From: a virus
Strand: one strand, 5' to 3'
Length of the DNA: 64,000 nt
IMG/VR virus record: IMGVR_UViG_3300037470_001039
Location: 31,572-95,571 of that record
Of the stretch, positions 1 to 64,000 are shown piece after piece. The notes below the pieces were generated by a model. That model was not told where the DNA came from. It searched no databases and was given only the letters and a program-made list of their open reading frames with translations. The first letter of the stretch is position 1, and each line of letters begins with the position of its first letter. Made by a program: the position numbers and the translations under genes.

Positions 1-1
1 C

Positions 2-205
2 GTCGGAAACAAGCGGACCGAGCAGCAAGACACCGGCATCACCATCGGCGGCATCATCAGCCCGACCGGCTTTGGCGAGGGTTACGCGGCATCCGACCGA
101 TACCGCATCAACGGCAAGCCGATGTTCGTGGGACGCACCCGCGTGACGCCGGATCCCGAGACGGTGCCCCTGGCTCCGTACCCGGGCCGCGACCAGACCG
201 GCTGA
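2..205 (+). CDS. 3' end of a hypothetical protein (truncated by the window edge)
   Basis: Frame 2 is open from base 2 (VGNKRTEQQDTG...GRDQTG) to TGA at 203-205, with GC3-rich codons. Confidence 0.6.
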   Translation, partial: VGNKRTEQQDTGITIGGIISPTGFGEGYAASDRYRINGKPMFVGRTRVTPDPETVPLAPYPGRDQTG

Positions 206-208
206 TCC

Positions 209-592
209 ATGAAGCACCTGTCGCAGCAGAGGATCTCCATGGAGATGCGTCGTCCCTTCGTCAGGAAGTGGCGGCGCACCCTGCAGAGGCGTCTCGCGTC
301 CCCGGGACTTTCGGCGGACGCGCGTCGCGTGCTCGAGCGCGACATCCACAACCTCGGGGAGCCCAAGATCTACAACGCGGACGATCCTCCGCCCGTGGGG
401 GCTCGCCGTGGCGGGGAAGGAGCCCCCGTCAAGATCGACCTGAACGCCGCGACCGCGGAGTCTCTGACCTCGATCCCGCACACGAAACTCTATCTCTACG
501 CCCTCCAGCACGATCTCGAGGTCGCGCCGGGAGACACCAAGGCCCAGGTCGTGCAGACGATACTGGGCCACGCCAAAGGAGAAGCACCATGA
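209..592 (+). CDS. hypothetical protein
   Basis: 127-aa ORF with an ATGA overlap to the next gene. Confidence 0.65.
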   Translation: MKHLSQQRISMEMRRPFVRKWRRTLQRRLASPGLSADARRVLERDIHNLGEPKIYNADDPPPVGARRGGEGAPVKIDLNAATAESLTSIPHTKLYLYALQHDLEVAPGDTKAQVVQTILGHAKGEAP

Positions 593-1164
593 AAAACCGA
601 ATGATGATGCTGTGGGTCTTCCTCGCAGCCTCCATGCTCACGAGTCCGGCGACGGCCGCCCCTCCCGAGGAGGACAAGGCCGCGACCGAGGAGAAGGCCG
701 ACGAGGCCAAGACCGACGACGTCAAGGCCGACGAGGAGAAGGCGGACGAGGCCAAGGCGGGGGATGGCGAGACCGGAGGAGAGGCCAAAGCCGACACCGA
801 GGCCAAGGCGGACGAGCCAGCCGAGATCGAGACCGACGAAGAAGCATTCGACGTCGTGGCACAGCTCGTCGACGCGGCGAAGGGAGGCCAGTGGAGTCTC
901 GTGGCCGCGTTCGTCGTGATGCTGCTGGTCTACGTCGTGAAGCGATTCGGCCTCAAGGACAAGCTGCCGTCGAAGGCCGTCCCGTGGGTGGCCGCCGGAT
1001 GCAGCATGGCCGGCTACGTGGCCGCCGCGCTGATGGTCGAGGGAGCCGCCGTCGGGGAGGCGCTGATCGGAGGCATGGCGACAGGCGCCGCCGCCGTGGG
1101 CCTGTGGGAGATGCTGTTCAAGCACTTCCTGGGCAAGAAGTCGGAGGCCCCCGCCGAGAGCTAG
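589..1164 (+). CDS. membrane protein with signal peptide, acidic linker and holin-like C-terminal domain
   Basis: AAGGAG RBS and ATG at 589. Signal-like N-terminus, E/D/K/A-rich linker, then about 3 hydrophobic segments ending GGMATGAAAVGLWEMLFK, resembling the G-x-x-x-G-x-x-A-x-G-L-[YW]-E tail of small phage holins. Confidence 0.55.
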   Translation: MKNRMMMLWVFLAASMLTSPATAAPPEEDKAATEEKADEAKTDDVKADEEKADEAKAGDGETGGEAKADTEAKADEPAEIETDEEAFDVVAQLVDAAKGGQWSLVAAFVVMLLVYVVKRFGLKDKLPSKAVPWVAAGCSMAGYVAAALMVEGAAVGEALIGGMATGAAAVGLWEMLFKHFLGKKSEAPAES

Positions 1165-1181
1165 AGGCGCAGGGGACGAAC

Positions 1182-1217
1182 AAGAGAGCCCGGCCGCGCG
1201 GTCGGGCTCTCTTTTTT
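1182..1217 (+). terminator. Rho-independent terminator
   Basis: AAGAGAGCCCGGCC-GCGC-GGTCGGGCTCTCTT hairpin followed by a T-run. Confidence 0.85.
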
Positions 1218-1234
1218 GGTTGGTAGGATTCACC

Positions 1235-1507
1235 ATGGACCTCTACGAGCCTCAGTGGATCGTGCTCCGGTGGCCTGTCGGTCTCCTCAACGAGCACCAG
1301 CGCGGGCTGCTCGTCGAGTACCTCGACGACAACTTCCAGATCGGCACCGTGCGCTTCGAGGCCGGAGATCCCAGCTCGGCCGTGGAGATCCTCGGGTCGG
1401 CCCAGAGCGTCGTGAGGAGCGCTGTCCTCGAGTACATCGAGAAGTTCGTCCTGGCACCCCCCTCCGAGCCCCCGCCCGTCTACGACGCCGAGTACGAGGA
1501 CGTCTAG
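1235..1507 (+). CDS. hypothetical protein
   Basis: AGGA RBS, ATG at 1235, GC3-biased ORF. Confidence 0.6.
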   Translation: MDLYEPQWIVLRWPVGLLNEHQRGLLVEYLDDNFQIGTVRFEAGDPSSAVEILGSAQSVVRSAVLEYIEKFVLAPPSEPPPVYDAEYEDV

Positions 1508-1562
1508 AGTTCCTATCGGCGCGCGTACAATGAGGGGCCGGTCTCGGCACCCACCTTGAGCT

Positions 1563-3248
1563 GTGAGACGAAGAAGGAAGACGCCTGTCAGAATTTCTCG
1601 TGGTCTCGACGCCCGGAAGCAGATGCTCGACGGGATCGACGAGATGACGCGGGCCGTGGCGGCCACCTACGGCCCGCGCGGGCGTACCGTGATGCTCGAC
1701 CGTCCGGGAGGCATCCTGTCGACGAAGGACGGCGTGTCGGTCGCGTGGGAGATCGAGCCCGCGGACCCCGTGCGCCGTCTCGGCACCCGCGTCGTGCAGG
1801 AGGCGTGCAGCAGCGTCAATCGAGCCTGCGGGGACGGCACCACCACCACGGCCATTCTCGTGCACGCCATCTTGCGGGAGAGCTTGAAGTGGATCGCCGC
1901 GGGCGCGCACCCGGTCCTGCTCGCTCGAGACTTCCAGCGCGTGGCGGACGACCTCGTCGGGGCAGACGTGTTCGACGTGTGCTGCCCCGTCGCCGTGGAG
2001 GACGAGGGGCTCATGAGGGAGGTCGCCTTGGCCGCGTCCAACGGGGACGAGGAGGCCGCGTCGGCCATCGTCGAGGCGTTCGGGCTCGTGGGCTCCGAGG
2101 GCATGATCGTCGTGGAGGAGGGGAAGGGCCGCGGCATCGAGCTCGTGCACAAGACAGGCATGGAGATCGACCGGGGATGCGAGAGCCTCGAGCTTCTCGA
2201 CGACGGCGGCTCCCGCCACCTCGACGTCCCTCTCGTGGCCCTCGTCAACGGCGAACTCACCACGCTGTCCGACGTGGCCCCCATTCTCGAGGAGGCCACG
2301 CAGTTCCCTCACCCTCTCGTCATCGTCTCTCGCGGGTGTTTCGGAGAGGCGGTGAAGGTGCTCGTCGCCAACGACCGCAAACTCGAGAGGGCCGACGGCG
2401 GGAAGTTCGAGGTGACGGCGGTGCGGTGCCCCGGCCACGTCGACTTCATGCGCAGCCGCCTCGACGACCTGGCTGCGCTCACCGGCGCGACGGTGGTCGA
2501 TCCGAAGGTCGATGCACTCTCCAAGTTCGAGTCTTGGATGCTCGGGTCGGTGCAGACGGCCACCGTCGACAAGGACAGCGCGAGCTTCGTCGCGTTCGAG
2601 GACAAGTACCCGCTGATCGAGGAGCGCGTCGCACAGCTACGGCACGAGATCGAGTCGACGACCTCGAGCCACGACGTCGAGGAGCTGCGGACCAGGATCG
2701 CGCGCCTCACCGACGGGCTCTGCGTCATGCGGGTCGGAGGATGGTCCGACACGGAGATTCGCGAAAGACGAGGGAGGATCGAGGACGCGCTCGAGGCCGT
2801 CCGGGTCGCCGTCGACGGCGGCGTCGTGCCCGGCGGCGGGATCGCATACCTCGCCCTGGCCAACCTCCTCGAGTGCGGCGTTCACCTCACGCGGGGCGGC
2901 ACACGCAACTCCCCGATCTTCGCGGTGTCGGGGCTCGCGGACGAGATCCTCGCCAAGGCCCTCAGGGAGCCTCTCAGGACGCTCGCCAGGAACGCGGGCC
3001 ACGAGCCTTCCGTGGTCGTCGAGGCCGTCCTCGCGGCGTCTCGCGTGCCTGGGACCGAGGCGGCGTGTCCCTCGTGGGAGGCCGGCTGGGACGCTACCAC
3101 GGGCACGATTCGAGACCTCCGCGAGAGCCCGACCCTCTGCGATCCCCTCGAGGTGGTGAAGGCCACGGTGCTCACGGCCATCTCGACGGCGTCTACCTTG
3201 CTCACCGCGGAGGTGGCACTCACCCGCGTACAAGGACCGTCCCGATGA
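1563..3248 (+). CDS. groEL: divergent GroEL/Cpn60 chaperonin
   Basis: TYGPRGRTV, TKDGVSVA, GDGTTT and GVVPGGG motifs, plus a DP..VV...V..A.S.A..LLT C-terminus. No GGM tail. Confidence 0.93.
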   Translation: MRRRRKTPVRISRGLDARKQMLDGIDEMTRAVAATYGPRGRTVMLDRPGGILSTKDGVSVAWEIEPADPVRRLGTRVVQEACSSVNRACGDGTTTTAILVHAILRESLKWIAAGAHPVLLARDFQRVADDLVGADVFDVCCPVAVEDEGLMREVALAASNGDEEAASAIVEAFGLVGSEGMIVVEEGKGRGIELVHKTGMEIDRGCESLELLDDGGSRHLDVPLVALVNGELTTLSDVAPILEEATQFPHPLVIVSRGCFGEAVKVLVANDRKLERADGGKFEVTAVRCPGHVDFMRSRLDDLAALTGATVVDPKVDALSKFESWMLGSVQTATVDKDSASFVAFEDKYPLIEERVAQLRHEIESTTSSHDVEELRTRIARLTDGLCVMRVGGWSDTEIRERRGRIEDALEAVRVAVDGGVVPGGGIAYLALANLLECGVHLTRGGTRNSPIFAVSGLADEILAKALREPLRTLARNAGHEPSVVVEAVLAASRVPGTEAACPSWEAGWDATTGTIRDLRESPTLCDPLEVVKATVLTAISTASTLLTAEVALTRVQGPSR

Positions 3249-3466
3249 CCAACTCCAACGTCCTCGATATTTTCACGTTCTGTGATCACTTCTTCAAGAT
3301 CGTGCGCCTCGTGGACGGGGACGCCACCAAGTTCGAGATCGAGGACGAGTACGACACGAAGGCCGCGCTCGAGAACCCCGCGGACCTCAGGGAGGTGAGG
3401 GGGGTCTGTGTCACCATCCTCCAGCGGTATCGTGCCGAGAGGTCCATGCCGGGAGCTCAGCCATGA
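3245..3466 (+). CDS. hypothetical protein
   Basis: ATGA-coupled to both neighbours (MTNSNVLDIF...). Confidence 0.6.
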   Translation: MTNSNVLDIFTFCDHFFKIVRLVDGDATKFEIEDEYDTKAALENPADLREVRGVCVTILQRYRAERSMPGAQP

Positions 3467-4284
3467 GAGGTCGCCTCGTCCAGTTCAAGCGCGGGTCCTG
3501 CACTCCCGACACCATCGACGCCCTTCGCAAACTCGAGAAGCGCGTCTCCAAACTGCGGGCCACCGTGTCCGTCGACGGCCCCGGGCTACTCGAGATGACG
3601 TGGGAGAAGGTTCGGGCGGCGCCCGGGCCCACGGGACTTCCTCCCGAGTGGTCGGCGGTGCCGACGGGCCGCGAGGTCTACCTCAAGCTCACGATCCAGG
3701 ACGACGACGGTCCAGAGACGTCACGTCGGGAGCGCGAGCTCGCCATGCTGTGGGCCCTCACCGTGCCGCTCGGGCTCGTCCCGTTCACTCGGTACCCGCT
3801 GCCGGGTCCTCACGACTCCGTCTTCCACGTCTTCGGAGAGTGGGGTCTGCTGCTCGACCACCTCCTCGGGGCCGGGAGAGGCGAGGCCGGGTGGCCCTCC
3901 TTCTGCTGCGCGGCGCAGATCGACGTGGGCAAGTGGGAGGGCGGCCGCGTCACGGAGCGCCTCGTGCAGGCGCACCTGCACCGCATCGGGTTCAACGTCG
4001 GCAGCGTCGACGGCATCGTCGGCAACAAGACCCAGGGGGCGCTCCGGGCCGCCAACCTGCACTCGCTCCCCTTGGCTGACGTGGCGAAGCAGATCGTGGA
4101 AAAGGCGCCGCATATCCCGCCGATCCTGGAGAGGGACGTTCACGGGCGCATCGACCTCACCGGCGTTGATTTCTCTATTCATCCCTATGGACAGGTACGC
4201 GCGACGCGGACCGTTCGTGGGGCCGATCTTCAAATCTCGGGTCCCGGCCGCGTCGTCCTCGACGTCCGGGACCCGTCTACATGA
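3463..4284 (+). CDS. peptidoglycan-binding-domain protein, possibly a degenerate M15-type peptidase
   Basis: LVQAHLHRIGFNVGSVDGIVGNKTQGALRA matches the PG_binding_1 pattern. Confidence 0.6.
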   Translation: MRGRLVQFKRGSCTPDTIDALRKLEKRVSKLRATVSVDGPGLLEMTWEKVRAAPGPTGLPPEWSAVPTGREVYLKLTIQDDDGPETSRRERELAMLWALTVPLGLVPFTRYPLPGPHDSVFHVFGEWGLLLDHLLGAGRGEAGWPSFCCAAQIDVGKWEGGRVTERLVQAHLHRIGFNVGSVDGIVGNKTQGALRAANLHSLPLADVAKQIVEKAPHIPPILERDVHGRIDLTGVDFSIHPYGQVRATRTVRGADLQISGPGRVVLDVRDPST

Positions 4285-4931
4285 CCCTCCACCTCGCCAG
4301 CCCCGAAAGAGTCGCCCGGTCGTGGCTCCTGGAGAAGCTCCTGGGGCCGGAGAAGAAGCCCAGCTCGGCCCCGTCTCGGGGGCGCCCTCTCACCCCTCAG
4401 CAGCGGGAACGCGCGCTCGAGGACGCCTACAAGTCCCTCAAGGACGACCTCGTCCGCGGGGTGAAGCAGGAGTTCGCGGGGCTCGACGCCGCGGAGAAGC
4501 GCATCGCCGGGAAGCACGGCATCGATCCCCTCTTCTTGAACTGGTACGTGGTCAACGGACAGCACTGGCCCCCGATGCCTGCGCGCACGAAGAGCGCGCT
4601 GCGGACCATGCAGAGCGCCCGTATGTGGTTCGCCGAGGTGCCGAGCAGTTGGGCGAACATGACTGTCCCGAGCATGGACAATGCGCGGTCTCGCGACGCC
4701 GCGTTCCGGGAACTCGGCGAGTGGTTCCTCAAGAACTTCGTCGCCAGCGTGGAGCGTAAATTCACGAACACGATCTGGAAAAAGTCGCGGGAGCTCCTCA
4801 GCGTCTTCCACAGCAAGGGCTCGCCGAGCAAGGCGTCGATCCTCCTGCTGCGGGATTTCAAGAACCGTCTCGGAGAGGATCGGTTCCAACTCAAGCCGGC
4901 CGTTCGTCGACTCGTCGAGCTGTTCGACTAG
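4281..4931 (+). CDS. hypothetical protein
   Basis: 216-aa ORF, ATGA-coupled. Confidence 0.65.
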   Translation: MTLHLASPERVARSWLLEKLLGPEKKPSSAPSRGRPLTPQQRERALEDAYKSLKDDLVRGVKQEFAGLDAAEKRIAGKHGIDPLFLNWYVVNGQHWPPMPARTKSALRTMQSARMWFAEVPSSWANMTVPSMDNARSRDAAFRELGEWFLKNFVASVERKFTNTIWKKSRELLSVFHSKGSPSKASILLLRDFKNRLGEDRFQLKPAVRRLVELFD

Positions 4932-4948
4932 GTGCGTATAACGGCGGC

Positions 4949-7900
4949 ATGGATCCCAAGCTCGCGGCAACTTACTCTCGGCTCAAGAAGGTTCGACAGC
5001 GAGAGGATCTGTCGCTCAAGCCGACCTCGCTTCTCAAGCAGACGTACACGGACTTCGACGGGACCGAGCAACCGTTCCGTCACCGGTACTACCAGGTGCA
5101 GGGCATCCTGCATCTCGCGGCGATGAACCGGTTCGTCCTCGGAGACGATACGGGGTTGGGCAAGTGCGTCGTCGGCGACACGCTCGTCAAGACGAGCCGT
5201 GGCTTGATCCCCATCCGAGAACTCAACCCGGGCGTGACCGAGCCGGACGCCTTTGCTTCGCTGAGCGGCGTAGAGGTCGAAGTCGATGGGGCCACGGTGC
5301 CTGTGTCCCGGTTCTACTACGGAGGCGAGAAACCGACGATCAAGGTCCGCACCCGAAGTGGGTACGAGATCGAGGGGTCTCAGATCCATCCGGTCATGGT
5401 GCGGCGCGACGGCGTCGACCAGTGGGTCAAGTTGAGAGATCTGTGCGAGGGCGACTATATCGCAATCGAGAGATCGTGTGACATGAAAACACACGAAGAC
5501 CGCGTTGAACCCGAGCTTCCGCCCCCGGGCCAAGGTGCTTCCCATGAGAGGAAGCATCACGTTCCGCGTCGCATGACTCCTGCATTCGCGCGGTTCCTCG
5601 GGTACCTCGTAGCCGAGAGTTGGTTCAACCGGCATGACTTCTTTCTTCTGAGTCAGCACGCGGAGAAGAACCCGGAAGTCTACGCCGACATGGCCGCCTT
5701 GGCCGACGAGGTCTTCGGGATCCAGATGCGCCCGCTCCATGGCGACAAGGGATTCTCGCTCGCGAGCACGCAGATCATCCGGTTCTTGCGTGGTGTCGGA
5801 TGTGTCGTTGGGGTCGCGAAGGACAAGGAGGTTCCGTGGTCGGTGCTGAGGAGTTCCCCTGCTTCCGTCCGAGAATTTCTCCGAGGCTATGTAGACGCGG
5901 AGGGATCGACGAGCACTCTCGGGATCGAGGTCAGCTCGGCCTCGGAGACCCTCCTTCGACAGGTACAAGTCATGCTCCTGTCCTTCGGGATCATCTCCCA
6001 ACGCAACCCGAAGATGGTCGAAGGGCGCGACCACATCTACTGGCGCGTGCAGATCCAAGGCGACAATGCCCGTCTCTTCATGCAGCGCATCGGACTCGTC
6101 TCGCACAGGAAAATCGAAGCACTCACTCCTCTTCTTGAGGGGACCTCCAACCCCAACTACGACGTCGTCCCTCAGGCTGTGGACCAAGTGGGAGATCTGA
6201 GGGCAGAGATCTACGCCCGCGCCGGGCGCCACGGCTACAAAGGGGGTGGCGTCGCGAAGCGATGGGGATCGGCCTTCTACAACACGCTCGGCCATGTCCG
6301 CGCTGGGCGGCGTAACCCGACGTATCGATACCTCGAGCGGGTCTTGGAAATCGCACGCGAGGTCGGCGTGTCGGAGATGAACCGCGCCTACGACGGTGTG
6401 GCAACCCTCGTCAGGCGCCGGTGGTTCTACGACCCGATCGAGGACGTCGAGGACGGGTGGGCGGAGGTATTCGACATTGAGGTCGACGACCAGCGACATG
6501 CTTTCGTCGGTAACGGTCTCGTCTGTCACAACACGCTCATGAGCATCTCTGGGCTCTGCTACGTGTGGGCTCGCGAGCCTGACCGCAAGGTCATCATCCT
6601 CACCAACAAGAGCGTCCTCGGCCAGTGGGCCCTGGAGTTCGAGAAGTTCTGCGTCCCCGACGCCGTCCAAGTCTTCACGGGGGTGGGGACGCCGGCCAAG
6701 CGCCAGAAGGTCTACAAGGCGTTCGAGCATGCGACGGGGCCTACCGTACTCATCATGGGGTACGCGACGGCACGGCGGGACATCAAGTATCTCCAAGCCT
6801 GGTCGGACTACATCCTCATCGCGGACGAGTGCTTCTCGTATCACACGCCCGTGACCCTCGGGGACGGGTCGACGGAACTGATCGGCAAACTCGTCTCTCA
6901 GAAGGCATCCGTTGAGGTCTTGTCTTGGAATCCTGATACCGGAGAAGTCGAACCCAAGAAAATCGTGAACTGGTACCGGAAACCGATGCCGGGGGTCTAC
7001 GGACGCAGCCCTTCCCAGCGAAGAGCGGTCATGCGGAAGATGGAATTTCACTGGGGTGGAAACGTGTTCTGCACGGAAGACCATGATTTCTATCGCCTCG
7101 ACGGATCGAAGACGCGTGCCGCCGATCTTCAACGCGGGGACAAAGTGGTGCACGTTGAGATGTTTGGCCCTACAGACGACCAGATGCAGATCATCCTCGG
7201 ATCACTTTTGGGAGACGCTTCTATCTCGACTCCGAGGAAAACGTGGGGTGTCTCTTTCGGGCACTCGGATGCGCAGCGGGACTTGCTGGAGTTCAAGCAG
7301 ACCGTGTTGAGAGGACTCGGAGTTTCTGAGTTGAGTCTTGTGGAGGAGAATGGCTACTCAGAAACGAATTACTGGCGTTTCCGCATGAACGGTAACTCGT
7401 ACGTGACCCGCGTACTGGATGAGGGATGCAGTCTTTTGGTCCCCTACAAGGGAACCAACCCGACCCGGAAACACCGGAAACAGGTGACGGTCGAATGGCT
7501 TGAGCGTGTCTCAGGTCTGGGGCTCGCTATCTGGCACGCAGATGATGGATCTTTGAGCACCTACGAGCGGTCAGATGGCAGCAAGGGGATGCAGGTCCGA
7601 CTCAACACCCAAGACTTCACCCGAGAGGAAGTGAGGTTGCTCGTTGGGTGGCTTCGGTGGCGATGGGGGGTCCAAGCCGCTGTCAAGATCGAAAACAAGC
7701 GCTGTGATCGGGAGAAGGGCACTCGGAAAACGTACCCGTACATCTTCATTGGGAACGAAGGTGCGAAAAGATGGTTCGACCTTATGCCAGGTGCCGTGCC
7801 GGGAACTCTGCACAAGTTCCCGGAGGGGATGCCTGTGCTCAGTCCGGCGGTCTTGGAAATTACACCGAAACCCGTGACAATGCCGGACCGTGTGGTGAAC

Positions 7901-9094
7901 AAGTCACGTTGGCGTCCGAGCAACGACGGGGAGAGGTACGTCTACGACATCGAGGTTGAAGGTAATCACAACTATTTCGTCAACGGTACGCTTGTGTCGA
8001 ATTGCACCGCCTTCAAGAACCCGAGCACGCAGACCTACCAGGTGGTGCGGCACCTGTCGTCGCGCTCGTCGAGGTTCTGGGCCCTGACGGCGACGCTGAT
8101 CAAGAACAACCTCATCGAGGGCTACGGCATCTACTCGCTCGTGGTCCCGGGCCTCTTTCCGAGCTCGAAGAACCGGTTCATGAACGAGTACTGCATGACC
8201 CGGCTCCAGGCCATCCCGGGGAGCCGCCGGCAGATCCCTGTCATCATCGGGTACCGCAAGGACCAGATCGACCGCTTCCGCGAGAAGATCGACCCCTACT
8301 TCCTCGCCCGGGCCAAGTTCGACGTGGCGAAGGAACTCCCGGTCCTCCAGGTGCGCGAGCACAAGTGCGGCATGACGCGCGACCAGGAGCGTGTCTACCG
8401 AGAGGCGCTCGCGGGGCTCTTCGAGAAGCACACGGGCGAGGAGGTCGAGACGACCAAGCTGACGTCCTTGATCTACTGCCAGCAGATCGTCGACCATCCC
8501 GGGCTCGTGGAGGTCGAGGGGGACAGCGCCAAGATGGACGAGCTGTTCGACATGCTCACCGACGGCGATCTCGTCGGCGAGAAGGTCATTGTGTTTTCCC
8601 GGTTCCGCAAGATGATCAACAAGCTCGAGGAGGTGGCGCACTCCAAGAAGTACGATCTCAAGACGGTGCGCGTCACCGGAAACGAGGACGAGGACGAGCG
8701 CAAGGAGGCGATGCGCCAGTTCCAAGACCCAAACTCGGACATCCAGGTCTGCTGGATCACGGAGGCGGCGAAGGAGGGCATCAATCTCCAGGCCGCGAAG
8801 GCGCTCATCTTCTACGACTCTCCGTGGTCGGCCGGAGACTATCTTCAGTGTCTCGGCCGCATGATCCGTATCGGGTCGAAGCACGACCGCTGCTACGCGA
8901 TCCACCTCGTCGCGCGCGGTACGATCGACGTGAGGGTCATGGGGGTGCTGCGCAAGAAGATGAAGCTGATCGAGCAGGTCATGGGCAAGCGCCTCAAGGG
9001 AGACGACATGGACGACGTCTTCGTCTCCGACGACAACAGCATCGACGACGTCTTCTCGGCGCTCATGGCAGACGCGAGGAAGTACGCCGCGTGA
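4949..9094 (+). CDS. SNF2-family helicase/ATPase with two inteins
   Basis: LGDDTGLGK/T (Walker A), IADE/C (Walker B), LTATLIKN, KVIVFSRF, AKEGINLQ and QCLGRMIRIG motifs. Confidence 0.93.
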   Translation: MDPKLAATYSRLKKVRQREDLSLKPTSLLKQTYTDFDGTEQPFRHRYYQVQGILHLAAMNRFVLGDDTGLGKCVVGDTLVKTSRGLIPIRELNPGVTEPDAFASLSGVEVEVDGATVPVSRFYYGGEKPTIKVRTRSGYEIEGSQIHPVMVRRDGVDQWVKLRDLCEGDYIAIERSCDMKTHEDRVEPELPPPGQGASHERKHHVPRRMTPAFARFLGYLVAESWFNRHDFFLLSQHAEKNPEVYADMAALADEVFGIQMRPLHGDKGFSLASTQIIRFLRGVGCVVGVAKDKEVPWSVLRSSPASVREFLRGYVDAEGSTSTLGIEVSSASETLLRQVQVMLLSFGIISQRNPKMVEGRDHIYWRVQIQGDNARLFMQRIGLVSHRKIEALTPLLEGTSNPNYDVVPQAVDQVGDLRAEIYARAGRHGYKGGGVAKRWGSAFYNTLGHVRAGRRNPTYRYLERVLEIAREVGVSEMNRAYDGVATLVRRRWFYDPIEDVEDGWAEVFDIEVDDQRHAFVGNGLVCHNTLMSISGLCYVWAREPDRKVIILTNKSVLGQWALEFEKFCVPDAVQVFTGVGTPAKRQKVYKAFEHATGPTVLIMGYATARRDIKYLQAWSDYILIADECFSYHTPVTLGDGSTELIGKLVSQKASVEVLSWNPDTGEVEPKKIVNWYRKPMPGVYGRSPSQRRAVMRKMEFHWGGNVFCTEDHDFYRLDGSKTRAADLQRGDKVVHVEMFGPTDDQMQIILGSLLGDASISTPRKTWGVSFGHSDAQRDLLEFKQTVLRGLGVSELSLVEENGYSETNYWRFRMNGNSYVTRVLDEGCSLLVPYKGTNPTRKHRKQVTVEWLERVSGLGLAIWHADDGSLSTYERSDGSKGMQVRLNTQDFTREEVRLLVGWLRWRWGVQAAVKIENKRCDREKGTRKTYPYIFIGNEGAKRWFDLMPGAVPGTLHKFPEGMPVLSPAVLEITPKPVTMPDRVVNKSRWRPSNDGERYVYDIEVEGNHNYFVNGTLVSNCTAFKNPSTQTYQVVRHLSSRSSRFWALTATLIKNNLIEGYGIYSLVVPGLFPSSKNRFMNEYCMTRLQAIPGSRRQIPVIIGYRKDQIDRFREKIDPYFLARAKFDVAKELPVLQVREHKCGMTRDQERVYREALAGLFEKHTGEEVETTKLTSLIYCQQIVDHPGLVEVEGDSAKMDELFDMLTDGDLVGEKVIVFSRFRKMINKLEEVAHSKKYDLKTVRVTGNEDEDERKEAMRQFQDPNSDIQVCWITEAAKEGINLQAAKALIFYDSPWSAGDYLQCLGRMIRIGSKHDRCYAIHLVARGTIDVRVMGVLRKKMKLIEQVMGKRLKGDDMDDVFVSDDNSIDDVFSALMADARKYAA
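5165..6532 (+). mobile_element. intein with LAGLIDADG endonuclease in the SNF2 Walker A motif
   Basis: Starts CVVGDT after GLGK and ends GNGLVCHN before T. Contains FLGYLVAES and FLRGYVDAEG blocks. Confidence 0.92.
6830..8002 (+). mobile_element. intein with LAGLIDADG endonuclease in the SNF2 Walker B motif
   Basis: Starts CFSYHT after ADE and ends NGTLVSN before C (Ser-Asn terminus). Contains ILGSLLGDAS and LAIWHADDGS blocks. Confidence 0.9.
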
Positions 9095-10369
9095 TCGAGC
9101 CCGTGGAGATCCGACGACCGGTCGGAGACCGTGCCCCCACGGCGCGGCTCTACTACGGGGCCGACTGTCGGGAGACCCTGCGCGGACTCCCGGAACGGTC
9201 TGTCCACTGCGTCGTCACGAGCCCTCCCTACTGGGGACTGCGCGACTACGGGGGCGCCGCACAGATCGGTCTCGAGGACAGTCCCGAGCAGTTCGTCGCT
9301 CAGCTCGTCGAGGTGTTCCGCGAGGTGCACAGGGTGCTCCGCGACGACGGCACCCTGTGGCTCAACCTCGGCGACAGCTACGTGCAGGCGCGAGGGCACG
9401 GACACTGGGAGAGCCGAGGAGGTAAGGGGGACGAGAAGGGGCAGAAGGTCGCGCAGCGGTGGGCCAAGATGGGCGCAGAGGACATCGGGCTCAAGCCGAA
9501 GGACCTCGTAGGGGTCCCGTGGATGGTGGCCTTCGCTCTGCGAGCCGACGGCTGGTACCTCCGGTCAGACATCATCTGGGCGAAGTCGAGCTGCATGCCC
9601 GAGAGCATCGGCGACCGCCCGACCAAGGCGCACGAGTACCTGTTCCTTCTGACCAAGCAGCCGCGGTACTTCTACGACGCCTACGCCATTCGAGAGCCGA
9701 TCACCACGAAGCCTCAGGGGCGCAAGACTACGGAGGCGTTCTCCGACACGAGTCGACCCGACCACCGCAAGGCGTCGATGAGCTACCGGTACGACGGGGT
9801 TCCTCCGGGCAACCCCGCCGGTCGTAACAAGAGGACGGTCTGGACCGTGAATCCAATCCCGTACCCGGGGGCCCACTTCGCCGTCTTCCCTCCGAAGCTC
9901 GTGGAGCCGTGCATCCTCGCGGGCACCTCGGAGAAGGGCTGCTGCCGAGAGTGTGGGGCCCCGTGGCGACGCGTCGTCGAGCGCGACGACGTGCGACCGA
10001 GCGACCGAGCGAGCGCGACGACGTGCGACCGAGCGACCGCGACGGGGGGGATGACGGTCGAACAGGGGTGGGAGCGCAGCGGCATGTCCCACTTCAAGTA
10101 CAACGAATGGCTCAAGGAGAACGCGCACGGTCGGATGGGTGCCTTCGTGCGACTGCGAGGCGGGTGACCCGGTGCCATGCACCGTGCTCGATTCCTTCAG
10201 CGGCTCGGCGACGACTGGCCTCGTGGCGTTCGACCACGGCCGCGACTACGTGGGCCTCGACCTCAACGCCGAGTATCTCGAACTCGGCCGCGCTCGGCTG
10301 CTCGGGGAACGGCCCCCGAAGCCCGGCGACGGAGATGACGACCGAGGCATATTGGAGTTTTTCGGATGA
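9091..10369 (+). pseudogene. beta-class amino (m4C/m6A) DNA methyltransferase, frameshifted near 10123
   Basis: GTG at 9091, VTSPPYW and HFAVFP motifs. The SAM-binding VLDSFSGSATTG is in the +1 frame (RTVGWVPSCDC...). The shift may be a sequencing error. Confidence 0.8.
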
Positions 10370-12834
10370 GCATCGAGCCTGTCGAGATTTGCAGACCCCT
10401 GGGGGACAAGCCCGCCACCGCCACGCTCCTGTACGGCGCGAGCTGCCTCGAGTCCCTTCGCGAGCTGCCGGAGGGGTCCGTCCACTGCATGGTCACGTCT
10501 CCGCCTTACTGGGGTCTCCGGGACTACGGGGGCGAGTCGCAGGTGTGGGGAGGCGACCCGGCCTGCGAGCACGGGTGGGGCGAGATGGGACCTCCCCACC
10601 ACCCGAACCAGGTCGAGCAGACCAAGTGGAAGACGGCCGAGGCCACGGGGAAAGGGCAGACCGCCGGCAGCGGTCAGTTTTGCCAGAAGTGCGACGCGTG
10701 GCTCGGCCAGTTCGGGCTCGAGCCTACGCCGCAGATGTACACGGAGCACCTCGTCGAGATCTTCCGCGAGATCCGCCGCGTGCTTCGAGACGACGGGACG
10801 TGTTGGCTGAACCTCGGAGACAGCTACGCGGGCGCCGGGCCGTTGGGGGCGAGTTACCAGTCCGAGACTACGAAGCGTCAAGCGGGGCAGCAGCACGACG
10901 GGAACTTCTCGCTCTCGAAGCGTCTCGGCGAGCGCGGGCTGACCTACAACGAGAAGAAGCCGGTGCCCCCGCCGGGCCTCAAGAGCAAGGACCTCGTGGG
11001 CGTACCGTGGCGAGCCGCCTTCGCGCTCCAGGACGACGGCTGGTACCTGCGGAGCGAAATTATTTGGTGCCTGAGCGGAGGCACTCGCGTCTACGCCCGG
11101 ACGAAACGGACTGAAAGTCCGATGATGATCCACGAACTCGTGCGTCTCAACCCGGCTGATGTCCAGCTCTGGAACGGAGAGAGGTGGACGCAGGTGCTCG
11201 GATGGTCGGAGACCCCACGCCCCGATGAGACTTTCGAGATCGAGCTCAGGAACGGAGAACGAATCGGGTGCACGGGGGGTCATGAATGGCCCACGCAACG
11301 AGGGATCGTGCGTGCCGATGAAATTCAAGAAGGTGACGTCATCGAGACTTGCCGCCTCCCCGCACCGCCGGAACTGCAGACTCCAGACCTGCTCCCGGAC
11401 GAGGAGATCGGTTGGTTCGTGGGCACCTACCTCGCCGACGGCAGCAAGGGCGATCACGACACGATTCTTCAGATCGCGAGTCACATGGACGAGGACCGCC
11501 GGTTCTCTCGTCTGTCGGACTTGGCCCGGTCCTACGGGGGGACCTGTGCACGCCACCAGACGTCCGAGAACGGTTGCATGATCAACCTCCATGGGCCCGT
11601 GCTTCACGGGATCGTGGAGCAGTACCTTCGCGGGCGCACGGCCAAGGACAAGCATCTCGATCCCCGTTGCTGGCGGCGCAGCGACGCGTTCCTTGAGGCG
11701 CTGATGCGAGGCTACCTCGCCGGAGACGGACACCACGACGACCCCAATTCCCGCTGGCGTCTCGGTTTTTGCCAAAACGACAGGCTGGCCGACGACCTGC
11801 GGACGGTGTGCGCCCGAATCGGCTGGTCGTGTCGTCTTCGTCGCTGTCAACACCAGATGGGGGATCGCAAGTTCGCCGGGTGGGGGGGCGACGTTAAAGT
11901 AGCCCGCGGGACCCACTGGAACGCGAAAGAGGACGGTGAGGTCGTGGCGATCCGGCGTTCGCGAGCACGCAAGTTCTGGGACATCGGGGTCGCAGACGAG
12001 CCCCATCTTTTCGCGTTGGCCTCTGGAGTCTTGACGCACAACAGCAAGCCCAACCCCCTTCCGGAAAGCGTGCGGGATCGAGTCACGCGGGCTCACGAGC
12101 ACATCTTCATGCTCACGAAGAAGGCGCGCTACTTCTACGATCACGACGCCATCAAGGAGCCGATGACGATGAAACCGCAGCGTCGCCTCACGGCGCGCAG
12201 CGGCGATCGTCACGACGCGATGCGTCACGACAAGAAGTACGACTACGACGTCAGCGACGAGCCGCACCAGCAGGGGCCCGCGAACGGGCGGAATAAGCGG
12301 TCTGTCTGGACCGTGACGCCCAGGCCCTATCGGGGCGCCCACTTTGCGGTGTTCCCTCCCGAGCTGATCGAGCCCTGCATCCTCGCGGGCACCTCGGAGA
12401 AGGGCTGCTGCCCGATGTGCGGCAACCCTTGGGAGCGCGTCGTGGAAACGGAGGGGGGCGGCATCGCCTACGAGGGCTCGGGGGAGAACGTCCAGGGTGA
12501 CCGCAAGGGGCTCGACCCGAAGAACTACGACCGGCTCAAGATCAAGGGGGCGAGCCGCGTCACCCCGATGTCGAGGTACCGCGTCGAGTGGAAGCCGACC
12601 TGCGGCTGTCCCGAGCACGAGCCGATCCCATGCAAGGTTCTCGATCCCTTCTCCGGGAGCGGCACGACGGGTGTCGTGTGCCTCGACAAGGGTCGCGACT
12701 ACGTGGGGCTCGACCTGAACCGGGAGTACTTGGAACTCGCTACGGCACGCCTCCTGGGCGAGGACGCGCCGAGTCGGTCCCGCGAGGACGAGGACGTCGG
12801 GATCTTGGAAATTCTGGGGGTAAAAGAGGGGTGA
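10366..12834 (+). CDS. beta-class amino DNA methyltransferase with intein
   Basis: VTSPPYW, HFAVFP and VLDPFSGSGTTG motifs. Paralog of 9091..10369. Confidence 0.92.
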   Translation: MSIEPVEICRPLGDKPATATLLYGASCLESLRELPEGSVHCMVTSPPYWGLRDYGGESQVWGGDPACEHGWGEMGPPHHPNQVEQTKWKTAEATGKGQTAGSGQFCQKCDAWLGQFGLEPTPQMYTEHLVEIFREIRRVLRDDGTCWLNLGDSYAGAGPLGASYQSETTKRQAGQQHDGNFSLSKRLGERGLTYNEKKPVPPPGLKSKDLVGVPWRAAFALQDDGWYLRSEIIWCLSGGTRVYARTKRTESPMMIHELVRLNPADVQLWNGERWTQVLGWSETPRPDETFEIELRNGERIGCTGGHEWPTQRGIVRADEIQEGDVIETCRLPAPPELQTPDLLPDEEIGWFVGTYLADGSKGDHDTILQIASHMDEDRRFSRLSDLARSYGGTCARHQTSENGCMINLHGPVLHGIVEQYLRGRTAKDKHLDPRCWRRSDAFLEALMRGYLAGDGHHDDPNSRWRLGFCQNDRLADDLRTVCARIGWSCRLRRCQHQMGDRKFAGWGGDVKVARGTHWNAKEDGEVVAIRRSRARKFWDIGVADEPHLFALASGVLTHNSKPNPLPESVRDRVTRAHEHIFMLTKKARYFYDHDAIKEPMTMKPQRRLTARSGDRHDAMRHDKKYDYDVSDEPHQQGPANGRNKRSVWTVTPRPYRGAHFAVFPPELIEPCILAGTSEKGCCPMCGNPWERVVETEGGGIAYEGSGENVQGDRKGLDPKNYDRLKIKGASRVTPMSRYRVEWKPTCGCPEHEPIPCKVLDPFSGSGTTGVVCLDKGRDYVGLDLNREYLELATARLLGEDAPSRSREDEDVGILEILGVKEG
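11068..12042 (+). mobile_element. intein with LAGLIDADG endonuclease in the methyltransferase
   Basis: IIW|CLSGGT...ASGVLTHN|SKPNP, with FVGTYLADGS and LMRGYLAGDG blocks. Confidence 0.9.
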
Positions 12835-13781
12835 AGCGGCCCTACGCAGACCCCGACTGCCCCAAGTGCAAGGGCGACGGGTGGCTCTACGCCAGGTCCA
12901 TGATCACGCTACCCGGCGACCGCGGCGGACGGGACTGCGACTGCACCCTCGACCACCATCGACGCGCGAACATGGAGCGCGTATGGCCGTCGCTGTCTGG
13001 CGCCAAGGAGGCGACGGGGCTCCGCGAACCGTGCCCTCTTCTCGGGCTCGTCAAGCGCAATCTGTGGATCACGGCCAAGGAGAACGTCTTCCGCGCCCAC
13101 CTCAAGGCGGTCTGCTACCGCAAGCACCATCTGTGGGACGCCAAGGTGTGGTCGGACAAGGATCTCGTGAAAGCGTGGCTGAACACCGCCTACGCACAGG
13201 GCCACAAGGTCTACGACACCGAGCTCGACAATGTGCGCGTGACGGCCATGTACATCGACGAACTCGTTGAGTCCTATGAACTCGTCGTCTTCGTCCTCGG
13301 CGTGAAGGAGGCTCCGAACAAGGAGACCCCCTCCGTGCTCCTCGAGGCCATCAAGACGCGACGTCACTTGGGGCGTTCGTCGTGGGTCGTCGACCAGCCG
13401 CAGCGTCCTCTGATGACTCCCGAACACCGGGCGTACAGCGAAGCACTTGAGGGGATGCTGAAGCACTGGCCCCACATCCACATCACCGGCTCGGGTTCCC
13501 TCAAGATCGTGGGAGGCTCGGTGCACGAGTCCGATACGGTCTCGGACGTCGATCCCGACGATCCCGTCGAAGAGGACGAGGCGTCGGCCGAGATCAACAA
13601 AGCGCTCTCGAATCTCGACGAGGAGGGCGAGGAGGGCGAGGACGACGTTGTCGTTTCAGCCAGCATGCGGAGTTTCTTGAACCAGATGGCGCAGAACGAG
13701 GAGGTGCAGGAGGAACAGGCGCGTCGCAAGATGTTCAAGAAACGGTCGAGCAAGAAGCCCCCGCGGGGAGGACGCAAGTGA
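12831..13781 (+). CDS. DnaC/IstB-like helicase-loader homolog with degenerate ATPase motifs
   Basis: GTG at 12831. N-terminal CPKCKGDGW...CDC, then NLWIT...HLKA and ELVVFVLG...LLEAIKTR follow the DnaC layout. Directly upstream of dnaB. Confidence 0.55.
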   Translation: MKRPYADPDCPKCKGDGWLYARSMITLPGDRGGRDCDCTLDHHRRANMERVWPSLSGAKEATGLREPCPLLGLVKRNLWITAKENVFRAHLKAVCYRKHHLWDAKVWSDKDLVKAWLNTAYAQGHKVYDTELDNVRVTAMYIDELVESYELVVFVLGVKEAPNKETPSVLLEAIKTRRHLGRSSWVVDQPQRPLMTPEHRAYSEALEGMLKHWPHIHITGSGSLKIVGGSVHESDTVSDVDPDDPVEEDEASAEINKALSNLDEEGEEGEDDVVVSASMRSFLNQMAQNEEVQEEQARRKMFKKRSSKKPPRGGRK

Positions 13782-16642
13782 AGAATCTGCTTCGTTCCTG
13801 TTTCATCGCAGCGCCTACCGACAGCGAGCCGCTGTGCTCCCAGAACTACCACGCGATGGTGGAGTCTGGTCTCGGGTTCGACACGCCCGAGGACGTCATC
13901 ATCTGGACCTTCCTCCAGGACTTCTTCAAGACCTACGGGCACGTCCCGAACGTCCAGACGATGCGTCAGCACTTCACGTCGGTGCAGGAGGCCGACGTCG
14001 TCGATCGTCTCGAGCGCGTCGCCATGATCAAGCCCCGCACCCGGGGCGACTTCCTGACCTACCTCGAAGAGAAGGCGAAGGACCGACGCAACCGCGTCAC
14101 GATCGACCTCTTCAAGGAGGCCGCGAAGATCATCTCGACGGGTGTCGAGATCAAGGACCCGCGCGGGAACACCACGAAGCTGCTCGGGGCCCTCGACGCC
14201 ATCCGGTACGTCCTCGACGGCAGCCACGGCATCGTCGCGCCGACGCTCGGCAGCAAACTCTCGGGCAACCTGACGCAGGACGGCGAGGACTTCCTGAGCC
14301 GTTACGACAGAGTCAAGGCGGACCCACGCTACGGCGTCGGCCAGTACTGCGGCATCAGCCAGATCGACGCCGCCCTTAAGGGCGCGAAACGGTACGAGCT
14401 GTGGATTCACGCCGGCTTCACCGGGTCGATGAAGTCCACGTTCGCGTTGCACTGGGCCTACGTGCAGGCGGTCTACTTCGGCTTCTCGGCGGTCTACTTT
14501 TCGCTCGAGATGCCCTACGTGCAGTGCCGCAACATCATCTACACGATGCACACGGCCCACGAGGATTTCGCGGAGATCCGCGAACAGCTCGGCATCGAAG
14601 GGATCGGACTCGACTACGAGAAGGTCCGCGACGGCACTCTGTCCCCCAACGAGGAGAAGTTCCTCAAGGAGTACGTCGTCCCCGACCTCGGCGGCCGGTC
14701 CACGGTGCCGCACGGCGGCCCGTACAGCCTCAAGGCCGAGGAGTACGGGTCGATCCATCTTGAGGTCGCGGACCCGGACAAGTCGGACTTCACCATCGCC
14801 GACCTCCGCAGCCGGGCCGAGCTCATCTTCTCGAAGACGCCCTTCGCGATGATCGTCGTGGACCACGCTGGCCTCATGAGCGCGCGCGGTCGCTACTCCA
14901 ACACGACGGAGAAACTCAACGAGGTCGTCCGCGATCTCAAGCGCCTCGCCATGTCGTTCAACCGCGGCATGGGTCTTGCGGTTCTCTGCCTTTTCCAGAT
15001 CAGCCGAGAGGGATACAGGGCCGCCGAAAAGAACGGGGGCCGCTACAACCTCACCCACCTCAGCTACGCGAATGAGTGCGCGGTTCGCGCCACCGCGGTA
15101 CTCACGGACGCGGGAATCGCGCCCATCGAGCAGATCGAGCCTGGAACTCGCGTGTGGAGCCGTTCTGGGTGGAAACAAGTTCTTCACAGATTCGACCAAG
15201 GCAAGCGTCGGGTCTGGCGGGTGACCACGGACCGAGGGGACATCCTCGAAGTCACCGGCAACCACCGAGTGCGTATCCTTCGGGATGGCGACATTGGCTG
15301 GTGTCGCGTGAGAAGCCTAAAGCCCGGAGACTGCGTACTCTCCACGCGAGGGGACTATCCGTGGGCGTCCAAGACGCCCCGACTGCCCAAAGGAGGGCGC
15401 CCTTCGACGCACCTCACGGAGGCTTTGGCCTATCTGCTTGGGGCATGGGACGGGGACGGGAAAATTCGTCCCGACAAGATCGCGTTCACGGGGAACCGTA
15501 ACGAGAAAACGCTGCGGCGTCGCCTCCTGACGACGTTCTCCTCCGTGTTCGGAGAGGACCTGTTGAGGTATCTGTTCCCGAGCCGTCCGGGATCTTTCGA
15601 TGACGAATCAAGAGCCCACCGAGAGCGCACGAAGTGGTTCGAGCAGCTCGCAGGACAACGCGGTGTGCAGGTTCCAGAGATCATCCTGCGGTCGCCTGCC
15701 CGCTTCGTGATCTCCTACCTGCGTGGCCTGTGGGACACCGACGGTTGGATCAACTCGCAGAACATCGTGGGCCTCAAGATGAAGTCACGGGAGTTCCTCG
15801 CTCAGGTCCAGATGCTGATGACGCACCTCGGCTACGAGACCAAGCTGGTACGCACGGACACCTTCCTGCGGAAGACTGGAAAATCATACGAAGGATGGAC
15901 GCTGCGTCTGCTCGGATACGAGTCCCGTCTCCAGTTCAGCGAGGAGATCGGTTTCACGGAACCATGGAAAAAGCGGCGTCTGACGGCCTCGGTGCAGCAG
16001 GCGCCGCAACGCAAAACGACCGACCAAACCTACCCGGTTCCTGAAATCTACCTGGGACTTTACGACGACCACACTCCTTACCGTCTCATCGCCGAGGGAC
16101 GACTGCCGAAGTCGCATTACAACGCGATGCGAAAAGTTCGGGAAACGGGCCTCGTATGTCGTCAAGCTGCGCAGTCCATGCTGGCTTTCCTCGATGACGA
16201 GGGCATCACGGATCCTCGCGCAGAGGCGCTCCGGCATCTACTTGCTCTCCAAGTGTGTCGTGTGGAATCTGTCGAACGTACTGAGCGCGTCGAAGAGGTC
16301 TACGACCTGGAGGTGGACGGTGACCACGAATTCCAGACGGGACCCCTCCTGTCGCACAACTGCGAGCGGTCGGCCGACATCGTGACGGCGGCGTGGATCG
16401 ACGAAGCGCTTCGCAGCATTGACAAGCTCATCTTCCAGTGCCTCAAGTCACGCGACCAAGCTCCCTTCGAGCGCGTCCCAGTGCGGGTAGCATTCACGTG
16501 TCGTCGTCTTCTGACGGACGACACCCCTATGTCCGAGGTTGACGCCGAGATTCAGCATAAGAAGGGCGGCGAAGACGAGGATCAGAAGCAATGGCGCAAG
16601 CGGACCAAGAAGCAGCAGGAAACCCCTGACCTGGAGTTGTGA
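13778..16642 (+). CDS. dnaB: DnaB-like replicative helicase with intein
   Basis: AGFTGSMKST (Walker A), YFSLEM, IVVDHAGLM, FQISRE, E/CERSAD and KSRD motifs. Confidence 0.9.
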   Translation: MKNLLRSCFIAAPTDSEPLCSQNYHAMVESGLGFDTPEDVIIWTFLQDFFKTYGHVPNVQTMRQHFTSVQEADVVDRLERVAMIKPRTRGDFLTYLEEKAKDRRNRVTIDLFKEAAKIISTGVEIKDPRGNTTKLLGALDAIRYVLDGSHGIVAPTLGSKLSGNLTQDGEDFLSRYDRVKADPRYGVGQYCGISQIDAALKGAKRYELWIHAGFTGSMKSTFALHWAYVQAVYFGFSAVYFSLEMPYVQCRNIIYTMHTAHEDFAEIREQLGIEGIGLDYEKVRDGTLSPNEEKFLKEYVVPDLGGRSTVPHGGPYSLKAEEYGSIHLEVADPDKSDFTIADLRSRAELIFSKTPFAMIVVDHAGLMSARGRYSNTTEKLNEVVRDLKRLAMSFNRGMGLAVLCLFQISREGYRAAEKNGGRYNLTHLSYANECAVRATAVLTDAGIAPIEQIEPGTRVWSRSGWKQVLHRFDQGKRRVWRVTTDRGDILEVTGNHRVRILRDGDIGWCRVRSLKPGDCVLSTRGDYPWASKTPRLPKGGRPSTHLTEALAYLLGAWDGDGKIRPDKIAFTGNRNEKTLRRRLLTTFSSVFGEDLLRYLFPSRPGSFDDESRAHRERTKWFEQLAGQRGVQVPEIILRSPARFVISYLRGLWDTDGWINSQNIVGLKMKSREFLAQVQMLMTHLGYETKLVRTDTFLRKTGKSYEGWTLRLLGYESRLQFSEEIGFTEPWKKRRLTASVQQAPQRKTTDQTYPVPEIYLGLYDDHTPYRLIAEGRLPKSHYNAMRKVRETGLVCRQAAQSMLAFLDDEGITDPRAEALRHLLALQVCRVESVERTERVEEVYDLEVDGDHEFQTGPLLSHNCERSADIVTAAWIDEALRSIDKLIFQCLKSRDQAPFERVPVRVAFTCRRLLTDDTPMSEVDAEIQHKKGGEDEDQKQWRKRTKKQQETPDLEL
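15077..16360 (+). mobile_element. intein with LAGLIDADG endonuclease in DnaB
   Basis: YANE|CAVRAT...GPLLSHN|CERSAD, with LLGAWDGDG and YLRGLWDTDG blocks. Confidence 0.9.
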
Positions 16643-17235
16643 TGGCGCTGCTGATCCGACTCTGGCAGGGCAACTGCCTCGACCACCTCCGAGACCTGCC
16701 TGACGCGTCCGTGGACGCTTTCGTGGGGGATCCTCCTTACGATCTGTGTTTCATGGCAAAGGAGTGGGACGACAACGACGTCCTGCGCAACGACAAGATC
16801 TGGCGCGAGTGCCTCCGCACCCTCATCCCGGGCGGCATACTCAAGCAGTTCTCGGCCCCGCGCACCTACCATCGCCTGTGCAAGACCCTTGAGACGGTGG
16901 GTTTCCTCGACGTTAAATTGCATGCTTGGGTGCACGGGCAGGGATTCCCCAAAGGGAAAAACATCAGCGCAGCCATCGACAAAATGCTAGGAGTTGAACG
17001 AGAAATTGTAGGCTATAAACGGGGAGTGGAAGGAGAAAACCTGAACGACATCGTTCATGGGCGGAAGGTCCGGCAGACGACGGATCAGGGCGGAAAAGGC
17101 GCCAAACAAGTCGCTGTCGACGTTCCCATCACTGTTCCCACAACGGAGTTAGCAAAGCTATGGCAGGGGTACAACGTGGCGCTGAAACCCGCGTGGGAGC
17201 CTGTCGTGGTCGCGAGGAAATTTGATGCCGGTTGA
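16639..17235 (+). CDS. N-terminal (DPPY) half of a DNA methyltransferase
   Basis: GNCLDHL...VGDPPY...GQGFPK...ALKPAWEPVVVARK. No FxGxG motif. Confidence 0.8.
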   Translation: MMALLIRLWQGNCLDHLRDLPDASVDAFVGDPPYDLCFMAKEWDDNDVLRNDKIWRECLRTLIPGGILKQFSAPRTYHRLCKTLETVGFLDVKLHAWVHGQGFPKGKNISAAIDKMLGVEREIVGYKRGVEGENLNDIVHGRKVRQTTDQGGKGAKQVAVDVPITVPTTELAKLWQGYNVALKPAWEPVVVARKFDAG

Positions 17236-17878
17236 ATGCACCTGCGAACACTGCGGCGCCCGTCTTCTACGTTCGCCGTCCCACGTTCGTGGGCGCGTGT
17301 TCTGCAGTCGAGACTGTCGTTCGCAGGCGGCTCACCCCACGCGGATTTGTGAGGGGTGCGGCACCGGTTTCCCGCGGGATCCCAAGCAACCGGAGGCGCG
17401 TCACTGCTCTTGGGACTGCTACAGGGGATCTCGATTCGTGGAGGAGGTCTGCCACGTCTGCGAGAAGACGTTCCAAGGGTATCTGAGTGAGAGACGCAAA
17501 CGGCAGCAACGGCGTCACGTCACCTGCTGTTCTCGGTCGTGTCGCAACGTCTACACCTCCCTCTTGTTGGGGGGTGACGGGACGTGGGTGCTCGGTGGTC
17601 GCTACAACAAGAAACGAGATCGAGGCTGGCCGTGGAGAAAGGTGCGGCTACGGTACCTTCACTTCGTCAACTTTACCTGCGAAGGCTGCGGGGAAGAGGC
17701 GACGACAGTCCACCATCTCCATCAAACGGCTGCCGGCGGTGCTGTCCTGGACCCGACCAACCTGATGGCCGTGTGTAAAGACTGCCACGACAACATGCAC
17801 GAACAACTCAACGAGGGCGCGTTCTGGTGTTCTTTCGAGGGGCTGGGGTTCGACCGGACGTTGGCGGAGGTAACCTGA
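17222..17878 (+). CDS. HNH endonuclease with tandem zinc-ribbon repeats
   Basis: Three CxxC...CSxxC repeats, then CEGCG...VHH...NLMAVCKDCH. Confidence 0.85.
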   Translation: MMPVECTCEHCGARLLRSPSHVRGRVFCSRDCRSQAAHPTRICEGCGTGFPRDPKQPEARHCSWDCYRGSRFVEEVCHVCEKTFQGYLSERRKRQQRRHVTCCSRSCRNVYTSLLLGGDGTWVLGGRYNKKRDRGWPWRKVRLRYLHFVNFTCEGCGEEATTVHHLHQTAAGGAVLDPTNLMAVCKDCHDNMHEQLNEGAFWCSFEGLGFDRTLAEVT

Positions 17879-17881
17879 TAC

Positions 17882-18544
17882 ATGAAGAACCGACGCGAAT
17901 TCCTCCAGATGCTCGGGGTCGGCGGCGCAGGCCTGGTCTTGGCGACGAACGCGGCCGCGAACCCGATCGTCCCGCTGTTCTCCGGGCGCGAATCGAAAAT
18001 CTGGACGCCGGAGCACACGAGCCTGACGCGGAGTCATCTCGTCCTCACGCGCCCCCAAGGTGCTCCCTTTGCGTTCCCAAGTACGAGGGGCATGCTGCTC
18101 ACCCCCTCGGATGAAGATCTCAACATCCCCTCGGTGAAGGTGCTTCTACATCCTGAGCAAGATCCTCATGAAGCGTTCTACAAGGCTGCGACGGAGATGC
18201 GAAGGAGTTTCTCTGAACAGTCCCTGCAGAGGTTTGCCGGGATCCCGGAGTGGAAACGACGCGATGCCGTCCTGATCACGCTGGTGGACACGGAAATTTT
18301 CGCAGGTTCTCTGGAGACGAGCGACGAGGGGTTCTATCTCGAGGTCAGCTACACCCCCTACCACGTCAGCAGTCCTGATCTGGAGAGCCTCAACCTCAAC
18401 GGGTGGGGGGTCTACTCGGAGAATGGCGAGTACCCGATCGAGGTCCCGTCTGAGATCGACATGGATCGCTTGCTCAGTGTCGACTGCCGTATCGTGTGCG
18501 GGGAGATGACCACCAGCACCCTCGGCGGCGTGCTCGTCGGATAA
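17882..18544 (+). CDS. hypothetical protein with twin-arginine-like N-terminus
   Basis: MKNRREFLQMLGVGGAGLVLATNAAA. Confidence 0.65.
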   Translation: MKNRREFLQMLGVGGAGLVLATNAAANPIVPLFSGRESKIWTPEHTSLTRSHLVLTRPQGAPFAFPSTRGMLLTPSDEDLNIPSVKVLLHPEQDPHEAFYKAATEMRRSFSEQSLQRFAGIPEWKRRDAVLITLVDTEIFAGSLETSDEGFYLEVSYTPYHVSSPDLESLNLNGWGVYSENGEYPIEVPSEIDMDRLLSVDCRIVCGEMTTSTLGGVLVG

Positions 18545-18553
18545 CAGACCCGC

Positions 18554-20053
18554 ATGCGCGTCGTGACTCTCAGTCGGAAGCCGTGTGCCGCTTCAAGCAC
18601 CACGGCCAATGTCGTCAAGCACGAGGCAGGCGCACTGAACATCGACGGCTGTCGCATCCACTACGCAAGGGATGAACCGGATAGTGGAGTGAACTACTAC
18701 CGGCATCGGGACCTGGAGATGTCTCAAAACCGGCACAACTACTTCCGCGGGCCTGATCGCGTCATGGTGGCGTCACCTCCTGCGGGAGGGCGCTGGCCCG
18801 CGAACCTTTTCCTCGTTCATCGAGCCTCGTGCGAGGTGCGGGGCACAGTTGCGGGGCCGGGCTACACCATCAACCGGTGGAAAGACGGCGCCAAGCCTTT
18901 CGGCGGAGGTGCGGGGCACGAGTACGAGTCTGAGGAGCAGCCGGCCGAGCAGGTCGCCGTGTGGGACTGTGCGGAGAATTGTGCTTCGTGGGCTCTGGGT
19001 GAGCAAAGTGGTGTGTGTCCCACGGGTGACGTTGCGGCTTACACTCGCAAAAACACAGAGTTCTATATGGGGCGCCAACCCGGCATGGCGACCTCTCTCC
19101 ATAGAGGAGATACGGGGACTGCTTCTCGCTACTTCAAGCAGATGAAGGAGGAGGACGACGACATGGACGGAATGCCTCAAGAAATGGTTGACTACCTCGC
19201 CACGCTGATCTCGCCGCCTCCGTCGTGCAACCCCGTGGTCATCGTTCAGATGAGCCTCAAGGACTACCCGTGGGAGGAGCATGAGGACGCGTCGGTTCAC
19301 GGGCTCATCACGATGGGCAACCCGGGGCCACACATGCAGGACATCGACCGCGTCCTTCGACCTGGAGCGCACCTCCTGATCCTGTCACCCGAGAACGAGC
19401 CGACGGGACACACGGGTGCGTGCGCGGTCGAGGACTTCGGCTACGAGATCCGAGACGCCATCGCCGTGCTCGACACTCCGGGCGATTTCCATTATGTCGC
19501 CAAAGCCAGTTCGGCCGAGCGCAACGCGGGGGTAGAGGCGCGCACGAAGGACAATGGGCGCGTCGTGCAGAACGACCACGAGACGGTGAAGCCAGTGGGC
19601 ATCATGGAGCGCCTGCTCGCCGACATCCCCCGAGGTGCGCTCGTCGTGGACGCCTTCATGGGAAGCGGCACCACGGGCATCGCGTGCCTGCGCACGGGGC
19701 ACGACTTCGTCGGCATCGACCAGGACCCGCAGTACCTCCAGATCGCCGACCAGCGCGTCAGGCACTGGGACCGAGTCAAGCATTCGTGGAAAGGCGCGAC
19801 GATCGAGTCGGAGGCGGAGTTCCAGAAAGAGGAGTCGATGGGTCTCGAGGATCTGTTCGGTTTCGCGGCCCACGACGAGGACGACGACTTCGAGATCGGG
19901 GACTGCCCGGTGTGCGAGAAGAGAGACACCGAGATCGAGATCAAGGAGAAGGGGGAGCGCCTCAAGGTGTGCTCCGCCTGCGCCGAGGACCGCGAACAGG
20001 TACGCCTGTACCTGCTGAAAGAAGCGCGCAGACGCGTCGAGGAACTGGAGTAG
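18554..20053 (+). CDS. C-terminal (SAM-binding) part of a DNA methyltransferase lacking DPPY
   Basis: RKP...GALNIDGCRI, GRWPAN, ASRYFK, HETVKP and VDAFMGSGTTG motifs. The catalytic position reads TMGNP. Confidence 0.8.
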   Translation: MRVVTLSRKPCAASSTTANVVKHEAGALNIDGCRIHYARDEPDSGVNYYRHRDLEMSQNRHNYFRGPDRVMVASPPAGGRWPANLFLVHRASCEVRGTVAGPGYTINRWKDGAKPFGGGAGHEYESEEQPAEQVAVWDCAENCASWALGEQSGVCPTGDVAAYTRKNTEFYMGRQPGMATSLHRGDTGTASRYFKQMKEEDDDMDGMPQEMVDYLATLISPPPSCNPVVIVQMSLKDYPWEEHEDASVHGLITMGNPGPHMQDIDRVLRPGAHLLILSPENEPTGHTGACAVEDFGYEIRDAIAVLDTPGDFHYVAKASSAERNAGVEARTKDNGRVVQNDHETVKPVGIMERLLADIPRGALVVDAFMGSGTTGIACLRTGHDFVGIDQDPQYLQIADQRVRHWDRVKHSWKGATIESEAEFQKEESMGLEDLFGFAAHDEDDDFEIGDCPVCEKRDTEIEIKEKGERLKVCSACAEDREQVRLYLLKEARRRVEELE

Positions 20054-20080
20054 GAGGAGTAGGAGGAGGAGGAGGAGCAG

Positions 20081-20791
20081 ATGGCTGCCGTGTTCGACCT
20101 CAACCGCTGCGCCCACGTCGGGATGAACCCGTGGCGCGGCAATCTTCCTCTCCGAGCCGACCGCACCTTCGCCTTCGACGAGCTGCGGCAGGTGCTGGGG
20201 CTCAACTCCGGGCAGCACTTCGTCGACGTCTCCGTCATCGACAATGTTGCTGGCAACGAGCGTGCCGTGTGGCAGCCCGAGATGGGGACGCAACGTGAAC
20301 GGGGACGCAACGTGAACGGGGACGCAACGTGAACGGGGACGCAACGTGAACGGGGACGCAACGTGAACGGGGACGCAACGTGGTCGCGGAACCATCCTGA
20401 CATCCCTCCGCAGTTCAACCGGCAGGAACCTCCGTGGACGCTGGGCGTCCTGCACGGTGACGGAGACAGGGTGATGTGGTGGCAAATCGAGGGGGCGACA
20501 ACCCGATCGTCCTGGGGCCTGGCCCACGCTCTTACGACTTCATCGGTTACGTGGATCGGTTACGTGGATCGGCTCGTGCAGCTCAACAATCTTGGGATGC
20601 CTGTCTACGTCCACTGCAGGAACGGCACTGACCGCACTGGAGCCTCCGTCGCGGCCTTTGCCATGCGGGAGATGGGGTACACGCTCGACGAGGCGTTCAA
20701 ACTCGCCGACAGCGTGAAGGCTGCGGGCACGATGAACTCGGACTACGTCGCGCTGGTGAAGGCGTACGTGAGGGAGTCGGGGCTCAAGTGA
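20081..20791 (+). pseudogene. Cys-based protein tyrosine/dual-specificity phosphatase interrupted by a tandem repeat
   Basis: VHCRNGTDRTG (CX5R) motif. ORFs 20081..20332 and 20363..20791 share a frame and are separated by a TGA inside the repeat. Confidence 0.75.
20284..20382 (+). repeat. 17-bp tandem repeat GGGGACGCAACGTGAAC, 5 full copies plus 14 bp
   Basis: Read directly from the sequence. Confidence 0.95.
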
Positions 20792-21438
20792 GGATCGTGA
20801 CGGTGGCTCGCAAGCCGTGTGTCGCCTTGAGCACCACGGTCAACGTTGTCGAGCACCAGGCCGGAGCGCTCAACGTCGACGAGTGCCGAATCAGCTACGC
20901 GAGCACGAACGACCTTCGAGAGACGCTATCCAGGAATCCCGGCACCGATCGCCGGTTCACGTCGAATCTCTACGACACGGAGAGCGAGACGCGGCTGATG
21001 CAGAGGACGAACCCCGCAGGACGGTGGCCTACGAACGTCATCCTCCTGCACCGACGTGGCTGCAAGATGGTCGGCACACGGAAGGTATCCACTGGTACCG
21101 CCCATCGCGAGAACAGCAGCGGACGAACCATCTTCTCCGAGACCGAGAAGCCCCCGATGGAGAACATGAGCTACGCAGACGCGGACGGGAAGGAGACCAT
21201 CCCCGACTGGCAGTGCGAGCCCGGGTGTTCCGTCGCCGAGATCGACCGGCAGAGCGGGACGCTGACTTCGGGTTCTGGCGCCGTGAAGCGCGCCAGTTCG
21301 GCGCAGCGGGAGGGGAACCGGGGTGCCGCCTACGGTGCCGAGAACCGCGCGGAGGGCACGCCGATGATCTGGTACGGGGACACCGGGGGCGCCTCGCGCT
21401 TCTTCAAGGGGTTCGGAGGACAGGGATCAGGGGCCTGA
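20788..21438 (+). CDS. stand-alone methyltransferase middle (variable) domain
   Basis: ARKP...GALNVDECRI, GRWPTNV and DTGGASRFFK. Homologous to the N-terminal part of 18554..20053, with neither DPPY nor FxGxG. Confidence 0.75.
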   Translation: MRIVTVARKPCVALSTTVNVVEHQAGALNVDECRISYASTNDLRETLSRNPGTDRRFTSNLYDTESETRLMQRTNPAGRWPTNVILLHRRGCKMVGTRKVSTGTAHRENSSGRTIFSETEKPPMENMSYADADGKETIPDWQCEPGCSVAEIDRQSGTLTSGSGAVKRASSAQREGNRGAAYGAENRAEGTPMIWYGDTGGASRFFKGFGGQGSGA

Positions 21439-21523
21439 CGGGGCCTCCCCCGCGGTTCGGGGCCTGAGCCCCCTTTTGTGCAATTAAAGGGTAGGGGCCG
21501 ATCCCTATCGTAAAACTCCCGAG

Positions 21524-22120
21524 ATGAGTCGGACCGAGATGTACCTCGTGGACCGCGTCGTCGGCGACGTCGTCCCCCTCGCCACTCTCCAGAACGCGCA
21601 CGGGGGCGCGATGGCCATCTGGCGCATCTTCGCGGAGAAGCGCCTCGGCATCTCCGGGATGTCATTCACGATGCTGATGATGGATGGGATGCGTACGATC
21701 TTCCAGGCCGCCCGGGAGGGCAAGTTCGAGCCGTGGGAGACGGTGACACTCATGACCACGACCGACAAGGTGATCGTGCCCACCGAGCACGTTGCCTCCG
21801 TCGCCTCCGCGCTCCAGAAGTTCGCCGACGAGCACGGCCCCGAGATGGAGGCGAACAACTTCGTGTTCCACGTCGGCGAGCAGGCGAAGGTGCTCCGCGA
21901 CTACGTCGAGCAGTCCGAGAGGGAGTCCCTGTGGGACGACGTGCAGCTCACCGAGGAGGAGCATACGCTCGCCGTCGAGGAGGACGGCATCGGTGTGTCG
22001 TCGAAGTGGTCTGAGGAGGCGCGGCCCTATAACGTCGACAGGGACAACGACGGACACTGGTTCTGGCCCGAGACCCCGAAGGACGCCGCCAACGTCGAGG
22101 CGCTCAAGGGCACGGCATGA
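21524..22120 (+). CDS. hypothetical protein
   Basis: 198-aa GC3-rich ORF. Confidence 0.65.
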   Translation: MSRTEMYLVDRVVGDVVPLATLQNAHGGAMAIWRIFAEKRLGISGMSFTMLMMDGMRTIFQAAREGKFEPWETVTLMTTTDKVIVPTEHVASVASALQKFADEHGPEMEANNFVFHVGEQAKVLRDYVEQSERESLWDDVQLTEEEHTLAVEEDGIGVSSKWSEEARPYNVDRDNDGHWFWPETPKDAANVEALKGTA

Positions 22121-22671
22121 GCCTCGATGATTTCCCCGACGCCTTCCTCGCGACTCTCCGCGACATGTTCGGCGGCGTGGACGAGAACAAGATTGAGCAC
22201 GTCCGACGCCTCTACGCCATCTGGACGGCGGCGCAGGACGACGAGTGTCGCGCGGCCTTCAGGTTCGTCTCCAAGCAGGTCGAGGGATCGAACGACAAGG
22301 CCGAGCGCATGAGGATCTCGTGGCTCCTCGGTAACGGGACCTACTGGACGAGGATCCCCGACGTGAGGGCGCGTCCGTGGTGGCTCTCCGAGCCCGAGGA
22401 CTGGAAGGCTCACGTCGCGGACCGGCTCAAGGTGCGCCGCGTGGGCGTCGATCGGTGGCACGTCTACGACCGGGATGACGGGGAGCACGTCGCCCGCGTC
22501 ACGAAGGAAGGGGGCGCCTACGAGGTCTGGCACCTCTCGGACGACCCGAAAGAGGTGGTCGAGGTACGGTTCCACCATATGTGGACCGCCGCGATGCAGG
22601 ACGTGGTGGCCCGGCAGGTCGTCCGACAGCATTTCGTGCAGATTGCGCCCCAAGCCCCCGAGAAGGTGTAA
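22117..22671 (+). CDS. hypothetical protein
   Basis: 184-aa ORF, ATGA-coupled. Confidence 0.65.
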   Translation: MSLDDFPDAFLATLRDMFGGVDENKIEHVRRLYAIWTAAQDDECRAAFRFVSKQVEGSNDKAERMRISWLLGNGTYWTRIPDVRARPWWLSEPEDWKAHVADRLKVRRVGVDRWHVYDRDDGEHVARVTKEGGAYEVWHLSDDPKEVVEVRFHHMWTAAMQDVVARQVVRQHFVQIAPQAPEKV

Positions 22672-22703
22672 AAACTTCGCCGACCCCGTACAGGGAACGA
22701 CCC

Positions 22704-23465
22704 ATGAGCCAGCGCGACATTCAAGATCTCGTAGAGCAGCTTCAGCAGGCGCAGGACGCCTACTACAACGGCGATCCCGTGATGTCGGACGCGGAGTTCG
22801 ACGCTCTCGAGGACGAGCTCCGAGGACGAGCTCCGAAGAACGCCTACTTCAAGCGCGTGGGGTCCGGCATGGTCAGGTCCCCGGCCGATCTCTACGGCCT
22901 CGACGAGGCCAAGCTCGCCGCGCTCACCCTCTCGGGCAAGAAGGTCGGCGACAGCACGGCCAAGAGGGTCATGAAGAACCTGCGCGCCAAGATGGAGCTT
23001 CGCATCGCGGACTTCGTCGGCTCGCTCGGCATCGACATGTGGGGGCGCTCCATGACGCAGTTCATCGTCGACGCGGGCCTCGACACCCTGGAGAAGATGG
23101 AGGACGCCACCGTGGCGCAGATCTCCGCGATCCCGGGGGTGGGCGACACCAAGGCCGTGAAGTTCGTCGAGGGGTTCCGCCGGAGTCGCAAGATGATCGA
23201 CGAGCTTCTCGCGGCCGGCGTGGAGGTGAAGAAGCCCATCACGGGCGGCAAGCTCTCGGGCGTCTCGTTCTGCTTCACCGGGGTGCGTGACCCGGCCTTC
23301 GCCGACGACCTCTTGGAGGCCGGGGGCACCGTCAAGAACAGCGTCGGGAAGGGGCTGACCTACCTCGTCGCCAAGGACCCCAAGAGCAACAGCGGGAAGG
23401 CCAAGAAGGCTCGAGCACAGGGCACCGAGGTGATCTCCCTGGAGGAAGCCAAGGCGCTCCTGTAG
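22704..23465 (+). pseudogene. ligA: NAD-dependent DNA ligase with in-frame deletion of the catalytic core
   Basis: YYNGDPVMSDAEFDAL (domain Ia) is joined directly to SPADLY/HhH and BRCT (FCFTG...KAKKARAQG). No KxDG motif or OB domain. Confidence 0.8.
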
Positions 23466-23484
23466 AGCCCGGGGAACGAGGAAG

Positions 23485-24720
23485 ATGGCGACCGCCTACT
23501 ACCGCAAGGGCACCTTCCAGATGCTCTGGGACTGTCCGCAGTGCGGACGCCAGAAAAACCTGGGGGTGGACCATCGCCATTGTCCCGGATGTGGGCAGGT
23601 GCAGGAGGAGAGCCTGCGCTACTTTCCGAAGCCGGGAGAGCGCGTGCCGACCAAGTTCCGGGGCCGCAGTCCAGACGTCGAGTGCGACCACTGCGGGACA
23701 CCCAACTCGTCGGCCGACAACAACTGCATCAACTGCGGGGCGTCCCTCTCCGGGACCAAGCCGGTCCATGTGCGTGCGTCCATCCCGGAGCACGCGGGGG
23801 AGAAGGGCGCCGACGCGAAGCGGGACTGGGACGCCCGCAAGGCCCGGGAGCGAGCAGCACAGGTCGCCCATCAGCAGCCCGAGACACGGAGGTCTCGAGC
23901 GCAGGCTCGCGCTCGCCGGGCCGCGCGTGCCCCCACGAGCCTCGGCGTCGACGACGTCGAGGAGGGCCTTCACGTCTCGAGGTTTCGTCCCGACCGGCGA
24001 CACGCCGTCGTGGGGGCCGTCGTTGTCCTGTTCGCGTTCGTGATGACGTGCGTGTTCTGGAAGAAGGAAGCGATCGTCGAGGTGCAGGGGCACACATGGG
24101 AACGTCGCGTCGCCATTGAGAGGTACGCGTCCTACGACGACGAGGACTGGTGCAGCTCGATGCCCGGCGACGCCTACAGCGTGAGCCGGAGGTCCGAGGT
24201 GCACCACCACGATCGGGTGCCTGACGGGGAGGACTGTCACACCGAAGCAGGGAGCTGCACCGAGACGTGCCGCAACGTGGACAACGGGAACGGCTCCTTT
24301 TCTGTCGACTGCACGAAAACCTGCAGCCCCGATCGACGGGTGTGCGAGACGAAATACCGCGACGATCCCGTGTACCGAGACAAGTGCAGCTACACCGTCG
24401 ACAGGTGGCGCACCGACAGGGATGCTACAGCTAAGGGATCGAGGCTGTCGCCCGCGCCCTCGTGGCCCGAACCGAAGTTCAGGCAGTGCACGGGCACCCG
24501 GATAGGATGCGAGCGTCTCGGAGGCCGCGCCGCGACGTACAAGGTGCACTTCGTGGCACCCTCGGAAGAGCAGGCGTTCGAGTGCGAGTACGACCAGCGC
24601 GCGTGGCAGAGTTACGAGCCCGGCAGCAAGTGGGTGGCCCGAGTAGGGGTACTGTGGGCACGAATCGACTGCGAGAGCATGAAGTCGACCGAGGCTGTGG
24701 AGGGAGGAGGTGTGCTGTGA
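23485..24720 (+). CDS. zinc-ribbon membrane protein with Cys-rich extracytoplasmic domain
   Basis: Four N-terminal CxxCG motifs, one TM segment and a Cys-rich C-terminus. Confidence 0.7.
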   Translation: MATAYYRKGTFQMLWDCPQCGRQKNLGVDHRHCPGCGQVQEESLRYFPKPGERVPTKFRGRSPDVECDHCGTPNSSADNNCINCGASLSGTKPVHVRASIPEHAGEKGADAKRDWDARKARERAAQVAHQQPETRRSRAQARARRAARAPTSLGVDDVEEGLHVSRFRPDRRHAVVGAVVVLFAFVMTCVFWKKEAIVEVQGHTWERRVAIERYASYDDEDWCSSMPGDAYSVSRRSEVHHHDRVPDGEDCHTEAGSCTETCRNVDNGNGSFSVDCTKTCSPDRRVCETKYRDDPVYRDKCSYTVDRWRTDRDATAKGSRLSPAPSWPEPKFRQCTGTRIGCERLGGRAATYKVHFVAPSEEQAFECEYDQRAWQSYEPGSKWVARVGVLWARIDCESMKSTEAVEGGGVL

Positions 24721-24986
24721 CGCCTGACGAGAAACGGCGCCTCTTCGCACGCATCGACGAGGGCAAGAGCAGCCTGCTGCCGCAGTTCTCGGGGCACTGG
24801 GAGCACGTCAACACGCTGGCCTCGTGGCGCATCTACATCGTCCACGACCCGTGTCACGACGGTGGAGACTTCCAGGACGACCGCAACACCGTCGTCGCCC
24901 TCCACGACGGGCACGGCCTGTGGCGCATCATCGGTCGCGAGCTGCCTTACGAGCTCGCGCTCGACATCGCGGAGGGACGGCACTGA
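24717..24986 (+). CDS. hypothetical protein
   Basis: GTG start after GGAGG, coupled to both neighbours. Confidence 0.55.
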   Translation: MTPDEKRRLFARIDEGKSSLLPQFSGHWEHVNTLASWRIYIVHDPCHDGGDFQDDRNTVVALHDGHGLWRIIGRELPYELALDIAEGRH

Positions 24987-25402
24987 TGGACATGACTTTC
25001 GACGAGTGGGGCGAGCACCTCAAGAAACTTTCCCAGAAGGTCGTCGCCCGATGGCCCGTCTCCGTCTCCGTGGACAAGGCGACATCGCTGCACGTCGAGA
25101 TCCGCGACGCGACGGGTGGACGCGTCGAGCTGGACCTCTCGCGGCAACCCGGCGACGACTGCATGGTCCCGAACGTGCGCGTGGGGAGCGGCTCGGGGCT
25201 GCCCTCCGACCTCTCGTACGCGCAGGCGAAGCTCAACGACATGCGCCTCGTCCTCGAGGCGCTGCACTTCTGCAACGTCTCGTGCTCCAACATCCGTGTG
25301 TTCCCCGAGGGGAAGTGCCCGTGCGCGCAGTGCAGAGGGAGTGGCACCAAGTTCAGGTCTGACGCGCCGTGCGAGGCGTGCAACGGAGAGGGAGTCCGAT
25401 GA
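24986..25402 (+). CDS. hypothetical protein with C-terminal DnaJ-type zinc finger
   Basis: CAQCRGSG...CEACNGEG. Confidence 0.6.
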   Translation: MDMTFDEWGEHLKKLSQKVVARWPVSVSVDKATSLHVEIRDATGGRVELDLSRQPGDDCMVPNVRVGSGSGLPSDLSYAQAKLNDMRLVLEALHFCNVSCSNIRVFPEGKCPCAQCRGSGTKFRSDAPCEACNGEGVR

Positions 25403-25722
25403 GCAACCTTCCTGCGAGACGCGGAGAGACACGCGTTGGCCTCTACCGCGACCTCGACCGAGCGAAACTCGGGGGCGTCTGCTCGGGCCTCGCCCGGTGG
25501 ACCGGAATCCCCTCCGTCTTCTGGCGCCTCGGGTTCGTCGTCGCCTTCTTCGGATGGGGCGTAGGTCTCGGCGTCTACGTGCTGATGTGGTGGCTCATGG
25601 ACACGGAGCCCGAGTCCGAGAAGAAGCAGCCCAGCCCCCTGGACCTCGACGAGGACGATCGGGAGATCTGGAACGCGGTCAAGAAGGACATGAAGTCCCT
25701 CGACCTGGAGAACGACGGATAG
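25399..25722 (+). CDS. PspC-domain membrane protein
   Basis: LYRDLDRAKLGGVCSGLA...RLGFVV...VYVLMWWLM matches the PspC pattern. Confidence 0.85.
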   Translation: MSNLPARRGETRVGLYRDLDRAKLGGVCSGLARWTGIPSVFWRLGFVVAFFGWGVGLGVYVLMWWLMDTEPESEKKQPSPLDLDEDDREIWNAVKKDMKSLDLENDG

Positions 25723-26179
25723 AGAGCACGTTCAGGTACTACGAGGCCCTTGCGTCGCTCGTGAGCACGACGTGGAGGTCCAAGAACGAGCCCGGTCGCC
25801 ACCATCCCGGCGTGAGCAGCGAAATGGTGGGCGAGCTCGTCGTCCAGGATCTGGCCGAGCGGGCGCACCACGATCCTCTCTTCGCCGAGGGGAAGGTCGT
25901 GCCGACCGCGAAAGCACAGGAGGTGCTGGACGGCATCGTGCTCACGCCCGACACGCCGGGCGTCGGGGTGCACCTGAGCCACTGCTGTCTCCGCGTGCAC
26001 GGCTGCAAGTACGGCCACGAGTTCTGTCCCGTGGAGACCAAGATGCTCCCCCCGACGACGAGAGATGCGGGGCCTGCTACGAGGACGACGAGTGGAACGA
26101 GGGTCTCGAGCAGTACGACTCCGGGGATCTCGCGGACGAGCTGCGTCGTCGCGGATACTCCGTCACGGCGCCTTCGTAA
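25723..26179 (+). pseudogene. His/Cys-rich hypothetical protein, start unclear, frameshift at a C-run near 26050
   Basis: VHLSHCCLRVHGCKYGHEFCPV continues as DDERCGACYEDD in another frame. Confidence 0.45.
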
Positions 26180-26277
26180 AATTCGGGATCGCACGCGAGC
26201 GGTCCTATCGAGACCCCCGGGTGTGGCATCGCGGCTCACCGTCGGCAGGCGGCCGCCCCGAGCGTACAAGGGGGGGC

Positions 26278-26925
26278 ATGAGGCTCTCGGAGGCATACGG
26301 GCGGCTGGAACTCGCGCACCCGGTGCAGCACGAGCGCAGGATTCTCGAGGAATGCGAGGGCGTCCTGAGCACGCGACGCCTCGGGACGACGGTTCGCACG
26401 CTCGTCGAGCTGTACCTCGACCTCGAGAGGGCGACGAAGTCCATCGGCTGGGCGCACGCGAACCGGGTCAAGTTCCTGTACGTGTGCCTGCACCTGGAGC
26501 AGGGGAGGCACCTGCGTCAAGAGCTTCGGAGAATTCACGGCGTGCTCCGCCTCGACGTCGATCCCCACCAAGTGCAGTTCTTCCCGCACAAGGGTTCTGA
26601 TCGTCACGTCGGCGGACACGGGTTCTACTCGTGGAGCATCTTCTGCGATCACTCCGTCAAGGAGCTCGACGGGCACGAGCGCACGTTCGGGCCGTTCGGT
26701 CTCGTGCGGTCGATCCAGCGCCGAGGGGACGTGTACACCGCGTACGACCGCGACGGCCACCGCGTCTGCTTGCTGACCAAGCAGGGCACGGACGACGTGA
26801 TCAGTCACTCGACGTGCCCGATCACGTACAGCCCGGACCGCGACGTCTCCAGCATCACCTTCGGCGCGTGGTCTAGGAACGATCTCATGTCGGCGATCAG
26901 GATGAAGGAGGCATTCGAGCTGTGA
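26278..26925 (+). CDS. hypothetical protein
   Basis: ATG at 26278, GC3-rich ORF. Confidence 0.6.
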   Translation: MRLSEAYGRLELAHPVQHERRILEECEGVLSTRRLGTTVRTLVELYLDLERATKSIGWAHANRVKFLYVCLHLEQGRHLRQELRRIHGVLRLDVDPHQVQFFPHKGSDRHVGGHGFYSWSIFCDHSVKELDGHERTFGPFGLVRSIQRRGDVYTAYDRDGHRVCLLTKQGTDDVISHSTCPITYSPDRDVSSITFGAWSRNDLMSAIRMKEAFEL

Positions 26926-27515
26926 GTCGCGAGCGCCTGCGCGCCCGGGCCGACCGGGTCAATCAGGAGGCCGACCTCGGGGAGATGCTCGCCGAGTGGG
27001 GGTACGCCGTCGTGCCCGACCGACAGCGCGAGCAGCAGTTCTCGTGCGATCTCCATGGCCCCGACAACAAGCCTTCCGCGCGCTACTACGGTCCGAGCAA
27101 CTCGACCTACTGCTGGGTGTGCCAGAAGACCCGCGACCCCATCGCGTGGATGATGGAGAAGGAGTTCTTCGGTTTCCGCGAGGCCGTCGAGGAGCTCGAG
27201 TCTCGATGCGGTTTCGAGTCGCTGCCGTGGAGCGACGAGCACGAGCGCGTCGTGACGCCCGAGGACGAGATTGGGGAGGCGACGCGCCGGGCGGCGGGTT
27301 CCTACGAGGATGAGCGCGATCGACTGCGCAGGTTCCTCGACACGCTGACGACCGAGCGTGAACTCAACGCGCAGAGGATGCTCGCGTTCTGGGAGGCGTT
27401 CGATCGGGTCGAGTACGGCGTCGCCAAGGAGGGGTGGGAGCAGCGCAAGGGGATCTCGGCCCTGTCCGCGTTGCGAGAACGCGTGCTCGAGGCACTTCGG
27501 GAGGCGGAGGGATGA
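26922..27515 (+). CDS. primase CHC2 zinc-finger protein without TOPRIM domain
   Basis: FSCDLHGPDNKPS...YCWVC...DPIAWMMEKEFFGFREAVEEL. Confidence 0.8.
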   Translation: MSRERLRARADRVNQEADLGEMLAEWGYAVVPDRQREQQFSCDLHGPDNKPSARYYGPSNSTYCWVCQKTRDPIAWMMEKEFFGFREAVEELESRCGFESLPWSDEHERVVTPEDEIGEATRRAAGSYEDERDRLRRFLDTLTTERELNAQRMLAFWEAFDRVEYGVAKEGWEQRKGISALSALRERVLEALREAEG

Positions 27516-27967
27516 TCGACGGCCTCCGCTACGTCACCATCCCCGATCCCGAACGCCACGGCGACGTCCTCGTCGCCTACCCACCTCCCCGGGAGGGAGA
27601 CCCGTGGGGCGTCCTTCGACCGCTGATGGGGACGAGCTGGGGAGCACAGATCCCGACCGTGACCGGAGAGGCGCTCTCGCACGCACTCCACGGCAGGCCG
27701 AAGCCTCTTCGTGAAATGCTGGGACCTCCTCCGCTGCGGAGAACGATGAGGATTGCACTCGAGGAGCGCGTGTGCCTCGAGCGACAGCAGGGGATCTGCG
27801 CGATGGCGGCCCCTCACTGCATGCCCGGGACGGGCCGGATGCCCGAGTGCTACGTCCCACCTGCCGAAGATCGGGCTCTCAGGGCGGTGGCGACGGCGGT
27901 CGCGCACGCGTGGGACGAGGGGCGCTACGTCTTCCTCGTCGACGGACCCGAGTTCGTCGTTACGTGA
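27512..27967 (+). CDS. hypothetical protein
   Basis: ATGA-coupled ORF. Confidence 0.6.
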   Translation: MIDGLRYVTIPDPERHGDVLVAYPPPREGDPWGVLRPLMGTSWGAQIPTVTGEALSHALHGRPKPLREMLGPPPLRRTMRIALEERVCLERQQGICAMAAPHCMPGTGRMPECYVPPAEDRALRAVATAVAHAWDEGRYVFLVDGPEFVVT

Positions 27968-27995
27968 AGTTCTGACGGGTAGAACGTCGGAGCCC

Positions 27996-30900
27996 ATGAA
28001 CTTTCTGGAGAGTTTCGAGGACGCGACACGACCTGACATACCCAAGAAGCCGTGGTTCGACGAGGTCTCGATGGGACTCGTGGACTCCATCGAGATGCTG
28101 AACCGCGTCGTGGACGAGTGCATCGAGACGGGGCGCTACGGCCTCGACCTCGAGACGACGGGTCTCGACAACCGCGTTTTCGACGGCGAGACCAAGGACA
28201 AGATCGTCGGCTTCTGTCTCGCGCCCGACGGCAAGCGAGGATACTACGCCCCCCTCCGGCACCAGAAGGGGGAGGAGCACAACCTGCCCATCCAGGCGGC
28301 CTACGCCTGCATCCGGCGCCTCGTCGAGGCCGACAGCGTCGCGGTCTTCCACAACGCGAAGTTCGACCACGAGTTCCTGCAGTTCCCGGGCGGGGAGGGC
28401 ATCGGCATGTGGGACGACCCGAAGACGTTCGACGACACGAACCTCCTCGGGTGGTTGAGGAACACGCGCGACAAGAACCTCAATCTCAAGCACATGTCCG
28501 CGAACGAGCTCGGCAAGGAGATGGTCGAGCTCGAGGATCTCTTCGGGAAAGACCACCAAGACAAGCTCGACTTCTCGGAGCTCGATCCCTCCTGGGAGCC
28601 CTGCATCTGGTACACCTGCTCGGACGCCATCTGCACCCTGCTGCTCTACGAGAAGGTCCACCCCGAGGTCGTCGCTCCCGACGGCAAGCGCAGCCTCGGA
28701 CAGGAGGTCATCTACAACCTCGAGAAGATGACGCTCCCGGCCACGAGGTGGATGGAGCGCGCCCGCCTGTGGGTCGACCAGGAGCGCGTCGCAGAGCTGA
28801 TGCAGCTCGGGCAGGTCGAGCTGTTCCAGGCGATGTGCGACATCTACGACTTCTGCAACGAGGCGCTCGGGTCGAAGCGGCCGCTGGACCGAGACGAGCA
28901 CGGGAACACGCATCCGGGCACCGTCGAGCCCGGATGGTTCCGCGTGCTGCGGAAGAAGTTCGTGCCGGACAACCCGGACTACGACATCAACAAGCAGATC
29001 GAGGACTGCCGCCAGGAGGCCAAGCGCAAGAACATGGACGACCTCGACGCCAAGGGGCACTACTTCAAGCTCGACGTGCCCGAGGGGGACCCCGACCACG
29101 GCTCCCCGCAGAAGTACGACATCCTCAGCCGACAGCAGCTTGGCCCGCTGTTCGAGGAACTCCGCATCCCGGACCTCAACCGCACCGCCAAGTCCGACCA
29201 GGTCCAGACGACGCAGGCCGAGATCGAGTGGCTCGACGAGAAACACGGCCACAAGTACCCGTTCCTCCCCAAGATCAAGCGCCTCGGCGAGCTCCAGAAG
29301 GCCCTGGGCACCTACCTCATCTCGCTGCATCGCGACGTCGGCCCCGACGGCACCCTCCGGGCGAACTACAAGCAGATGGGCACCGACACCGGACGCTTCA
29401 CCACGCCGTCGAGCAAGAACCCCGAGGAGGACGGCGGCACGAAGTTCCCGATCCACGGGGCGCCGGCCACCTACGACAAGAAGCGGCCGCAGTGTCTGCT
29501 CGGCATCCGGTCCGCGTTCAGGGCGAGGCCTGGTCGTACCATGGTCGCCATCGACTGCGGCGGCGTCGAGCTCCGCATCGCGACGATCTACTCGGGCGAG
29601 CCCAAGTGGCTGCGCGAGTACTTCCGGTGCAGCTCGTGCGGCAACGAGTTCGAGGCGGGGGACGGCACCATCACCCCCGAGGCCCCGCCGGCCTACTGCC
29701 CCAAGTGCGGAGACGACCGCATCGGCGACCTGCACACGCTCACCGGCATCACGTTCTTCGGCGAGGACAAGGTCGGCACGAAGCAGTGGAAGCAGATGCG
29801 CCAGGAGGCGAAGTGCGTCCATCCGGACACACTCGTGCTGACCCCCTCCGGTTTGGAGCGTATCGGTGCGAAGTTTGAGTTCGGGAAAAGGGACGAATTC
29901 CTCGATGTGGAGAATCCCGAAGATGCTGCCATCTGGAACGGTGACGCGATGCAGCCGGTCAAGGCGTCCTACAACGGGGGATCCAAGAAACTGTTCCACG
30001 TCGTCACCCATCGAGGCATCGTGACGTGTTCGGACAAGCACCGGTTCAAGCTCAAGAACGGGCGCCTCATGTCCATCGAAAAGGGGCTCGCGGAGGGGGT
30101 GGGCCTCGTGCTGCCCAATGTTCCTCGGATGCCTGTTTTCAGAGGATGGAAACAGATCCAGTACCGGGCCGGCGAGGACGTGCCGCCCACGTACATCGCT
30201 CTCGGCCCGGATTTGGCTTACTTCGCGGGAGTCTACCTCGGTGACGGGATGAAGAGGGGAGGGTGGTCTGTCGGCATCTCCCACGGCCATGTAGAGAAAA
30301 CCGACAAGATGGGCATCCCATACGCGGAGTGGCAGGACCATCTCGTGGCCTTGTGTGAGGAGTTGCAGTTCCGTCCCGTGCGTCGCAAACAGTCGGTTTA
30401 CCTCGGGAGCAGGAAAGTGATCGGGTTCCTTGGCGCTCTCGGGCTCGTGGGTGATGACGAGAAACGGCGTCTTCGCGTGCCCGACTGGGTCCTCCAAGGA
30501 GGACAACTCTCGGCACTGCAATTCCTCGGGGGTCTGATCGATACCGATGGCACCGTCGACAAGGAGGACGCGGAGATCGCCATCACCACCAAGGACGCGG
30601 TGTTTGGCGGTCAGCTCATGGCCCTCCTTCGGGCCCTTGGGTTCATGCCACGCATGGAGCCCTGCTGGAACAAGACCTACAAGCGGTGGTACTACCGCCT
30701 CCATATCCGGGCCTCCGAGGCCCTTCGGTTGAAAGACGTGATCCGGCACCGGGGGAAAGTGGATCGGCTTCGCAAGGCAAAACTCGGCACGAAGGAGCCG
30801 GAGAACCAGGTGCTAGCCATCATCCCGGCAGGACGACAGCCCTGCGTGGATGTGTCGATGAAGGGGCGTGAGCACTTGTACTGGTGTAACGGCCTGATCA

Positions 30901-32264
30901 CCCACAACAGCGTAAACTTCGCGATGGCCTACGGCGGCGGTCCCTCGGCCATCATCCGCGTCATCAAGGGCTGCTCGGAGCAGGAGGCGGCGCGGCACCA
31001 CCGGTCCTTCAACGAGGCCTACTCCACGCTGAAGAACTGGTGGGACGAGGTGAAGACGTTCGGTCGCAAGCGCGGCTACGTCACCACGGCGTTCGGACGT
31101 CACTACCCCATCCCCGACATCCTGCTGCCGACGAAGTTCGGCAAGGTCAAGCAGCAGCTACTCGACGAGTATCCCGAGAAGCTCGCCAGGTGGGAGAAGA
31201 AGTACGAGGCCGCGAGGACGCCGAAGCAGCAGGCCCATCTGCTCGAGATCAAGCCCGCCCCCCCGACGGACGCGGCCGTCAAGAAGCAGATGGAGATCAA
31301 CCGGAAGTTCAAGGCGAAGGCCGAGCGCAACGCCACGAACGGTCCGATCCAGGGACTCTCCGCCGACATCACCAAGCTGGCGATGGCGCTGATCTACCGC
31401 GAGTGCAAGAAGCGCGGGTGGTTCGAGAAGGTCTACATGATCATCACGATCCATGACGAACTCGTGTTCGAGGTCGAGGACGACATCCTCGCCGACGCCG
31501 TCGAGACGTTCCAGCGCATCATGACGCGGAACAAGACCATCCTGAACATGAAGTGGCCGGTGCCGCTGACGACCGACTGCGAGGTCGGCTTCGACTGGAC
31601 GGTGCCGTGGGACATCAAGGACTTCAAGTACAGGCGCGTGCGCCCCGACGGCTTCCAGACGGACGAGAAGGGACGGCTGTTCCGCGACAAGGAGACGGGC
31701 GAGCTCAAGGCCAAGCGGTGGCCCGAGAAGTTCGTGAAAATCTTCGGGCCGGCCTACGGCTTCGCCCCGGTCGTCGAGAACCTGACCGAGGAAGAGGGTC
31801 GCAAGTTCTTCGGAGCCGAGTGGAAGCCGCTCACGGAGGCTCCCACGGAGCCCACGGCTCCCGTTCAGGCCCCCGGGCCCTCTCCGGCCCCACAGACGGC
31901 ACAGGAGACTCCAGAGACGGCCCAGAAGGCTCCACAGGCCGTCCCGGCCGAGGAGATGTCTGAGGAGGCCGCCTCGACACCGAATTCTCCTGCGGCGCCC
32001 TCCAAGGCCCCTGCGGCGCCGACGACGTCTCATCGACCCTCCGCCTCGACTCTCAAGCAGGGGGAGGTTTTCGAGTACCGTCTGCGCGAGCTGGGCATCG
32101 GCGTGGCGGACAAGCTCGCGCACGTCATCGTGCACTGTCGCGGCCGCGGATCGCATCCTCTGCGCATCGTCGGGCCGAGCGGCGAGCGGTTGCCTTGGCC
32201 CGACGCGAGTATCATGGTGAACGATGTCGAGTTCCTCCACATCGCGGGGCACTACGGGATCTGA
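27996..32264 (+). CDS. polA: family A DNA polymerase with 3'-5' exonuclease and intein
   Basis: DLETTG and HNAKFD (exonuclease), TDTGRF, DCGGVELR (motif A), RQEAK/SVNFAMAYG (motif B), NGPIQG and IHDELV (motif C). Confidence 0.93.
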   Translation: MNFLESFEDATRPDIPKKPWFDEVSMGLVDSIEMLNRVVDECIETGRYGLDLETTGLDNRVFDGETKDKIVGFCLAPDGKRGYYAPLRHQKGEEHNLPIQAAYACIRRLVEADSVAVFHNAKFDHEFLQFPGGEGIGMWDDPKTFDDTNLLGWLRNTRDKNLNLKHMSANELGKEMVELEDLFGKDHQDKLDFSELDPSWEPCIWYTCSDAICTLLLYEKVHPEVVAPDGKRSLGQEVIYNLEKMTLPATRWMERARLWVDQERVAELMQLGQVELFQAMCDIYDFCNEALGSKRPLDRDEHGNTHPGTVEPGWFRVLRKKFVPDNPDYDINKQIEDCRQEAKRKNMDDLDAKGHYFKLDVPEGDPDHGSPQKYDILSRQQLGPLFEELRIPDLNRTAKSDQVQTTQAEIEWLDEKHGHKYPFLPKIKRLGELQKALGTYLISLHRDVGPDGTLRANYKQMGTDTGRFTTPSSKNPEEDGGTKFPIHGAPATYDKKRPQCLLGIRSAFRARPGRTMVAIDCGGVELRIATIYSGEPKWLREYFRCSSCGNEFEAGDGTITPEAPPAYCPKCGDDRIGDLHTLTGITFFGEDKVGTKQWKQMRQEAKCVHPDTLVLTPSGLERIGAKFEFGKRDEFLDVENPEDAAIWNGDAMQPVKASYNGGSKKLFHVVTHRGIVTCSDKHRFKLKNGRLMSIEKGLAEGVGLVLPNVPRMPVFRGWKQIQYRAGEDVPPTYIALGPDLAYFAGVYLGDGMKRGGWSVGISHGHVEKTDKMGIPYAEWQDHLVALCEELQFRPVRRKQSVYLGSRKVIGFLGALGLVGDDEKRRLRVPDWVLQGGQLSALQFLGGLIDTDGTVDKEDAEIAITTKDAVFGGQLMALLRALGFMPRMEPCWNKTYKRWYYRLHIRASEALRLKDVIRHRGKVDRLRKAKLGTKEPENQVLAIIPAGRQPCVDVSMKGREHLYWCNGLITHNSVNFAMAYGGGPSAIIRVIKGCSEQEAARHHRSFNEAYSTLKNWWDEVKTFGRKRGYVTTAFGRHYPIPDILLPTKFGKVKQQLLDEYPEKLARWEKKYEAARTPKQQAHLLEIKPAPPTDAAVKKQMEINRKFKAKAERNATNGPIQGLSADITKLAMALIYRECKKRGWFEKVYMIITIHDELVFEVEDDILADAVETFQRIMTRNKTILNMKWPVPLTTDCEVGFDWTVPWDIKDFKYRRVRPDGFQTDEKGRLFRDKETGELKAKRWPEKFVKIFGPAYGFAPVVENLTEEEGRKFFGAEWKPLTEAPTEPTAPVQAPGPSPAPQTAQETPETAQKAPQAVPAEEMSEEAASTPNSPAAPSKAPAAPTTSHRPSASTLKQGEVFEYRLRELGIGVADKLAHVIVHCRGRGSHPLRIVGPSGERLPWPDASIMVNDVEFLHIAGHYGI
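29814..30908 (+). mobile_element. intein with LAGLIDADG endonuclease in polymerase motif B
   Basis: EAK|CVHPDT...CNGLITHN|SVNF, with FAGVYLGDG and FLGGLIDTDG blocks. Confidence 0.92.
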
Positions 32265-32267
32265 ACA

Positions 32268-32876
32268 ATGCTCAAGCCACTCACGACCGCCTTCCAAGGC
32301 CGGGAGATCACTCTCGAGTGCACCCACAAGCGGGAGTTCCCGCCTCCGCAGATGTACGGGTCTACGCCCGAGGACATCGACACCCTCTGGAAGCAGGGCA
32401 CGATCGACCAGAACCAGTACCAGCACCTCAAGGTCTGGCACGACAAGTGCGGGCTCATGGTGATGGGGCCGCGCTGTCTCGACTGCCCACTCGCGCTCAA
32501 GCAGAACCCGAGGCCTGGCCGTCCTCACGTCATCGAGACGGAGAACTGGCTTGAGGCGAAGAACAAGATGCACTGGGCCGACATGAAGGCTGGCAAATTC
32601 GCCCCTGCGCCCGAGCAGGAGCCCGGCGTCCCTCAGGTGCCGCTCGGTCCCGAGGAGAGCACTCCGCTTGAGGGCGCCCCCTTCGCGGGACAGCACGACG
32701 AGGGGTATCCCGTCGATCCACCGGAGCCGGAGGAGATCGCAGTCGAGACGCCGGAACCCACGTCGATCGCCGACATCCTCTCGGGGTCCGAGGAGACGGA
32801 GGAGCCCGAGGACGTCGAGGATGAGGAGGGGGCCGACCTCGACGACGACATCATCAGCGCCCTCGCGGACGACTGA
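32268..32876 (+). CDS. hypothetical protein with acidic tail
   Basis: 202-aa ORF. Confidence 0.65.
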   Translation: MLKPLTTAFQGREITLECTHKREFPPPQMYGSTPEDIDTLWKQGTIDQNQYQHLKVWHDKCGLMVMGPRCLDCPLALKQNPRPGRPHVIETENWLEAKNKMHWADMKAGKFAPAPEQEPGVPQVPLGPEESTPLEGAPFAGQHDEGYPVDPPEPEEIAVETPEPTSIADILSGSEETEEPEDVEDEEGADLDDDIISALADD

Positions 32877-33898
32877 TGCCCAAGAAGCCCAAGCGTCTGA
32901 ACATCACGAAGGATGACCGGGTCACGGGCGTCCTCCCGCGGCAGAAGGTCGACCTGTTCGCCGGCTGCAACCAGCCCGGCACGCCATGGTTCCAGCGTGA
33001 CGACTACGAGTTCATGAAGATCCACTGCCGGATCTGCAAGAACGCCGACTGCGTCCGCGCCAAGGGAGCCATCAGCCCGTGGCTCACGCGCATGGCGGAG
33101 CAGGTGGACTACCTGCTCAACGACCCTCAGTTCTCCGACCTCACCTCCGAGCAGCACCGTAACCTCGCGCAGATGGCCTTCGACGACATCTCGAAGAAGG
33201 CGATGCGCCTTGAGATCGCGAGGCAGCGTCAGGATTGGACGATCCCTGACGGGCCCACGGACGGCGTCGACAAGGTCGCGGCTCCCGAGACGACGGACCA
33301 GTTTGACGACGCGGTGCGAGCCCTCGCGGAGGCCAAGGGAAAGAAGTCACCCGAGCTCGCGCGTCCGCAGAAGGCAGACGGCCCGGCCCATTTCGAGGCC
33401 GAGGAGTCCGAGCCGGAGCCCAAGGAGGGCAGCGAGTGGGAGTACGACACGCAGTACCCCTCTTCCGACGGGAAGCGCACCTACCGCGTCACGCTTTCCA
33501 AGCAGGGCGCGTGGCGGTGCGAGTGCGACGGGTTCAAGCACCGAGAGAGATGCAAGCACCTCAACACCGTGCGTGCCTGGTACGAAGAGCAGGTGCGCAT
33601 CACCGAGGAGCAGGAGCGCAGGGACGCGGAAGAGGCGGTGCGCAGCAACCCTCGACAGGGACAGAGCCCGTCCACGCTGCCAGCTCCCACGAGTGACCCT
33701 CGCGTCCCGGACACGCGATACAACACCCCGATGCCCTCCGGTGGCGTCATGGTAGGCGGCGGAATGCCCCCTCCGAACACGCACCAGCAGCCGACGAGAC
33801 AGGAGCCCAAGGACCCCTGGGCCCCTCGGAAGAACAAGGCGACGGTGGTCTCGCCCGGCGCCGTGGTCACGTTGAAGGGGGACAAGAAGAATGGTTGA
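32876..33898 (+). CDS. SWIM zinc-finger protein
   Basis: YRVTL...WRCECDGFKHRERCKH. Confidence 0.75.
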   Translation: MPKKPKRLNITKDDRVTGVLPRQKVDLFAGCNQPGTPWFQRDDYEFMKIHCRICKNADCVRAKGAISPWLTRMAEQVDYLLNDPQFSDLTSEQHRNLAQMAFDDISKKAMRLEIARQRQDWTIPDGPTDGVDKVAAPETTDQFDDAVRALAEAKGKKSPELARPQKADGPAHFEAEESEPEPKEGSEWEYDTQYPSSDGKRTYRVTLSKQGAWRCECDGFKHRERCKHLNTVRAWYEEQVRITEEQERRDAEEAVRSNPRQGQSPSTLPAPTSDPRVPDTRYNTPMPSGGVMVGGGMPPPNTHQQPTRQEPKDPWAPRKNKATVVSPGAVVTLKGDKKNG

Positions 33899-34988
33899 CG
33901 ACGAAGAGGCGAAGTTCCTCGAGGTCATTGAGAAGTTCGGGCAGGACGTGCTCAAGAACAGCCCCGAGCTCCGTGACGTGCTGCGGCGTTTCTGGACCGA
34001 CGAGATCGACGCGAAGGAGGCGATCAAAGAGGTGTGGCGCGTGGCCGCCAGGGCGCCCAACCAGGCGTCAAGTATCGAGCAGGCAATGTTCCAGGTATTC
34101 GGCGTGGAGCCGAGATCCACGGATCTCGCGCACTTCCCGGATCGCCAGCGCATGCTCGAGCGATGGGGCTTCGATGAGGAGGATCTGATCTACGTTCCCG
34201 ACGAGAATCGTCCCGACTACAAAATGCTGCACCCGCTCCTCATGGGAATGATCGTCGAACTCCTCCAGTTCGACGGCGACATCCCGGAACTGCGCACCGG
34301 GAAACTCCCCGAGGGGGGCTTGCCCGCGGTTCCCGTGAAGACGACGGCCCGCGACCCCGTGGCTGTCGGGGCCATGCTCCGCACCGCGAGCGAGGAGGTG
34401 GCACTCGAGCTGGCCGCGGCGCAGGCCGAGCACGACGCCAAGGTGGCCAAGATGATCGAGGGCGTCGGAGGGACCGGGGCGGCCGTGACAGGTCTCGTGC
34501 GCCAGGAGACCGAGCGAGGGGTCGCCGTGCCCGGGTACGCGCCCGGGAGTCGTGCCGCGGCTCGAGCGGTCGACATCCCCACGGGCAAGGTGCTCGCGGC
34601 GATGCCGTTTGAGGAGCGCCAGGAGTTCGCCCACAAGGCGCTGACGAGCACGCAGGGCAGGCGCACCGCCGTCCCCGTGATCGCGCAGATGATCCTCGAC
34701 GCGCTGCACGAGCATGGTTTCACCGCCGTGCGCGTGCTCGAGGGTGACGGATCGACCCCGTTCGCCGACGTGGAGTGGACGGTGGGCATCGACGGAGGCC
34801 AGGGAGAGCGGAATCCGAACTTCAACTTCATCGACACGGCCGCGCGGTCGCTCTCGGGAAAGCTGATCCGCGAGCTCTCCGGCAACGCGAGCCGATACAC
34901 CCCCCTGCATCTCGCCGTCTCGTGCGTCAACACCGTGGCCGAGCGCCGTGTAGGGTGGCGCGCGACCCTCTACGAGCGGGGATCATAG
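33891..34988 (+). CDS. hypothetical protein
   Basis: 365-aa GC3-rich ORF. Confidence 0.7.
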   Translation: MVDDEEAKFLEVIEKFGQDVLKNSPELRDVLRRFWTDEIDAKEAIKEVWRVAARAPNQASSIEQAMFQVFGVEPRSTDLAHFPDRQRMLERWGFDEEDLIYVPDENRPDYKMLHPLLMGMIVELLQFDGDIPELRTGKLPEGGLPAVPVKTTARDPVAVGAMLRTASEEVALELAAAQAEHDAKVAKMIEGVGGTGAAVTGLVRQETERGVAVPGYAPGSRAAARAVDIPTGKVLAAMPFEERQEFAHKALTSTQGRRTAVPVIAQMILDALHEHGFTAVRVLEGDGSTPFADVEWTVGIDGGQGERNPNFNFIDTAARSLSGKLIRELSGNASRYTPLHLAVSCVNTVAERRVGWRATLYERGS

Positions 34989-35057
34989 AACCCGCGGAGA
35001 TCGATGCCTGGAGAGCCCCGGGATGGCAGCCCCCATTTTTCGGGTATTAAGAGTGTG

Positions 35058-35426
35058 ATGCGCGCCTTGATCGTGTACCTGTCTTCGCTCACGGCGGCGA
35101 TCGAGCACGCCCGCAGGTCCGGCGAGTGGGTCGTCGTGGTGGCCCCCACGGACAAGCAGAAGTCGATCGAACTGGGGCACGTATTCGTCAGCATCGTCCC
35201 GCGAGACGCGTCGTTCTGCGGCCGCACGGCCATCTTCCCCGGAGGCGGTCGCGTCACCGTCGTGGGGGGATCACAGCCTCTGCACGGCACCGGTTTCCGG
35301 GTCATGTTCGTCGGGTTCGACGGGAAGCTGCTGCTGGCGGACGAGATCGCCATACACGCGTGGCGCACGGCCGCCATCGGACACGTCACCCTCGGAGAAC
35401 GCCCCGGGGAGCTGAGGGTGCATTGA
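35058..35426 (+). CDS. hypothetical protein
   Basis: ATG at 35058, TGATG-coupled to the next gene. Confidence 0.55.
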   Translation: MRALIVYLSSLTAAIEHARRSGEWVVVVAPTDKQKSIELGHVFVSIVPRDASFCGRTAIFPGGGRVTVVGGSQPLHGTGFRVMFVGFDGKLLLADEIAIHAWRTAAIGHVTLGERPGELRVH

Positions 35427-35866
35427 TGGCGAGGAAGCTCTGGATCTTCCGAGTCTCCGGCGGCGACCCCTTCCGCCTCCAGGTCAAGGGCAACCCGCAG
35501 ATGGTTCACGACGGGGGCCCCGAGGCCGTGCTCAGGTGCCTGTGCACCGACGAGCAGGCCGACGTCCTCGAGGCGGAGATGGTCGAGCATGGGTGCTCCG
35601 TCTCCAAGAACTCGCCCGTCGTGGAGCCCGAGCAGAAGCGTGAGCGAGAGAACCTGCTCCAGGTGCTCGGCGGAGAGCGGACGTTCCCGTGCGAGCGCTG
35701 CCCTCAGTGCGCGTGGTTCGACCCCCACCTCGAGAGCCTGTGCGGGGCCGGGCTCGCGTTCGGGCAGCCAGGGTGGGAGGACGCGGCGATCAAAAGAGCC
35801 ATGACGAGCGAGAGGCATCAGCAGGATCTCAAGGCGTGTCCGCTCCGGGAAAGACAACTCCAGTGA
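35426..35866 (+). CDS. Cys-rich hypothetical protein
   Basis: MARKLWIF...CERCPQC. Confidence 0.55.
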   Translation: MARKLWIFRVSGGDPFRLQVKGNPQMVHDGGPEAVLRCLCTDEQADVLEAEMVEHGCSVSKNSPVVEPEQKRERENLLQVLGGERTFPCERCPQCAWFDPHLESLCGAGLAFGQPGWEDAAIKRAMTSERHQQDLKACPLRERQLQ

Positions 35867-35973
35867 GGAGCACCGCTGGGCGACCGGGTTCATCGCCGTC
35901 GGGTTCGCCGCGTGGGTCAAGTTCATCTCGTGGGCCGGCGTCGGCCGTTTTGACCCGAGAAGGAAAGATAGCG

Positions 35974-36363
35974 ATGAATGACGTACTGCCCATCGGAACG
36001 AAACTCGACCACCCGTGCCCGGAGTGCGGAGAATTCATGATCCTGCGCGAGAGCAAGTACGGCTTGTTCTACGGCTGCACGGGGTTCCCGGAGTGCGTGG
36101 CGGCCCACGGCGCGCACAAGGATGGTCGTCCGCTTGGGACGCCGGCGGACAAGAAGACGAAGCAGGCCCGTATCCGGGCCCACGACGTCTTTGACCAGCT
36201 CTGGAAGGACAGGCACATGAGCCGGAACGCTGCCTACGAGTGGATGCAGGACGCGATGGGCCTCTCCGAGGACGAGGCCCACATCGGCAAGTTCACGGAG
36301 GAGCAGTGTGACGAACTCGAACTCAAGGTTGGGGAGTTCCTCGAGGAGCAGGACGACGGATGA
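35974..36363 (+). CDS. zinc-ribbon protein (topoisomerase C4-like finger plus DUF3268-like domain)
   Basis: CPECGEFMILRESKYGLFYGCTGFPEC, then LGTPAD...RIRAHDVFDQLW...HIGKF. Confidence 0.75.
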   Translation: MNDVLPIGTKLDHPCPECGEFMILRESKYGLFYGCTGFPECVAAHGAHKDGRPLGTPADKKTKQARIRAHDVFDQLWKDRHMSRNAAYEWMQDAMGLSEDEAHIGKFTEEQCDELELKVGEFLEEQDDG

Positions 36364-37166
36364 CTTCCCACGTCGTCAAGATGGTCGCGGCCCTGGAGGG
36401 ATTGCGCGAGCTCGCGGCCTCGTCGGTGGACCTCATCGTGACCGACCCTCCGTACAACACGCTCGAGAAGCACCGGGCGGTGGGCACGACCACGAGGCTC
36501 ACGAGGTCTTCGCAGTCGAGCAACGACTGGTTCAAGACGGTGAGTTTCGACTACCTGCACGAGGTCTTCGTCGAGTGCTTCCGCGTGCTCAGGCGTCCCT
36601 CTCACCTCTACGTCATGTGCGACGAGGAGACGGCCGACATTCTCAAGCCCGACCTCAATGGCATCGGGTTCGAACAGCGCAAGACTCTGATCTGGGAGAA
36701 GATCGGCAAGCTTGAGAAGGTGAACTGCCCGAGCTGCGGGGTCCATGTCACCGACAAGCACCGCCCGGGAACGCCGGGCATGAGTTATCCGTGGCGGTCG
36801 TGCTATGAGATGATTTTGTTCTTTCAGAAGGGACAGCGGAAGGCGGCCGACGACAGGAGCCAGCGCAACGTGCTGCGTGTGCCCTGGATCAAGCGCCAGG
36901 GCGCGTACCCGACGGAGAAGCCCGTCGAACTCCTCAAACGCATCATCGCACAGGCGTCGTTCGAGGGAGACCTCGTGCTCGACCCCTTCGCCGGCAGCGG
37001 CTCGTGCGGAGAGGCGGCCTTCAATCTCAAGCGCAGCTTCCTCGGGTTCGACGTCGAGGACAAGGCAATACGAAGGTTCGAGGAGCGCCGCCAGCATTGG
37101 GTGTACGAGGATCCCGCAGACGCTCCTCGCGTGACGGGCGGCATCCTCGACATGTTCGGCGACTGA
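36360..37166 (+). CDS. beta-class DNA adenine methyltransferase
   Basis: IVTDPPY, YPTEKP and VLDPFAGSGS motifs. Confidence 0.92.
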   Translation: MTSHVVKMVAALEGLRELAASSVDLIVTDPPYNTLEKHRAVGTTTRLTRSSQSSNDWFKTVSFDYLHEVFVECFRVLRRPSHLYVMCDEETADILKPDLNGIGFEQRKTLIWEKIGKLEKVNCPSCGVHVTDKHRPGTPGMSYPWRSCYEMILFFQKGQRKAADDRSQRNVLRVPWIKRQGAYPTEKPVELLKRIIAQASFEGDLVLDPFAGSGSCGEAAFNLKRSFLGFDVEDKAIRRFEERRQHWVYEDPADAPRVTGGILDMFGD

Positions 37167-37195
37167 CGGTGTCGTTTCTATAACTCGCCCCCTGC

Positions 37196-37477
37196 ATGGG
37201 CCGCATACACGAAGCACGGCGCCGCCGAGAGGCCCTGCAGCAACTCACGGGGCGACACAAGAACGGCCGGTTCTGGTATCCGGTCCTCGACGAGCGCGTC
37301 TTCTCCCGCGGCGACGTGATCTGGATTGACCGCGGGCCCTCCGTCGGTCGTCACGAGGTGAAGGTCCTCGGGCACCGCGAGCTGCTCGTGCACCCCATCG
37401 GGAAGTGGGAGGAACTCGCGCGGAGGTGGAGAGGACGCCTGCGGCGCTGGTGGATCCGGCTGTGGCGCGGTCGGTAG
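37196..37477 (+). CDS. hypothetical protein
   Basis: 93-aa ORF. Confidence 0.5.
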   Translation: MGRIHEARRRREALQQLTGRHKNGRFWYPVLDERVFSRGDVIWIDRGPSVGRHEVKVLGHRELLVHPIGKWEELARRWRGRLRRWWIRLWRGR

Positions 37478-37485
37478 GGTGAAGG

Positions 37486-38197
37486 GTGGCCGACGAGCCC
37501 AAGGCGCTGCCGGGGGACGTTCCTCCCATCGAGTTCGTGTTCGAGGACGGCGAGGTGCTGGGCTTCCTCGCGCACGAGTGGGATCGCGGACCGGGCGTGG
37601 CCCCGCGACCGCCCATCCGCATGGGCGCGATGCCGTGGCTCAACATGCCTGCGACCCACTACAACCACGTGAAGCCACGGTGCCATGTGTGCAGGGGTCC
37701 TCGAGCTGCGGAAAGGGGACTTCAAGGCCCCCGTGAGCACCCGGGAGAGCATGTGGTGGTATGAGGACGACGGGGGCAAGCAACTGTTCTCCAACATCGA
37801 ACTCTCGTGCCCGGGCCCGGGGAAGACGCTGACAGGGGAGGCCATGGAGCGGGCTCGACGGAACAAGGTGGAGATCAGGAACACCAACGAGCACGTCCAT
37901 CGCGTCGAGAGACAGCAGTACGCGCTGGCGGCCGCGATGGAGGCCCGCATCACGCAGCTTGAGGCCGAGAACCGTGCGCTCAGGGAGCAGGTGGGGACCG
38001 TCTCGCAGATCGACCTCGGTCAGCTCGCGGCGAAGCTGTTCGAGCTCGCCGAGGCCGCGAAGGCCCGCAAGGCCCGCAAGGCCCTCGAGTCGGTCGAGAG
38101 CAAGGGGCGCGTGGTCCAGATCCCGAAGGAGCTCGCCGACGTGATCGACGTGATCGGGATACCGATCGAGGGAAAGATCGTCGACGAGGACGAGTAG
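37486..38197 (+). CDS. hypothetical protein, probably one gene with a frameshift near 37695
   Basis: PRCHVC in one frame continues as GVLELRKGD in another at a G-run. Coiled-coil C-terminus. Confidence 0.45.
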
Positions 38198-38209
38198 CGC
38201 AGACCGTCG

Positions 38210-38565
38210 CTACCACAGCTCGCGCAGGTTCCCCCTGAGGTAGCTCTTGGCCGAGGTGCAGCGTCCCGTCTGGTGGTCCGTGACGATGTCGCGCTGCAGC
38301 GCCACCGTCCGCACCTTGTCGCTGCGCATCCCGGAGCCTACCTGCTGTCTCCTGCGGGCGTTCCGGTCCTTGGTCGCCCTCTCGGTCCCCGCTTCCTTGA
38401 GGCGCGCCCTGAGGACGCCTAGGGCGGTCTCGCGCCTCGACGACCTCGTGGTCAAAGACCCTCCAAGGTCAGGAACTTGACGTAGATCTTGTACTGCTTG
38501 GTGACGAGGAGCTTCGCGTCTGTGCCGCCTTCTCCACTTCTGATTTCGACGATTACCGTTTCCAT
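38210..38565 (-). pseudogene. class I peptide release factor homolog with prfB-type frameshift site and deleted GGQ core
   Basis: METVIVEIRSGEGGTDAKLL...EGL-TGA, then the C-terminal RRQQVGSGMRSDKVRT...VTDHQTG. The central domains are absent. Confidence 0.8.
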
Positions 38566-38578
38566 TGGATTGACTCCT

Positions 38579-39544
38579 TCAGATCCTGAGTTTTCGGCAA
38601 GCCCAGCCACCCCATCCGGGGGACATCTGAAAATGCGCAGAAAGACGACTTTGTGTCCATCCTTGAGCCCGAAGATCTCGTAGTTCGTGTTCGACTTTGG
38701 AGATCTTCGAGAGGGCTTGGGGCTTGATGTCGATCTTGCCTGTGAAACAGGGGGGACAGTAGGGGCCGATCAGGGCAACCAGTTGAGTACGGTCGCGCTG
38801 CTGGTAGATACCAATCGTGAATTGTCCCGGCCGTCGCTCTCGTTGGGTAGTGGACCATCCGTACAGTGTTTTAAGTCGGAAGCGCAGCCGCGCAACCTCC
38901 TCTTCGGCGAAGCCATCGGTGTGGAAAAGCATTCCGTACCCATCGTCCACCGTCGCTCCGTCTCCCCAGTACCAATGAGCCAAGGCACGTGGAGAAAGTC
39001 GCACATCGCTGGGCACGTGTTTGTCTCCGTAGGGGTACCAGCGGGCCCGCTGTTCCGTGAACGGTTTGTACTTGCGGGTGCGGAGGATTGCGGACCGCTT
39101 GCCTTTCACGGCACGTCCGTGAAGGAGACCGACACGGGGCTTTCGGTATCCGCGGCTTACGGAAATTCCGATATGGGAAAAATCTTGCTCCACGCTGTCG
39201 AGCCACGGCTCGTGCCGTACTGTTTGTTCAAGTCCCAAGCGGCCTTCGCTAGTCCCGTTTACCTCGATCCACGCATCTCCCAAGAGAAGGCCGTCCACGA
39301 GTTCTAGGAACGCCTCCGTAACTTGGAACGTCTTCCTGGTGCGCAGTGCCGTTGCCTCAACCGCGTCCCGCGTTGTTATCCCCATGGAACCCCGGCTTGT
39401 CCCGAACTGCCGTGCCAGTTGGGCCTCCGATTCCCCGTCCTTGTAGCGACGCAGGATCTCGCGGTCGGGAAGCGCTTTGCGTGGTCGTCCCGTGTGTCCT
39501 CCTTTTGCTGCCCGTAATTTACTCTCTTTCGCGTTCGGGTGCAA
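38579..39544 (-). CDS. free-standing LAGLIDADG homing endonuclease with HTH
   Basis: VDGLLLGDAWI and ALAHWYWGDG motifs. Lower GC3 than neighbours. Confidence 0.85.
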   Translation of the reverse strand: MHPNAKESKLRAAKGGHTGRPRKALPDREILRRYKDGESEAQLARQFGTSRGSMGITTRDAVEATALRTRKTFQVTEAFLELVDGLLLGDAWIEVNGTSEGRLGLEQTVRHEPWLDSVEQDFSHIGISVSRGYRKPRVGLLHGRAVKGKRSAILRTRKYKPFTEQRARWYPYGDKHVPSDVRLSPRALAHWYWGDGATVDDGYGMLFHTDGFAEEEVARLRFRLKTLYGWSTTQRERRPGQFTIGIYQQRDRTQLVALIGPYCPPCFTGKIDIKPQALSKISKVEHELRDLRAQGWTQSRLSAHFQMSPGWGGWACRKLRI

Positions 39545-39560
39545 ATTCTGGACGCTTTTG

Positions 39561-39633
39561 AGAGCCCGCTCGGATTTGAACCGAGAACCTAGGGGTTAAA
39601 AGTCCCTCGCTCTGACCGTTGAGCTACGAGCCC
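39561..39633 (-). tRNA. tRNA-Lys(TTT)
   Basis: Cloverleaf with loop CT-TTT-AA and GGTTCAAATCC T-arm. Confidence 0.85.
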
Positions 39634-39718
39634 GGGAGGCGAGCGAGCTACGCTATACCCGCCCTTGAGTACCAAGGAGGGGCACGTTTGAGCCGGTGAA
39701 GTGCGATCGGCATGGCTT

Positions 39719-39956
39719 TCACTCCCGGAGCTCGCCCGGAACCAGGCCGCGCTCCACAGCGCGTCGACGCGCCTCCACGAGATGGGGATCCGCGCTGCGC
39801 GTGGCCGCCCCCATCCCGCTCTTGTAGTCGGGGCCGTCGGGGCCGAAGCGGGCGATCACCGTGGGGATGCCTCCCTGCGGATCGAAGTAGAGGTCGTGCC
39901 CGTCGAACGAACCGAGGAACGTCTCGGCCCCGGAGCTGTTGGGGAAAAAGTGCCAT
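39719..39956 (-). CDS. small hypothetical protein with +1 shift at TTTTTCCCC
   Basis: MALFP / NSSGAETFLGSFDGHDLYFDPQ...GELRE; length is 3n+1. Confidence 0.5.
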
Positions 39957-39971
39957 GGTGTTCACCTGTCG

Positions 39972-40047
39972 TGGTGAGCCCGGAAGGAGTCGAACCTTCA
40001 ACCCGCGGATTAAGAGTCCGCTGCTCTGCCAATTGAGATACGAGCCC
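39972..40047 (-). tRNA. tRNA-Lys(CTT)
   Basis: Cloverleaf with loop CT-CTT-AA and encoded CCA. Confidence 0.92.
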
Positions 40048-40257
40048 TCCCGCGTGGGGAGGTTGGTTAGGGCGAGCCGAGTGTCGGCGATGATGATGAA
40101 CTCACTGCTCTGCGCAGACTGAGCTACCGGCCCGGAGGATGCACGCTTGCGACGCCCGACGAGGACGGAGCGTGCGTCCCCCTCGGGCTAGAGCTTGGTC
40201 TTGCGTTTCAGCAGAGCGGTCATGGCCTGCTCGTTCTAGTGCGCCCCAGGGTCGGTG

Positions 40258-40524
40258 TCAAGGCGACGACCAGGAATTCAAGCGGGAGGCCCGGTAGAGA
40301 CTGCTCTGCAAGGCGTCGGGCTGCAGGCTGACGATGAGAGCGTCCGCGCATGCTTTCGCGTCGCCTCGCGTTACGTGGGCGTGGGACCACACCTCCTCGT
40401 TCGTGCACGGACCGGCCAAGACGACCTTAACGTGCCATCCGTCGTCGTTCTCCTCCTCGACCTCGACGACCATGATCCGCGACGCGTCGATCCAGGCTCC
40501 CCACGGTGTCTCGCACAGCCTCAT
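40258..40524 (-). CDS. hypothetical protein
   Basis: ATGA-coupled to the vWA gene. Confidence 0.5.
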   Translation of the reverse strand: MRLCETPWGAWIDASRIMVVEVEEENDDGWHVKVVLAGPCTNEEVWSHAHVTRGDAKACADALIVSLQPDALQSSLYRASRLNSWSSP

Positions 40525-41480
40525 CCCACGGGCTCCACGCTGATGCCGCATCCGGCAGCCACGAAAGGGATCGCTTCGGCGAAGAATTGGCCGTAATTGT
40601 CATCGCAGATGCTACCGACGAGCGAGTAGGGAACGTGGTTCATGAACTCAAGTAGGTTGGTTGGGTACTCGGACGTGCAGGGACTGTCGGGGAACAGCCC
40701 GATGAACGCGGCGTCCTCCAAGGTCCCGTCGCGAATCCGCTCGACGTGCTCCATCCACTCCCAAGGACTCCTTATCGAGTCGATGTCATCCTCGTCTGTG
40801 ATGAACACGACGAGGAGGCTCGAGCGCTTCTGGGTGAAGTCGCCGTTGGTGTCGCCGAGACGGTGGTACCCTTCGTTGCACCCGCCTGGGCGCCCGTGCC
40901 AGTAGTCGAGAGCTTCGAGCATCGCGTCGATGGGGCGCTCCGATCCCGATCCGTAGGTACCCACCATGGCGGCGCAGGAGAACGTCTCCTCGAGGTCGTC
41001 GTTCTTTGTCATGTAGCGGGCACCGTCAGCGTACGGTCCGCAGACGTGCGACACGCTTTCGTAGTCGACGGCCGTCTGCGTCACCAGGGCGCCGAGCAAC
41101 CGGCACTTCGCTTCGTTCCTGCCGTAGCTGTCCGTCGAGACGACGCCGACGTGGATGCCACCGTGTGCTCCGATGCCCAGTTCGACGAGATGTTCTATGA
41201 ACGAGGGCACGTTGGCGACCAGACGTTCTTGGTCTTCTCCCATGGACCCGGAGTTGTCGATCACGAACAAGATGTCGAACGCCCCGCACAGGTCCTGCTG
41301 TGGCAGGTCGAGGCGCTCTGGTTCGAGTACAGCTTCAAAGCCGAAATCGGGGTGCGCGACGGGGGGTCGGGAGCTGGCACCGTCCGTGCCGCCCGTGCCA
41401 GCGGAGAGGTCCCCGTCGAGGGAGGGGACCTCGTGCGTGCATGCGAGGACTGCGAAGATCGAGAGCACAGGTTGCTTCAT
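40521..41480 (-). CDS. vWA-domain lipoprotein (myxobacterial type)
   Basis: LAC lipobox-like signal, DILFVIDNSGSM (MIDAS) and VVFITDEDD. Confidence 0.8.
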   Translation of the reverse strand: MKQPVLSIFAVLACTHEVPSLDGDLSAGTGGTDGASSRPPVAHPDFGFEAVLEPERLDLPQQDLCGAFDILFVIDNSGSMGEDQERLVANVPSFIEHLVELGIGAHGGIHVGVVSTDSYGRNEAKCRLLGALVTQTAVDYESVSHVCGPYADGARYMTKNDDLEETFSCAAMVGTYGSGSERPIDAMLEALDYWHGRPGGCNEGYHRLGDTNGDFTQKRSSLLVVFITDEDDIDSIRSPWEWMEHVERIRDGTLEDAAFIGLFPDSPCTSEYPTNLLEFMNHVPYSLVGSICDDNYGQFFAEAIPFVAAGCGISVEPVG

Positions 41481-41601
41481 CTCCAGTCCCTCACGACGAG
41501 TCCCCGGGCGGCGACCTCGTGCGTGCATGCGAGGACTGCGAAGATCGAGAGCACAGGTTGCTTCATCTCCAGTCCCTCACGACGAGTCCCCGGGCGGCGA
41601 C
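41427..41601. repeat. 86-bp perfect tandem duplication
   Basis: The unit starting at 41427 recurs at 41513. Confidence 0.9.
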
Positions 41602-42168
41602 GCGCATGGCGTCCCCTTGGCTGAGTGTGAAGCGGGCTCCCGCGTCGTCCCGCTTGGTGCACATGACGTTGTCTGGATCGTCTTCGTGGTCGAGGCCCAG
41701 GGCATGTCCGATTTCGTGGGCGAGCGTGGTCCTGCGGGCGTGGGCCGCCAAGATGACGAAGTCGTGGGCGCCTCCGGCCTGCGCGTGGAGTCCGTTGAGG
41801 CTATCTCCAGGCTCGAGCGAAACGATGTCGACGACGAATACGTGGACCGTGCCGTCCCTCGTGACGCGACTCCCGAGGGGCTGTCGGTCTTGTCGCGTGG
41901 CGATCCTCTGCGGGAGGCGGTACAGGCGGTCCTCCGACCACACGACGAGTCCGATGCCGTGCGGCATCAACGTTTCGTTGCTCAGCTCAAGCGATTCCTC
42001 GAACTTGCGGCGGATGCCCTTCTCGTCGGTGAGATAGTGGACGGAGAGCGGGAGAAGGCTCGGCCCATGTACTTCGGGGGCCGAGGGTCCCGGCAACGTC
42101 GGGGCGGTCGTGCAGGTGGTGACGAGCAGCAGGGTGCCGATGAGAGGGAGGCGTCGTCCCCGTTCCAT
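41563..42168 (-). CDS. metzincin zinc metalloprotease, probably exported
   Basis: HEIGHALGLDH plus Met-turn NVM, with a hydrophobic N-terminus. Confidence 0.85.
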   Translation of the reverse strand: MERGRRLPLIGTLLLVTTCTTAPTLPGPSAPEVHGPSLLPLSVHYLTDEKGIRRKFEESLELSNETLMPHGIGLVVWSEDRLYRLPQRIATRQDRQPLGSRVTRDGTVHVFVVDIVSLEPGDSLNGLHAQAGGAHDFVILAAHARRTTLAHEIGHALGLDHEDDPDNVMCTKRDDAGARFTLSQGDAMRVAARGLVVRDWR

Positions 42169-42215
42169 CGTTAAACAGCGTGACCGAACTTACTGAGCTA
42201 CGCTCGTGCTCCTGT

Positions 42216-42554
42216 TTAGTATTCGTCGCGCTCCACTGCCAGCTCGGAGAGTACCTCTCGCAGGTAGAGAATGACGAGCCGCTCCTGCCGGGTCAGCACC
42301 GGAGCCGCGTATCCTCCGAACCGTCGCGGGTTGCCGCATCCCGAGCACGAGCACGCCGCGAGGTGGTCCACGTACTTCGCCGCGCTTGCGTCGGCCTGGG
42401 TGTGGTCGACGGCCCGCTTGGCGAACACGCGGCCCTCTCCCGGCACCCATTCGCTCTGGTCGGGGGTCCAGGATCGCCACCAGCGGCGGCGGATCTTGCG
42501 TGCACGGGCGACGAGTCGCGCGCGATGATGACGACGAAGTGCTCTCTTGGACAT
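42216..42554 (-). CDS. basic hypothetical protein
   Basis: 112 aa, Arg-rich, CSCSGCGNPRR motif. Confidence 0.6.
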   Translation of the reverse strand: MSKRALRRHHRARLVARARKIRRRWWRSWTPDQSEWVPGEGRVFAKRAVDHTQADASAAKYVDHLAACSCSGCGNPRRFGGYAAPVLTRQERLVILYLREVLSELAVERDEY

Positions 42555-42703
42555 GGCGACCTTCCCGGCCCGCCCGGTCCCGAGAGCACACTGCTCGCGG
42601 GCCGGGCTAGGTCGTGAAGCCGCGGCTTCCGCCAGGCGGGGAGAACACCTCGGCGACCCCGGCGATGCCTGTCGTCAGCTTTTCGTCGATCACAATTCCC
42701 ACT

Positions 42704-43105
42704 CTACAGCCCCTCCGCGAACTTCGCCAGCATGGCGACCGCGCGGTCGTGTTCGTACGCGGTGCGGGCCTCCACGAACAGGAGGATCTCGGCCCAACCT
42801 CCGCGGCGCTCCTCCGGGTGGGCCTTCCAGACGAAGGTCTCCTCGAGCCCGTCCGCGTCCCTCATCTGCGTGCTCGCCTCGTACAGGGCCTGGAACATGC
42901 GCCCGACGTGCTCTGCTTGGCATGCCAGACGGAGCATCGGAGACGTGTTGACCGCCCACGCGTTCCCCGTCGTGTCGTCGGGGTGTCCTTGGCAGCTCTC
43001 CGCGGTCCACAGCCACCCGCTCGCGTTGATGTCGACGACGATGTCTCGGACGAGGGGGTCGATGGTGTCGGCTTTGAGTGCAGCCTCGAAGTCGAAGGAG
43101 CCCAT
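42704..43105 (-). CDS. hypothetical protein with Tyw3-like N-terminal motif
   Basis: IDPLVRDIVVDINASGWLWTAESCQGH resembles the Tyw3 D..I..L...IN....TTSSC.G pattern. Confidence 0.5.
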   Translation of the reverse strand: MGSFDFEAALKADTIDPLVRDIVVDINASGWLWTAESCQGHPDDTTGNAWAVNTSPMLRLACQAEHVGRMFQALYEASTQMRDADGLEETFVWKAHPEERRGGWAEILLFVEARTAYEHDRAVAMLAKFAEGL

Positions 43106-43123
43106 GGCGCACGGTACCCAAGC

Positions 43124-43825
43124 TCAACCGTCTTGCCGTGCTCGCTTGTCGTTCAAGATCTTCTGGATGGCACGGTAGCGGTCGATGTTCCGCTTGCGTA
43201 CCTCCTCGGGACTGACCGGCACGATCTCGCGCTCGAGCCACGCTTGGAGGTTCTCGGGCGCTTCCTTTGGCAGGGTTCCGAGGTGAAGGTAGTGGGGGTC
43301 GAGTTTCGCGAGCTCGGCGATCATCGGCCGGCTGTGCGTCGTGATGAAGATGCCCTTGGTGTGGTCGGGCAGGTTCTCGACGAAGTCGGCGATGACGATG
43401 GCAGCCCCGAGCGACGCACCCTCGCTCATGCCGAGGTCGGGCTCGTCCCAGTACATGAGATGTGGGTGCTCTCGCTTGCGGCAGGTCTCGATGGCGGTCT
43501 TGACCGTCGTGGCCGAGTTTGAGCCGGTCGAGTCGTGATGTTCGTCGCCGTAGATCAGGCCGTGGAGGGGCCCCAAGTAGTTGCCGCCCCCGCGGCCCTC
43601 CATGCTGATGTGGATGACCTCTTCGATGGAAGTGTTCTCCTTGGCGCAGATCTGTACGCATCGGCGGAAGAAACTCTTGCCCCCCGCGTTCTCTCCGAGA
43701 ACGAGGAAGAGCCGACACGACCCCGGAACCCACAGGGCCGGGATGACGGGGTCGTCGTCGGCGAAGTACTTCCAGTTGGTCAGGAGGTCGTCGACGATCC
43801 ACTTCGCGGTGGACGGCTTGCTCAC
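43124..43825 (-). CDS. ABC-type ATPase without transmembrane partner
   Basis: GENAGGKS (Walker A), YWDEPD (Walker B) and ITTHS (H-loop). GTG at 43825. Confidence 0.8.
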   Translation of the reverse strand: MSKPSTAKWIVDDLLTNWKYFADDDPVIPALWVPGSCRLFLVLGENAGGKSFFRRCVQICAKENTSIEEVIHISMEGRGGGNYLGPLHGLIYGDEHHDSTGSNSATTVKTAIETCRKREHPHLMYWDEPDLGMSEGASLGAAIVIADFVENLPDHTKGIFITTHSRPMIAELAKLDPHYLHLGTLPKEAPENLQAWLEREIVPVSPEEVRKRNIDRYRAIQKILNDKRARQDG

Positions 43826-44670
43826 GCCCGGTCGCCCCCGTCGAAGAAGTGGACCTTCGGTAGCATGGACGCCGGGAAGCGACGCCGAGCCATCTCCTCG
43901 ATGTGCGCCCGAGTCCACCGCATCGAGCGGTGGCACAGGACGAGGGCCTCTCCCTCGAACTTCTCGCAGTGCTCGACCATCTCCGCGATGTGCGTGTGGC
44001 CGTAGCGACGGCATCCGTCGAGGTTGCTCTCGTCCTCCTCCCAGACCGTGACCTCGTGGACGAGGACCTTGGCCTTGCGGGCCTGCTCCTGCTCGAGCAG
44101 GAACTCGATCTGAGTGTCGCCCGGGATGCACACCATCGTGCTCGTGACGTCGTCGGTGATCTGGACCCCTTCCCTCTTGAGACGCCCGATCTCGGACCCC
44201 CCCATGCCCTTGAACTCGTCCTTGAGCTTGGAGGTCGTCTGCTCGACGGCCCACCCGATGGAGTCGGTCCGGTGCGTCGTCTGGACGCCGCGGACGACGA
44301 TGCCTCCGCGGAGCTGGACGGCCTCGCCAGGCTCGACGCCGTGCACACGGAACATTCTGTTCTCGGCACGGTCGCCGTACAGGTCGGCCATGTGGCTCAG
44401 CACCGCGTGCACCTTCTGCTCGATCGCCTTCGGGACGTGGACGTTCAGGATGCCCTTCTTGCTGCCCACGCTGCGCCGCGCCGCGATGTACGGCAACGCC
44501 CCGACGTGGTCGGGGTGCCCGTGGGTGATGAAGTAGTGGTCCACGTTCACGCCCGGCAGCACGCAGCCCGCGTCGAACACGGCGCGCGCCTCCGGGACGA
44601 AGATCGAGGTCTGGAGGCCTCCCTGGGCGTACCCGTGGAGCGTGACGCCTGCGATGTTGAGTTTCTGCAT
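43822..44670 (-). CDS. rnz: RNase Z-like metallo-beta-lactamase
   Basis: ITHGHPDH, TTHR, GDT, HEVT, GHTH and LCHRS motifs, with a KLKDEF...EI..LK short flexible arm. Confidence 0.82.
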   Translation of the reverse strand: MQKLNIAGVTLHGYAQGGLQTSIFVPEARAVFDAGCVLPGVNVDHYFITHGHPDHVGALPYIAARRSVGSKKGILNVHVPKAIEQKVHAVLSHMADLYGDRAENRMFRVHGVEPGEAVQLRGGIVVRGVQTTHRTDSIGWAVEQTTSKLKDEFKGMGGSEIGRLKREGVQITDDVTSTMVCIPGDTQIEFLLEQEQARKAKVLVHEVTVWEEDESNLDGCRRYGHTHIAEMVEHCEKFEGEALVLCHRSMRWTRAHIEEMARRRFPASMLPKVHFFDGGDRA

Positions 44671-44718
44671 GAGTAGGCCCCCTTCAGACCCTGTACAAGG
44701 CGCGGTAAGAATTTAAAC

Positions 44719-44795
44719 GGTGCCCAGGGAATGGGTTTGAACCATCGACGCACGGGGGTTTAGACCCGCCGCTCTACCAACTGAGCTACCTGGGC
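44719..44795 (-). tRNA. atypical tRNA, anticodon undetermined (possibly CTA)
   Basis: Good acceptor, D and T arms. The anticodon region GCGGG-TCTAAACC-CCCGT is irregular. Confidence 0.6.
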
Positions 44796-44907
44796 TCGGG
44801 CACCCTTTATACCCCACGTCAGCCCGAAGATCGGGCCCTTGGGGGCGCGGGTGGCACAGCCCCTCGAGTGGACGCAGAATTGGGGGGTGGATGTTGGAAC
44901 GCTGGAG

Positions 44908-44979
44908 TCCTTCGGGCGGTGCTCGAACCCGCGTGCTCCGGGCTCCAACCGGAAGCTAACCCATCTCAGCTACCGAGGG
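44908..44979 (-). tRNA. degenerate tRNA with GGA anticodon and short variable loop
   Basis: Loop TT-GGA-GC, with mismatches in the acceptor and T stems. Confidence 0.55.
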
Positions 44980-45166
44980 GTAGAAGTGGCTCGCTGACCC
45001 GGCTCGGTAAAACTCTCGCGGGTGTCCTTGACGGTCGCGCCGCAGCAGACGCACATGCGGGCGCCGTCCTTGTCGGGGCGTCCGAGCATGCCGTCGTGGT
45101 CGCACTCTTGGGTGCGGCTGTCGTGGTGGGTGAAAATGAGTGACATCGTGTTGTTCCTTATGGACT

Positions 45167-45244
45167 TGGTGCCTCGGGTTGGAATCGAACCAACACCTCC
45201 AGCTCTTCAGGCCGGCGCTTGCGTACCAAGTCAGCTTCCGAGGC
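45167..45244 (-). tRNA. tRNA-Phe(GAA)
   Basis: Loop CT-GAA-GA and encoded CCA. Confidence 0.8.
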
Positions 45245-45365
45245 GACGAGATTCACTCGCCACAAGTGTCCTCGCGGACGGACTTGCGGCGGCGGATGCC
45301 GATCTATCGGCGGCCATAACTCGCAGAAAAAGCGAGTTATGGCCGGATAAAGCTGTCGCCGAACT

Positions 45366-45442
45366 TGGGGTGGGTGACGGGATTTGAACCCGCGGCCTCC
45401 AGGGTCACAACCTGGCGCTCTGCCAGCCGAGCTCCACCCACC
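45366..45442 (-). tRNA. tRNA-His(GTG)
   Basis: Loop TT-GTG-AC, G-1 and C73, encoded CCA. Confidence 0.92.
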
Positions 45443-45523
45443 ATGAGATGGTGGTGGTCTTCGCCCTCGGAGAGGGGCTCGGTATGTGACTGGGTCAGCA
45501 CGGAACGAATCCTTGAATTTGGG

Positions 45524-45551
45524 AAGATACCCGGCTCGCGGGCAAAGTCAA
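45524..45551 (-). promoter_or_regulatory. sigma70-like promoter upstream of tRNA-His
   Basis: TTGACT-16 nt-TATCTT. Confidence 0.55.
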
Positions 45552-45602
45552 GGATCTTCGGGGACTTCCTCCGGTAGGCGCCCTATGGGTCCCCCCTGTG
45601 AG

Positions 45603-47216
45603 ATGCCCAAACGCCAGGACCCCTCCGACCCCACCGGGCTGCCGTATGACTTCCGCATCGACCGGGCCAACGTGCAACGGTCGGAGGCGGACACGTCACA
45701 GGCCCAGAACTCTGACCGCTCCCTGATGCTCGATCGGGCTGGCACGTTTTACCGGACGGCCCTCTTCTCGAAGACACTGATGCACAACAGCTACGGCGAG
45801 GTGGCCGACGGGGACTGGGTCTGGATCGACGTCGCGATGCGTAGCGGAGATCAGGAGTACTTCGACCGCATCCCCCTCAATCCTCTCTCGGTTCGCAGGC
45901 TCGTGAACCCTCAGGCGGCCTTGGCGTCCCTCATGGAAGGAGCCGACGCATTCTCCGTCTCGATGCCGCCAGCGCCCTCGATGCTATCGGAGGAGGCGGC
46001 TGGCGAGATGGTCGAGCTGTACGGCATGGCACTCCTACGCGACGAGTCGTTCCGCGACATTCAGGACGGGACCACCTCGCAGGAGGCCACCGTCACCACC
46101 CTCCTCGCCGACCTGAACTCGATCGGGGCGTCCTTCACGGGGCCCAAAGACGGCGGCGTGGTCACTCGAGGCACGCTGTTCCGCGGCCCGGGCTACGGCG
46201 AGACCATCGGGCCCTACGTCAGCCAGTTCCTGCTCCACGACTTCCCCTACGGCAATATGACGGTCTCGCAGGTGATCGGCGTCGAGCTCGACGACGGTCC
46301 CTCCATCACGACCGCGGGCTGGCTCGACATCCAGAACGGGATCACGCCTCCGGGCACGAACCCGGCCGGGTTCAGCCGTCGCGCCTACTCCCCTCGCGTG
46401 CTCGCGAGCTACGTGCACAACGACCCGCCCGCCACCGCGTTCCTCAACGCGGCGATGATCCTGCTGGCCAACGGGGCGCCCCTCAACCCGAACTTCCCCG
46501 TCCTCCCCAACGAGGAGGGGTTCGTCACGATGGGCGCGGCGGAGATCTGCGCTCGCGTGATGCACGTCTCCGAACTCGCGCTCAAGGCCGCGTGGCGCCA
46601 GAAGTGGGTCACCAACGTGCGCCTGCGACCCGAGGTCTACGCCGGTCGCGTGCACTTCACCCTCGATGACGCGCAGGACTACAGCCTCGACGCCGCCGTC
46701 CTAGGCGCTGGGACCACCGCAAACATGCTGGCGGCCAATACTGGCAACGGTTCGGCCACCTACCTGCTTCCGCTCGTGTATCCCGAGGGGAGCCCGGCTC
46801 ACCCGAGTTACCCCGCCGGCCACGCCACGCTCGCGGGCGCCTGTGCCACTGTGCTCAAGGCGTTTTTCGCCAACGACACGCTGATCACGGGCCTCGCCTC
46901 GGGGACCTTCGAGGTCATCGAATCGATCACCGGCGAAGAGACCTACGCGGAACTGCTCGCGGCCCCGATCACCGATCCCGGAGTCGTGGACAGCCTGACC
47001 GTTTCGATCGAGCTGAACAAACTCGCCTCGAACATCGCGACGGCCCGCAACATGGCCGGCGTCCACTACCGCTCCGACGGCGATCAAGGCGTCCTGCTCG
47101 GGGAGCAGGTTGCCATTCAGTACATCAAGGACATCGCCGCGACGTACAACGAGACGTTCCCGGGCTACGAAATCAGGAAGTTCGACGGCACGATCGAGGT
47201 CATCTCGACGTTGTAG
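45603..47216 (+). CDS. vanadium-dependent haloperoxidase (bromoperoxidase type)
   Basis: AAWRQKW...RLRPE, HPSYPAGHA and RNMAGVHYRSD vanadate-binding motifs, plus the N-terminal LVNPQA and GPYVSQFL segments. Confidence 0.88.
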   Translation: MPKRQDPSDPTGLPYDFRIDRANVQRSEADTSQAQNSDRSLMLDRAGTFYRTALFSKTLMHNSYGEVADGDWVWIDVAMRSGDQEYFDRIPLNPLSVRRLVNPQAALASLMEGADAFSVSMPPAPSMLSEEAAGEMVELYGMALLRDESFRDIQDGTTSQEATVTTLLADLNSIGASFTGPKDGGVVTRGTLFRGPGYGETIGPYVSQFLLHDFPYGNMTVSQVIGVELDDGPSITTAGWLDIQNGITPPGTNPAGFSRRAYSPRVLASYVHNDPPATAFLNAAMILLANGAPLNPNFPVLPNEEGFVTMGAAEICARVMHVSELALKAAWRQKWVTNVRLRPEVYAGRVHFTLDDAQDYSLDAAVLGAGTTANMLAANTGNGSATYLLPLVYPEGSPAHPSYPAGHATLAGACATVLKAFFANDTLITGLASGTFEVIESITGEETYAELLAAPITDPGVVDSLTVSIELNKLASNIATARNMAGVHYRSDGDQGVLLGEQVAIQYIKDIAATYNETFPGYEIRKFDGTIEVISTL

Positions 47217-47827
47217 CGCGGTAGCCCGTCCATAGGTTCCTCTCTCCGTGGGGTGGGAATCCGCGATTTCGGTGAACGCGGCCGTCGCTGTGCTCTCGTG
47301 TAGGTCGGAGCCAGCAGTCGTCGGGCCCGAGCCTGAGGATCCGTGCCCCGAGGTGTCGTGCCCGGTTCCCGAGGTGTAGCAGGTCGTCGACTCGCTTGAG
47401 TACCGGAAGGCCAAGTACCACGTCCTGACGATCAGGAACGCGCGTCTCAAGGAAATGGACGAGTGCGAGGCGAAGGGGAACAGCTACGTGGACTGTCCGC
47501 ACTAGGTCTTCGGTTACCTGTTTTTGGACGGCACGCTTACTCCGTGAGCCGGTAGGTCGCTCGCGGACGGCAGCGCCACATGATCTCGCGCTGCAGGTGG
47601 CGCCGGCTTTGTCGGTCGAAGCACACGGGGCACGGAGTCGAGCGCCCCGCGTAGAGGTGGATGACGAGCTCGTCCTTGCACCGCTAGTATGGGGGTTTGG
47701 GGATCTCGAACTGCCTGTCTTCTTCGTTCATGGTCCCGGAAAGATTCGACCCCGGGCGTTGCTCTTGAGCGCCGCCCGGGGTCGTGAAAAGTTGATCGAC
47801 GCCGAGTGAATCACCTTTGCGTTTTGA

Positions 47828-47938
47828 AACGCCAGATTTATATGTCTGGTGGCTTTACCAATTTGCCTACCTGCCCGCAGTGGAGGGCAGGGTTGGACTC
47901 GAACCAACAAGTGCTTGTGAGGTAGTTCTGCGGGCGTC
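47828..47938 (-). ncRNA. circularly permuted tRNA-like RNA (YrlA/Y RNA-like topology)
   Basis: T-arm and 3' acceptor strand CCTGCCC precede an 8-nt loop, then GGGCAGG and a D-arm. Confidence 0.6.
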
Positions 47939-47982
47939 GATCGAAAAGTTAAGAGGCAGCCGAGTAGAGAGGCTGGTTTTGT

Positions 47983-48054
47983 TGCAAGGACTGGATTCAA
48001 ACCAGTGACCTTCGGCTTGCGATGCCGACGCTCAACCAACTGAGCTGTCTTTGC
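47983..48054 (-). tRNA. degenerate tRNA, CGC (Ala) anticodon
   Basis: D, anticodon (AT-CGC-AA) and T stems pair. The T-loop is TTTGAAT and the acceptor stem is imperfect. Confidence 0.5.
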
Positions 48055-48282
48055 TTGTGAGCCTGACCGTGGAGTTGAACCAGGATTGCGTGTGGACCTT
48101 CAACGATTGCTCCTGTGAAGGAGCGAGTGGTGTGGTGGGTTTGTACCCATTTATCGTCGGGTCCGCCAGATTGTGAAGGGTAGTTCCGAGTACGCGGTCT
48201 GGGAGGGCTTCCAAGGTCCCGGTCACTCTCGGACCGGGGTTGTGCTTGTGAGACCGCGCTGGTGGAACAGCCTTGGAATGGG

Positions 48283-48310
48283 ACGATACTGAATTCCAGA
48301 TGAACGTCAA
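48283..48310 (-). promoter_or_regulatory. sigma70-like promoter for the ncRNA region
   Basis: TTGACG-16 nt-TATCGT. Confidence 0.5.
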
Positions 48311-48319
48311 GAATTTTCT

Positions 48320-48553
48320 TCAATAAATTTTAGGCGCTGAGGGCGCACGAAAACCCGGTATATAGTCGGGGAACCTCTCATGACGGGTTGCAGGGTCCAG
48401 ACGTTCAGGTATTTTGCGGCTTTCGGCGATGATTTCGTAGTAGCTGCCGCATTCAGGGCACTCGAACAGATCGGACTGCCGTTCCGAGTTCGTGGCCAGG
48501 ATGCCCCTGTACCTGTAGAGGTGCAGAGGGTACTTGCACGTATGGCATTCCAT
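48320..48553 (-). CDS. putative Rhs immunity protein (zinc ribbon)
   Basis: TGATG-coupled to the Rhs stop. CHTC...CPECG, 77 aa. Confidence 0.6.
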   Translation of the reverse strand: MECHTCKYPLHLYRYRGILATNSERQSDLFECPECGSYYEIIAESRKIPERLDPATRHERFPDYIPGFRAPSAPKIY

Positions 48554-51500
48554 CAGAACTTCCGGATAGGGATCCATGTCCCGTCGTCATCCACTTCAAA
48601 CAGAACCGACCCTGGAGGCATTGGATTCCCTCCAGGGGTGACAACCTCTCGAGTGGGATTCATCAGGTATGTGTCACCAGGCAAACGCACAGCGGTGTGC
48701 CCCCCCGGCAGGAAATTCGGGTTCCCATCCGCGTCAGGTTTAACAGGGAGACGGGTGGGTACGCTGGATGATGGCACGGATACCCCAAAGACGTGATCTC
48801 CATTTACAAAGGCATCCTTGACCGAAGGGGCCATGCCTGCATGCCGAGCGGCATCACCAGCGCTGACCACTTTACGAGCATCTTCGAGTGGCGTGAGCCA
48901 CGAGAGACCATTAGGGGCTCCAAGCAGAGCATCCGGTTTGTCAATGAATCGTAAAGATCCTCGGCCGAAGAAGGTAACGAGATAGTCGTCGGAGGTTAAT
49001 CCAAAGGGGTCGATTTCTCTGAGAGGATCACGGCAGTAGGCGTACAGGCGAACACCACCCATCAATCCGAAAGGATCGCGGCTGATGTACGATTGCGTGG
49101 TTGGATCATAGTAACGATGGCCGTTATAGTAGAGGTTGGTTTCTTCGTCGAAATATTGACCCGAGAACCCCCACGAAAATGGTTTGCTAGAAGCGTCGTT
49201 GCGTTGCTGCCAAAGTACCTGGGCATCCGAACCTACAACAAGCAATGGCTTGTCTACGTGGTCCGTGAAGATATTCTGTGCCCCAGAAGGGCTTAGTTTG
49301 GCGAAGGGGGTGTAGTGGCCGGGTTCAAACACCCACGTGTTGAGTGAATTTTGGTCACCACGAATGACGATTTCGTGAATCGGGTAGACCCCGGACCATT
49401 GCCACGTAACAACTCCTCCGCTCGTCTGTTTCTGCACCCGGCGCCCCAAGGCGTCGTAGAGAAACGAAACCTCTTCTCCGTCAGGTTTCGTGACCCGAGA
49501 GAGACGTCCCGCGGCACTCCAGTGGTAATGCCACTCGCGGCCATCAGGTTCTTGGCGCCGAACCAGATTGCCTTCGGCATCGTAGTGAAATAGGCGCTTC
49601 CCTTCTGGGATGTGCTCGACTAGCACATTTCCCGTATTGCCAAAAAACCGATCGGACAACTCCGGTGTGCAAAAGAGATTTCCGGCCTTGTCGGGGCAGC
49701 GATATTCCACATTACCATCGGGAAATGTGGTGGCCGTCAGATAGCCTCTACCATCATGTTGGTAGCGCAGGGTGCCGTGTCCCGAATCTTGGATCTCGTC
49801 AAGTTGCTTTGGAGAACTCCAATCATAGTGACGATTCCGAAGGAGAGTATCGTCGTGGAGGATTTGATGTTGAAGAGGAGTGCCTCCAACGTCTCGCCAC
49901 CAATGAGAGCAACTTCCTCCAGTAACACTTCGATCGATCTCACAACCGAGAGCGTCGCGACTCATCTGTGCTCGCCAAGACTGGTCATCCTGCTTGGCAA
50001 ACATGCTGGATACGTGGCCGTGGGTATCACGTGCAAAAGACTGGTGGGCCCCCAAAGAGGTTGCCAGTCCAGCTCGTAGCCCACGGTAGTCGTAGTGCGA
50101 GGAGATCCAGTGGTCGTCTCTCCCTTCTTTTAACACACGGCCGAACGCGTCGCGTTCGAACCTCACTGTGGTCGTCTCGTTGGTAGCCTCGAGCAACGCA
50201 CCTTCGAGATCGTAGGTGAAAAGTTCCGTGGTGCCGTCGTAGTGCTCCACCTTGATTGGGCGCCCCGAGGTGTCGTAGTCAAACGACGAAAAACGACCCC
50301 CACCAGGTCGTGATACCTTCAGAATACGACCCGCAGCATCGCGATCGTACCTTCTGGTAGTTCCATCGTAGGCAACTTCTTTCCGCACGCTGCCTACAGC
50401 ATCTCGATTAAATTGATAAGAAAACCCCTGCTCGTTAATGAATGCGATGAGGCGCTCTTCCGTGTCGTACTGGAAGAGAACATGACTCCCGGCACTCTTT
50501 TTCCAAGCAACGCGACCGAGACCTTGGTATCCTATCTGCACGTCGTACGTATTGTGACGGGCACGGATCACGTTGCCCTCGGCATCGTACGAAAATTCCC
50601 GAACTTCTCCTTCAGGGCTCCACACACGAACTACTTGTCCGAGGGCGTCGTACTGACGGTATCGGATGCCTCCTGCCGGATTGGTAGCCTCGATCATTTG
50701 CCCACGGGCGTCGTAACTCCAAGTCCTCCGAGTGTTGTCGGGATGGTTCATTTGCACGAGGTTTCCCGCATTGTCGTACTGGAAGTGCGTGCGTGCCCCA
50801 GCGGGATCCTCAAGGGTCACGAGGTGCCCGTGCTCGTAGGTGTATCGCGTACAGGCTCCGAGCGGATTCGTCTCGGATACCCGTCGCCCCCAGCGATCAT
50901 ACGCCCAGCGCCACACCGCCCCCATAGGTGTCGTCAGGGATACCGGGTTATCATGCTTGTCGTAGGCAACCTTCGTCACGCCACCACCCGGATCAATGAC
51001 GGAGGTCCGGTTGCTGCGGTCATCGTAGGTGTAACGGGTAGTATTGCCTACAGGGTCGATGGCCGACGTTTTTCGGGTCAGTCCATCGTACTCGAACTGG
51101 GTCACACCTCCACGAGCATCGACGATCTTCGTGACGGTGCCGTGCTCTCCCCACTCGTACACCGTGGCGTGGCCGAGCGAATCCTCCACGATCGTCCGTC
51201 GACCCTTGATGTCGTAGGTGATCTCGTGGTCGTGGATCTGCCCGTCGCCCCACGTTCGCTTGCAGCGGGCCAGCGGTCCCCAGCCGTCGTACACGAAGTA
51301 GAAGCTCAGTCCGTTGCGATCGGTCTCCTTGACCAGGTTGTGATGGTCGTAGGCAAATCGGATGGGCTTGCCCATCGCGTCCTGCGTTTCGACGAGGTCC
51401 CCCTGCGGCGAGTATAGAAAGCGCGCGTGCTGTCGCCAGCCTTCGCCATTGGCCGCCGGCAGCCAGATGTACTCGAGCCGACCGTCGCGATCGTGCTCGA

Positions 51501-52641
51501 ACTTGATCGACCGCCCGCCGCTGTCGACGACCTCGGCCAGGCGCGCGCGGTCGTCGTACCGCAGCGTGATGGCATCCCCTCCGCGGTTGCGGATCCGAGT
51601 GAGCCTGGCCATGCCGCGGTCGCGGTTCTCGGTCGTCTCTCCGCGAATCGGTCCGAACTCATGGATGAGACCGCCGGGTGCCTCCACCTCCCAGCGGAAC
51701 GCGCCGAGCGAGCGCAGGGTCAGGCGGCTGATCGGATCGAAGATCTCGTCACCCTCGCGCATCACGTGCTTGGGCAGCGCGAACGTGTCGAACTCCAGCT
51801 CGCGCCCGTCGTCGGTCAGGTACACGACGGTATCGGGTTCCATCCACAGGCGTTGATCGAGGCTGTGGGACCAGCCATATCCAAGCACCGAATCACGATC
51901 GCAGAAGCTCGAGCGGTAGCGACGGGAGAACGACAGCGGGATCGGTCCGGGCAGTTCGAAGTCCGACCACGTGGTGAACATGCTGCCGTTGACCACGTTG
52001 ACAGGGTGCCCCGTAACGAAACAGGCGGCACGATGGAGAAAGTCTCGGGCGCGCTTCCAGTTCTTGGGCACGAACCGCTCGATACCCGCGTGGGCCAGCT
52101 TGGACAGAGTCTTGGTGCGCAGCGCCCGGAAGCCCGCCGCGAACGCGACGGCAACCCAGTCCACCGCAGTGGGACCACCAACCATCACGTTGGCGGGGCC
52201 GCCCGAGGAGACGACGAACGACGTTGGCAGCCGCACCGGGTCGGAGCACGACAGCGCAGGATCCCCGAGCCGCACGGCCTTGCCGCCACGCATCTCCACG
52301 GTCTTGGACCCGAAGACTAGCAACGCGTCACCTGGTGGAGGCGCCGGTGGGAACCAACTCACGCCGGGAGGGATGAGGAGATGCCCTGTGGGCATCTTGG
52401 CTTCGTCCCCTGTGGCAGTGGCAATCTTACCGTTGATCAGGACGGGTCCCGTGGTCCGGGGCGTCTCCGTTGCCCAGGCCACCGTGGAGCTAATCATCTC
52501 ATCCACCACGAGCCCCACAGGGTCAAACACCACTCCGACGAACGGATGTGGGAATGGCACGGGTGCGGGAGAGGGAGGCACCACCTCGTAGTGGAGGTCT
52601 AGTCCCACGACAAGATCAAACCATGTGCTCGCTTGTGCCAT
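48553..52641 (-). CDS. rhs: Rhs/YD-repeat polymorphic toxin with PAAR-like N-terminus
   Basis: GHPVNVVNG (DUF6531-like), many YD repeats, GQYFDEETNLYYNGHRYYDP...DPFGL core end and a C-terminal toxin domain of about 147 aa. Confidence 0.92.
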   Translation of the reverse strand: MAQASTWFDLVVGLDLHYEVVPPSPAPVPFPHPFVGVVFDPVGLVVDEMISSTVAWATETPRTTGPVLINGKIATATGDEAKMPTGHLLIPPGVSWFPPAPPPGDALLVFGSKTVEMRGGKAVRLGDPALSCSDPVRLPTSFVVSSGGPANVMVGGPTAVDWVAVAFAAGFRALRTKTLSKLAHAGIERFVPKNWKRARDFLHRAACFVTGHPVNVVNGSMFTTWSDFELPGPIPLSFSRRYRSSFCDRDSVLGYGWSHSLDQRLWMEPDTVVYLTDDGRELEFDTFALPKHVMREGDEIFDPISRLTLRSLGAFRWEVEAPGGLIHEFGPIRGETTENRDRGMARLTRIRNRGGDAITLRYDDRARLAEVVDSGGRSIKFEHDRDGRLEYIWLPAANGEGWRQHARFLYSPQGDLVETQDAMGKPIRFAYDHHNLVKETDRNGLSFYFVYDGWGPLARCKRTWGDGQIHDHEITYDIKGRRTIVEDSLGHATVYEWGEHGTVTKIVDARGGVTQFEYDGLTRKTSAIDPVGNTTRYTYDDRSNRTSVIDPGGGVTKVAYDKHDNPVSLTTPMGAVWRWAYDRWGRRVSETNPLGACTRYTYEHGHLVTLEDPAGARTHFQYDNAGNLVQMNHPDNTRRTWSYDARGQMIEATNPAGGIRYRQYDALGQVVRVWSPEGEVREFSYDAEGNVIRARHNTYDVQIGYQGLGRVAWKKSAGSHVLFQYDTEERLIAFINEQGFSYQFNRDAVGSVRKEVAYDGTTRRYDRDAAGRILKVSRPGGGRFSSFDYDTSGRPIKVEHYDGTTELFTYDLEGALLEATNETTTVRFERDAFGRVLKEGRDDHWISSHYDYRGLRAGLATSLGAHQSFARDTHGHVSSMFAKQDDQSWRAQMSRDALGCEIDRSVTGGSCSHWWRDVGGTPLQHQILHDDTLLRNRHYDWSSPKQLDEIQDSGHGTLRYQHDGRGYLTATTFPDGNVEYRCPDKAGNLFCTPELSDRFFGNTGNVLVEHIPEGKRLFHYDAEGNLVRRQEPDGREWHYHWSAAGRLSRVTKPDGEEVSFLYDALGRRVQKQTSGGVVTWQWSGVYPIHEIVIRGDQNSLNTWVFEPGHYTPFAKLSPSGAQNIFTDHVDKPLLVVGSDAQVLWQQRNDASSKPFSWGFSGQYFDEETNLYYNGHRYYDPTTQSYISRDPFGLMGGVRLYAYCRDPLREIDPFGLTSDDYLVTFFGRGSLRFIDKPDALLGAPNGLSWLTPLEDARKVVSAGDAARHAGMAPSVKDAFVNGDHVFGVSVPSSSVPTRLPVKPDADGNPNFLPGGHTAVRLPGDTYLMNPTREVVTPGGNPMPPGSVLFEVDDDGTWIPIRKF

Positions 52642-52654
52642 TGTAGTTCTGCTT

Positions 52655-53956
52655 TCAGGATAGGGTCACCCAGAATGCCCAGATTGCGAAGCCAATCGTG
52701 ACTACCCCCGTGAGGAAGCCCATCAACGGCATTGCGGAGACTCTATGCTTCGGAGATTCTCCGAAACCATCCTTGGACTCCGTGATTCCGGTGTCGGTAA
52801 CCTCGACCCTCCATGTCCCTGATTCTTCAGCCGTAGACGGTGCGAGAGCGCGAGAAAGTACTTTGGGAGAAGACACCACCCAGGGGTGTATTGGGCGCCT
52901 ACGTGGTTGTGGAATATCTTGGGAGTCTTCCAAGATTCGCAGGGGAGTGGTCTGCGGCACCTCCTTTGCGCGTGGCAGGAAAACCTGTGTAACGGATTCC
53001 TCGAATCCCCCATTGAGAATAGCAGCGCGGACCATCCTCGTAGACCCCGACATATTAGCCTGCGTTCCGATCTGCGCACAAACCAATTGGCTCAAGGCCT
53101 TTTGCGCAGCTACGACGTCCCCCAGGACATCCAATGCCTCTGTCGAGGTCTGGATGCGGAACTCCATGTCTCGTTGGAGAAGCCCTCTGTGTAGGGCTCG
53201 AAGGTTAGGGGGTACTTCTGGACGCGTGAGTATGGGGGGGGCTTCCTCTGGTATTCTTTCCAAAAGCTCCACGGTGGTCAAGCAGTCCTCTCGGAAACGG
53301 CAGCCTTCGATCATTTCATGCAAAAGCGCCCCTACGGCGAACAGATCGGAGGCAGCTCGAACCTCTCCCGCCACCTGCTCGCGAGAAGCGTAACGAAGCT
53401 TTCCTGCGAAGTATTGCTGGGTCTCTTCGCTGCTCAGGAGCAACGCGACGCCAAAATCCATCAATTTCACTTCGCCGTGGCACGACAGCATTACATTGTG
53501 AGGGGAGATGTCACGGTGAATGATTGGGTGGGGCTGACCTCCAACCACCAAGGTGTGGGCGTGTTGCAACGCCCGAAGTAGGCAGTGCACGATGTAGCCG
53601 ATCACGTCATAGGACAGATACTTCCCGTCAGAGCGCATTGATTTACTCAACTTGAGTAAATCAAGACCATTGATCCACTCCATGGGGATGTACAGTCGAG
53701 AACCATCGGAAGTCCCTCCTGTTGGAAAGAGACGGCAGATATTCTGGTGGCTGAGCAGAAGCGCGAGTCTTTGCTCGTTCCTGAAAAGTTGGACTGAGGT
53801 GGGGTTAACGGCGTTGGGTAGCATCAATTTAACCGCGCAGGGCATCAGCATGTTGTCGTGGCCTGCCCACTGAGCACGGTAGACCTCGGCCATACCTCCC
53901 TTGCCGATCTTTTCCAGAAGGGTGTAAGAACCGATCTGGATAGGGACGTCAGACAT
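52655..53956 (-). CDS. Hanks-type Ser/Thr protein kinase with C-terminal TM helix
   Basis: IGKGGMAEVY, AVK, HRDISPHN, DFG and SDLFAVG motifs. Confidence 0.92.
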   Translation of the reverse strand: MSDVPIQIGSYTLLEKIGKGGMAEVYRAQWAGHDNMLMPCAVKLMLPNAVNPTSVQLFRNEQRLALLLSHQNICRLFPTGGTSDGSRLYIPMEWINGLDLLKLSKSMRSDGKYLSYDVIGYIVHCLLRALQHAHTLVVGGQPHPIIHRDISPHNVMLSCHGEVKLMDFGVALLLSSEETQQYFAGKLRYASREQVAGEVRAASDLFAVGALLHEMIEGCRFREDCLTTVELLERIPEEAPPILTRPEVPPNLRALHRGLLQRDMEFRIQTSTEALDVLGDVVAAQKALSQLVCAQIGTQANMSGSTRMVRAAILNGGFEESVTQVFLPRAKEVPQTTPLRILEDSQDIPQPRRRPIHPWVVSSPKVLSRALAPSTAEESGTWRVEVTDTGITESKDGFGESPKHRVSAMPLMGFLTGVVTIGFAIWAFWVTLS

Positions 53957-55334
53957 GTTTCACCGCCTTCCCTCGGATACCCTTCAAGTCTTCGGGGTCC
54001 CTGACGACAGTATGACCTTTCGACCTCTTCACAGGTACATGGTTGACACCCTCCAGCACGGCAGTCTCGGAAATCTCCTTTGAAGCAGATTCGCTCCACG
54101 CGTGCAGCGATGCCAATTCCGCTGGGGTCATGAGATCGGTGGCTTCTTCCTCGGGGACGACTGCCCGGTGCTTCGTCAAAAGGTTTTGACATTCTTGGAG
54201 GGTTCGTGATCCGTTGAGAGCGGGATCTGCTCGACCACAGATCATGGCGTGAGTCCAGAAAGCGATGGCATGGGACTTCATGCCAAGATCCAGGGCGATA
54301 TTCCCGGAGATCCGGCACGCTTCCGCAGTGAGCGATGGCGCCTCGGTCTTTGCTCGAGAGATGGCATTGGCGAGGACACTCAGGGCAGCGTGCTTGTTTT
54401 TGTAGACGAGATGAGAGGACCCGAGCGCGAGCGCGGCGACCAGGTACAGCGTAGTGTCCCCCTCGGCCGCAGTCAGAGCACGCTCGTAGCTGGAGAGGGC
54501 TTGGGTTTTGGTGCCAATATTCATGAGGTGGCTCCCCAACACAATCTCCGTCAACACCTTTTGAGGAAGGGATCCTTCACGCCGGGCTTTATCCCGTGCG
54601 GCACATAGATGCCGAATCGTCTCCGCCCCCTCTCTCTCCATCATTGCCGTGATGCTCAGAAGAGAAGGATCGTCCTCCTGGTTTGGTGGCGGTGCTAACC
54701 CTTTTCGAGGAGGGATAGAAATGTCGCCTTGAGCTCCCACGGGAAAAAACCTCATTGGAGGCGCGCTCTTGGGGCCTCCCTCCGACGAAGTTGGCACCAC
54801 GACTAAGGTGGGCACATCAAGACTTTGTCGGGTCTGCACTGGAGAAGCGACTGATTCCAAGAGGAGCCATCGCACTGAACGCAAGAGGGTGCTGTTGATG
54901 AAATGCTTCAACGCGCTTAACCACGGCAATTCAAGAGAATTGCTGTCCAGCGCAAGAGCGATCAGAATTTCGCATTCCCTATTTGGGCGCGCGTGGACGA
55001 GCTGGCCCAATTGCTCCGCAAAAAGCACAAGCCCCTCACCCACGGGCGCCTCAGGGAGAGGGGGCCACCCGTCAGAAACGGAAGTTTCTTGCCAGTTGAG
55101 ATACTTTTCACGAATAGAGTCTCGTCCTGAGACCCACGGATCACCACCTTGAGTTTGAAGTAGAAGGAGAGGGCCTCGGGCTTCGGGACGGCAAGATAGC
55201 ACTGTCACAATACGAAGCACACCTTTTTGAGCGAGGGCGGGGGCTTGAACATGGAGCAGCCGATATGTGGGGTCACGCAGAAAGCGTACCCCACTTACCT
55301 GTAGCACCACGAGGAAGTTTTTCAGGTCCTCCAT
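53949..55334 (-). CDS. hypothetical protein with TPR-like C-terminal half (possible effector adaptor)
   Basis: 461 aa, tightly coupled between vgrG and the kinase, with helical Ala/Leu repeats. Confidence 0.65.
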   Translation of the reverse strand: MEDLKNFLVVLQVSGVRFLRDPTYRLLHVQAPALAQKGVLRIVTVLSCRPEARGPLLLLQTQGGDPWVSGRDSIREKYLNWQETSVSDGWPPLPEAPVGEGLVLFAEQLGQLVHARPNRECEILIALALDSNSLELPWLSALKHFINSTLLRSVRWLLLESVASPVQTRQSLDVPTLVVVPTSSEGGPKSAPPMRFFPVGAQGDISIPPRKGLAPPPNQEDDPSLLSITAMMEREGAETIRHLCAARDKARREGSLPQKVLTEIVLGSHLMNIGTKTQALSSYERALTAAEGDTTLYLVAALALGSSHLVYKNKHAALSVLANAISRAKTEAPSLTAEACRISGNIALDLGMKSHAIAFWTHAMICGRADPALNGSRTLQECQNLLTKHRAVVPEEEATDLMTPAELASLHAWSESASKEISETAVLEGVNHVPVKRSKGHTVVRDPEDLKGIRGKAVKHV

Positions 55335-55335
55335 C

Positions 55336-57648
55336 TCAGTTGATCTTCACGAGCGGCGCCGTGATGGTGGTGAGCGTTTGCCCGGCGACATCCACGTTGC
55401 CCCCACTCAACGAAATTTGCTGAGTCGCGGAACACAGCATTTTGTCGCAAAGCGACTTAATGCTTTCCGCATCCAAGGTAATGTCCTCCGTCATGGTGAG
55501 AGCCCCTCCGTCGCTCATCACCGTGACCTGGTTGCCTTGAAGCGTAGCGTCGGAATTGAGCAGGAGTGACGCACCCGACGCCCCGTCTCCAGGAGCCGAG
55601 GCCCTCACCTCCGCCTCCCCCGTCAACTTAACCACGCTCCCTGCCTTGCTATGGAGTCGTGCCGTGTTGTCCAGTGTCAGCCACGCAGGCCCTGTAGACT
55701 GCATGGTGGCGTGCCCTTCGTCGTCGAGATGCACGAACGCGCCGGGCTTGGACTTGAGCAGTGCCAAGACATCGAGGATCGCGTGGGCGCCGTTGCCCGC
55801 CTGGAGCGTGATTCGGTTCGGCGTCAGTTCTACGTAGGTCTCGCCGCACCGCAGCCGGATCGAGGACTTGGCCTCGACGAGCGCATCGTGCTCGGCTCGC
55901 ATGGAATAGTCTCCATCGACCTCGATCCCGTAGTGCGGTGAGGCGAGGGCCTCGCCCTCGTGCCCTTTGCCGTTGACCGTGAGCAGCTGGTTCCCCTCCA
56001 CGGCCACGGTGCGCCCTCCTGCCACGCTCACGGCCTCATCGTTGCCGACGCTGCGGCTGCGATCGTGCTGCACGGTCTCGCTGTAGTCCCGCTGGGCGCG
56101 GAGCATGACCTGCTCTGCGCCCGCCGCGTCCTCGAAGCACAGCTCGTTGTAGCCGTCGCCTCCGGGCGTGCTCCTCGTGCGAAACGCGGTCTTGGTCCGC
56201 CCTTCGGGCAGGGGGTACGGCGCGGCGTTCTGGCCGTTGAACACGCAGCCGGTACATAGCGGGCGGTCGGGGTCGCCGTCGAGGAACGAGACGATCACCT
56301 CCATCCCGATCCGTGGGATGAACACCGAGCCCCACCCGGGGCCGGCCCAGGTCTGTGCCACGCGTACCCAGCACGACGCATCTTCGTCGTGTGTCGTGCT
56401 GCGGTCCCAGTGGAAGCGGACCTTGATCCGGCCGTGCTCGTCGGTGTGGATCTCCTCACCTTCGGGGCCCACGACTACCGCGGTCTGTGGACCGTGGATC
56501 AAGGGCTTGGTCGATCGCCCCGGGCAACGGTAGGTCACCTCGGCGGGGAGGCACGTGAAGTCGTTGTCGTAGGTGGGTGCCGCCGCTTGGGTGCCGTCGT
56601 GAACGTCGACCTCGGGGGCGTCGCCGCGATGCTCGACACGCGTGATGAGGTAGCGTCCGTCATGGTCGGAGTCGAGCAACTCAAAGACGCAGCCAGGCGC
56701 GAACGAGACCACGTTGCCGGCCCCCTCGAGTACGTCCTCGCCGGACGCGAGCGCTTCCTGGTCGCGAGCGGCGATGTCCGCCGTGTCCAGGTTCCACAAT
56801 CGTCGCCCACCGTGCTCGATGACGACGAGATCCGAATCGTCGCGCGCGGGGGCGGAATCCTCGTACACGCGTGCCGGGTTCGTGGCCCAGTCCCAGTTGC
56901 GATGCACGATCGTCGGGCCCGCGGTCCGTCCACGACGCGCGATGGACCGGATGCTCTCGGCCTCGGCTTCGTCGTGGCGATCGACGACAAGTCGCACCTC
57001 GGCCCCGCCCGCCCATGCTTCGAGATCCCGGGCACCATCGCCACCATCGGTCACGACCGTCGCCTCGCGCTGTTGGTCGTCGTGGTCGAAGCGGTACGAC
57101 AGCCCTTCTTCGTCGAGCAGGCGATGCAAGAATGCCAGATCGCTCTCCTGGTACTGCACGCAGTAGTCCCGAGGTGTGAATCCCCGCCCCACCGCTGAGA
57201 GGTCGAACTCGCGGTCGCGCTCCGTGAGCGTCGGACCCGCGAGATCTTCGACGACCTCGAGGACCGTCATCCGCTGGAAGATCCTCGAGCCTCGGCCCCG
57301 AGCCAGCAGTGCCAGTGCGGGTCCGAAGCGGAGAACCAGCCGCGTATGGTCCCCCCGTCCGTCGCGTACCTCCACTTCCTGGACGATCCCCGAGACGACG
57401 CGCTCGACATCGCCGCGGTGGATCCTAAGGCTCAGCTCGACCCCCACCAAGTCGCTGCCCTCCACGTCCGCGTCTTCACAGATCACCTCGATCTCGCCAC
57501 GGTAGGGCTCTCCCAATGCCTCAGTGAGCCGAAAACTCCGTACTCTCCACGGCCGATCGTCGCACTCAAAGGTGTAGCGAACAACCGGAAGGGGGCTCGG
57601 CGTACCTGATGAGGAAGCTGCTTGGAAGTCCATGTTTCGTTCAAGCAT
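55336..57648 (-). CDS. vgrG: type VI secretion spike protein VgrG
   Basis: YCVQYQESDLAFLHRLL, GPQTAVVVGPEGEEIHTDEHGRIKVRFHWDR, PRIGMEV and GDPDRP motifs, then a gp5-like beta-repeat C-terminus. Confidence 0.95.
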   Translation of the reverse strand: MLERNMDFQAASSSGTPSPLPVVRYTFECDDRPWRVRSFRLTEALGEPYRGEIEVICEDADVEGSDLVGVELSLRIHRGDVERVVSGIVQEVEVRDGRGDHTRLVLRFGPALALLARGRGSRIFQRMTVLEVVEDLAGPTLTERDREFDLSAVGRGFTPRDYCVQYQESDLAFLHRLLDEEGLSYRFDHDDQQREATVVTDGGDGARDLEAWAGGAEVRLVVDRHDEAEAESIRSIARRGRTAGPTIVHRNWDWATNPARVYEDSAPARDDSDLVVIEHGGRRLWNLDTADIAARDQEALASGEDVLEGAGNVVSFAPGCVFELLDSDHDGRYLITRVEHRGDAPEVDVHDGTQAAAPTYDNDFTCLPAEVTYRCPGRSTKPLIHGPQTAVVVGPEGEEIHTDEHGRIKVRFHWDRSTTHDEDASCWVRVAQTWAGPGWGSVFIPRIGMEVIVSFLDGDPDRPLCTGCVFNGQNAAPYPLPEGRTKTAFRTRSTPGGDGYNELCFEDAAGAEQVMLRAQRDYSETVQHDRSRSVGNDEAVSVAGGRTVAVEGNQLLTVNGKGHEGEALASPHYGIEVDGDYSMRAEHDALVEAKSSIRLRCGETYVELTPNRITLQAGNGAHAILDVLALLKSKPGAFVHLDDEGHATMQSTGPAWLTLDNTARLHSKAGSVVKLTGEAEVRASAPGDGASGASLLLNSDATLQGNQVTVMSDGGALTMTEDITLDAESIKSLCDKMLCSATQQISLSGGNVDVAGQTLTTITAPLVKIN

Positions 57649-57778
57649 CTTTCAGGGTCCCCTACCTTCTACCGGAAAAACCGTCAGAAGAAGGGGGAAG
57701 TCGACAACAAGCCATTGGGCCGTCTTGAACGAGGTTTGGATGAAAACTCCTCTGATCCCGCGTCAAACGCGTGGAGGC

Positions 57779-58360
57779 CTACGTCAAGAGATGTAGGGCG
57801 TTCGGGGCGATATGGTAGCTGGTCTTGCGGTCTTCCTTGATGAATGACTGCACCGCGTAGGCCAGGTACGAGCTCACGATCTGGATGAAGGGGAGGAATT
57901 CACCCTCCTCGCAGGTCGCGGCCCCGGCACCGGACTCGTCATCGATGACGAAGTGCTCGTCCCACACGACGCGCCCGAATCCCCCGTCTGCCGCCAAGGC
58001 CCCGTGGATGCACGGAACCTTGTTGGCTCGAGCGAATGCCTGGACCACGCGTCGCGCCTCCCCGTTGTCGAGGCAGTCGACCAGGAGGTCGGCGCCCCCG
58101 AGAAGTTGCGCGTCGTTGTCGGCCGTGAGCTTGTTGCCGACGGCCTCGATCTTGCGGCCGTAACAGAACTGCATGGCCTGCTTGAGGGCCTCGGTCTTCT
58201 TCTTGCCCACGCTGTTCTTGAAGTGGAACTGCGAGGCCACGTTCTTCATCTCGACCCTGTCGAAATCCACGACCTTGAGCTCGACGTCTTCGTTGCGCAG
58301 GGCCTGCACGAGGTGGGAGCCGAGCGCGCCGGCTCCGATGATGGTGATCTTCTTGCTCAT
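57779..58360 (-). CDS. ThiF/MoeB (E1-like) adenylyltransferase
   Basis: IIGAGALGS, VDFDRVEMKN and DCLDN..AR motifs. Confidence 0.85.
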   Translation of the reverse strand: MSKKITIIGAGALGSHLVQALRNEDVELKVVDFDRVEMKNVASQFHFKNSVGKKKTEALKQAMQFCYGRKIEAVGNKLTADNDAQLLGGADLLVDCLDNGEARRVVQAFARANKVPCIHGALAADGGFGRVVWDEHFVIDDESGAGAATCEEGEFLPFIQIVSSYLAYAVQSFIKEDRKTSYHIAPNALHLLT

Positions 58361-58731
58361 GGTCTGTCCAGCGCCTCTGGCGTGGCGTCGCGGATGTTGA
58401 GGGTGTCGTGGGTGTCGGGAGGATAGGTGCCGTGCTCGTCCCTCCCCTCTTTCCAGTCGAGGACGAGGTCGTCCGGGTGTTCGAGGTCGAGGTCCAAGGT
58501 CACGTCCCGGAAGTTGCGAGGTTCGCCGCGGACGTGGAGGTACGAGCGGCCACCGTCTACGGAGATGGTCTCGCACGGGCACGAGTGCATGTCGTGGTGC
58601 GCGCGGCTCACGATGACGTGCTTGCACCGCAGGCACAGGACGCCCGTGACCGTGATCACCGCCAGTTCCTCAAGGAGCTGCTGGTCGCCGGTGATCCCCG
58701 CGTGCCCGGTGATCCCCGCGTGCCCGGTCAA
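58357..58731 (-). CDS. small zinc-binding phage protein
   Basis: CLRC...SCPC...VDGG motif, with an in-frame 18-bp repeat (ITGHAG) at the N-terminus. Confidence 0.6.
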   Translation of the reverse strand: MTGHAGITGHAGITGDQQLLEELAVITVTGVLCLRCKHVIVSRAHHDMHSCPCETISVDGGRSYLHVRGEPRNFRDVTLDLDLEHPDDLVLDWKEGRDEHGTYPPDTHDTLNIRDATPEALDRP

Positions 58732-59413
58732 ACACGGTCGAACAGCAGGGCCATTTCGAGCGTTGCTTGGTCAACGAGGTCGAGCGCGTTGTTTCCCAGT
58801 TCCCAGTGGTGGGTGGGACACAGGGCGACAAGGTTCTTCAAGTTGTTGATCTCCGAAATTAGAGCCTCGTCGGGAAAATCCGCCACGTCGCGTAGGTGAC
58901 ACACTTGAACATGTTTCTTGTAGCCGCAGACGGCACAGCAGGCGGGGCGCTGACTAGCCTTGTACTTGGCGCGTGCGTCCTTTCGGAGAGCAGAGGCGGC
59001 AGACTGCCAGTTTTTCGAGAGGCGAAAAGAGCACCCTTGGTCAGCTCAGGCTGGTCTCCTAACCCCGACCCCTGTATGCGGAGTCGAACACAACGGTCGC
59101 AGTATCTGCGCTTGCTGTATCCTTGGTGTCGCCCGGGACGCCGTTTGCACTGCACCTTCGTGCCACAGTCTTGGCATGCCACGATCCCGTCTGCGGGTCG
59201 CTTGAGGTGCTCTCGGTTGTTGTGCCGAGCCGCGCAGGATTTGTCGCAGAATTTCTTCCGTCGTACCTGCCCCACCTGCCGCTCTCCAACTTCTATCACC
59301 GAATCGCATTGGCGGCATCGATTCGGGTTAGCGTAGTAATCCTCTAAGGCTTTCTTGCGGAGCTTCTGCGCTGTGACACGGCCTCCTTTACGTTGTCCTT
59401 TCTCTCGAGACAC
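58728..59413 (-). CDS. HNH endonuclease, frameshift at an A-run near 59012
   Basis: Zinc-ribbon N-terminus. The shifted frame gives CAVCGY...VCH...NNLKNLVALCPTHHWE. Confidence 0.7.
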
Positions 59414-59419
59414 CCACAG

Positions 59420-59448
59420 AGGTTAGCGCCCGTGGGTTGTGCAGTCAA
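59420..59448 (-). promoter_or_regulatory. sigma70-like promoter for the HNH gene
   Basis: TTGACT-17 nt-TAACCT. Confidence 0.5.
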
Positions 59449-59449
59449 T

Positions 59450-59529
59450 TGGTAGCGGGGGTGGGATTCGAACCCACGAAATCTCCGGGTTATGAGCCCG
59501 GCGCCTTAACCTGACTTGGCTACCCCGCA
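59450..59529 (-). tRNA. tRNA-Met(CAT), initiator-like
   Basis: 1:72 mismatch, three G-C pairs in the anticodon stem, encoded CCA. Confidence 0.85.
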
Positions 59530-59533
59530 GCAG

Positions 59534-59605
59534 TTGCGATGGAGAGAATCGAACTCTCGACCTGCCGGTTATGAGCTGGCTGCTCTACCACTGAGCTACA
59601 TCGCA
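59534..59605 (-). tRNA. tRNA with CAT anticodon (elongator Met or Ile2)
   Basis: Cloverleaf with loop CT-CAT-AA. Confidence 0.85.
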
Positions 59606-59619
59606 AAACCTGTCGTTTG

Positions 59620-59694
59620 GGTGGGCCTGGGAGGAATCGAACCTCCGACCTCCGTGTTATCAGCACGGCGCTCTTACCCCTGAGCTACAGACCC
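59620..59694 (-). tRNA. tRNA-Ile(GAT)
   Basis: Loop CT-GAT-AA. Confidence 0.92.
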
Positions 59695-59699
59695 TCGCT

Positions 59700-59774
59700 T
59701 GGTAGTCCCGGGCGGGTTCGAACCGCCGCCCCCCACCGTGTCAAGGTGATGCTCTCCCTCTGAGCTACGGGACT
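59700..59774 (-). tRNA. tRNA-Val(GAC)
   Basis: Loop TT-GAC-AC and encoded CCA. Confidence 0.9.
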
Positions 59775-59779
59775 GTGCT

Positions 59780-59855
59780 TGGTAGGCCCAGAGGGACTCG
59801 AACCCTCGACCTTCTCCGTGTAAAGGAGTTGCTCTTACCGCTGAGCTACGGGCCT
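59780..59855 (-). tRNA. tRNA-Val(TAC)
   Basis: Loop TT-TAC-AC and encoded CCA. Confidence 0.9.
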
Positions 59856-59897
59856 TTGAAGTCGGGGCGTCCTGAGCCGGACTAGACCAACGCCCCA

Positions 59898-59973
59898 TGG
59901 CGGAGCAGACGGGACTTGAACCCGCGACCTTCCGGTTGACAACCGGGTGCGCTACCAACTGCGCCACTGCTCC
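59898..59973 (-). tRNA. tRNA-Asp(GTC)
   Basis: Loop TT-GTC-AA, G73 and encoded CCA. Confidence 0.92.
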
Positions 59974-60032
59974 GTAGCTATCGTCGGCATCATCGTCGTC
60001 TTCCATGAGGCTTCTCCTTTCTTCGTCTCGAG

Positions 60033-60105
60033 TGGGTGCCGACCCCGGGGCTCGAACCCGGCCCTTCCCCGCGACTAGCGGGGGCTCCCCTGGGAGCTTG
60101 TCGGC
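60033..60105 (-). tRNA. atypical tRNA with AGT (Thr) anticodon
   Basis: Short D-arm, loop CT-AGT-CG, good T-arm. Confidence 0.5.
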
Positions 60106-60117
60106 ATGTTGTTGGCG

Positions 60118-60161
60118 TGGTGGTGGTGGTGGTGGTGGTGGTGGTGGTGGTGGTGGTGGTG
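60118..60161. repeat. (TGG)14 microsatellite
   Basis: Read directly from the sequence. Confidence 0.9.
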
Positions 60162-60271
60162 TAAAGTTGGGCTGTTGTCTCCCCCAGGCCGCCCGGTCGC
60201 CTGGCATTACATCCTCGGATTGCGTCGCCCCTCGAGCTCGCGCTCGACGAGTACCTGGGATGCCGCGTTAG

Positions 60272-60343
60272 AGCTGCCGGTGGGAATTGAACCCACGACC
60301 TCGAACTTACCAAACTCGCGCTCTACCCCTGAGCCACGGCAGC
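60272..60343 (-). tRNA. tRNA-Thr(GGT)
   Basis: Loop TT-GGT-AA. Confidence 0.85.
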
Positions 60344-60363
60344 GTGTGTTGTTGAAGATGCTC

Positions 60364-60438
60364 GGAGCCCAGGGTCGGGATCGAACCGAACGACCTGCTC
60401 ATTACGAGTGAGCTGCTCTGCCACTGAGCTACCTGGGC
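60364..60438 (-). tRNA. tRNA-Thr(CGT)
   Basis: Loop CT-CGT-AA. Confidence 0.88.
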
Positions 60439-60472
60439 CTGCTGTTGGTGTTCTCCTGGTGAAGTTCGTCTC

Positions 60473-60548
60473 GGAGCCCGTCGAGGGACTCGAACCCCCA
60501 ACCCCTCGGGTACAAACCGAGTACTCTAGCCGATTGAGCTAGACGGGC
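60473..60548 (-). tRNA. tRNA-Thr(TGT)
   Basis: Loop TT-TGT-AC. Confidence 0.88.
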
Positions 60549-60778
60549 TGAGGGGACGTGCTGAGCAACCCTTCCGGGGTTCCCGGCGGGCTGCGTCACT
60601 CAGGTAGAGATCGGGTAACTCGCCGGGAATCGCTCAACACGCGGTCGTATCGTCCATAATCGGACGTACGACGGCCACGACCGTCATGGAGACGGTTTGT
60701 GTGGCGGTGCTGTTGGTGGAGCGGTTCATTGGCGTGGAATCCGAAACCGTGTCCTGCCAAGGGAAACGGCCAAGGGTT

Positions 60779-60807
60779 GGTGTACGCGGCCTTCGGGCAC
60801 GAGTCAA
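60779..60807 (-). promoter_or_regulatory. sigma70-like promoter heading the tRNA cluster
   Basis: TTGACT-17 nt-TACACC with an upstream A-tract. Confidence 0.55.
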
Positions 60808-60858
60808 GTTTCGGGTTGATTTTTTTCAACCGTCGGGAGGGCTGGCGCGTGGGGCCGA

Positions 60859-61635
60859 CTACCAACGCCAGGTGAAGCTCTCAAGCCAGTCGCCCTTCTC
60901 CTCGTCGTCGAGGGAGAGGAATTCGCGCTCAGCTTCAAGCATCTCGCGGTGGAATGCGTCCGCGATCCTGCGGTCGCGCGTGCCCGGCTCGAACGCCCAC
61001 GGCTGCCAAGGGTAGTGGTCGCCGAGCTTGTGTTCGTTTTCGATGTTGATCGTGTGGTCGAGGACGGGAGCCATCGCGGCCCAGGTGGGGCGGTTCCGGT
61101 CGTACTCGCGCTTGGCGAGCTCCTGTCGGATCAGGAGCTTCACGGGCAGCGGGCTGTGACCGACCTTCTTGTTGAAGTAGCGGCCCGCGATGACGATGTT
61201 GCCGTTGCCGTTGCCATAGCCGCCGTTGCGTTCGCAGACGAGGTGTTCTCGCGAACATTCCCACGGCACCATGCGCCCGAGCCTCTCGCGTATCTCGTAG
61301 GGTACAAGGTAGAGGAGCACGCCGGTGTACCAGCACCGCTGCGCGAGGTCGGGGTCCCTCCCGAAACGCATCGTCATGATCCTCGAGATCCAGTTGCGTC
61401 CTGCGTTCCTCTCCGCGATCTCGTCGTGGTGCATCCACCTGAGGACGGGGTCGTGCTGGTCGCCTCCCGTCAGCACGAGCAGGTGACGGTCAGCGTAGTC
61501 GGAGTACTTGAGCGGGCGCCCGTCCTCGTCGAGGTGGGCATCGGGCTTGGCCTCGAGACGCGCTCGGAACTCCGGGATGTTCTGGAACTTCCACGCGCGC
61601 AGGAGCCTGCGGTTCTTGCGGCCGTGCCGTCCCAT
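60859..61635 (-). CDS. hypothetical protein with HNH-like motif
   Basis: CWYTG...SREHLV...GNIVIAGRYFNKKVGH. Confidence 0.55.
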   Translation of the reverse strand: MGRHGRKNRRLLRAWKFQNIPEFRARLEAKPDAHLDEDGRPLKYSDYADRHLLVLTGGDQHDPVLRWMHHDEIAERNAGRNWISRIMTMRFGRDPDLAQRCWYTGVLLYLVPYEIRERLGRMVPWECSREHLVCERNGGYGNGNGNIVIAGRYFNKKVGHSPLPVKLLIRQELAKREYDRNRPTWAAMAPVLDHTINIENEHKLGDHYPWQPWAFEPGTRDRRIADAFHREMLEAEREFLSLDDEEKGDWLESFTWRW

Positions 61636-61670
61636 CCAATCATTGTACGCGGAGGGCCGCGGAGCCTGAC

Positions 61671-62183
61671 CTACCCGAGGTCGTACACGGTCACCGGGAT
61701 CCCTTGCGTGACGAAGTGCTGGTCGAGCAAAGGCTCGATCTCGGACCACTTGCCGCCCGCGAGGCCGCAGCCGATCCTCGGCGTGTGGATGGACACCTTG
61801 CGCTCAGGATGATCCGTCGCGTACTGAGCAAGGAACCCGAGGCCCTTGGAGATGGCGCCGTAGCGGACCGGGATGCCGCCGTCGGAGGCACGGCCCACGC
61901 CGTCCTGGCCAACGATGTTGGCGACGCACACGTCGTGCTCGACGGGGACGAGTTGCATGGCGCCGAGCATCTTCCTGAACCGCTCGCCGTGGCTCCGGGC
62001 CCACCGTCGGTACTCGATCTCGGGTCGGGGCCACCGCCTCGAGAGCGCGACCACGAAACCGGCACCCCATCCGCCCTCGTTGTTGCAGCAGTGGGCGATG
62101 ATCTTGAGGCCGTCCCCCTCGGGGCGCGTGGCGTCCCCAATGATGTACCTGACGGCGTCGTAGCGTTCCTCGGCGGCGCGCAC
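61671..62183 (-). CDS. macro-domain (ADP-ribose hydrolase, TARG1/DarG-like) protein
   Basis: GDAT...IAHCCNNEGGWGAGF...PRIGCGLAGGKW. Confidence 0.88.
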   Translation of the reverse strand: MRAAEERYDAVRYIIGDATRPEGDGLKIIAHCCNNEGGWGAGFVVALSRRWPRPEIEYRRWARSHGERFRKMLGAMQLVPVEHDVCVANIVGQDGVGRASDGGIPVRYGAISKGLGFLAQYATDHPERKVSIHTPRIGCGLAGGKWSEIEPLLDQHFVTQGIPVTVYDLG

Positions 62184-62199
62184 GGTGCTTATACGCTAC

Positions 62200-62964
62200 C
62201 TACGCGGTCCACTGCTCGTAGATGCGGTGCTGCTCGTTGGTAGGGAGGGACCCGAAAAGCACCTTGTTGCCCGTATCGGGGTGCCTGAAGCGCTTCCCCT
62301 TCACCGCCTTCTCGAAATTCTGACGGGCGTTGCCGTCGCCTTCCTCTTCGCCGCTGTCGAAGTGTTCCTTCACGAAGCGTCTCATCTGGCCTCGAGAGAC
62401 CGGGCTCTCTCCATCCCACGGGACCTCGTTCCCCCACAGGAACCCAAACTCAAACGAGAGGCCGCGTGCCTTGGAGAAGAGGCTCTTGTTGGGCTTCACC
62501 TTAAAGGCAGGATCCCCCTTGGGGTCCACAGCGATCTCCGCCCGGGGCTCACCCTTGGTGTGGTACATGCCGAGCACGCCGTCGCGAGACTTGTGAATCA
62601 CGGCATCTTGGCCGTACTTGCGCCCGAGCTCGAAGAGATCCTTCGGGCCGATCCGCGGGACCAGCACGGACTTCTCCGTGACTCCCTCCCACGATCCCCG
62701 CAGCGGGATGGGACGCAGGCCGAGTTTCTGGAGGTCGCGCATGAGTTCCCCGTGGCGCTCCTGATTCTGGCGTTTCGAGCCAGACTGGTACGCCGAGAGG
62801 ATCCCGAACGAGCCTCCGGCCTCCATCAGCTTCTTGAGTTGCTTCTTGCGCAGCGCCTCCCGACGCATGGCTGCAATTTTCCGAAGCACGGGGCGCAGAG
62901 CCTCTCGAAACTCGGGACGGTTGTGGGTGATTTGGATGATGTTGCTGCTGGAGAACGGTCGCAT
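62200..62964 (-). CDS. hypothetical protein with DUF3293-like core
   Basis: FGILSAY...NQERHGELMRDL...EKSVLV...LGRKYGQDAVI. Confidence 0.6.
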   Translation of the reverse strand: MRPFSSSNIIQITHNRPEFREALRPVLRKIAAMRREALRKKQLKKLMEAGGSFGILSAYQSGSKRQNQERHGELMRDLQKLGLRPIPLRGSWEGVTEKSVLVPRIGPKDLFELGRKYGQDAVIHKSRDGVLGMYHTKGEPRAEIAVDPKGDPAFKVKPNKSLFSKARGLSFEFGFLWGNEVPWDGESPVSRGQMRRFVKEHFDSGEEEGDGNARQNFEKAVKGKRFRHPDTGNKVLFGSLPTNEQHRIYEQWTA

Positions 62965-63037
62965 CCTGATACAGGTTTCCGATAGGCTGTTTCAGCGAGA
63001 ACCGGTACCTCGCCTATGACGCATGCAGTGGTGAGCC

Positions 63038-63229
63038 ATGCCCAGCAAAGCCAAAGCCAAAGCCAAAGCCAAAGAGAAGGACGCGAAGGCGAAGAGCTAC
63101 TTCGCCAAGCGGATGCCGAAGATGGTCCAGGAGTCCGCCGACGTCCAGGGGCGTCCCGAGGACAAGGATGCGGCCGTCGAGGCCCTCCTCGAGGTGGTCC
63201 CGGACCCGGACGCCCTCTCCGGGGGGTAG
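63038..63229 (+). CDS. small hypothetical protein with (AAAGCC)n repeat
   Basis: MPSKAKAKAKAK... Confidence 0.45.
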   Translation: MPSKAKAKAKAKEKDAKAKSYFAKRMPKMVQESADVQGRPEDKDAAVEALLEVVPDPDALSGG

Positions 63230-63334
63230 AGATCTCCCTCGGGCTCTCGTGAGAATTTCACGAAGCCTCGAATTCGTCGTCGTGCGCCCTCGTTGCGGCG
63301 GAGGCGCGCTCTCGGAGGTCGGTAGAAGTAGGGC

Positions 63335-63502
63335 ATGGAGGCGCCCGAGCATCCCGAGACGGCCCACGACCGGGCCCGGAGGATCGTGAACTTCTGGCGC
63401 CGCCGGTCGTGGCTGTCGAGCGCCTCCCCGATCCACATCCACCCGCTCGACGTGGACAAACTCGTCGAGTTGATCACCGCCGAGCTCGACCGGGGCGGGT
63501 AG
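63335..63502 (+). CDS. small hypothetical protein
   Basis: 55-aa GC3-rich ORF (MEAPEHPET...), below the ORF-track cutoff. Confidence 0.45.
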   Translation: MEAPEHPETAHDRARRIVNFWRRRSWLSSASPIHIHPLDVDKLVELITAELDRGG

Positions 63503-63544
63503 GGTGCAGCATCGGCGCCTCGTCGGCGCCTTCCAACAGGAGAC

Positions 63545-63961
63545 ATGTCCATCAAGGAAAGCATCGCGGGGCTCAAGCCTCTGCACGAGAACATCAACGT
63601 GCCGCTCATCGAGCTTCTGCGGCCGTGGATGATCATCGCCGGCCTTGAATTCAAGGACGGCGTCCACCTGACCGCGGACGACCTCGTCCAGAAACTCCTT
63701 CGCGTGTACGCCAAACTCGGGGACTCCCTCGACCTGCTCGATGAGGACCAGCTCCGCGAGGCCGCGTGTCGCTGCCTCAAGAAGATCACCGTCTACGGCG
63801 ACTTCATCGAGGACGGCGACATCGTGTTCAAGCACGGTCAGGACATCGAGTGGGACGGGAGCACCTGGGTGTTCATCTCCGATCCCAAGCTGCGGTTGCG
63901 CGAGACGTCCAAGCTCTACGAGCACGCGCTCGATGCCATCAAGCAGCGCCTGGGGATCTAG
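63545..63961 (+). CDS. hypothetical protein
   Basis: AGGAGA RBS, 138 aa. Confidence 0.7.
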   Translation: MSIKESIAGLKPLHENINVPLIELLRPWMIIAGLEFKDGVHLTADDLVQKLLRVYAKLGDSLDLLDEDQLREAACRCLKKITVYGDFIEDGDIVFKHGQDIEWDGSTWVFISDPKLRLRETSKLYEHALDAIKQRLGI

Positions 63962-64000
63962 CCTTCGCCAGACGTGGGATGTCCGGCGTCGTGCCACGCC

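Follow-up and report, generated by a model that had tools for sequence, protein, structure and literature searches.

The window that we analysed is a stretch of 64,000 nucleotides (G000:C1:31572-95571) at the end of an IMG/VR viral record of 95.6 kb. Between two clusters of tRNA genes, at 44719-45441 (3 genes) and 59450-60548 (10 genes), lie five genes that a preliminary description, made from the letters of the sequence, had read as tightly packed and co-oriented. This held for both the genes and the flanking tRNA clusters: all five ORFs are on the minus strand, between 48320 and 57648. They follow each other in the order vgrG, TPR-like gene, kinase gene, rhs and small ORF, with spacings of 1 nt, -8 nt and 13 nt and, between the last two, a TGATG overlap. 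Each of the five frames is intact, and over 9.3 kb they are closely coupled. The features of the locus are as follows.

57779..58636, minus strand: flanking ThiF-like phage gene, 46-79% identity in ten IMG/VR records
57781..57789, minus strand: upstream junction, a copy of TCTTGACGT at the end of the ThiF-like gene, overlapping its final codons and TAG stop
55336..57648, minus strand: vgrG, type VI secretion system (T6SS) spike protein TssI, 770 aa (Pfam, TIGR03361)
53949..55334, minus strand: TPR-like accessory gene, 461 aa, weak TPR signal
52655..53956, minus strand: Hanks-type Ser/Thr kinase, 433 aa (Pkinase, E 6e-30)
48553..52641, minus strand: Rhs polymorphic toxin, 1362 aa (RHS_repeat, 1e-79; DUF6531, 1e-26)
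52012..52641, minus strand: N-terminal 210 aa of Rhs, candidate PAAR-like spike tip (weak matches)
48556..48990, minus strand: C-terminal toxin domain of Rhs, 145 aa, with an ART/NADase-like fold in an AF2 model
48320..48577, minus strand: candidate immunity gene, 85-aa ORF with CxxC...CxxC (position, translational coupling)
48304..48312, minus strand: downstream junction, a second TCTTGACGT, within a promoter-like TTGACG-16-TATCGT
47731..48303, minus strand: conserved, apparently non-coding flanking stretch, found directly after the ThiF-like gene in two related phage records (L002, L006)

The lower GC content reported earlier for 48.3-51.1 and 52.6-55.3 kb is real (0.53-0.57, versus 0.635 for the window); GC is 0.65-0.66 in vgrG and over codons 1-400 of rhs, and 54-56% in the rest of the cassette. 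The low-GC segments thus mark the cassette as a mosaic in itself. Scans for promoters and terminators over the cassette found such sites to be no more numerous than in shuffled sequences.

The VgrG protein has the architecture of a gp27-like hub followed by a gp5 OB domain and a beta-helix, with Pfam matches to Phage_GPD (residues 42-343, 5e-57), Phage_base_V (402-470) and Gp5_trimer_C (488-562). It scored well above the cut-offs of both TIGR03361 (490.6 bits, cut-off 186.35) and TIGR01646 (334 bits, cut-off 121.8). No sheath gene (PF05943) was found in the window, as had been noted before, or in the whole 95.6-kb contig, to which we extended the search. The earlier assignment of the cassette as an orphan vgrG/Rhs module of the T6SS type is supported. 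The nearest homologues of VgrG were three metagenome proteins (P0007-P0009; 70%, 63% and 60% identity), followed by a protein of a Myxococcales MAG (50%), and the best 80 genome loci were nearly all labelled Myxococcota or Deltaproteobacteria. In a FastTree phylogeny of 121 sequences, the phage VgrG grouped with that of a Myxococcales MAG inside a clade of Nannocystales-like Myxococcota with an SH-like support of 100. The preliminary description had proposed to place VgrG among T6SS and phage gp5 sequences; the nesting in bacterial T6SS VgrGs is the part that our tree provides, phage gp27-gp5 hubs having been left out of it. At the level of sequence relationships, vgrG is shown to be of myxobacterial T6SS ancestry. 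A scan of viral contigs with the single protein gave no match, and among 2.9 million IMG/VR contigs scanned by pattern, T6SS-type VgrG was found on only ten, each of 63 kb or less. A metagenome scan with an alignment of the VgrG sub-clade yielded no relative above 43% identity.

The Rhs protein comprises, in this order, a candidate PAAR-like N-terminus, DUF6531, a YD shell, an Rhs-associated core (TIGR03696, residues 1152-1215) and the 145-aa toxin domain. The core ends in DPFGL, and the visible SRDPFGL...EIDPFGL fits the DPxGL self-cleavage motif. Residues 1-1217 share 55% identity with the Rhs protein encoded next to the closest bacterial vgrG (locus L013). The N-terminal 210 aa are conserved in the bacterial homologues and gave weak matches to PAAR proteins, namely PHROG phrog_281 (4.6e-4), Pfam PAAR_motif (E 0.024, below the cut-off) and, in profile comparisons, Tas1 (E 0.05) and 4jiv (E 0.2). 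An AF2 model of this region, built from six sequences, was unusable (pLDDT 39.5). The matches weakly indicate a PAAR-like tip.

The toxin domain occurs in about 200 representative homologues, nearly always at the C-terminus of proteins ranging from 87 to 4281 aa, several of which are themselves Rhs proteins. No Pfam family matched it or any of 40 relatives, none of which matched TNT (PF14021) or the ART families at E values up to 1. A comparison of the toxin profile with PDB sequences gave only a chance-level match. The AF2 model of the domain had a pLDDT of 95.4, and its best structural matches were SPN NADase of S. pyogenes (Z 6.9) and Tne2, a T6SS effector of P. protegens from the TNT family (Z 5.5), followed by Scabin, TreX (Z 5.3), EcPltA, TreTu (Z 4.5) and DarT; Tre23 (Z 4.5) has a similar fold as well. 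ART-fold or NAD-utilising enzymes made up about three-quarters of the top 30 matches, the best Z score of 6.9 being a middling one. Foldseek gave probabilities of 0.80-0.85 with an E value of 0.13, and the look-alike in the ESM Atlas was TNT (0.92), which we take as a lead only. The domain is therefore predicted to have an ART/NADase-like fold. Like the Rhs ADP-ribosyltransferases TreX, TreTu and Tre23, it forms the C-terminus of an Rhs protein, and, as in ART-fold NAD-utilising toxins, an invariant glutamate is present (residue 115 of the domain); in contrast to the TNT, SPN and Tre toxins it resembles, it has no detectable membership of these families at the sequence level. On the model, the toxin would be a NADase or an ADP-ribosyltransferase, the two being indistinguishable.

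The small ORF downstream of rhs probably encodes 77 rather than 85 residues, its ATG being the one in the TGATG overlap (48551-48553). It gave weak zinc-ribbon matches and no homologue among 5.8 billion proteins (P0005). From its position and coupling to rhs, we infer that it is a candidate immunity gene.

For the second gene, the label "TPR-like" is weakly supported. The 461-aa protein belongs to no Pfam or NCBIfam family; the label stands on weak Pfam TPR matches (E 0.02-0.14) and on an ESM Atlas similarity of 0.97 to TPR clusters of Myxococcota. Its single database homologue is a protein of a Nannocystaceae MAG (36% identity). With tblastn, homologues were found directly downstream of vgrG in six loci (L013, L019, L034, L039, L042 and L085) and about 0.8 kb downstream of it in another (L016). 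A role as an adaptor or chaperone between VgrG and Rhs appears plausible.

The kinase has intact motifs (GKGGMAEV, AVK, HRD..N and DFG) and a sequence similarity that is generic to bacterial Ser/Thr kinases. It ends in a hydrophobic helix at the extreme C-terminus, with nothing beyond and without a sensor domain, and its C-terminal 162 aa matched no family. Genes for kinases or kinase-TPR fusions lie directly 3' of vgrG in the Myxococcota loci L048 and L064. Because kinase and kinase-TPR genes adjoin vgrG in some Myxococcota loci, the kinase of the cassette is, from these gene neighbourhoods, no phage peculiarity. An enrichment of kinase genes near vgrG was also considered, but over 80 loci their frequency did not clearly exceed what the kinase-rich genomes of myxobacteria would give, so that we rely on the two directly adjacent cases (L048, L064) only. 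PpkA, which switches on the T6SS apparatus in Pseudomonas, is likewise a membrane-anchored Hanks kinase whose gene lies within a T6SS gene set. It differs in having a periplasmic domain after the transmembrane segment, which the cassette kinase lacks, and no partners of the PpkA type (Fha, PppA) were present among the annotated genes of the window. By analogy, the cassette kinase might act as a T6SS activator.

The order vgrG, TPR-like gene, rhs recurs in Nannocystales-like Myxococcota. For each of the three proteins, the best bacterial homologue lies in the same locus of a Myxococcales MAG (L013), and TssC was present in all five tested bacterial genomes with a homologous island. These comparisons show a Myxococcota ancestry for vgrG, the TPR-like gene and rhs, as far as homology and gene order can tell. 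The arrangement is also that of the orphan vgrG-adaptor-Rhs/PAAR islands of bacterial T6SSs, in which vgrG is followed by a helper, an Rhs toxin and a small ORF, and in which the Rhs protein has the same DUF6531, YD shell and DPxGL core. The cassette differs from such islands in several respects. They sit in chromosomes, whereas the cassette is in a huge phage; a kinase gene stands between helper and rhs; and, instead of a helper of the DUF4123, DUF1795 or DUF2169 type, there is a TPR-like protein that belongs to no family. Furthermore, the toxin domain was not found in the sampled Myxococcota, its profile giving no match in 401 genomes in a search run without a positive control.

The contig has an estimated completeness of 18% (CheckV) and encodes a DNA polymerase, helicases, methyltransferases, a holin domain and a baseplate wedge. 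The polymerase shares 47% identity with that of a 485-kb uncultured phage, and the window is collinear with huge-phage records of 213-619 kb that have the ThiF-like flank gene. The source is thus a fragment of a huge phage of about 0.5 Mb, presumably a lytic one. The cassette forms an insert of about 9.5 kb (approximately 48313-57780) between the two copies of TCTTGACGT, a 9-mer found in the 64-kb window only at these two junctions. Homology to related phages stops at the upstream junction (57781..57789), restarts at about 48330 and runs on downward. L002 and L006 have sequence homologous to the window from 48319 down to 47731 within about 60-90 bp after the ThiF-like gene, and in L002 a haloperoxidase-like gene comes after this stretch. 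A longer duplication at the junctions was discarded: local alignment left only the 9-nt core, and 33 of 1000 shuffles scored equally high.

PF05954 and RHS repeats were both absent from five related phage records, and VgrG was absent from five further ones; the search of related phage contigs suggested in the preliminary description thus gave VgrG in none of ten records. The same description had placed the cassette in a phage. This was confirmed, both flanks being collinear with related huge phages and belonging to a phage backbone rather than to a join with a chromosome. A 9.5-kb island has been inserted into a conserved phage backbone. Since another relative (L005) carries different cargo there, the insertion spot is a natural variable site, and it is best explained as a variable intergenic site of the phage's tRNA-rich accessory region.

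The cassette is known from one metagenome-assembled contig and from no relative, two of its segments deviate from the GC content of the backbone, and its genes have bacterial homologues or none, with no phage homologue. All this might be expected if 9.5 kb of a co-occurring myxobacterial chromosome had been spliced into the phage contig during assembly. Such an artefact would nevertheless have required two precise misjoins within one intergenic spacer, with a shared sequence of just 9 nt; assembler k-mers are normally longer. Collinearity of both flanks with the relatives over tens of kilobases, the other cargo of L005 at the same spot and the match of vgrG and the 5' end of rhs to the phage GC also argue against it, and we regard an artefact as improbable.

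The homology of VgrG to the phage gp27-gp5 hub raises the question of whether VgrG and Rhs could be virion components, mounted on the phage's own contractile tail and injecting the toxin at infection, as the preliminary description had offered as an alternative. The contig does encode a myovirus-type baseplate wedge, in a tail module outside the window (G000:634-4182), which is 52-74% identical in the relatives that share the ThiF-like gene; moreover, PAAR tip proteins are found in most jumbo myoviruses (PMC7824862). The cassette, however, is about 76 kb away from the wedge gene, amid tRNAs and auxiliary genes, and is missing from all ten related records. The relatives keep their own conserved gp5-OB-like protein of about 820 aa, encoded in the tail module about 19 kb from the wedge and without similarity to the cassette VgrG, which is itself nested among bacterial T6SS VgrGs. 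In a comparison of 224 jumbo phages, PAAR tail-tip proteins were reported to be standalone only, none being fused to effectors (PMC7824862). Finally, a toxin attacking NAD would hurt replication in the phage's own host. Mounting on the phage tail is accordingly disfavoured, and we consider it very unlikely.

T6SS cargo in phages has precedents. Burkholderia gladioli phages bear a PAAR2-TseV-TsiV effector cluster (PMC13366799), and Aux3 of Vibrio cholerae is a prophage-like element with a T6SS effector module (bioRxiv 10.1101/868539). These likewise carry a T6SS spike tip, effector and immunity protein as accessory cargo that depends on the apparatus of the host. They are small temperate elements with PAAR and effector, whereas the carrier here is of about 0.5 Mb and its cassette has a full VgrG, a helper, a kinase and an Rhs cage.

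Because the insert encodes a T6SS spike, a helper, a kinase and a caged toxin, the phage may re-arm a weapon of its host. We find it reasonably likely that the region from about 48313 to 57780 is an auxiliary T6SS effector island of myxobacterial origin, captured by the phage and probably used through the T6SS of the host. In an infected cell, a VgrG trimer would bind Rhs, helped by the TPR-like protein; the N-terminus of Rhs would serve as a PAAR-like tip and the YD shell would cage the self-cleaved toxin. The loaded spike would then sit on the T6SS baseplate of the host itself and be shot into adjacent bacteria, where the toxin would consume NAD(P)+ or use it to ADP-ribosylate a target. The zinc-ribbon ORF would protect phage carriers. 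In the most speculative step, the membrane-anchored kinase may switch on the host apparatus, as PpkA does. Carriers would in this way arm the T6SS of their host and kill uninfected siblings, as had been proposed at the outset. The stronger version, in which a lytic huge phage hijacks the T6SS of a myxobacterial host during infection by bringing its own spike, helper and caged NAD-targeting toxin, with the kinase forcing it to fire and neighbours devoid of the antidote being killed, is a doubtful but conceivable one.

The cassette could instead be inert or selfish, either a recent passenger without a role for the phage or an intracellular toxin-antidote pair acting in addiction or exclusion without any T6SS. 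Its presence in one phage only, its GC mosaic and the lack of a detected sheath gene on the contig are compatible with this, as is the nature of the immunity candidate, an orphan ORF that reaches into the junction sequence with its 3' end. On the other hand, the five frames are intact and coupled, an intracellular toxin-antidote pair needs no full vgrG and helper gene, and the delivery set is complete, like that of functional bacterial islands. Inert cargo thus seems unlikely and, as with use on the phage tail or an assembly artefact, less likely than use through the host T6SS.

Effector modules of the T6SS are known from temperate phages of small size and from islands that resemble prophages. 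For follow-up, the locus brings an unannotated family of T6SS helpers, the repeated association of vgrG with kinase and TPR genes in Myxococcota, and a toxin family (about 200 clusters) that no Pfam model covers and whose fold is predicted to be NADase/ART-like. Should the cassette be in use, huge phages would be able to change how their hosts fight their neighbours. This would matter most in myxobacteria, in which contact-dependent killing shapes kin groups.

The IMG/VR record whose final 64 kb form the window (95,571 bp) was estimated by CheckV to be 18% complete, which implies a full genome of about 0.5 Mb. It encodes a baseplate wedge protein at the 5' end of the contig, several very large family-less proteins, a holin-like domain, a DnaB-like helicase, several DNA methyltransferases, and an intein-bearing helicase and DNA polymerase, the latter sharing 47% identity with the polymerase of a 485-kb uncultured phage. 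Residues 742-959 of the helicase (1381 aa; window 4949-9094, plus strand) match a LAGLIDADG homing endonuclease, and residues 688-977 of the polymerase (1503 aa; 27753-32264, plus strand) align with NrdA of ICP1 phages, which contains an intein, so both genes probably carry inteins. Homologues of the ThiF-like gene immediately upstream of vgrG occur in ten viral records (46-79% identity), and those with a 65-79% identical copy measure 619, 497, 372, 213, and 147 kb. Among the five larger relatives, four have the wedge protein at 52-74% identity, and the distance from the wedge to the ThiF-like gene was comparable in the contig (about 85 kb) and in the 619-kb phage (about 78 kb). The surroundings of the cassette are those of a huge phage, in line with the phage-borne cassette of the preliminary description, and the cassette itself is an insertion. 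Open reading frames and family scans also bore out the description's five co-oriented genes, and tRNA clusters were indeed found on both sides. The features are as follows:

55336-57648, minus strand: vgrG, 770 aa, with Phage_GPD, Phage_base_V, and Gp5_trimer_C domains in family scans
53949-55334, minus strand: helper gene, 461 aa, with weak TPR signals (E 0.02-0.14)
52655-53956, minus strand: Hanks kinase gene, with intact G-loop, Lys, HRD..N, and DFG
48553-52641, minus strand: rhs, 1362 aa, with DUF6531, YD repeats, and Rhs-associated core
48556-48990, minus strand: toxin domain, the last 145 residues of Rhs
48320-48577, minus strand: small ORF, 85 aa, with CxxC...CxxC

The spacing between successive genes is 1 nt, -8 nt, and 13 nt, and the last pair shares a TGATG overlap, in which the ATG overlapping the rhs stop is probably the true start of the small ORF (77 aa). 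All five genes are open under the standard code. At 44719-44795 (minus strand), near a release-factor fragment (38210-38565) flagged in the preliminary description, ARAGORN found a tRNA whose anticodon is CUA (given as tRNA-Pyl), which is of the amber-suppressor type and may be a sign that a stop codon is reassigned in part of the phage genome.

The boundaries of the insertion were determined by tblastn of all window ORFs against the relatives' loci and by DNA alignments. In two loci from related huge phages (L002 and L006), sequence homologous to window 48319-47731 begins within about 60-90 bp after the ThiF-like gene, and in L002 it is followed by a haloperoxidase-like gene and then a tRNA region. 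The 9.5 kb at about 48313-57780 had no counterpart in these loci. In a search of ten related records, neither Phage_GPD nor RHS repeat was found in five relatives, and five further ones showed no match to the cassette VgrG. In another related locus, L005:10623-11336, a paralogue of window gene 38579-39544 directly follows the ThiF-like gene in place of the cassette; this intergenic site is therefore naturally variable and a hot spot where cargo is exchanged. The window contains exactly two copies of the 9-mer TCTTGACGT, one per junction, and the junctions have no longer sequence in common; its downstream copy lies inside a promoter-like TTGACG-16-TATCGT. A chimeric join in the phage contig is judged unlikely, since it would require two misjoins in one spacer and the junction repeat is far below usual assembler k-mers.

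The closest database matches of VgrG were three metagenome proteins (70%, 63%, and 60% identity), followed by proteins from Myxococcales and Nannocystaceae MAGs, with identities of about 50% or less. When 185,579 species genomes were scanned, the best 80 loci were nearly all labelled Myxococcota or Deltaproteobacteria, and most of them were Nannocystaceae. A VgrG phylogeny (FastTree, 121 sequences) joined the phage protein to the metagenome relative P0007, then to P0008 and P0009, then to the Myxococcales MAG locus L013, with SH-like values of 100 at each node; this group was nested in a Nannocystales-rich clade. Ten VgrG-bearing IMG/VR contigs included in the tree, all of at most 63 kb, were placed elsewhere. 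A helper homologue directly follows vgrG in six bacterial loci (L013, L019, L034, L039, L042, and L085), and in L039, L042, and L085 an Rhs homologue comes next. L013 was the best bacterial match for all three proteins (VgrG 50%, helper 29%, Rhs 55% over residues 1-1217), and T6SS sheath genes were present in 5/5 tested genomes with such islands. The cargo is therefore an auxiliary T6SS island of the Myxococcota type. The helper belongs to no Pfam or NCBIfam family; its only homologue in a 5.8-billion-protein search came from a Nannocystaceae MAG (36%), and its ESM Atlas features gave a score of 0.97 to clusters from Myxococcota named 'tetratricopeptide repeat protein'.

The lower GC noted earlier in parts of the cassette was confirmed: vgrG and the first 400 rhs codons have 65-66% GC and a GC3 of 0.80, resembling the phage backbone, whereas the helper, kinase, remaining rhs, and small ORF have 54-57%. 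Because the break falls within rhs (51442-52641, 65%, vgrG-like; 48553-51441, 56%, helper/kinase-like), the cassette is itself a recombinant from at least two sources.

VgrG scored 490.6 bits against the NCBIfam T6SS tip model TIGR03361 (cut-off 186). The best reading, which we favour with some reserve, is that the cassette is an acquired effector island whose products would be made in infected cells and exported through the T6SS of the host. The alternative raised in the preliminary description, that the phage mounts VgrG-Rhs on its own tail, is disfavoured and appears improbable. A protein of roughly 820 aa bearing a gp5-type OB domain is common to related huge phages (G005:C1:98132-98335, L095:1357-3204; homologues in G001, G002, and G003), and its distance from the baseplate wedge gene is always about 19 kb. 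This conserved protein, unrelated to the cassette VgrG, probably serves the lineage as its central spike and would be expected just past the 5' end of the contig. The cassette and the wedge gene are about 76 kb apart. That the cargo is inert or purely intracellular is also rather unlikely.

The bacterial loci had no kinase between helper and rhs. Kinases were found beside vgrG in other arrangements: a Pkinase gene directly after it, overlapping its stop by 4 nt (L048:2242-3150), a 1006-aa kinase-TPR fusion directly after it (L064:2485-5505), and three kinases in a row just upstream (L019:2494-9235). In the phage, where the TPR-like protein and the kinase have a gene each, such a pair may have been split. 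We know of no described role for this recurrent vgrG-kinase-TPR link in Myxococcota genomes. The phage kinase ends in a hydrophobic helix with no residues beyond.

The Rhs N-terminus is conserved across bacterial homologues, with weak PAAR signals, and the core ends in ...SRDPFGL...EIDPFGL, followed by the 145-residue toxin domain. This domain matched no Pfam family, and when tested its sequence fell in neither TNT nor any Pfam ART family. About 200 representative relatives (clusters at 50% identity, E up to 0.001) carry it, nearly always C-terminally, in proteins of 87 to 4281 aa that span Rhs and other polymorphic toxin scaffolds, including one Rhs from a Blastocatellia MAG. The invariant residues are one glutamate (position 115 of the domain, in the motif T-R-E) and one glycine, and the conserved motifs are ATLG, MP.ED, TG.APS, GG.TAV, and TRE. 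With an AlphaFold model built from 40 relatives (pLDDT 95.4), the only Foldseek matches near probability 0.8 were S. pyogenes NAD+ glycohydrolase chains. VIA-align ranked SPN first (Z 6.9) and Tne2 second (Z 5.5), each a middling score, and the next 30 rows were mostly ART-fold or NAD-utilising proteins (Scabin, TreX, EcPltA, Tre23, TreTu, DarT, pertussis toxin, cholera-like toxins). Since this list is consistent and an Atlas lead pointed to TNT-domain clusters, our best guess is an NAD-consuming or ADP-ribosylating activity. The domain represents a family of about 200 clusters without a Pfam model, and its fold, predicted with very high model confidence, appears ART/NADase-like. A search of 401 sampled Myxococcota genomes did not turn it up, which, with the GC break within rhs, fits replacement of the toxin tip by recombination. 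The closest bacterial Rhs (L013:4644-8762) is 55% identical over the shell but differs in its tip, which matches Fic/DOC weakly, and is followed by a 105-aa ORF; the pair illustrates toxin-tip swapping on one shell. The phage's small ORF, an orphan for which no homologue was found, is a candidate immunity gene by its position and coupling.

Phage-borne T6SS effector modules are already known, namely the PAAR2 cluster of a B. gladioli phage (PMC13366799) and the Aux3 element of V. cholerae (bioRxiv 10.1101/868539), and the MuF family comprises phage polymorphic toxins (PMC5576092). In a survey of 224 jumbo phages, PAAR proteins were reported as standalone only (PMC7824862). What is new here is a complete vgrG-helper-kinase-Rhs set within a huge phage.
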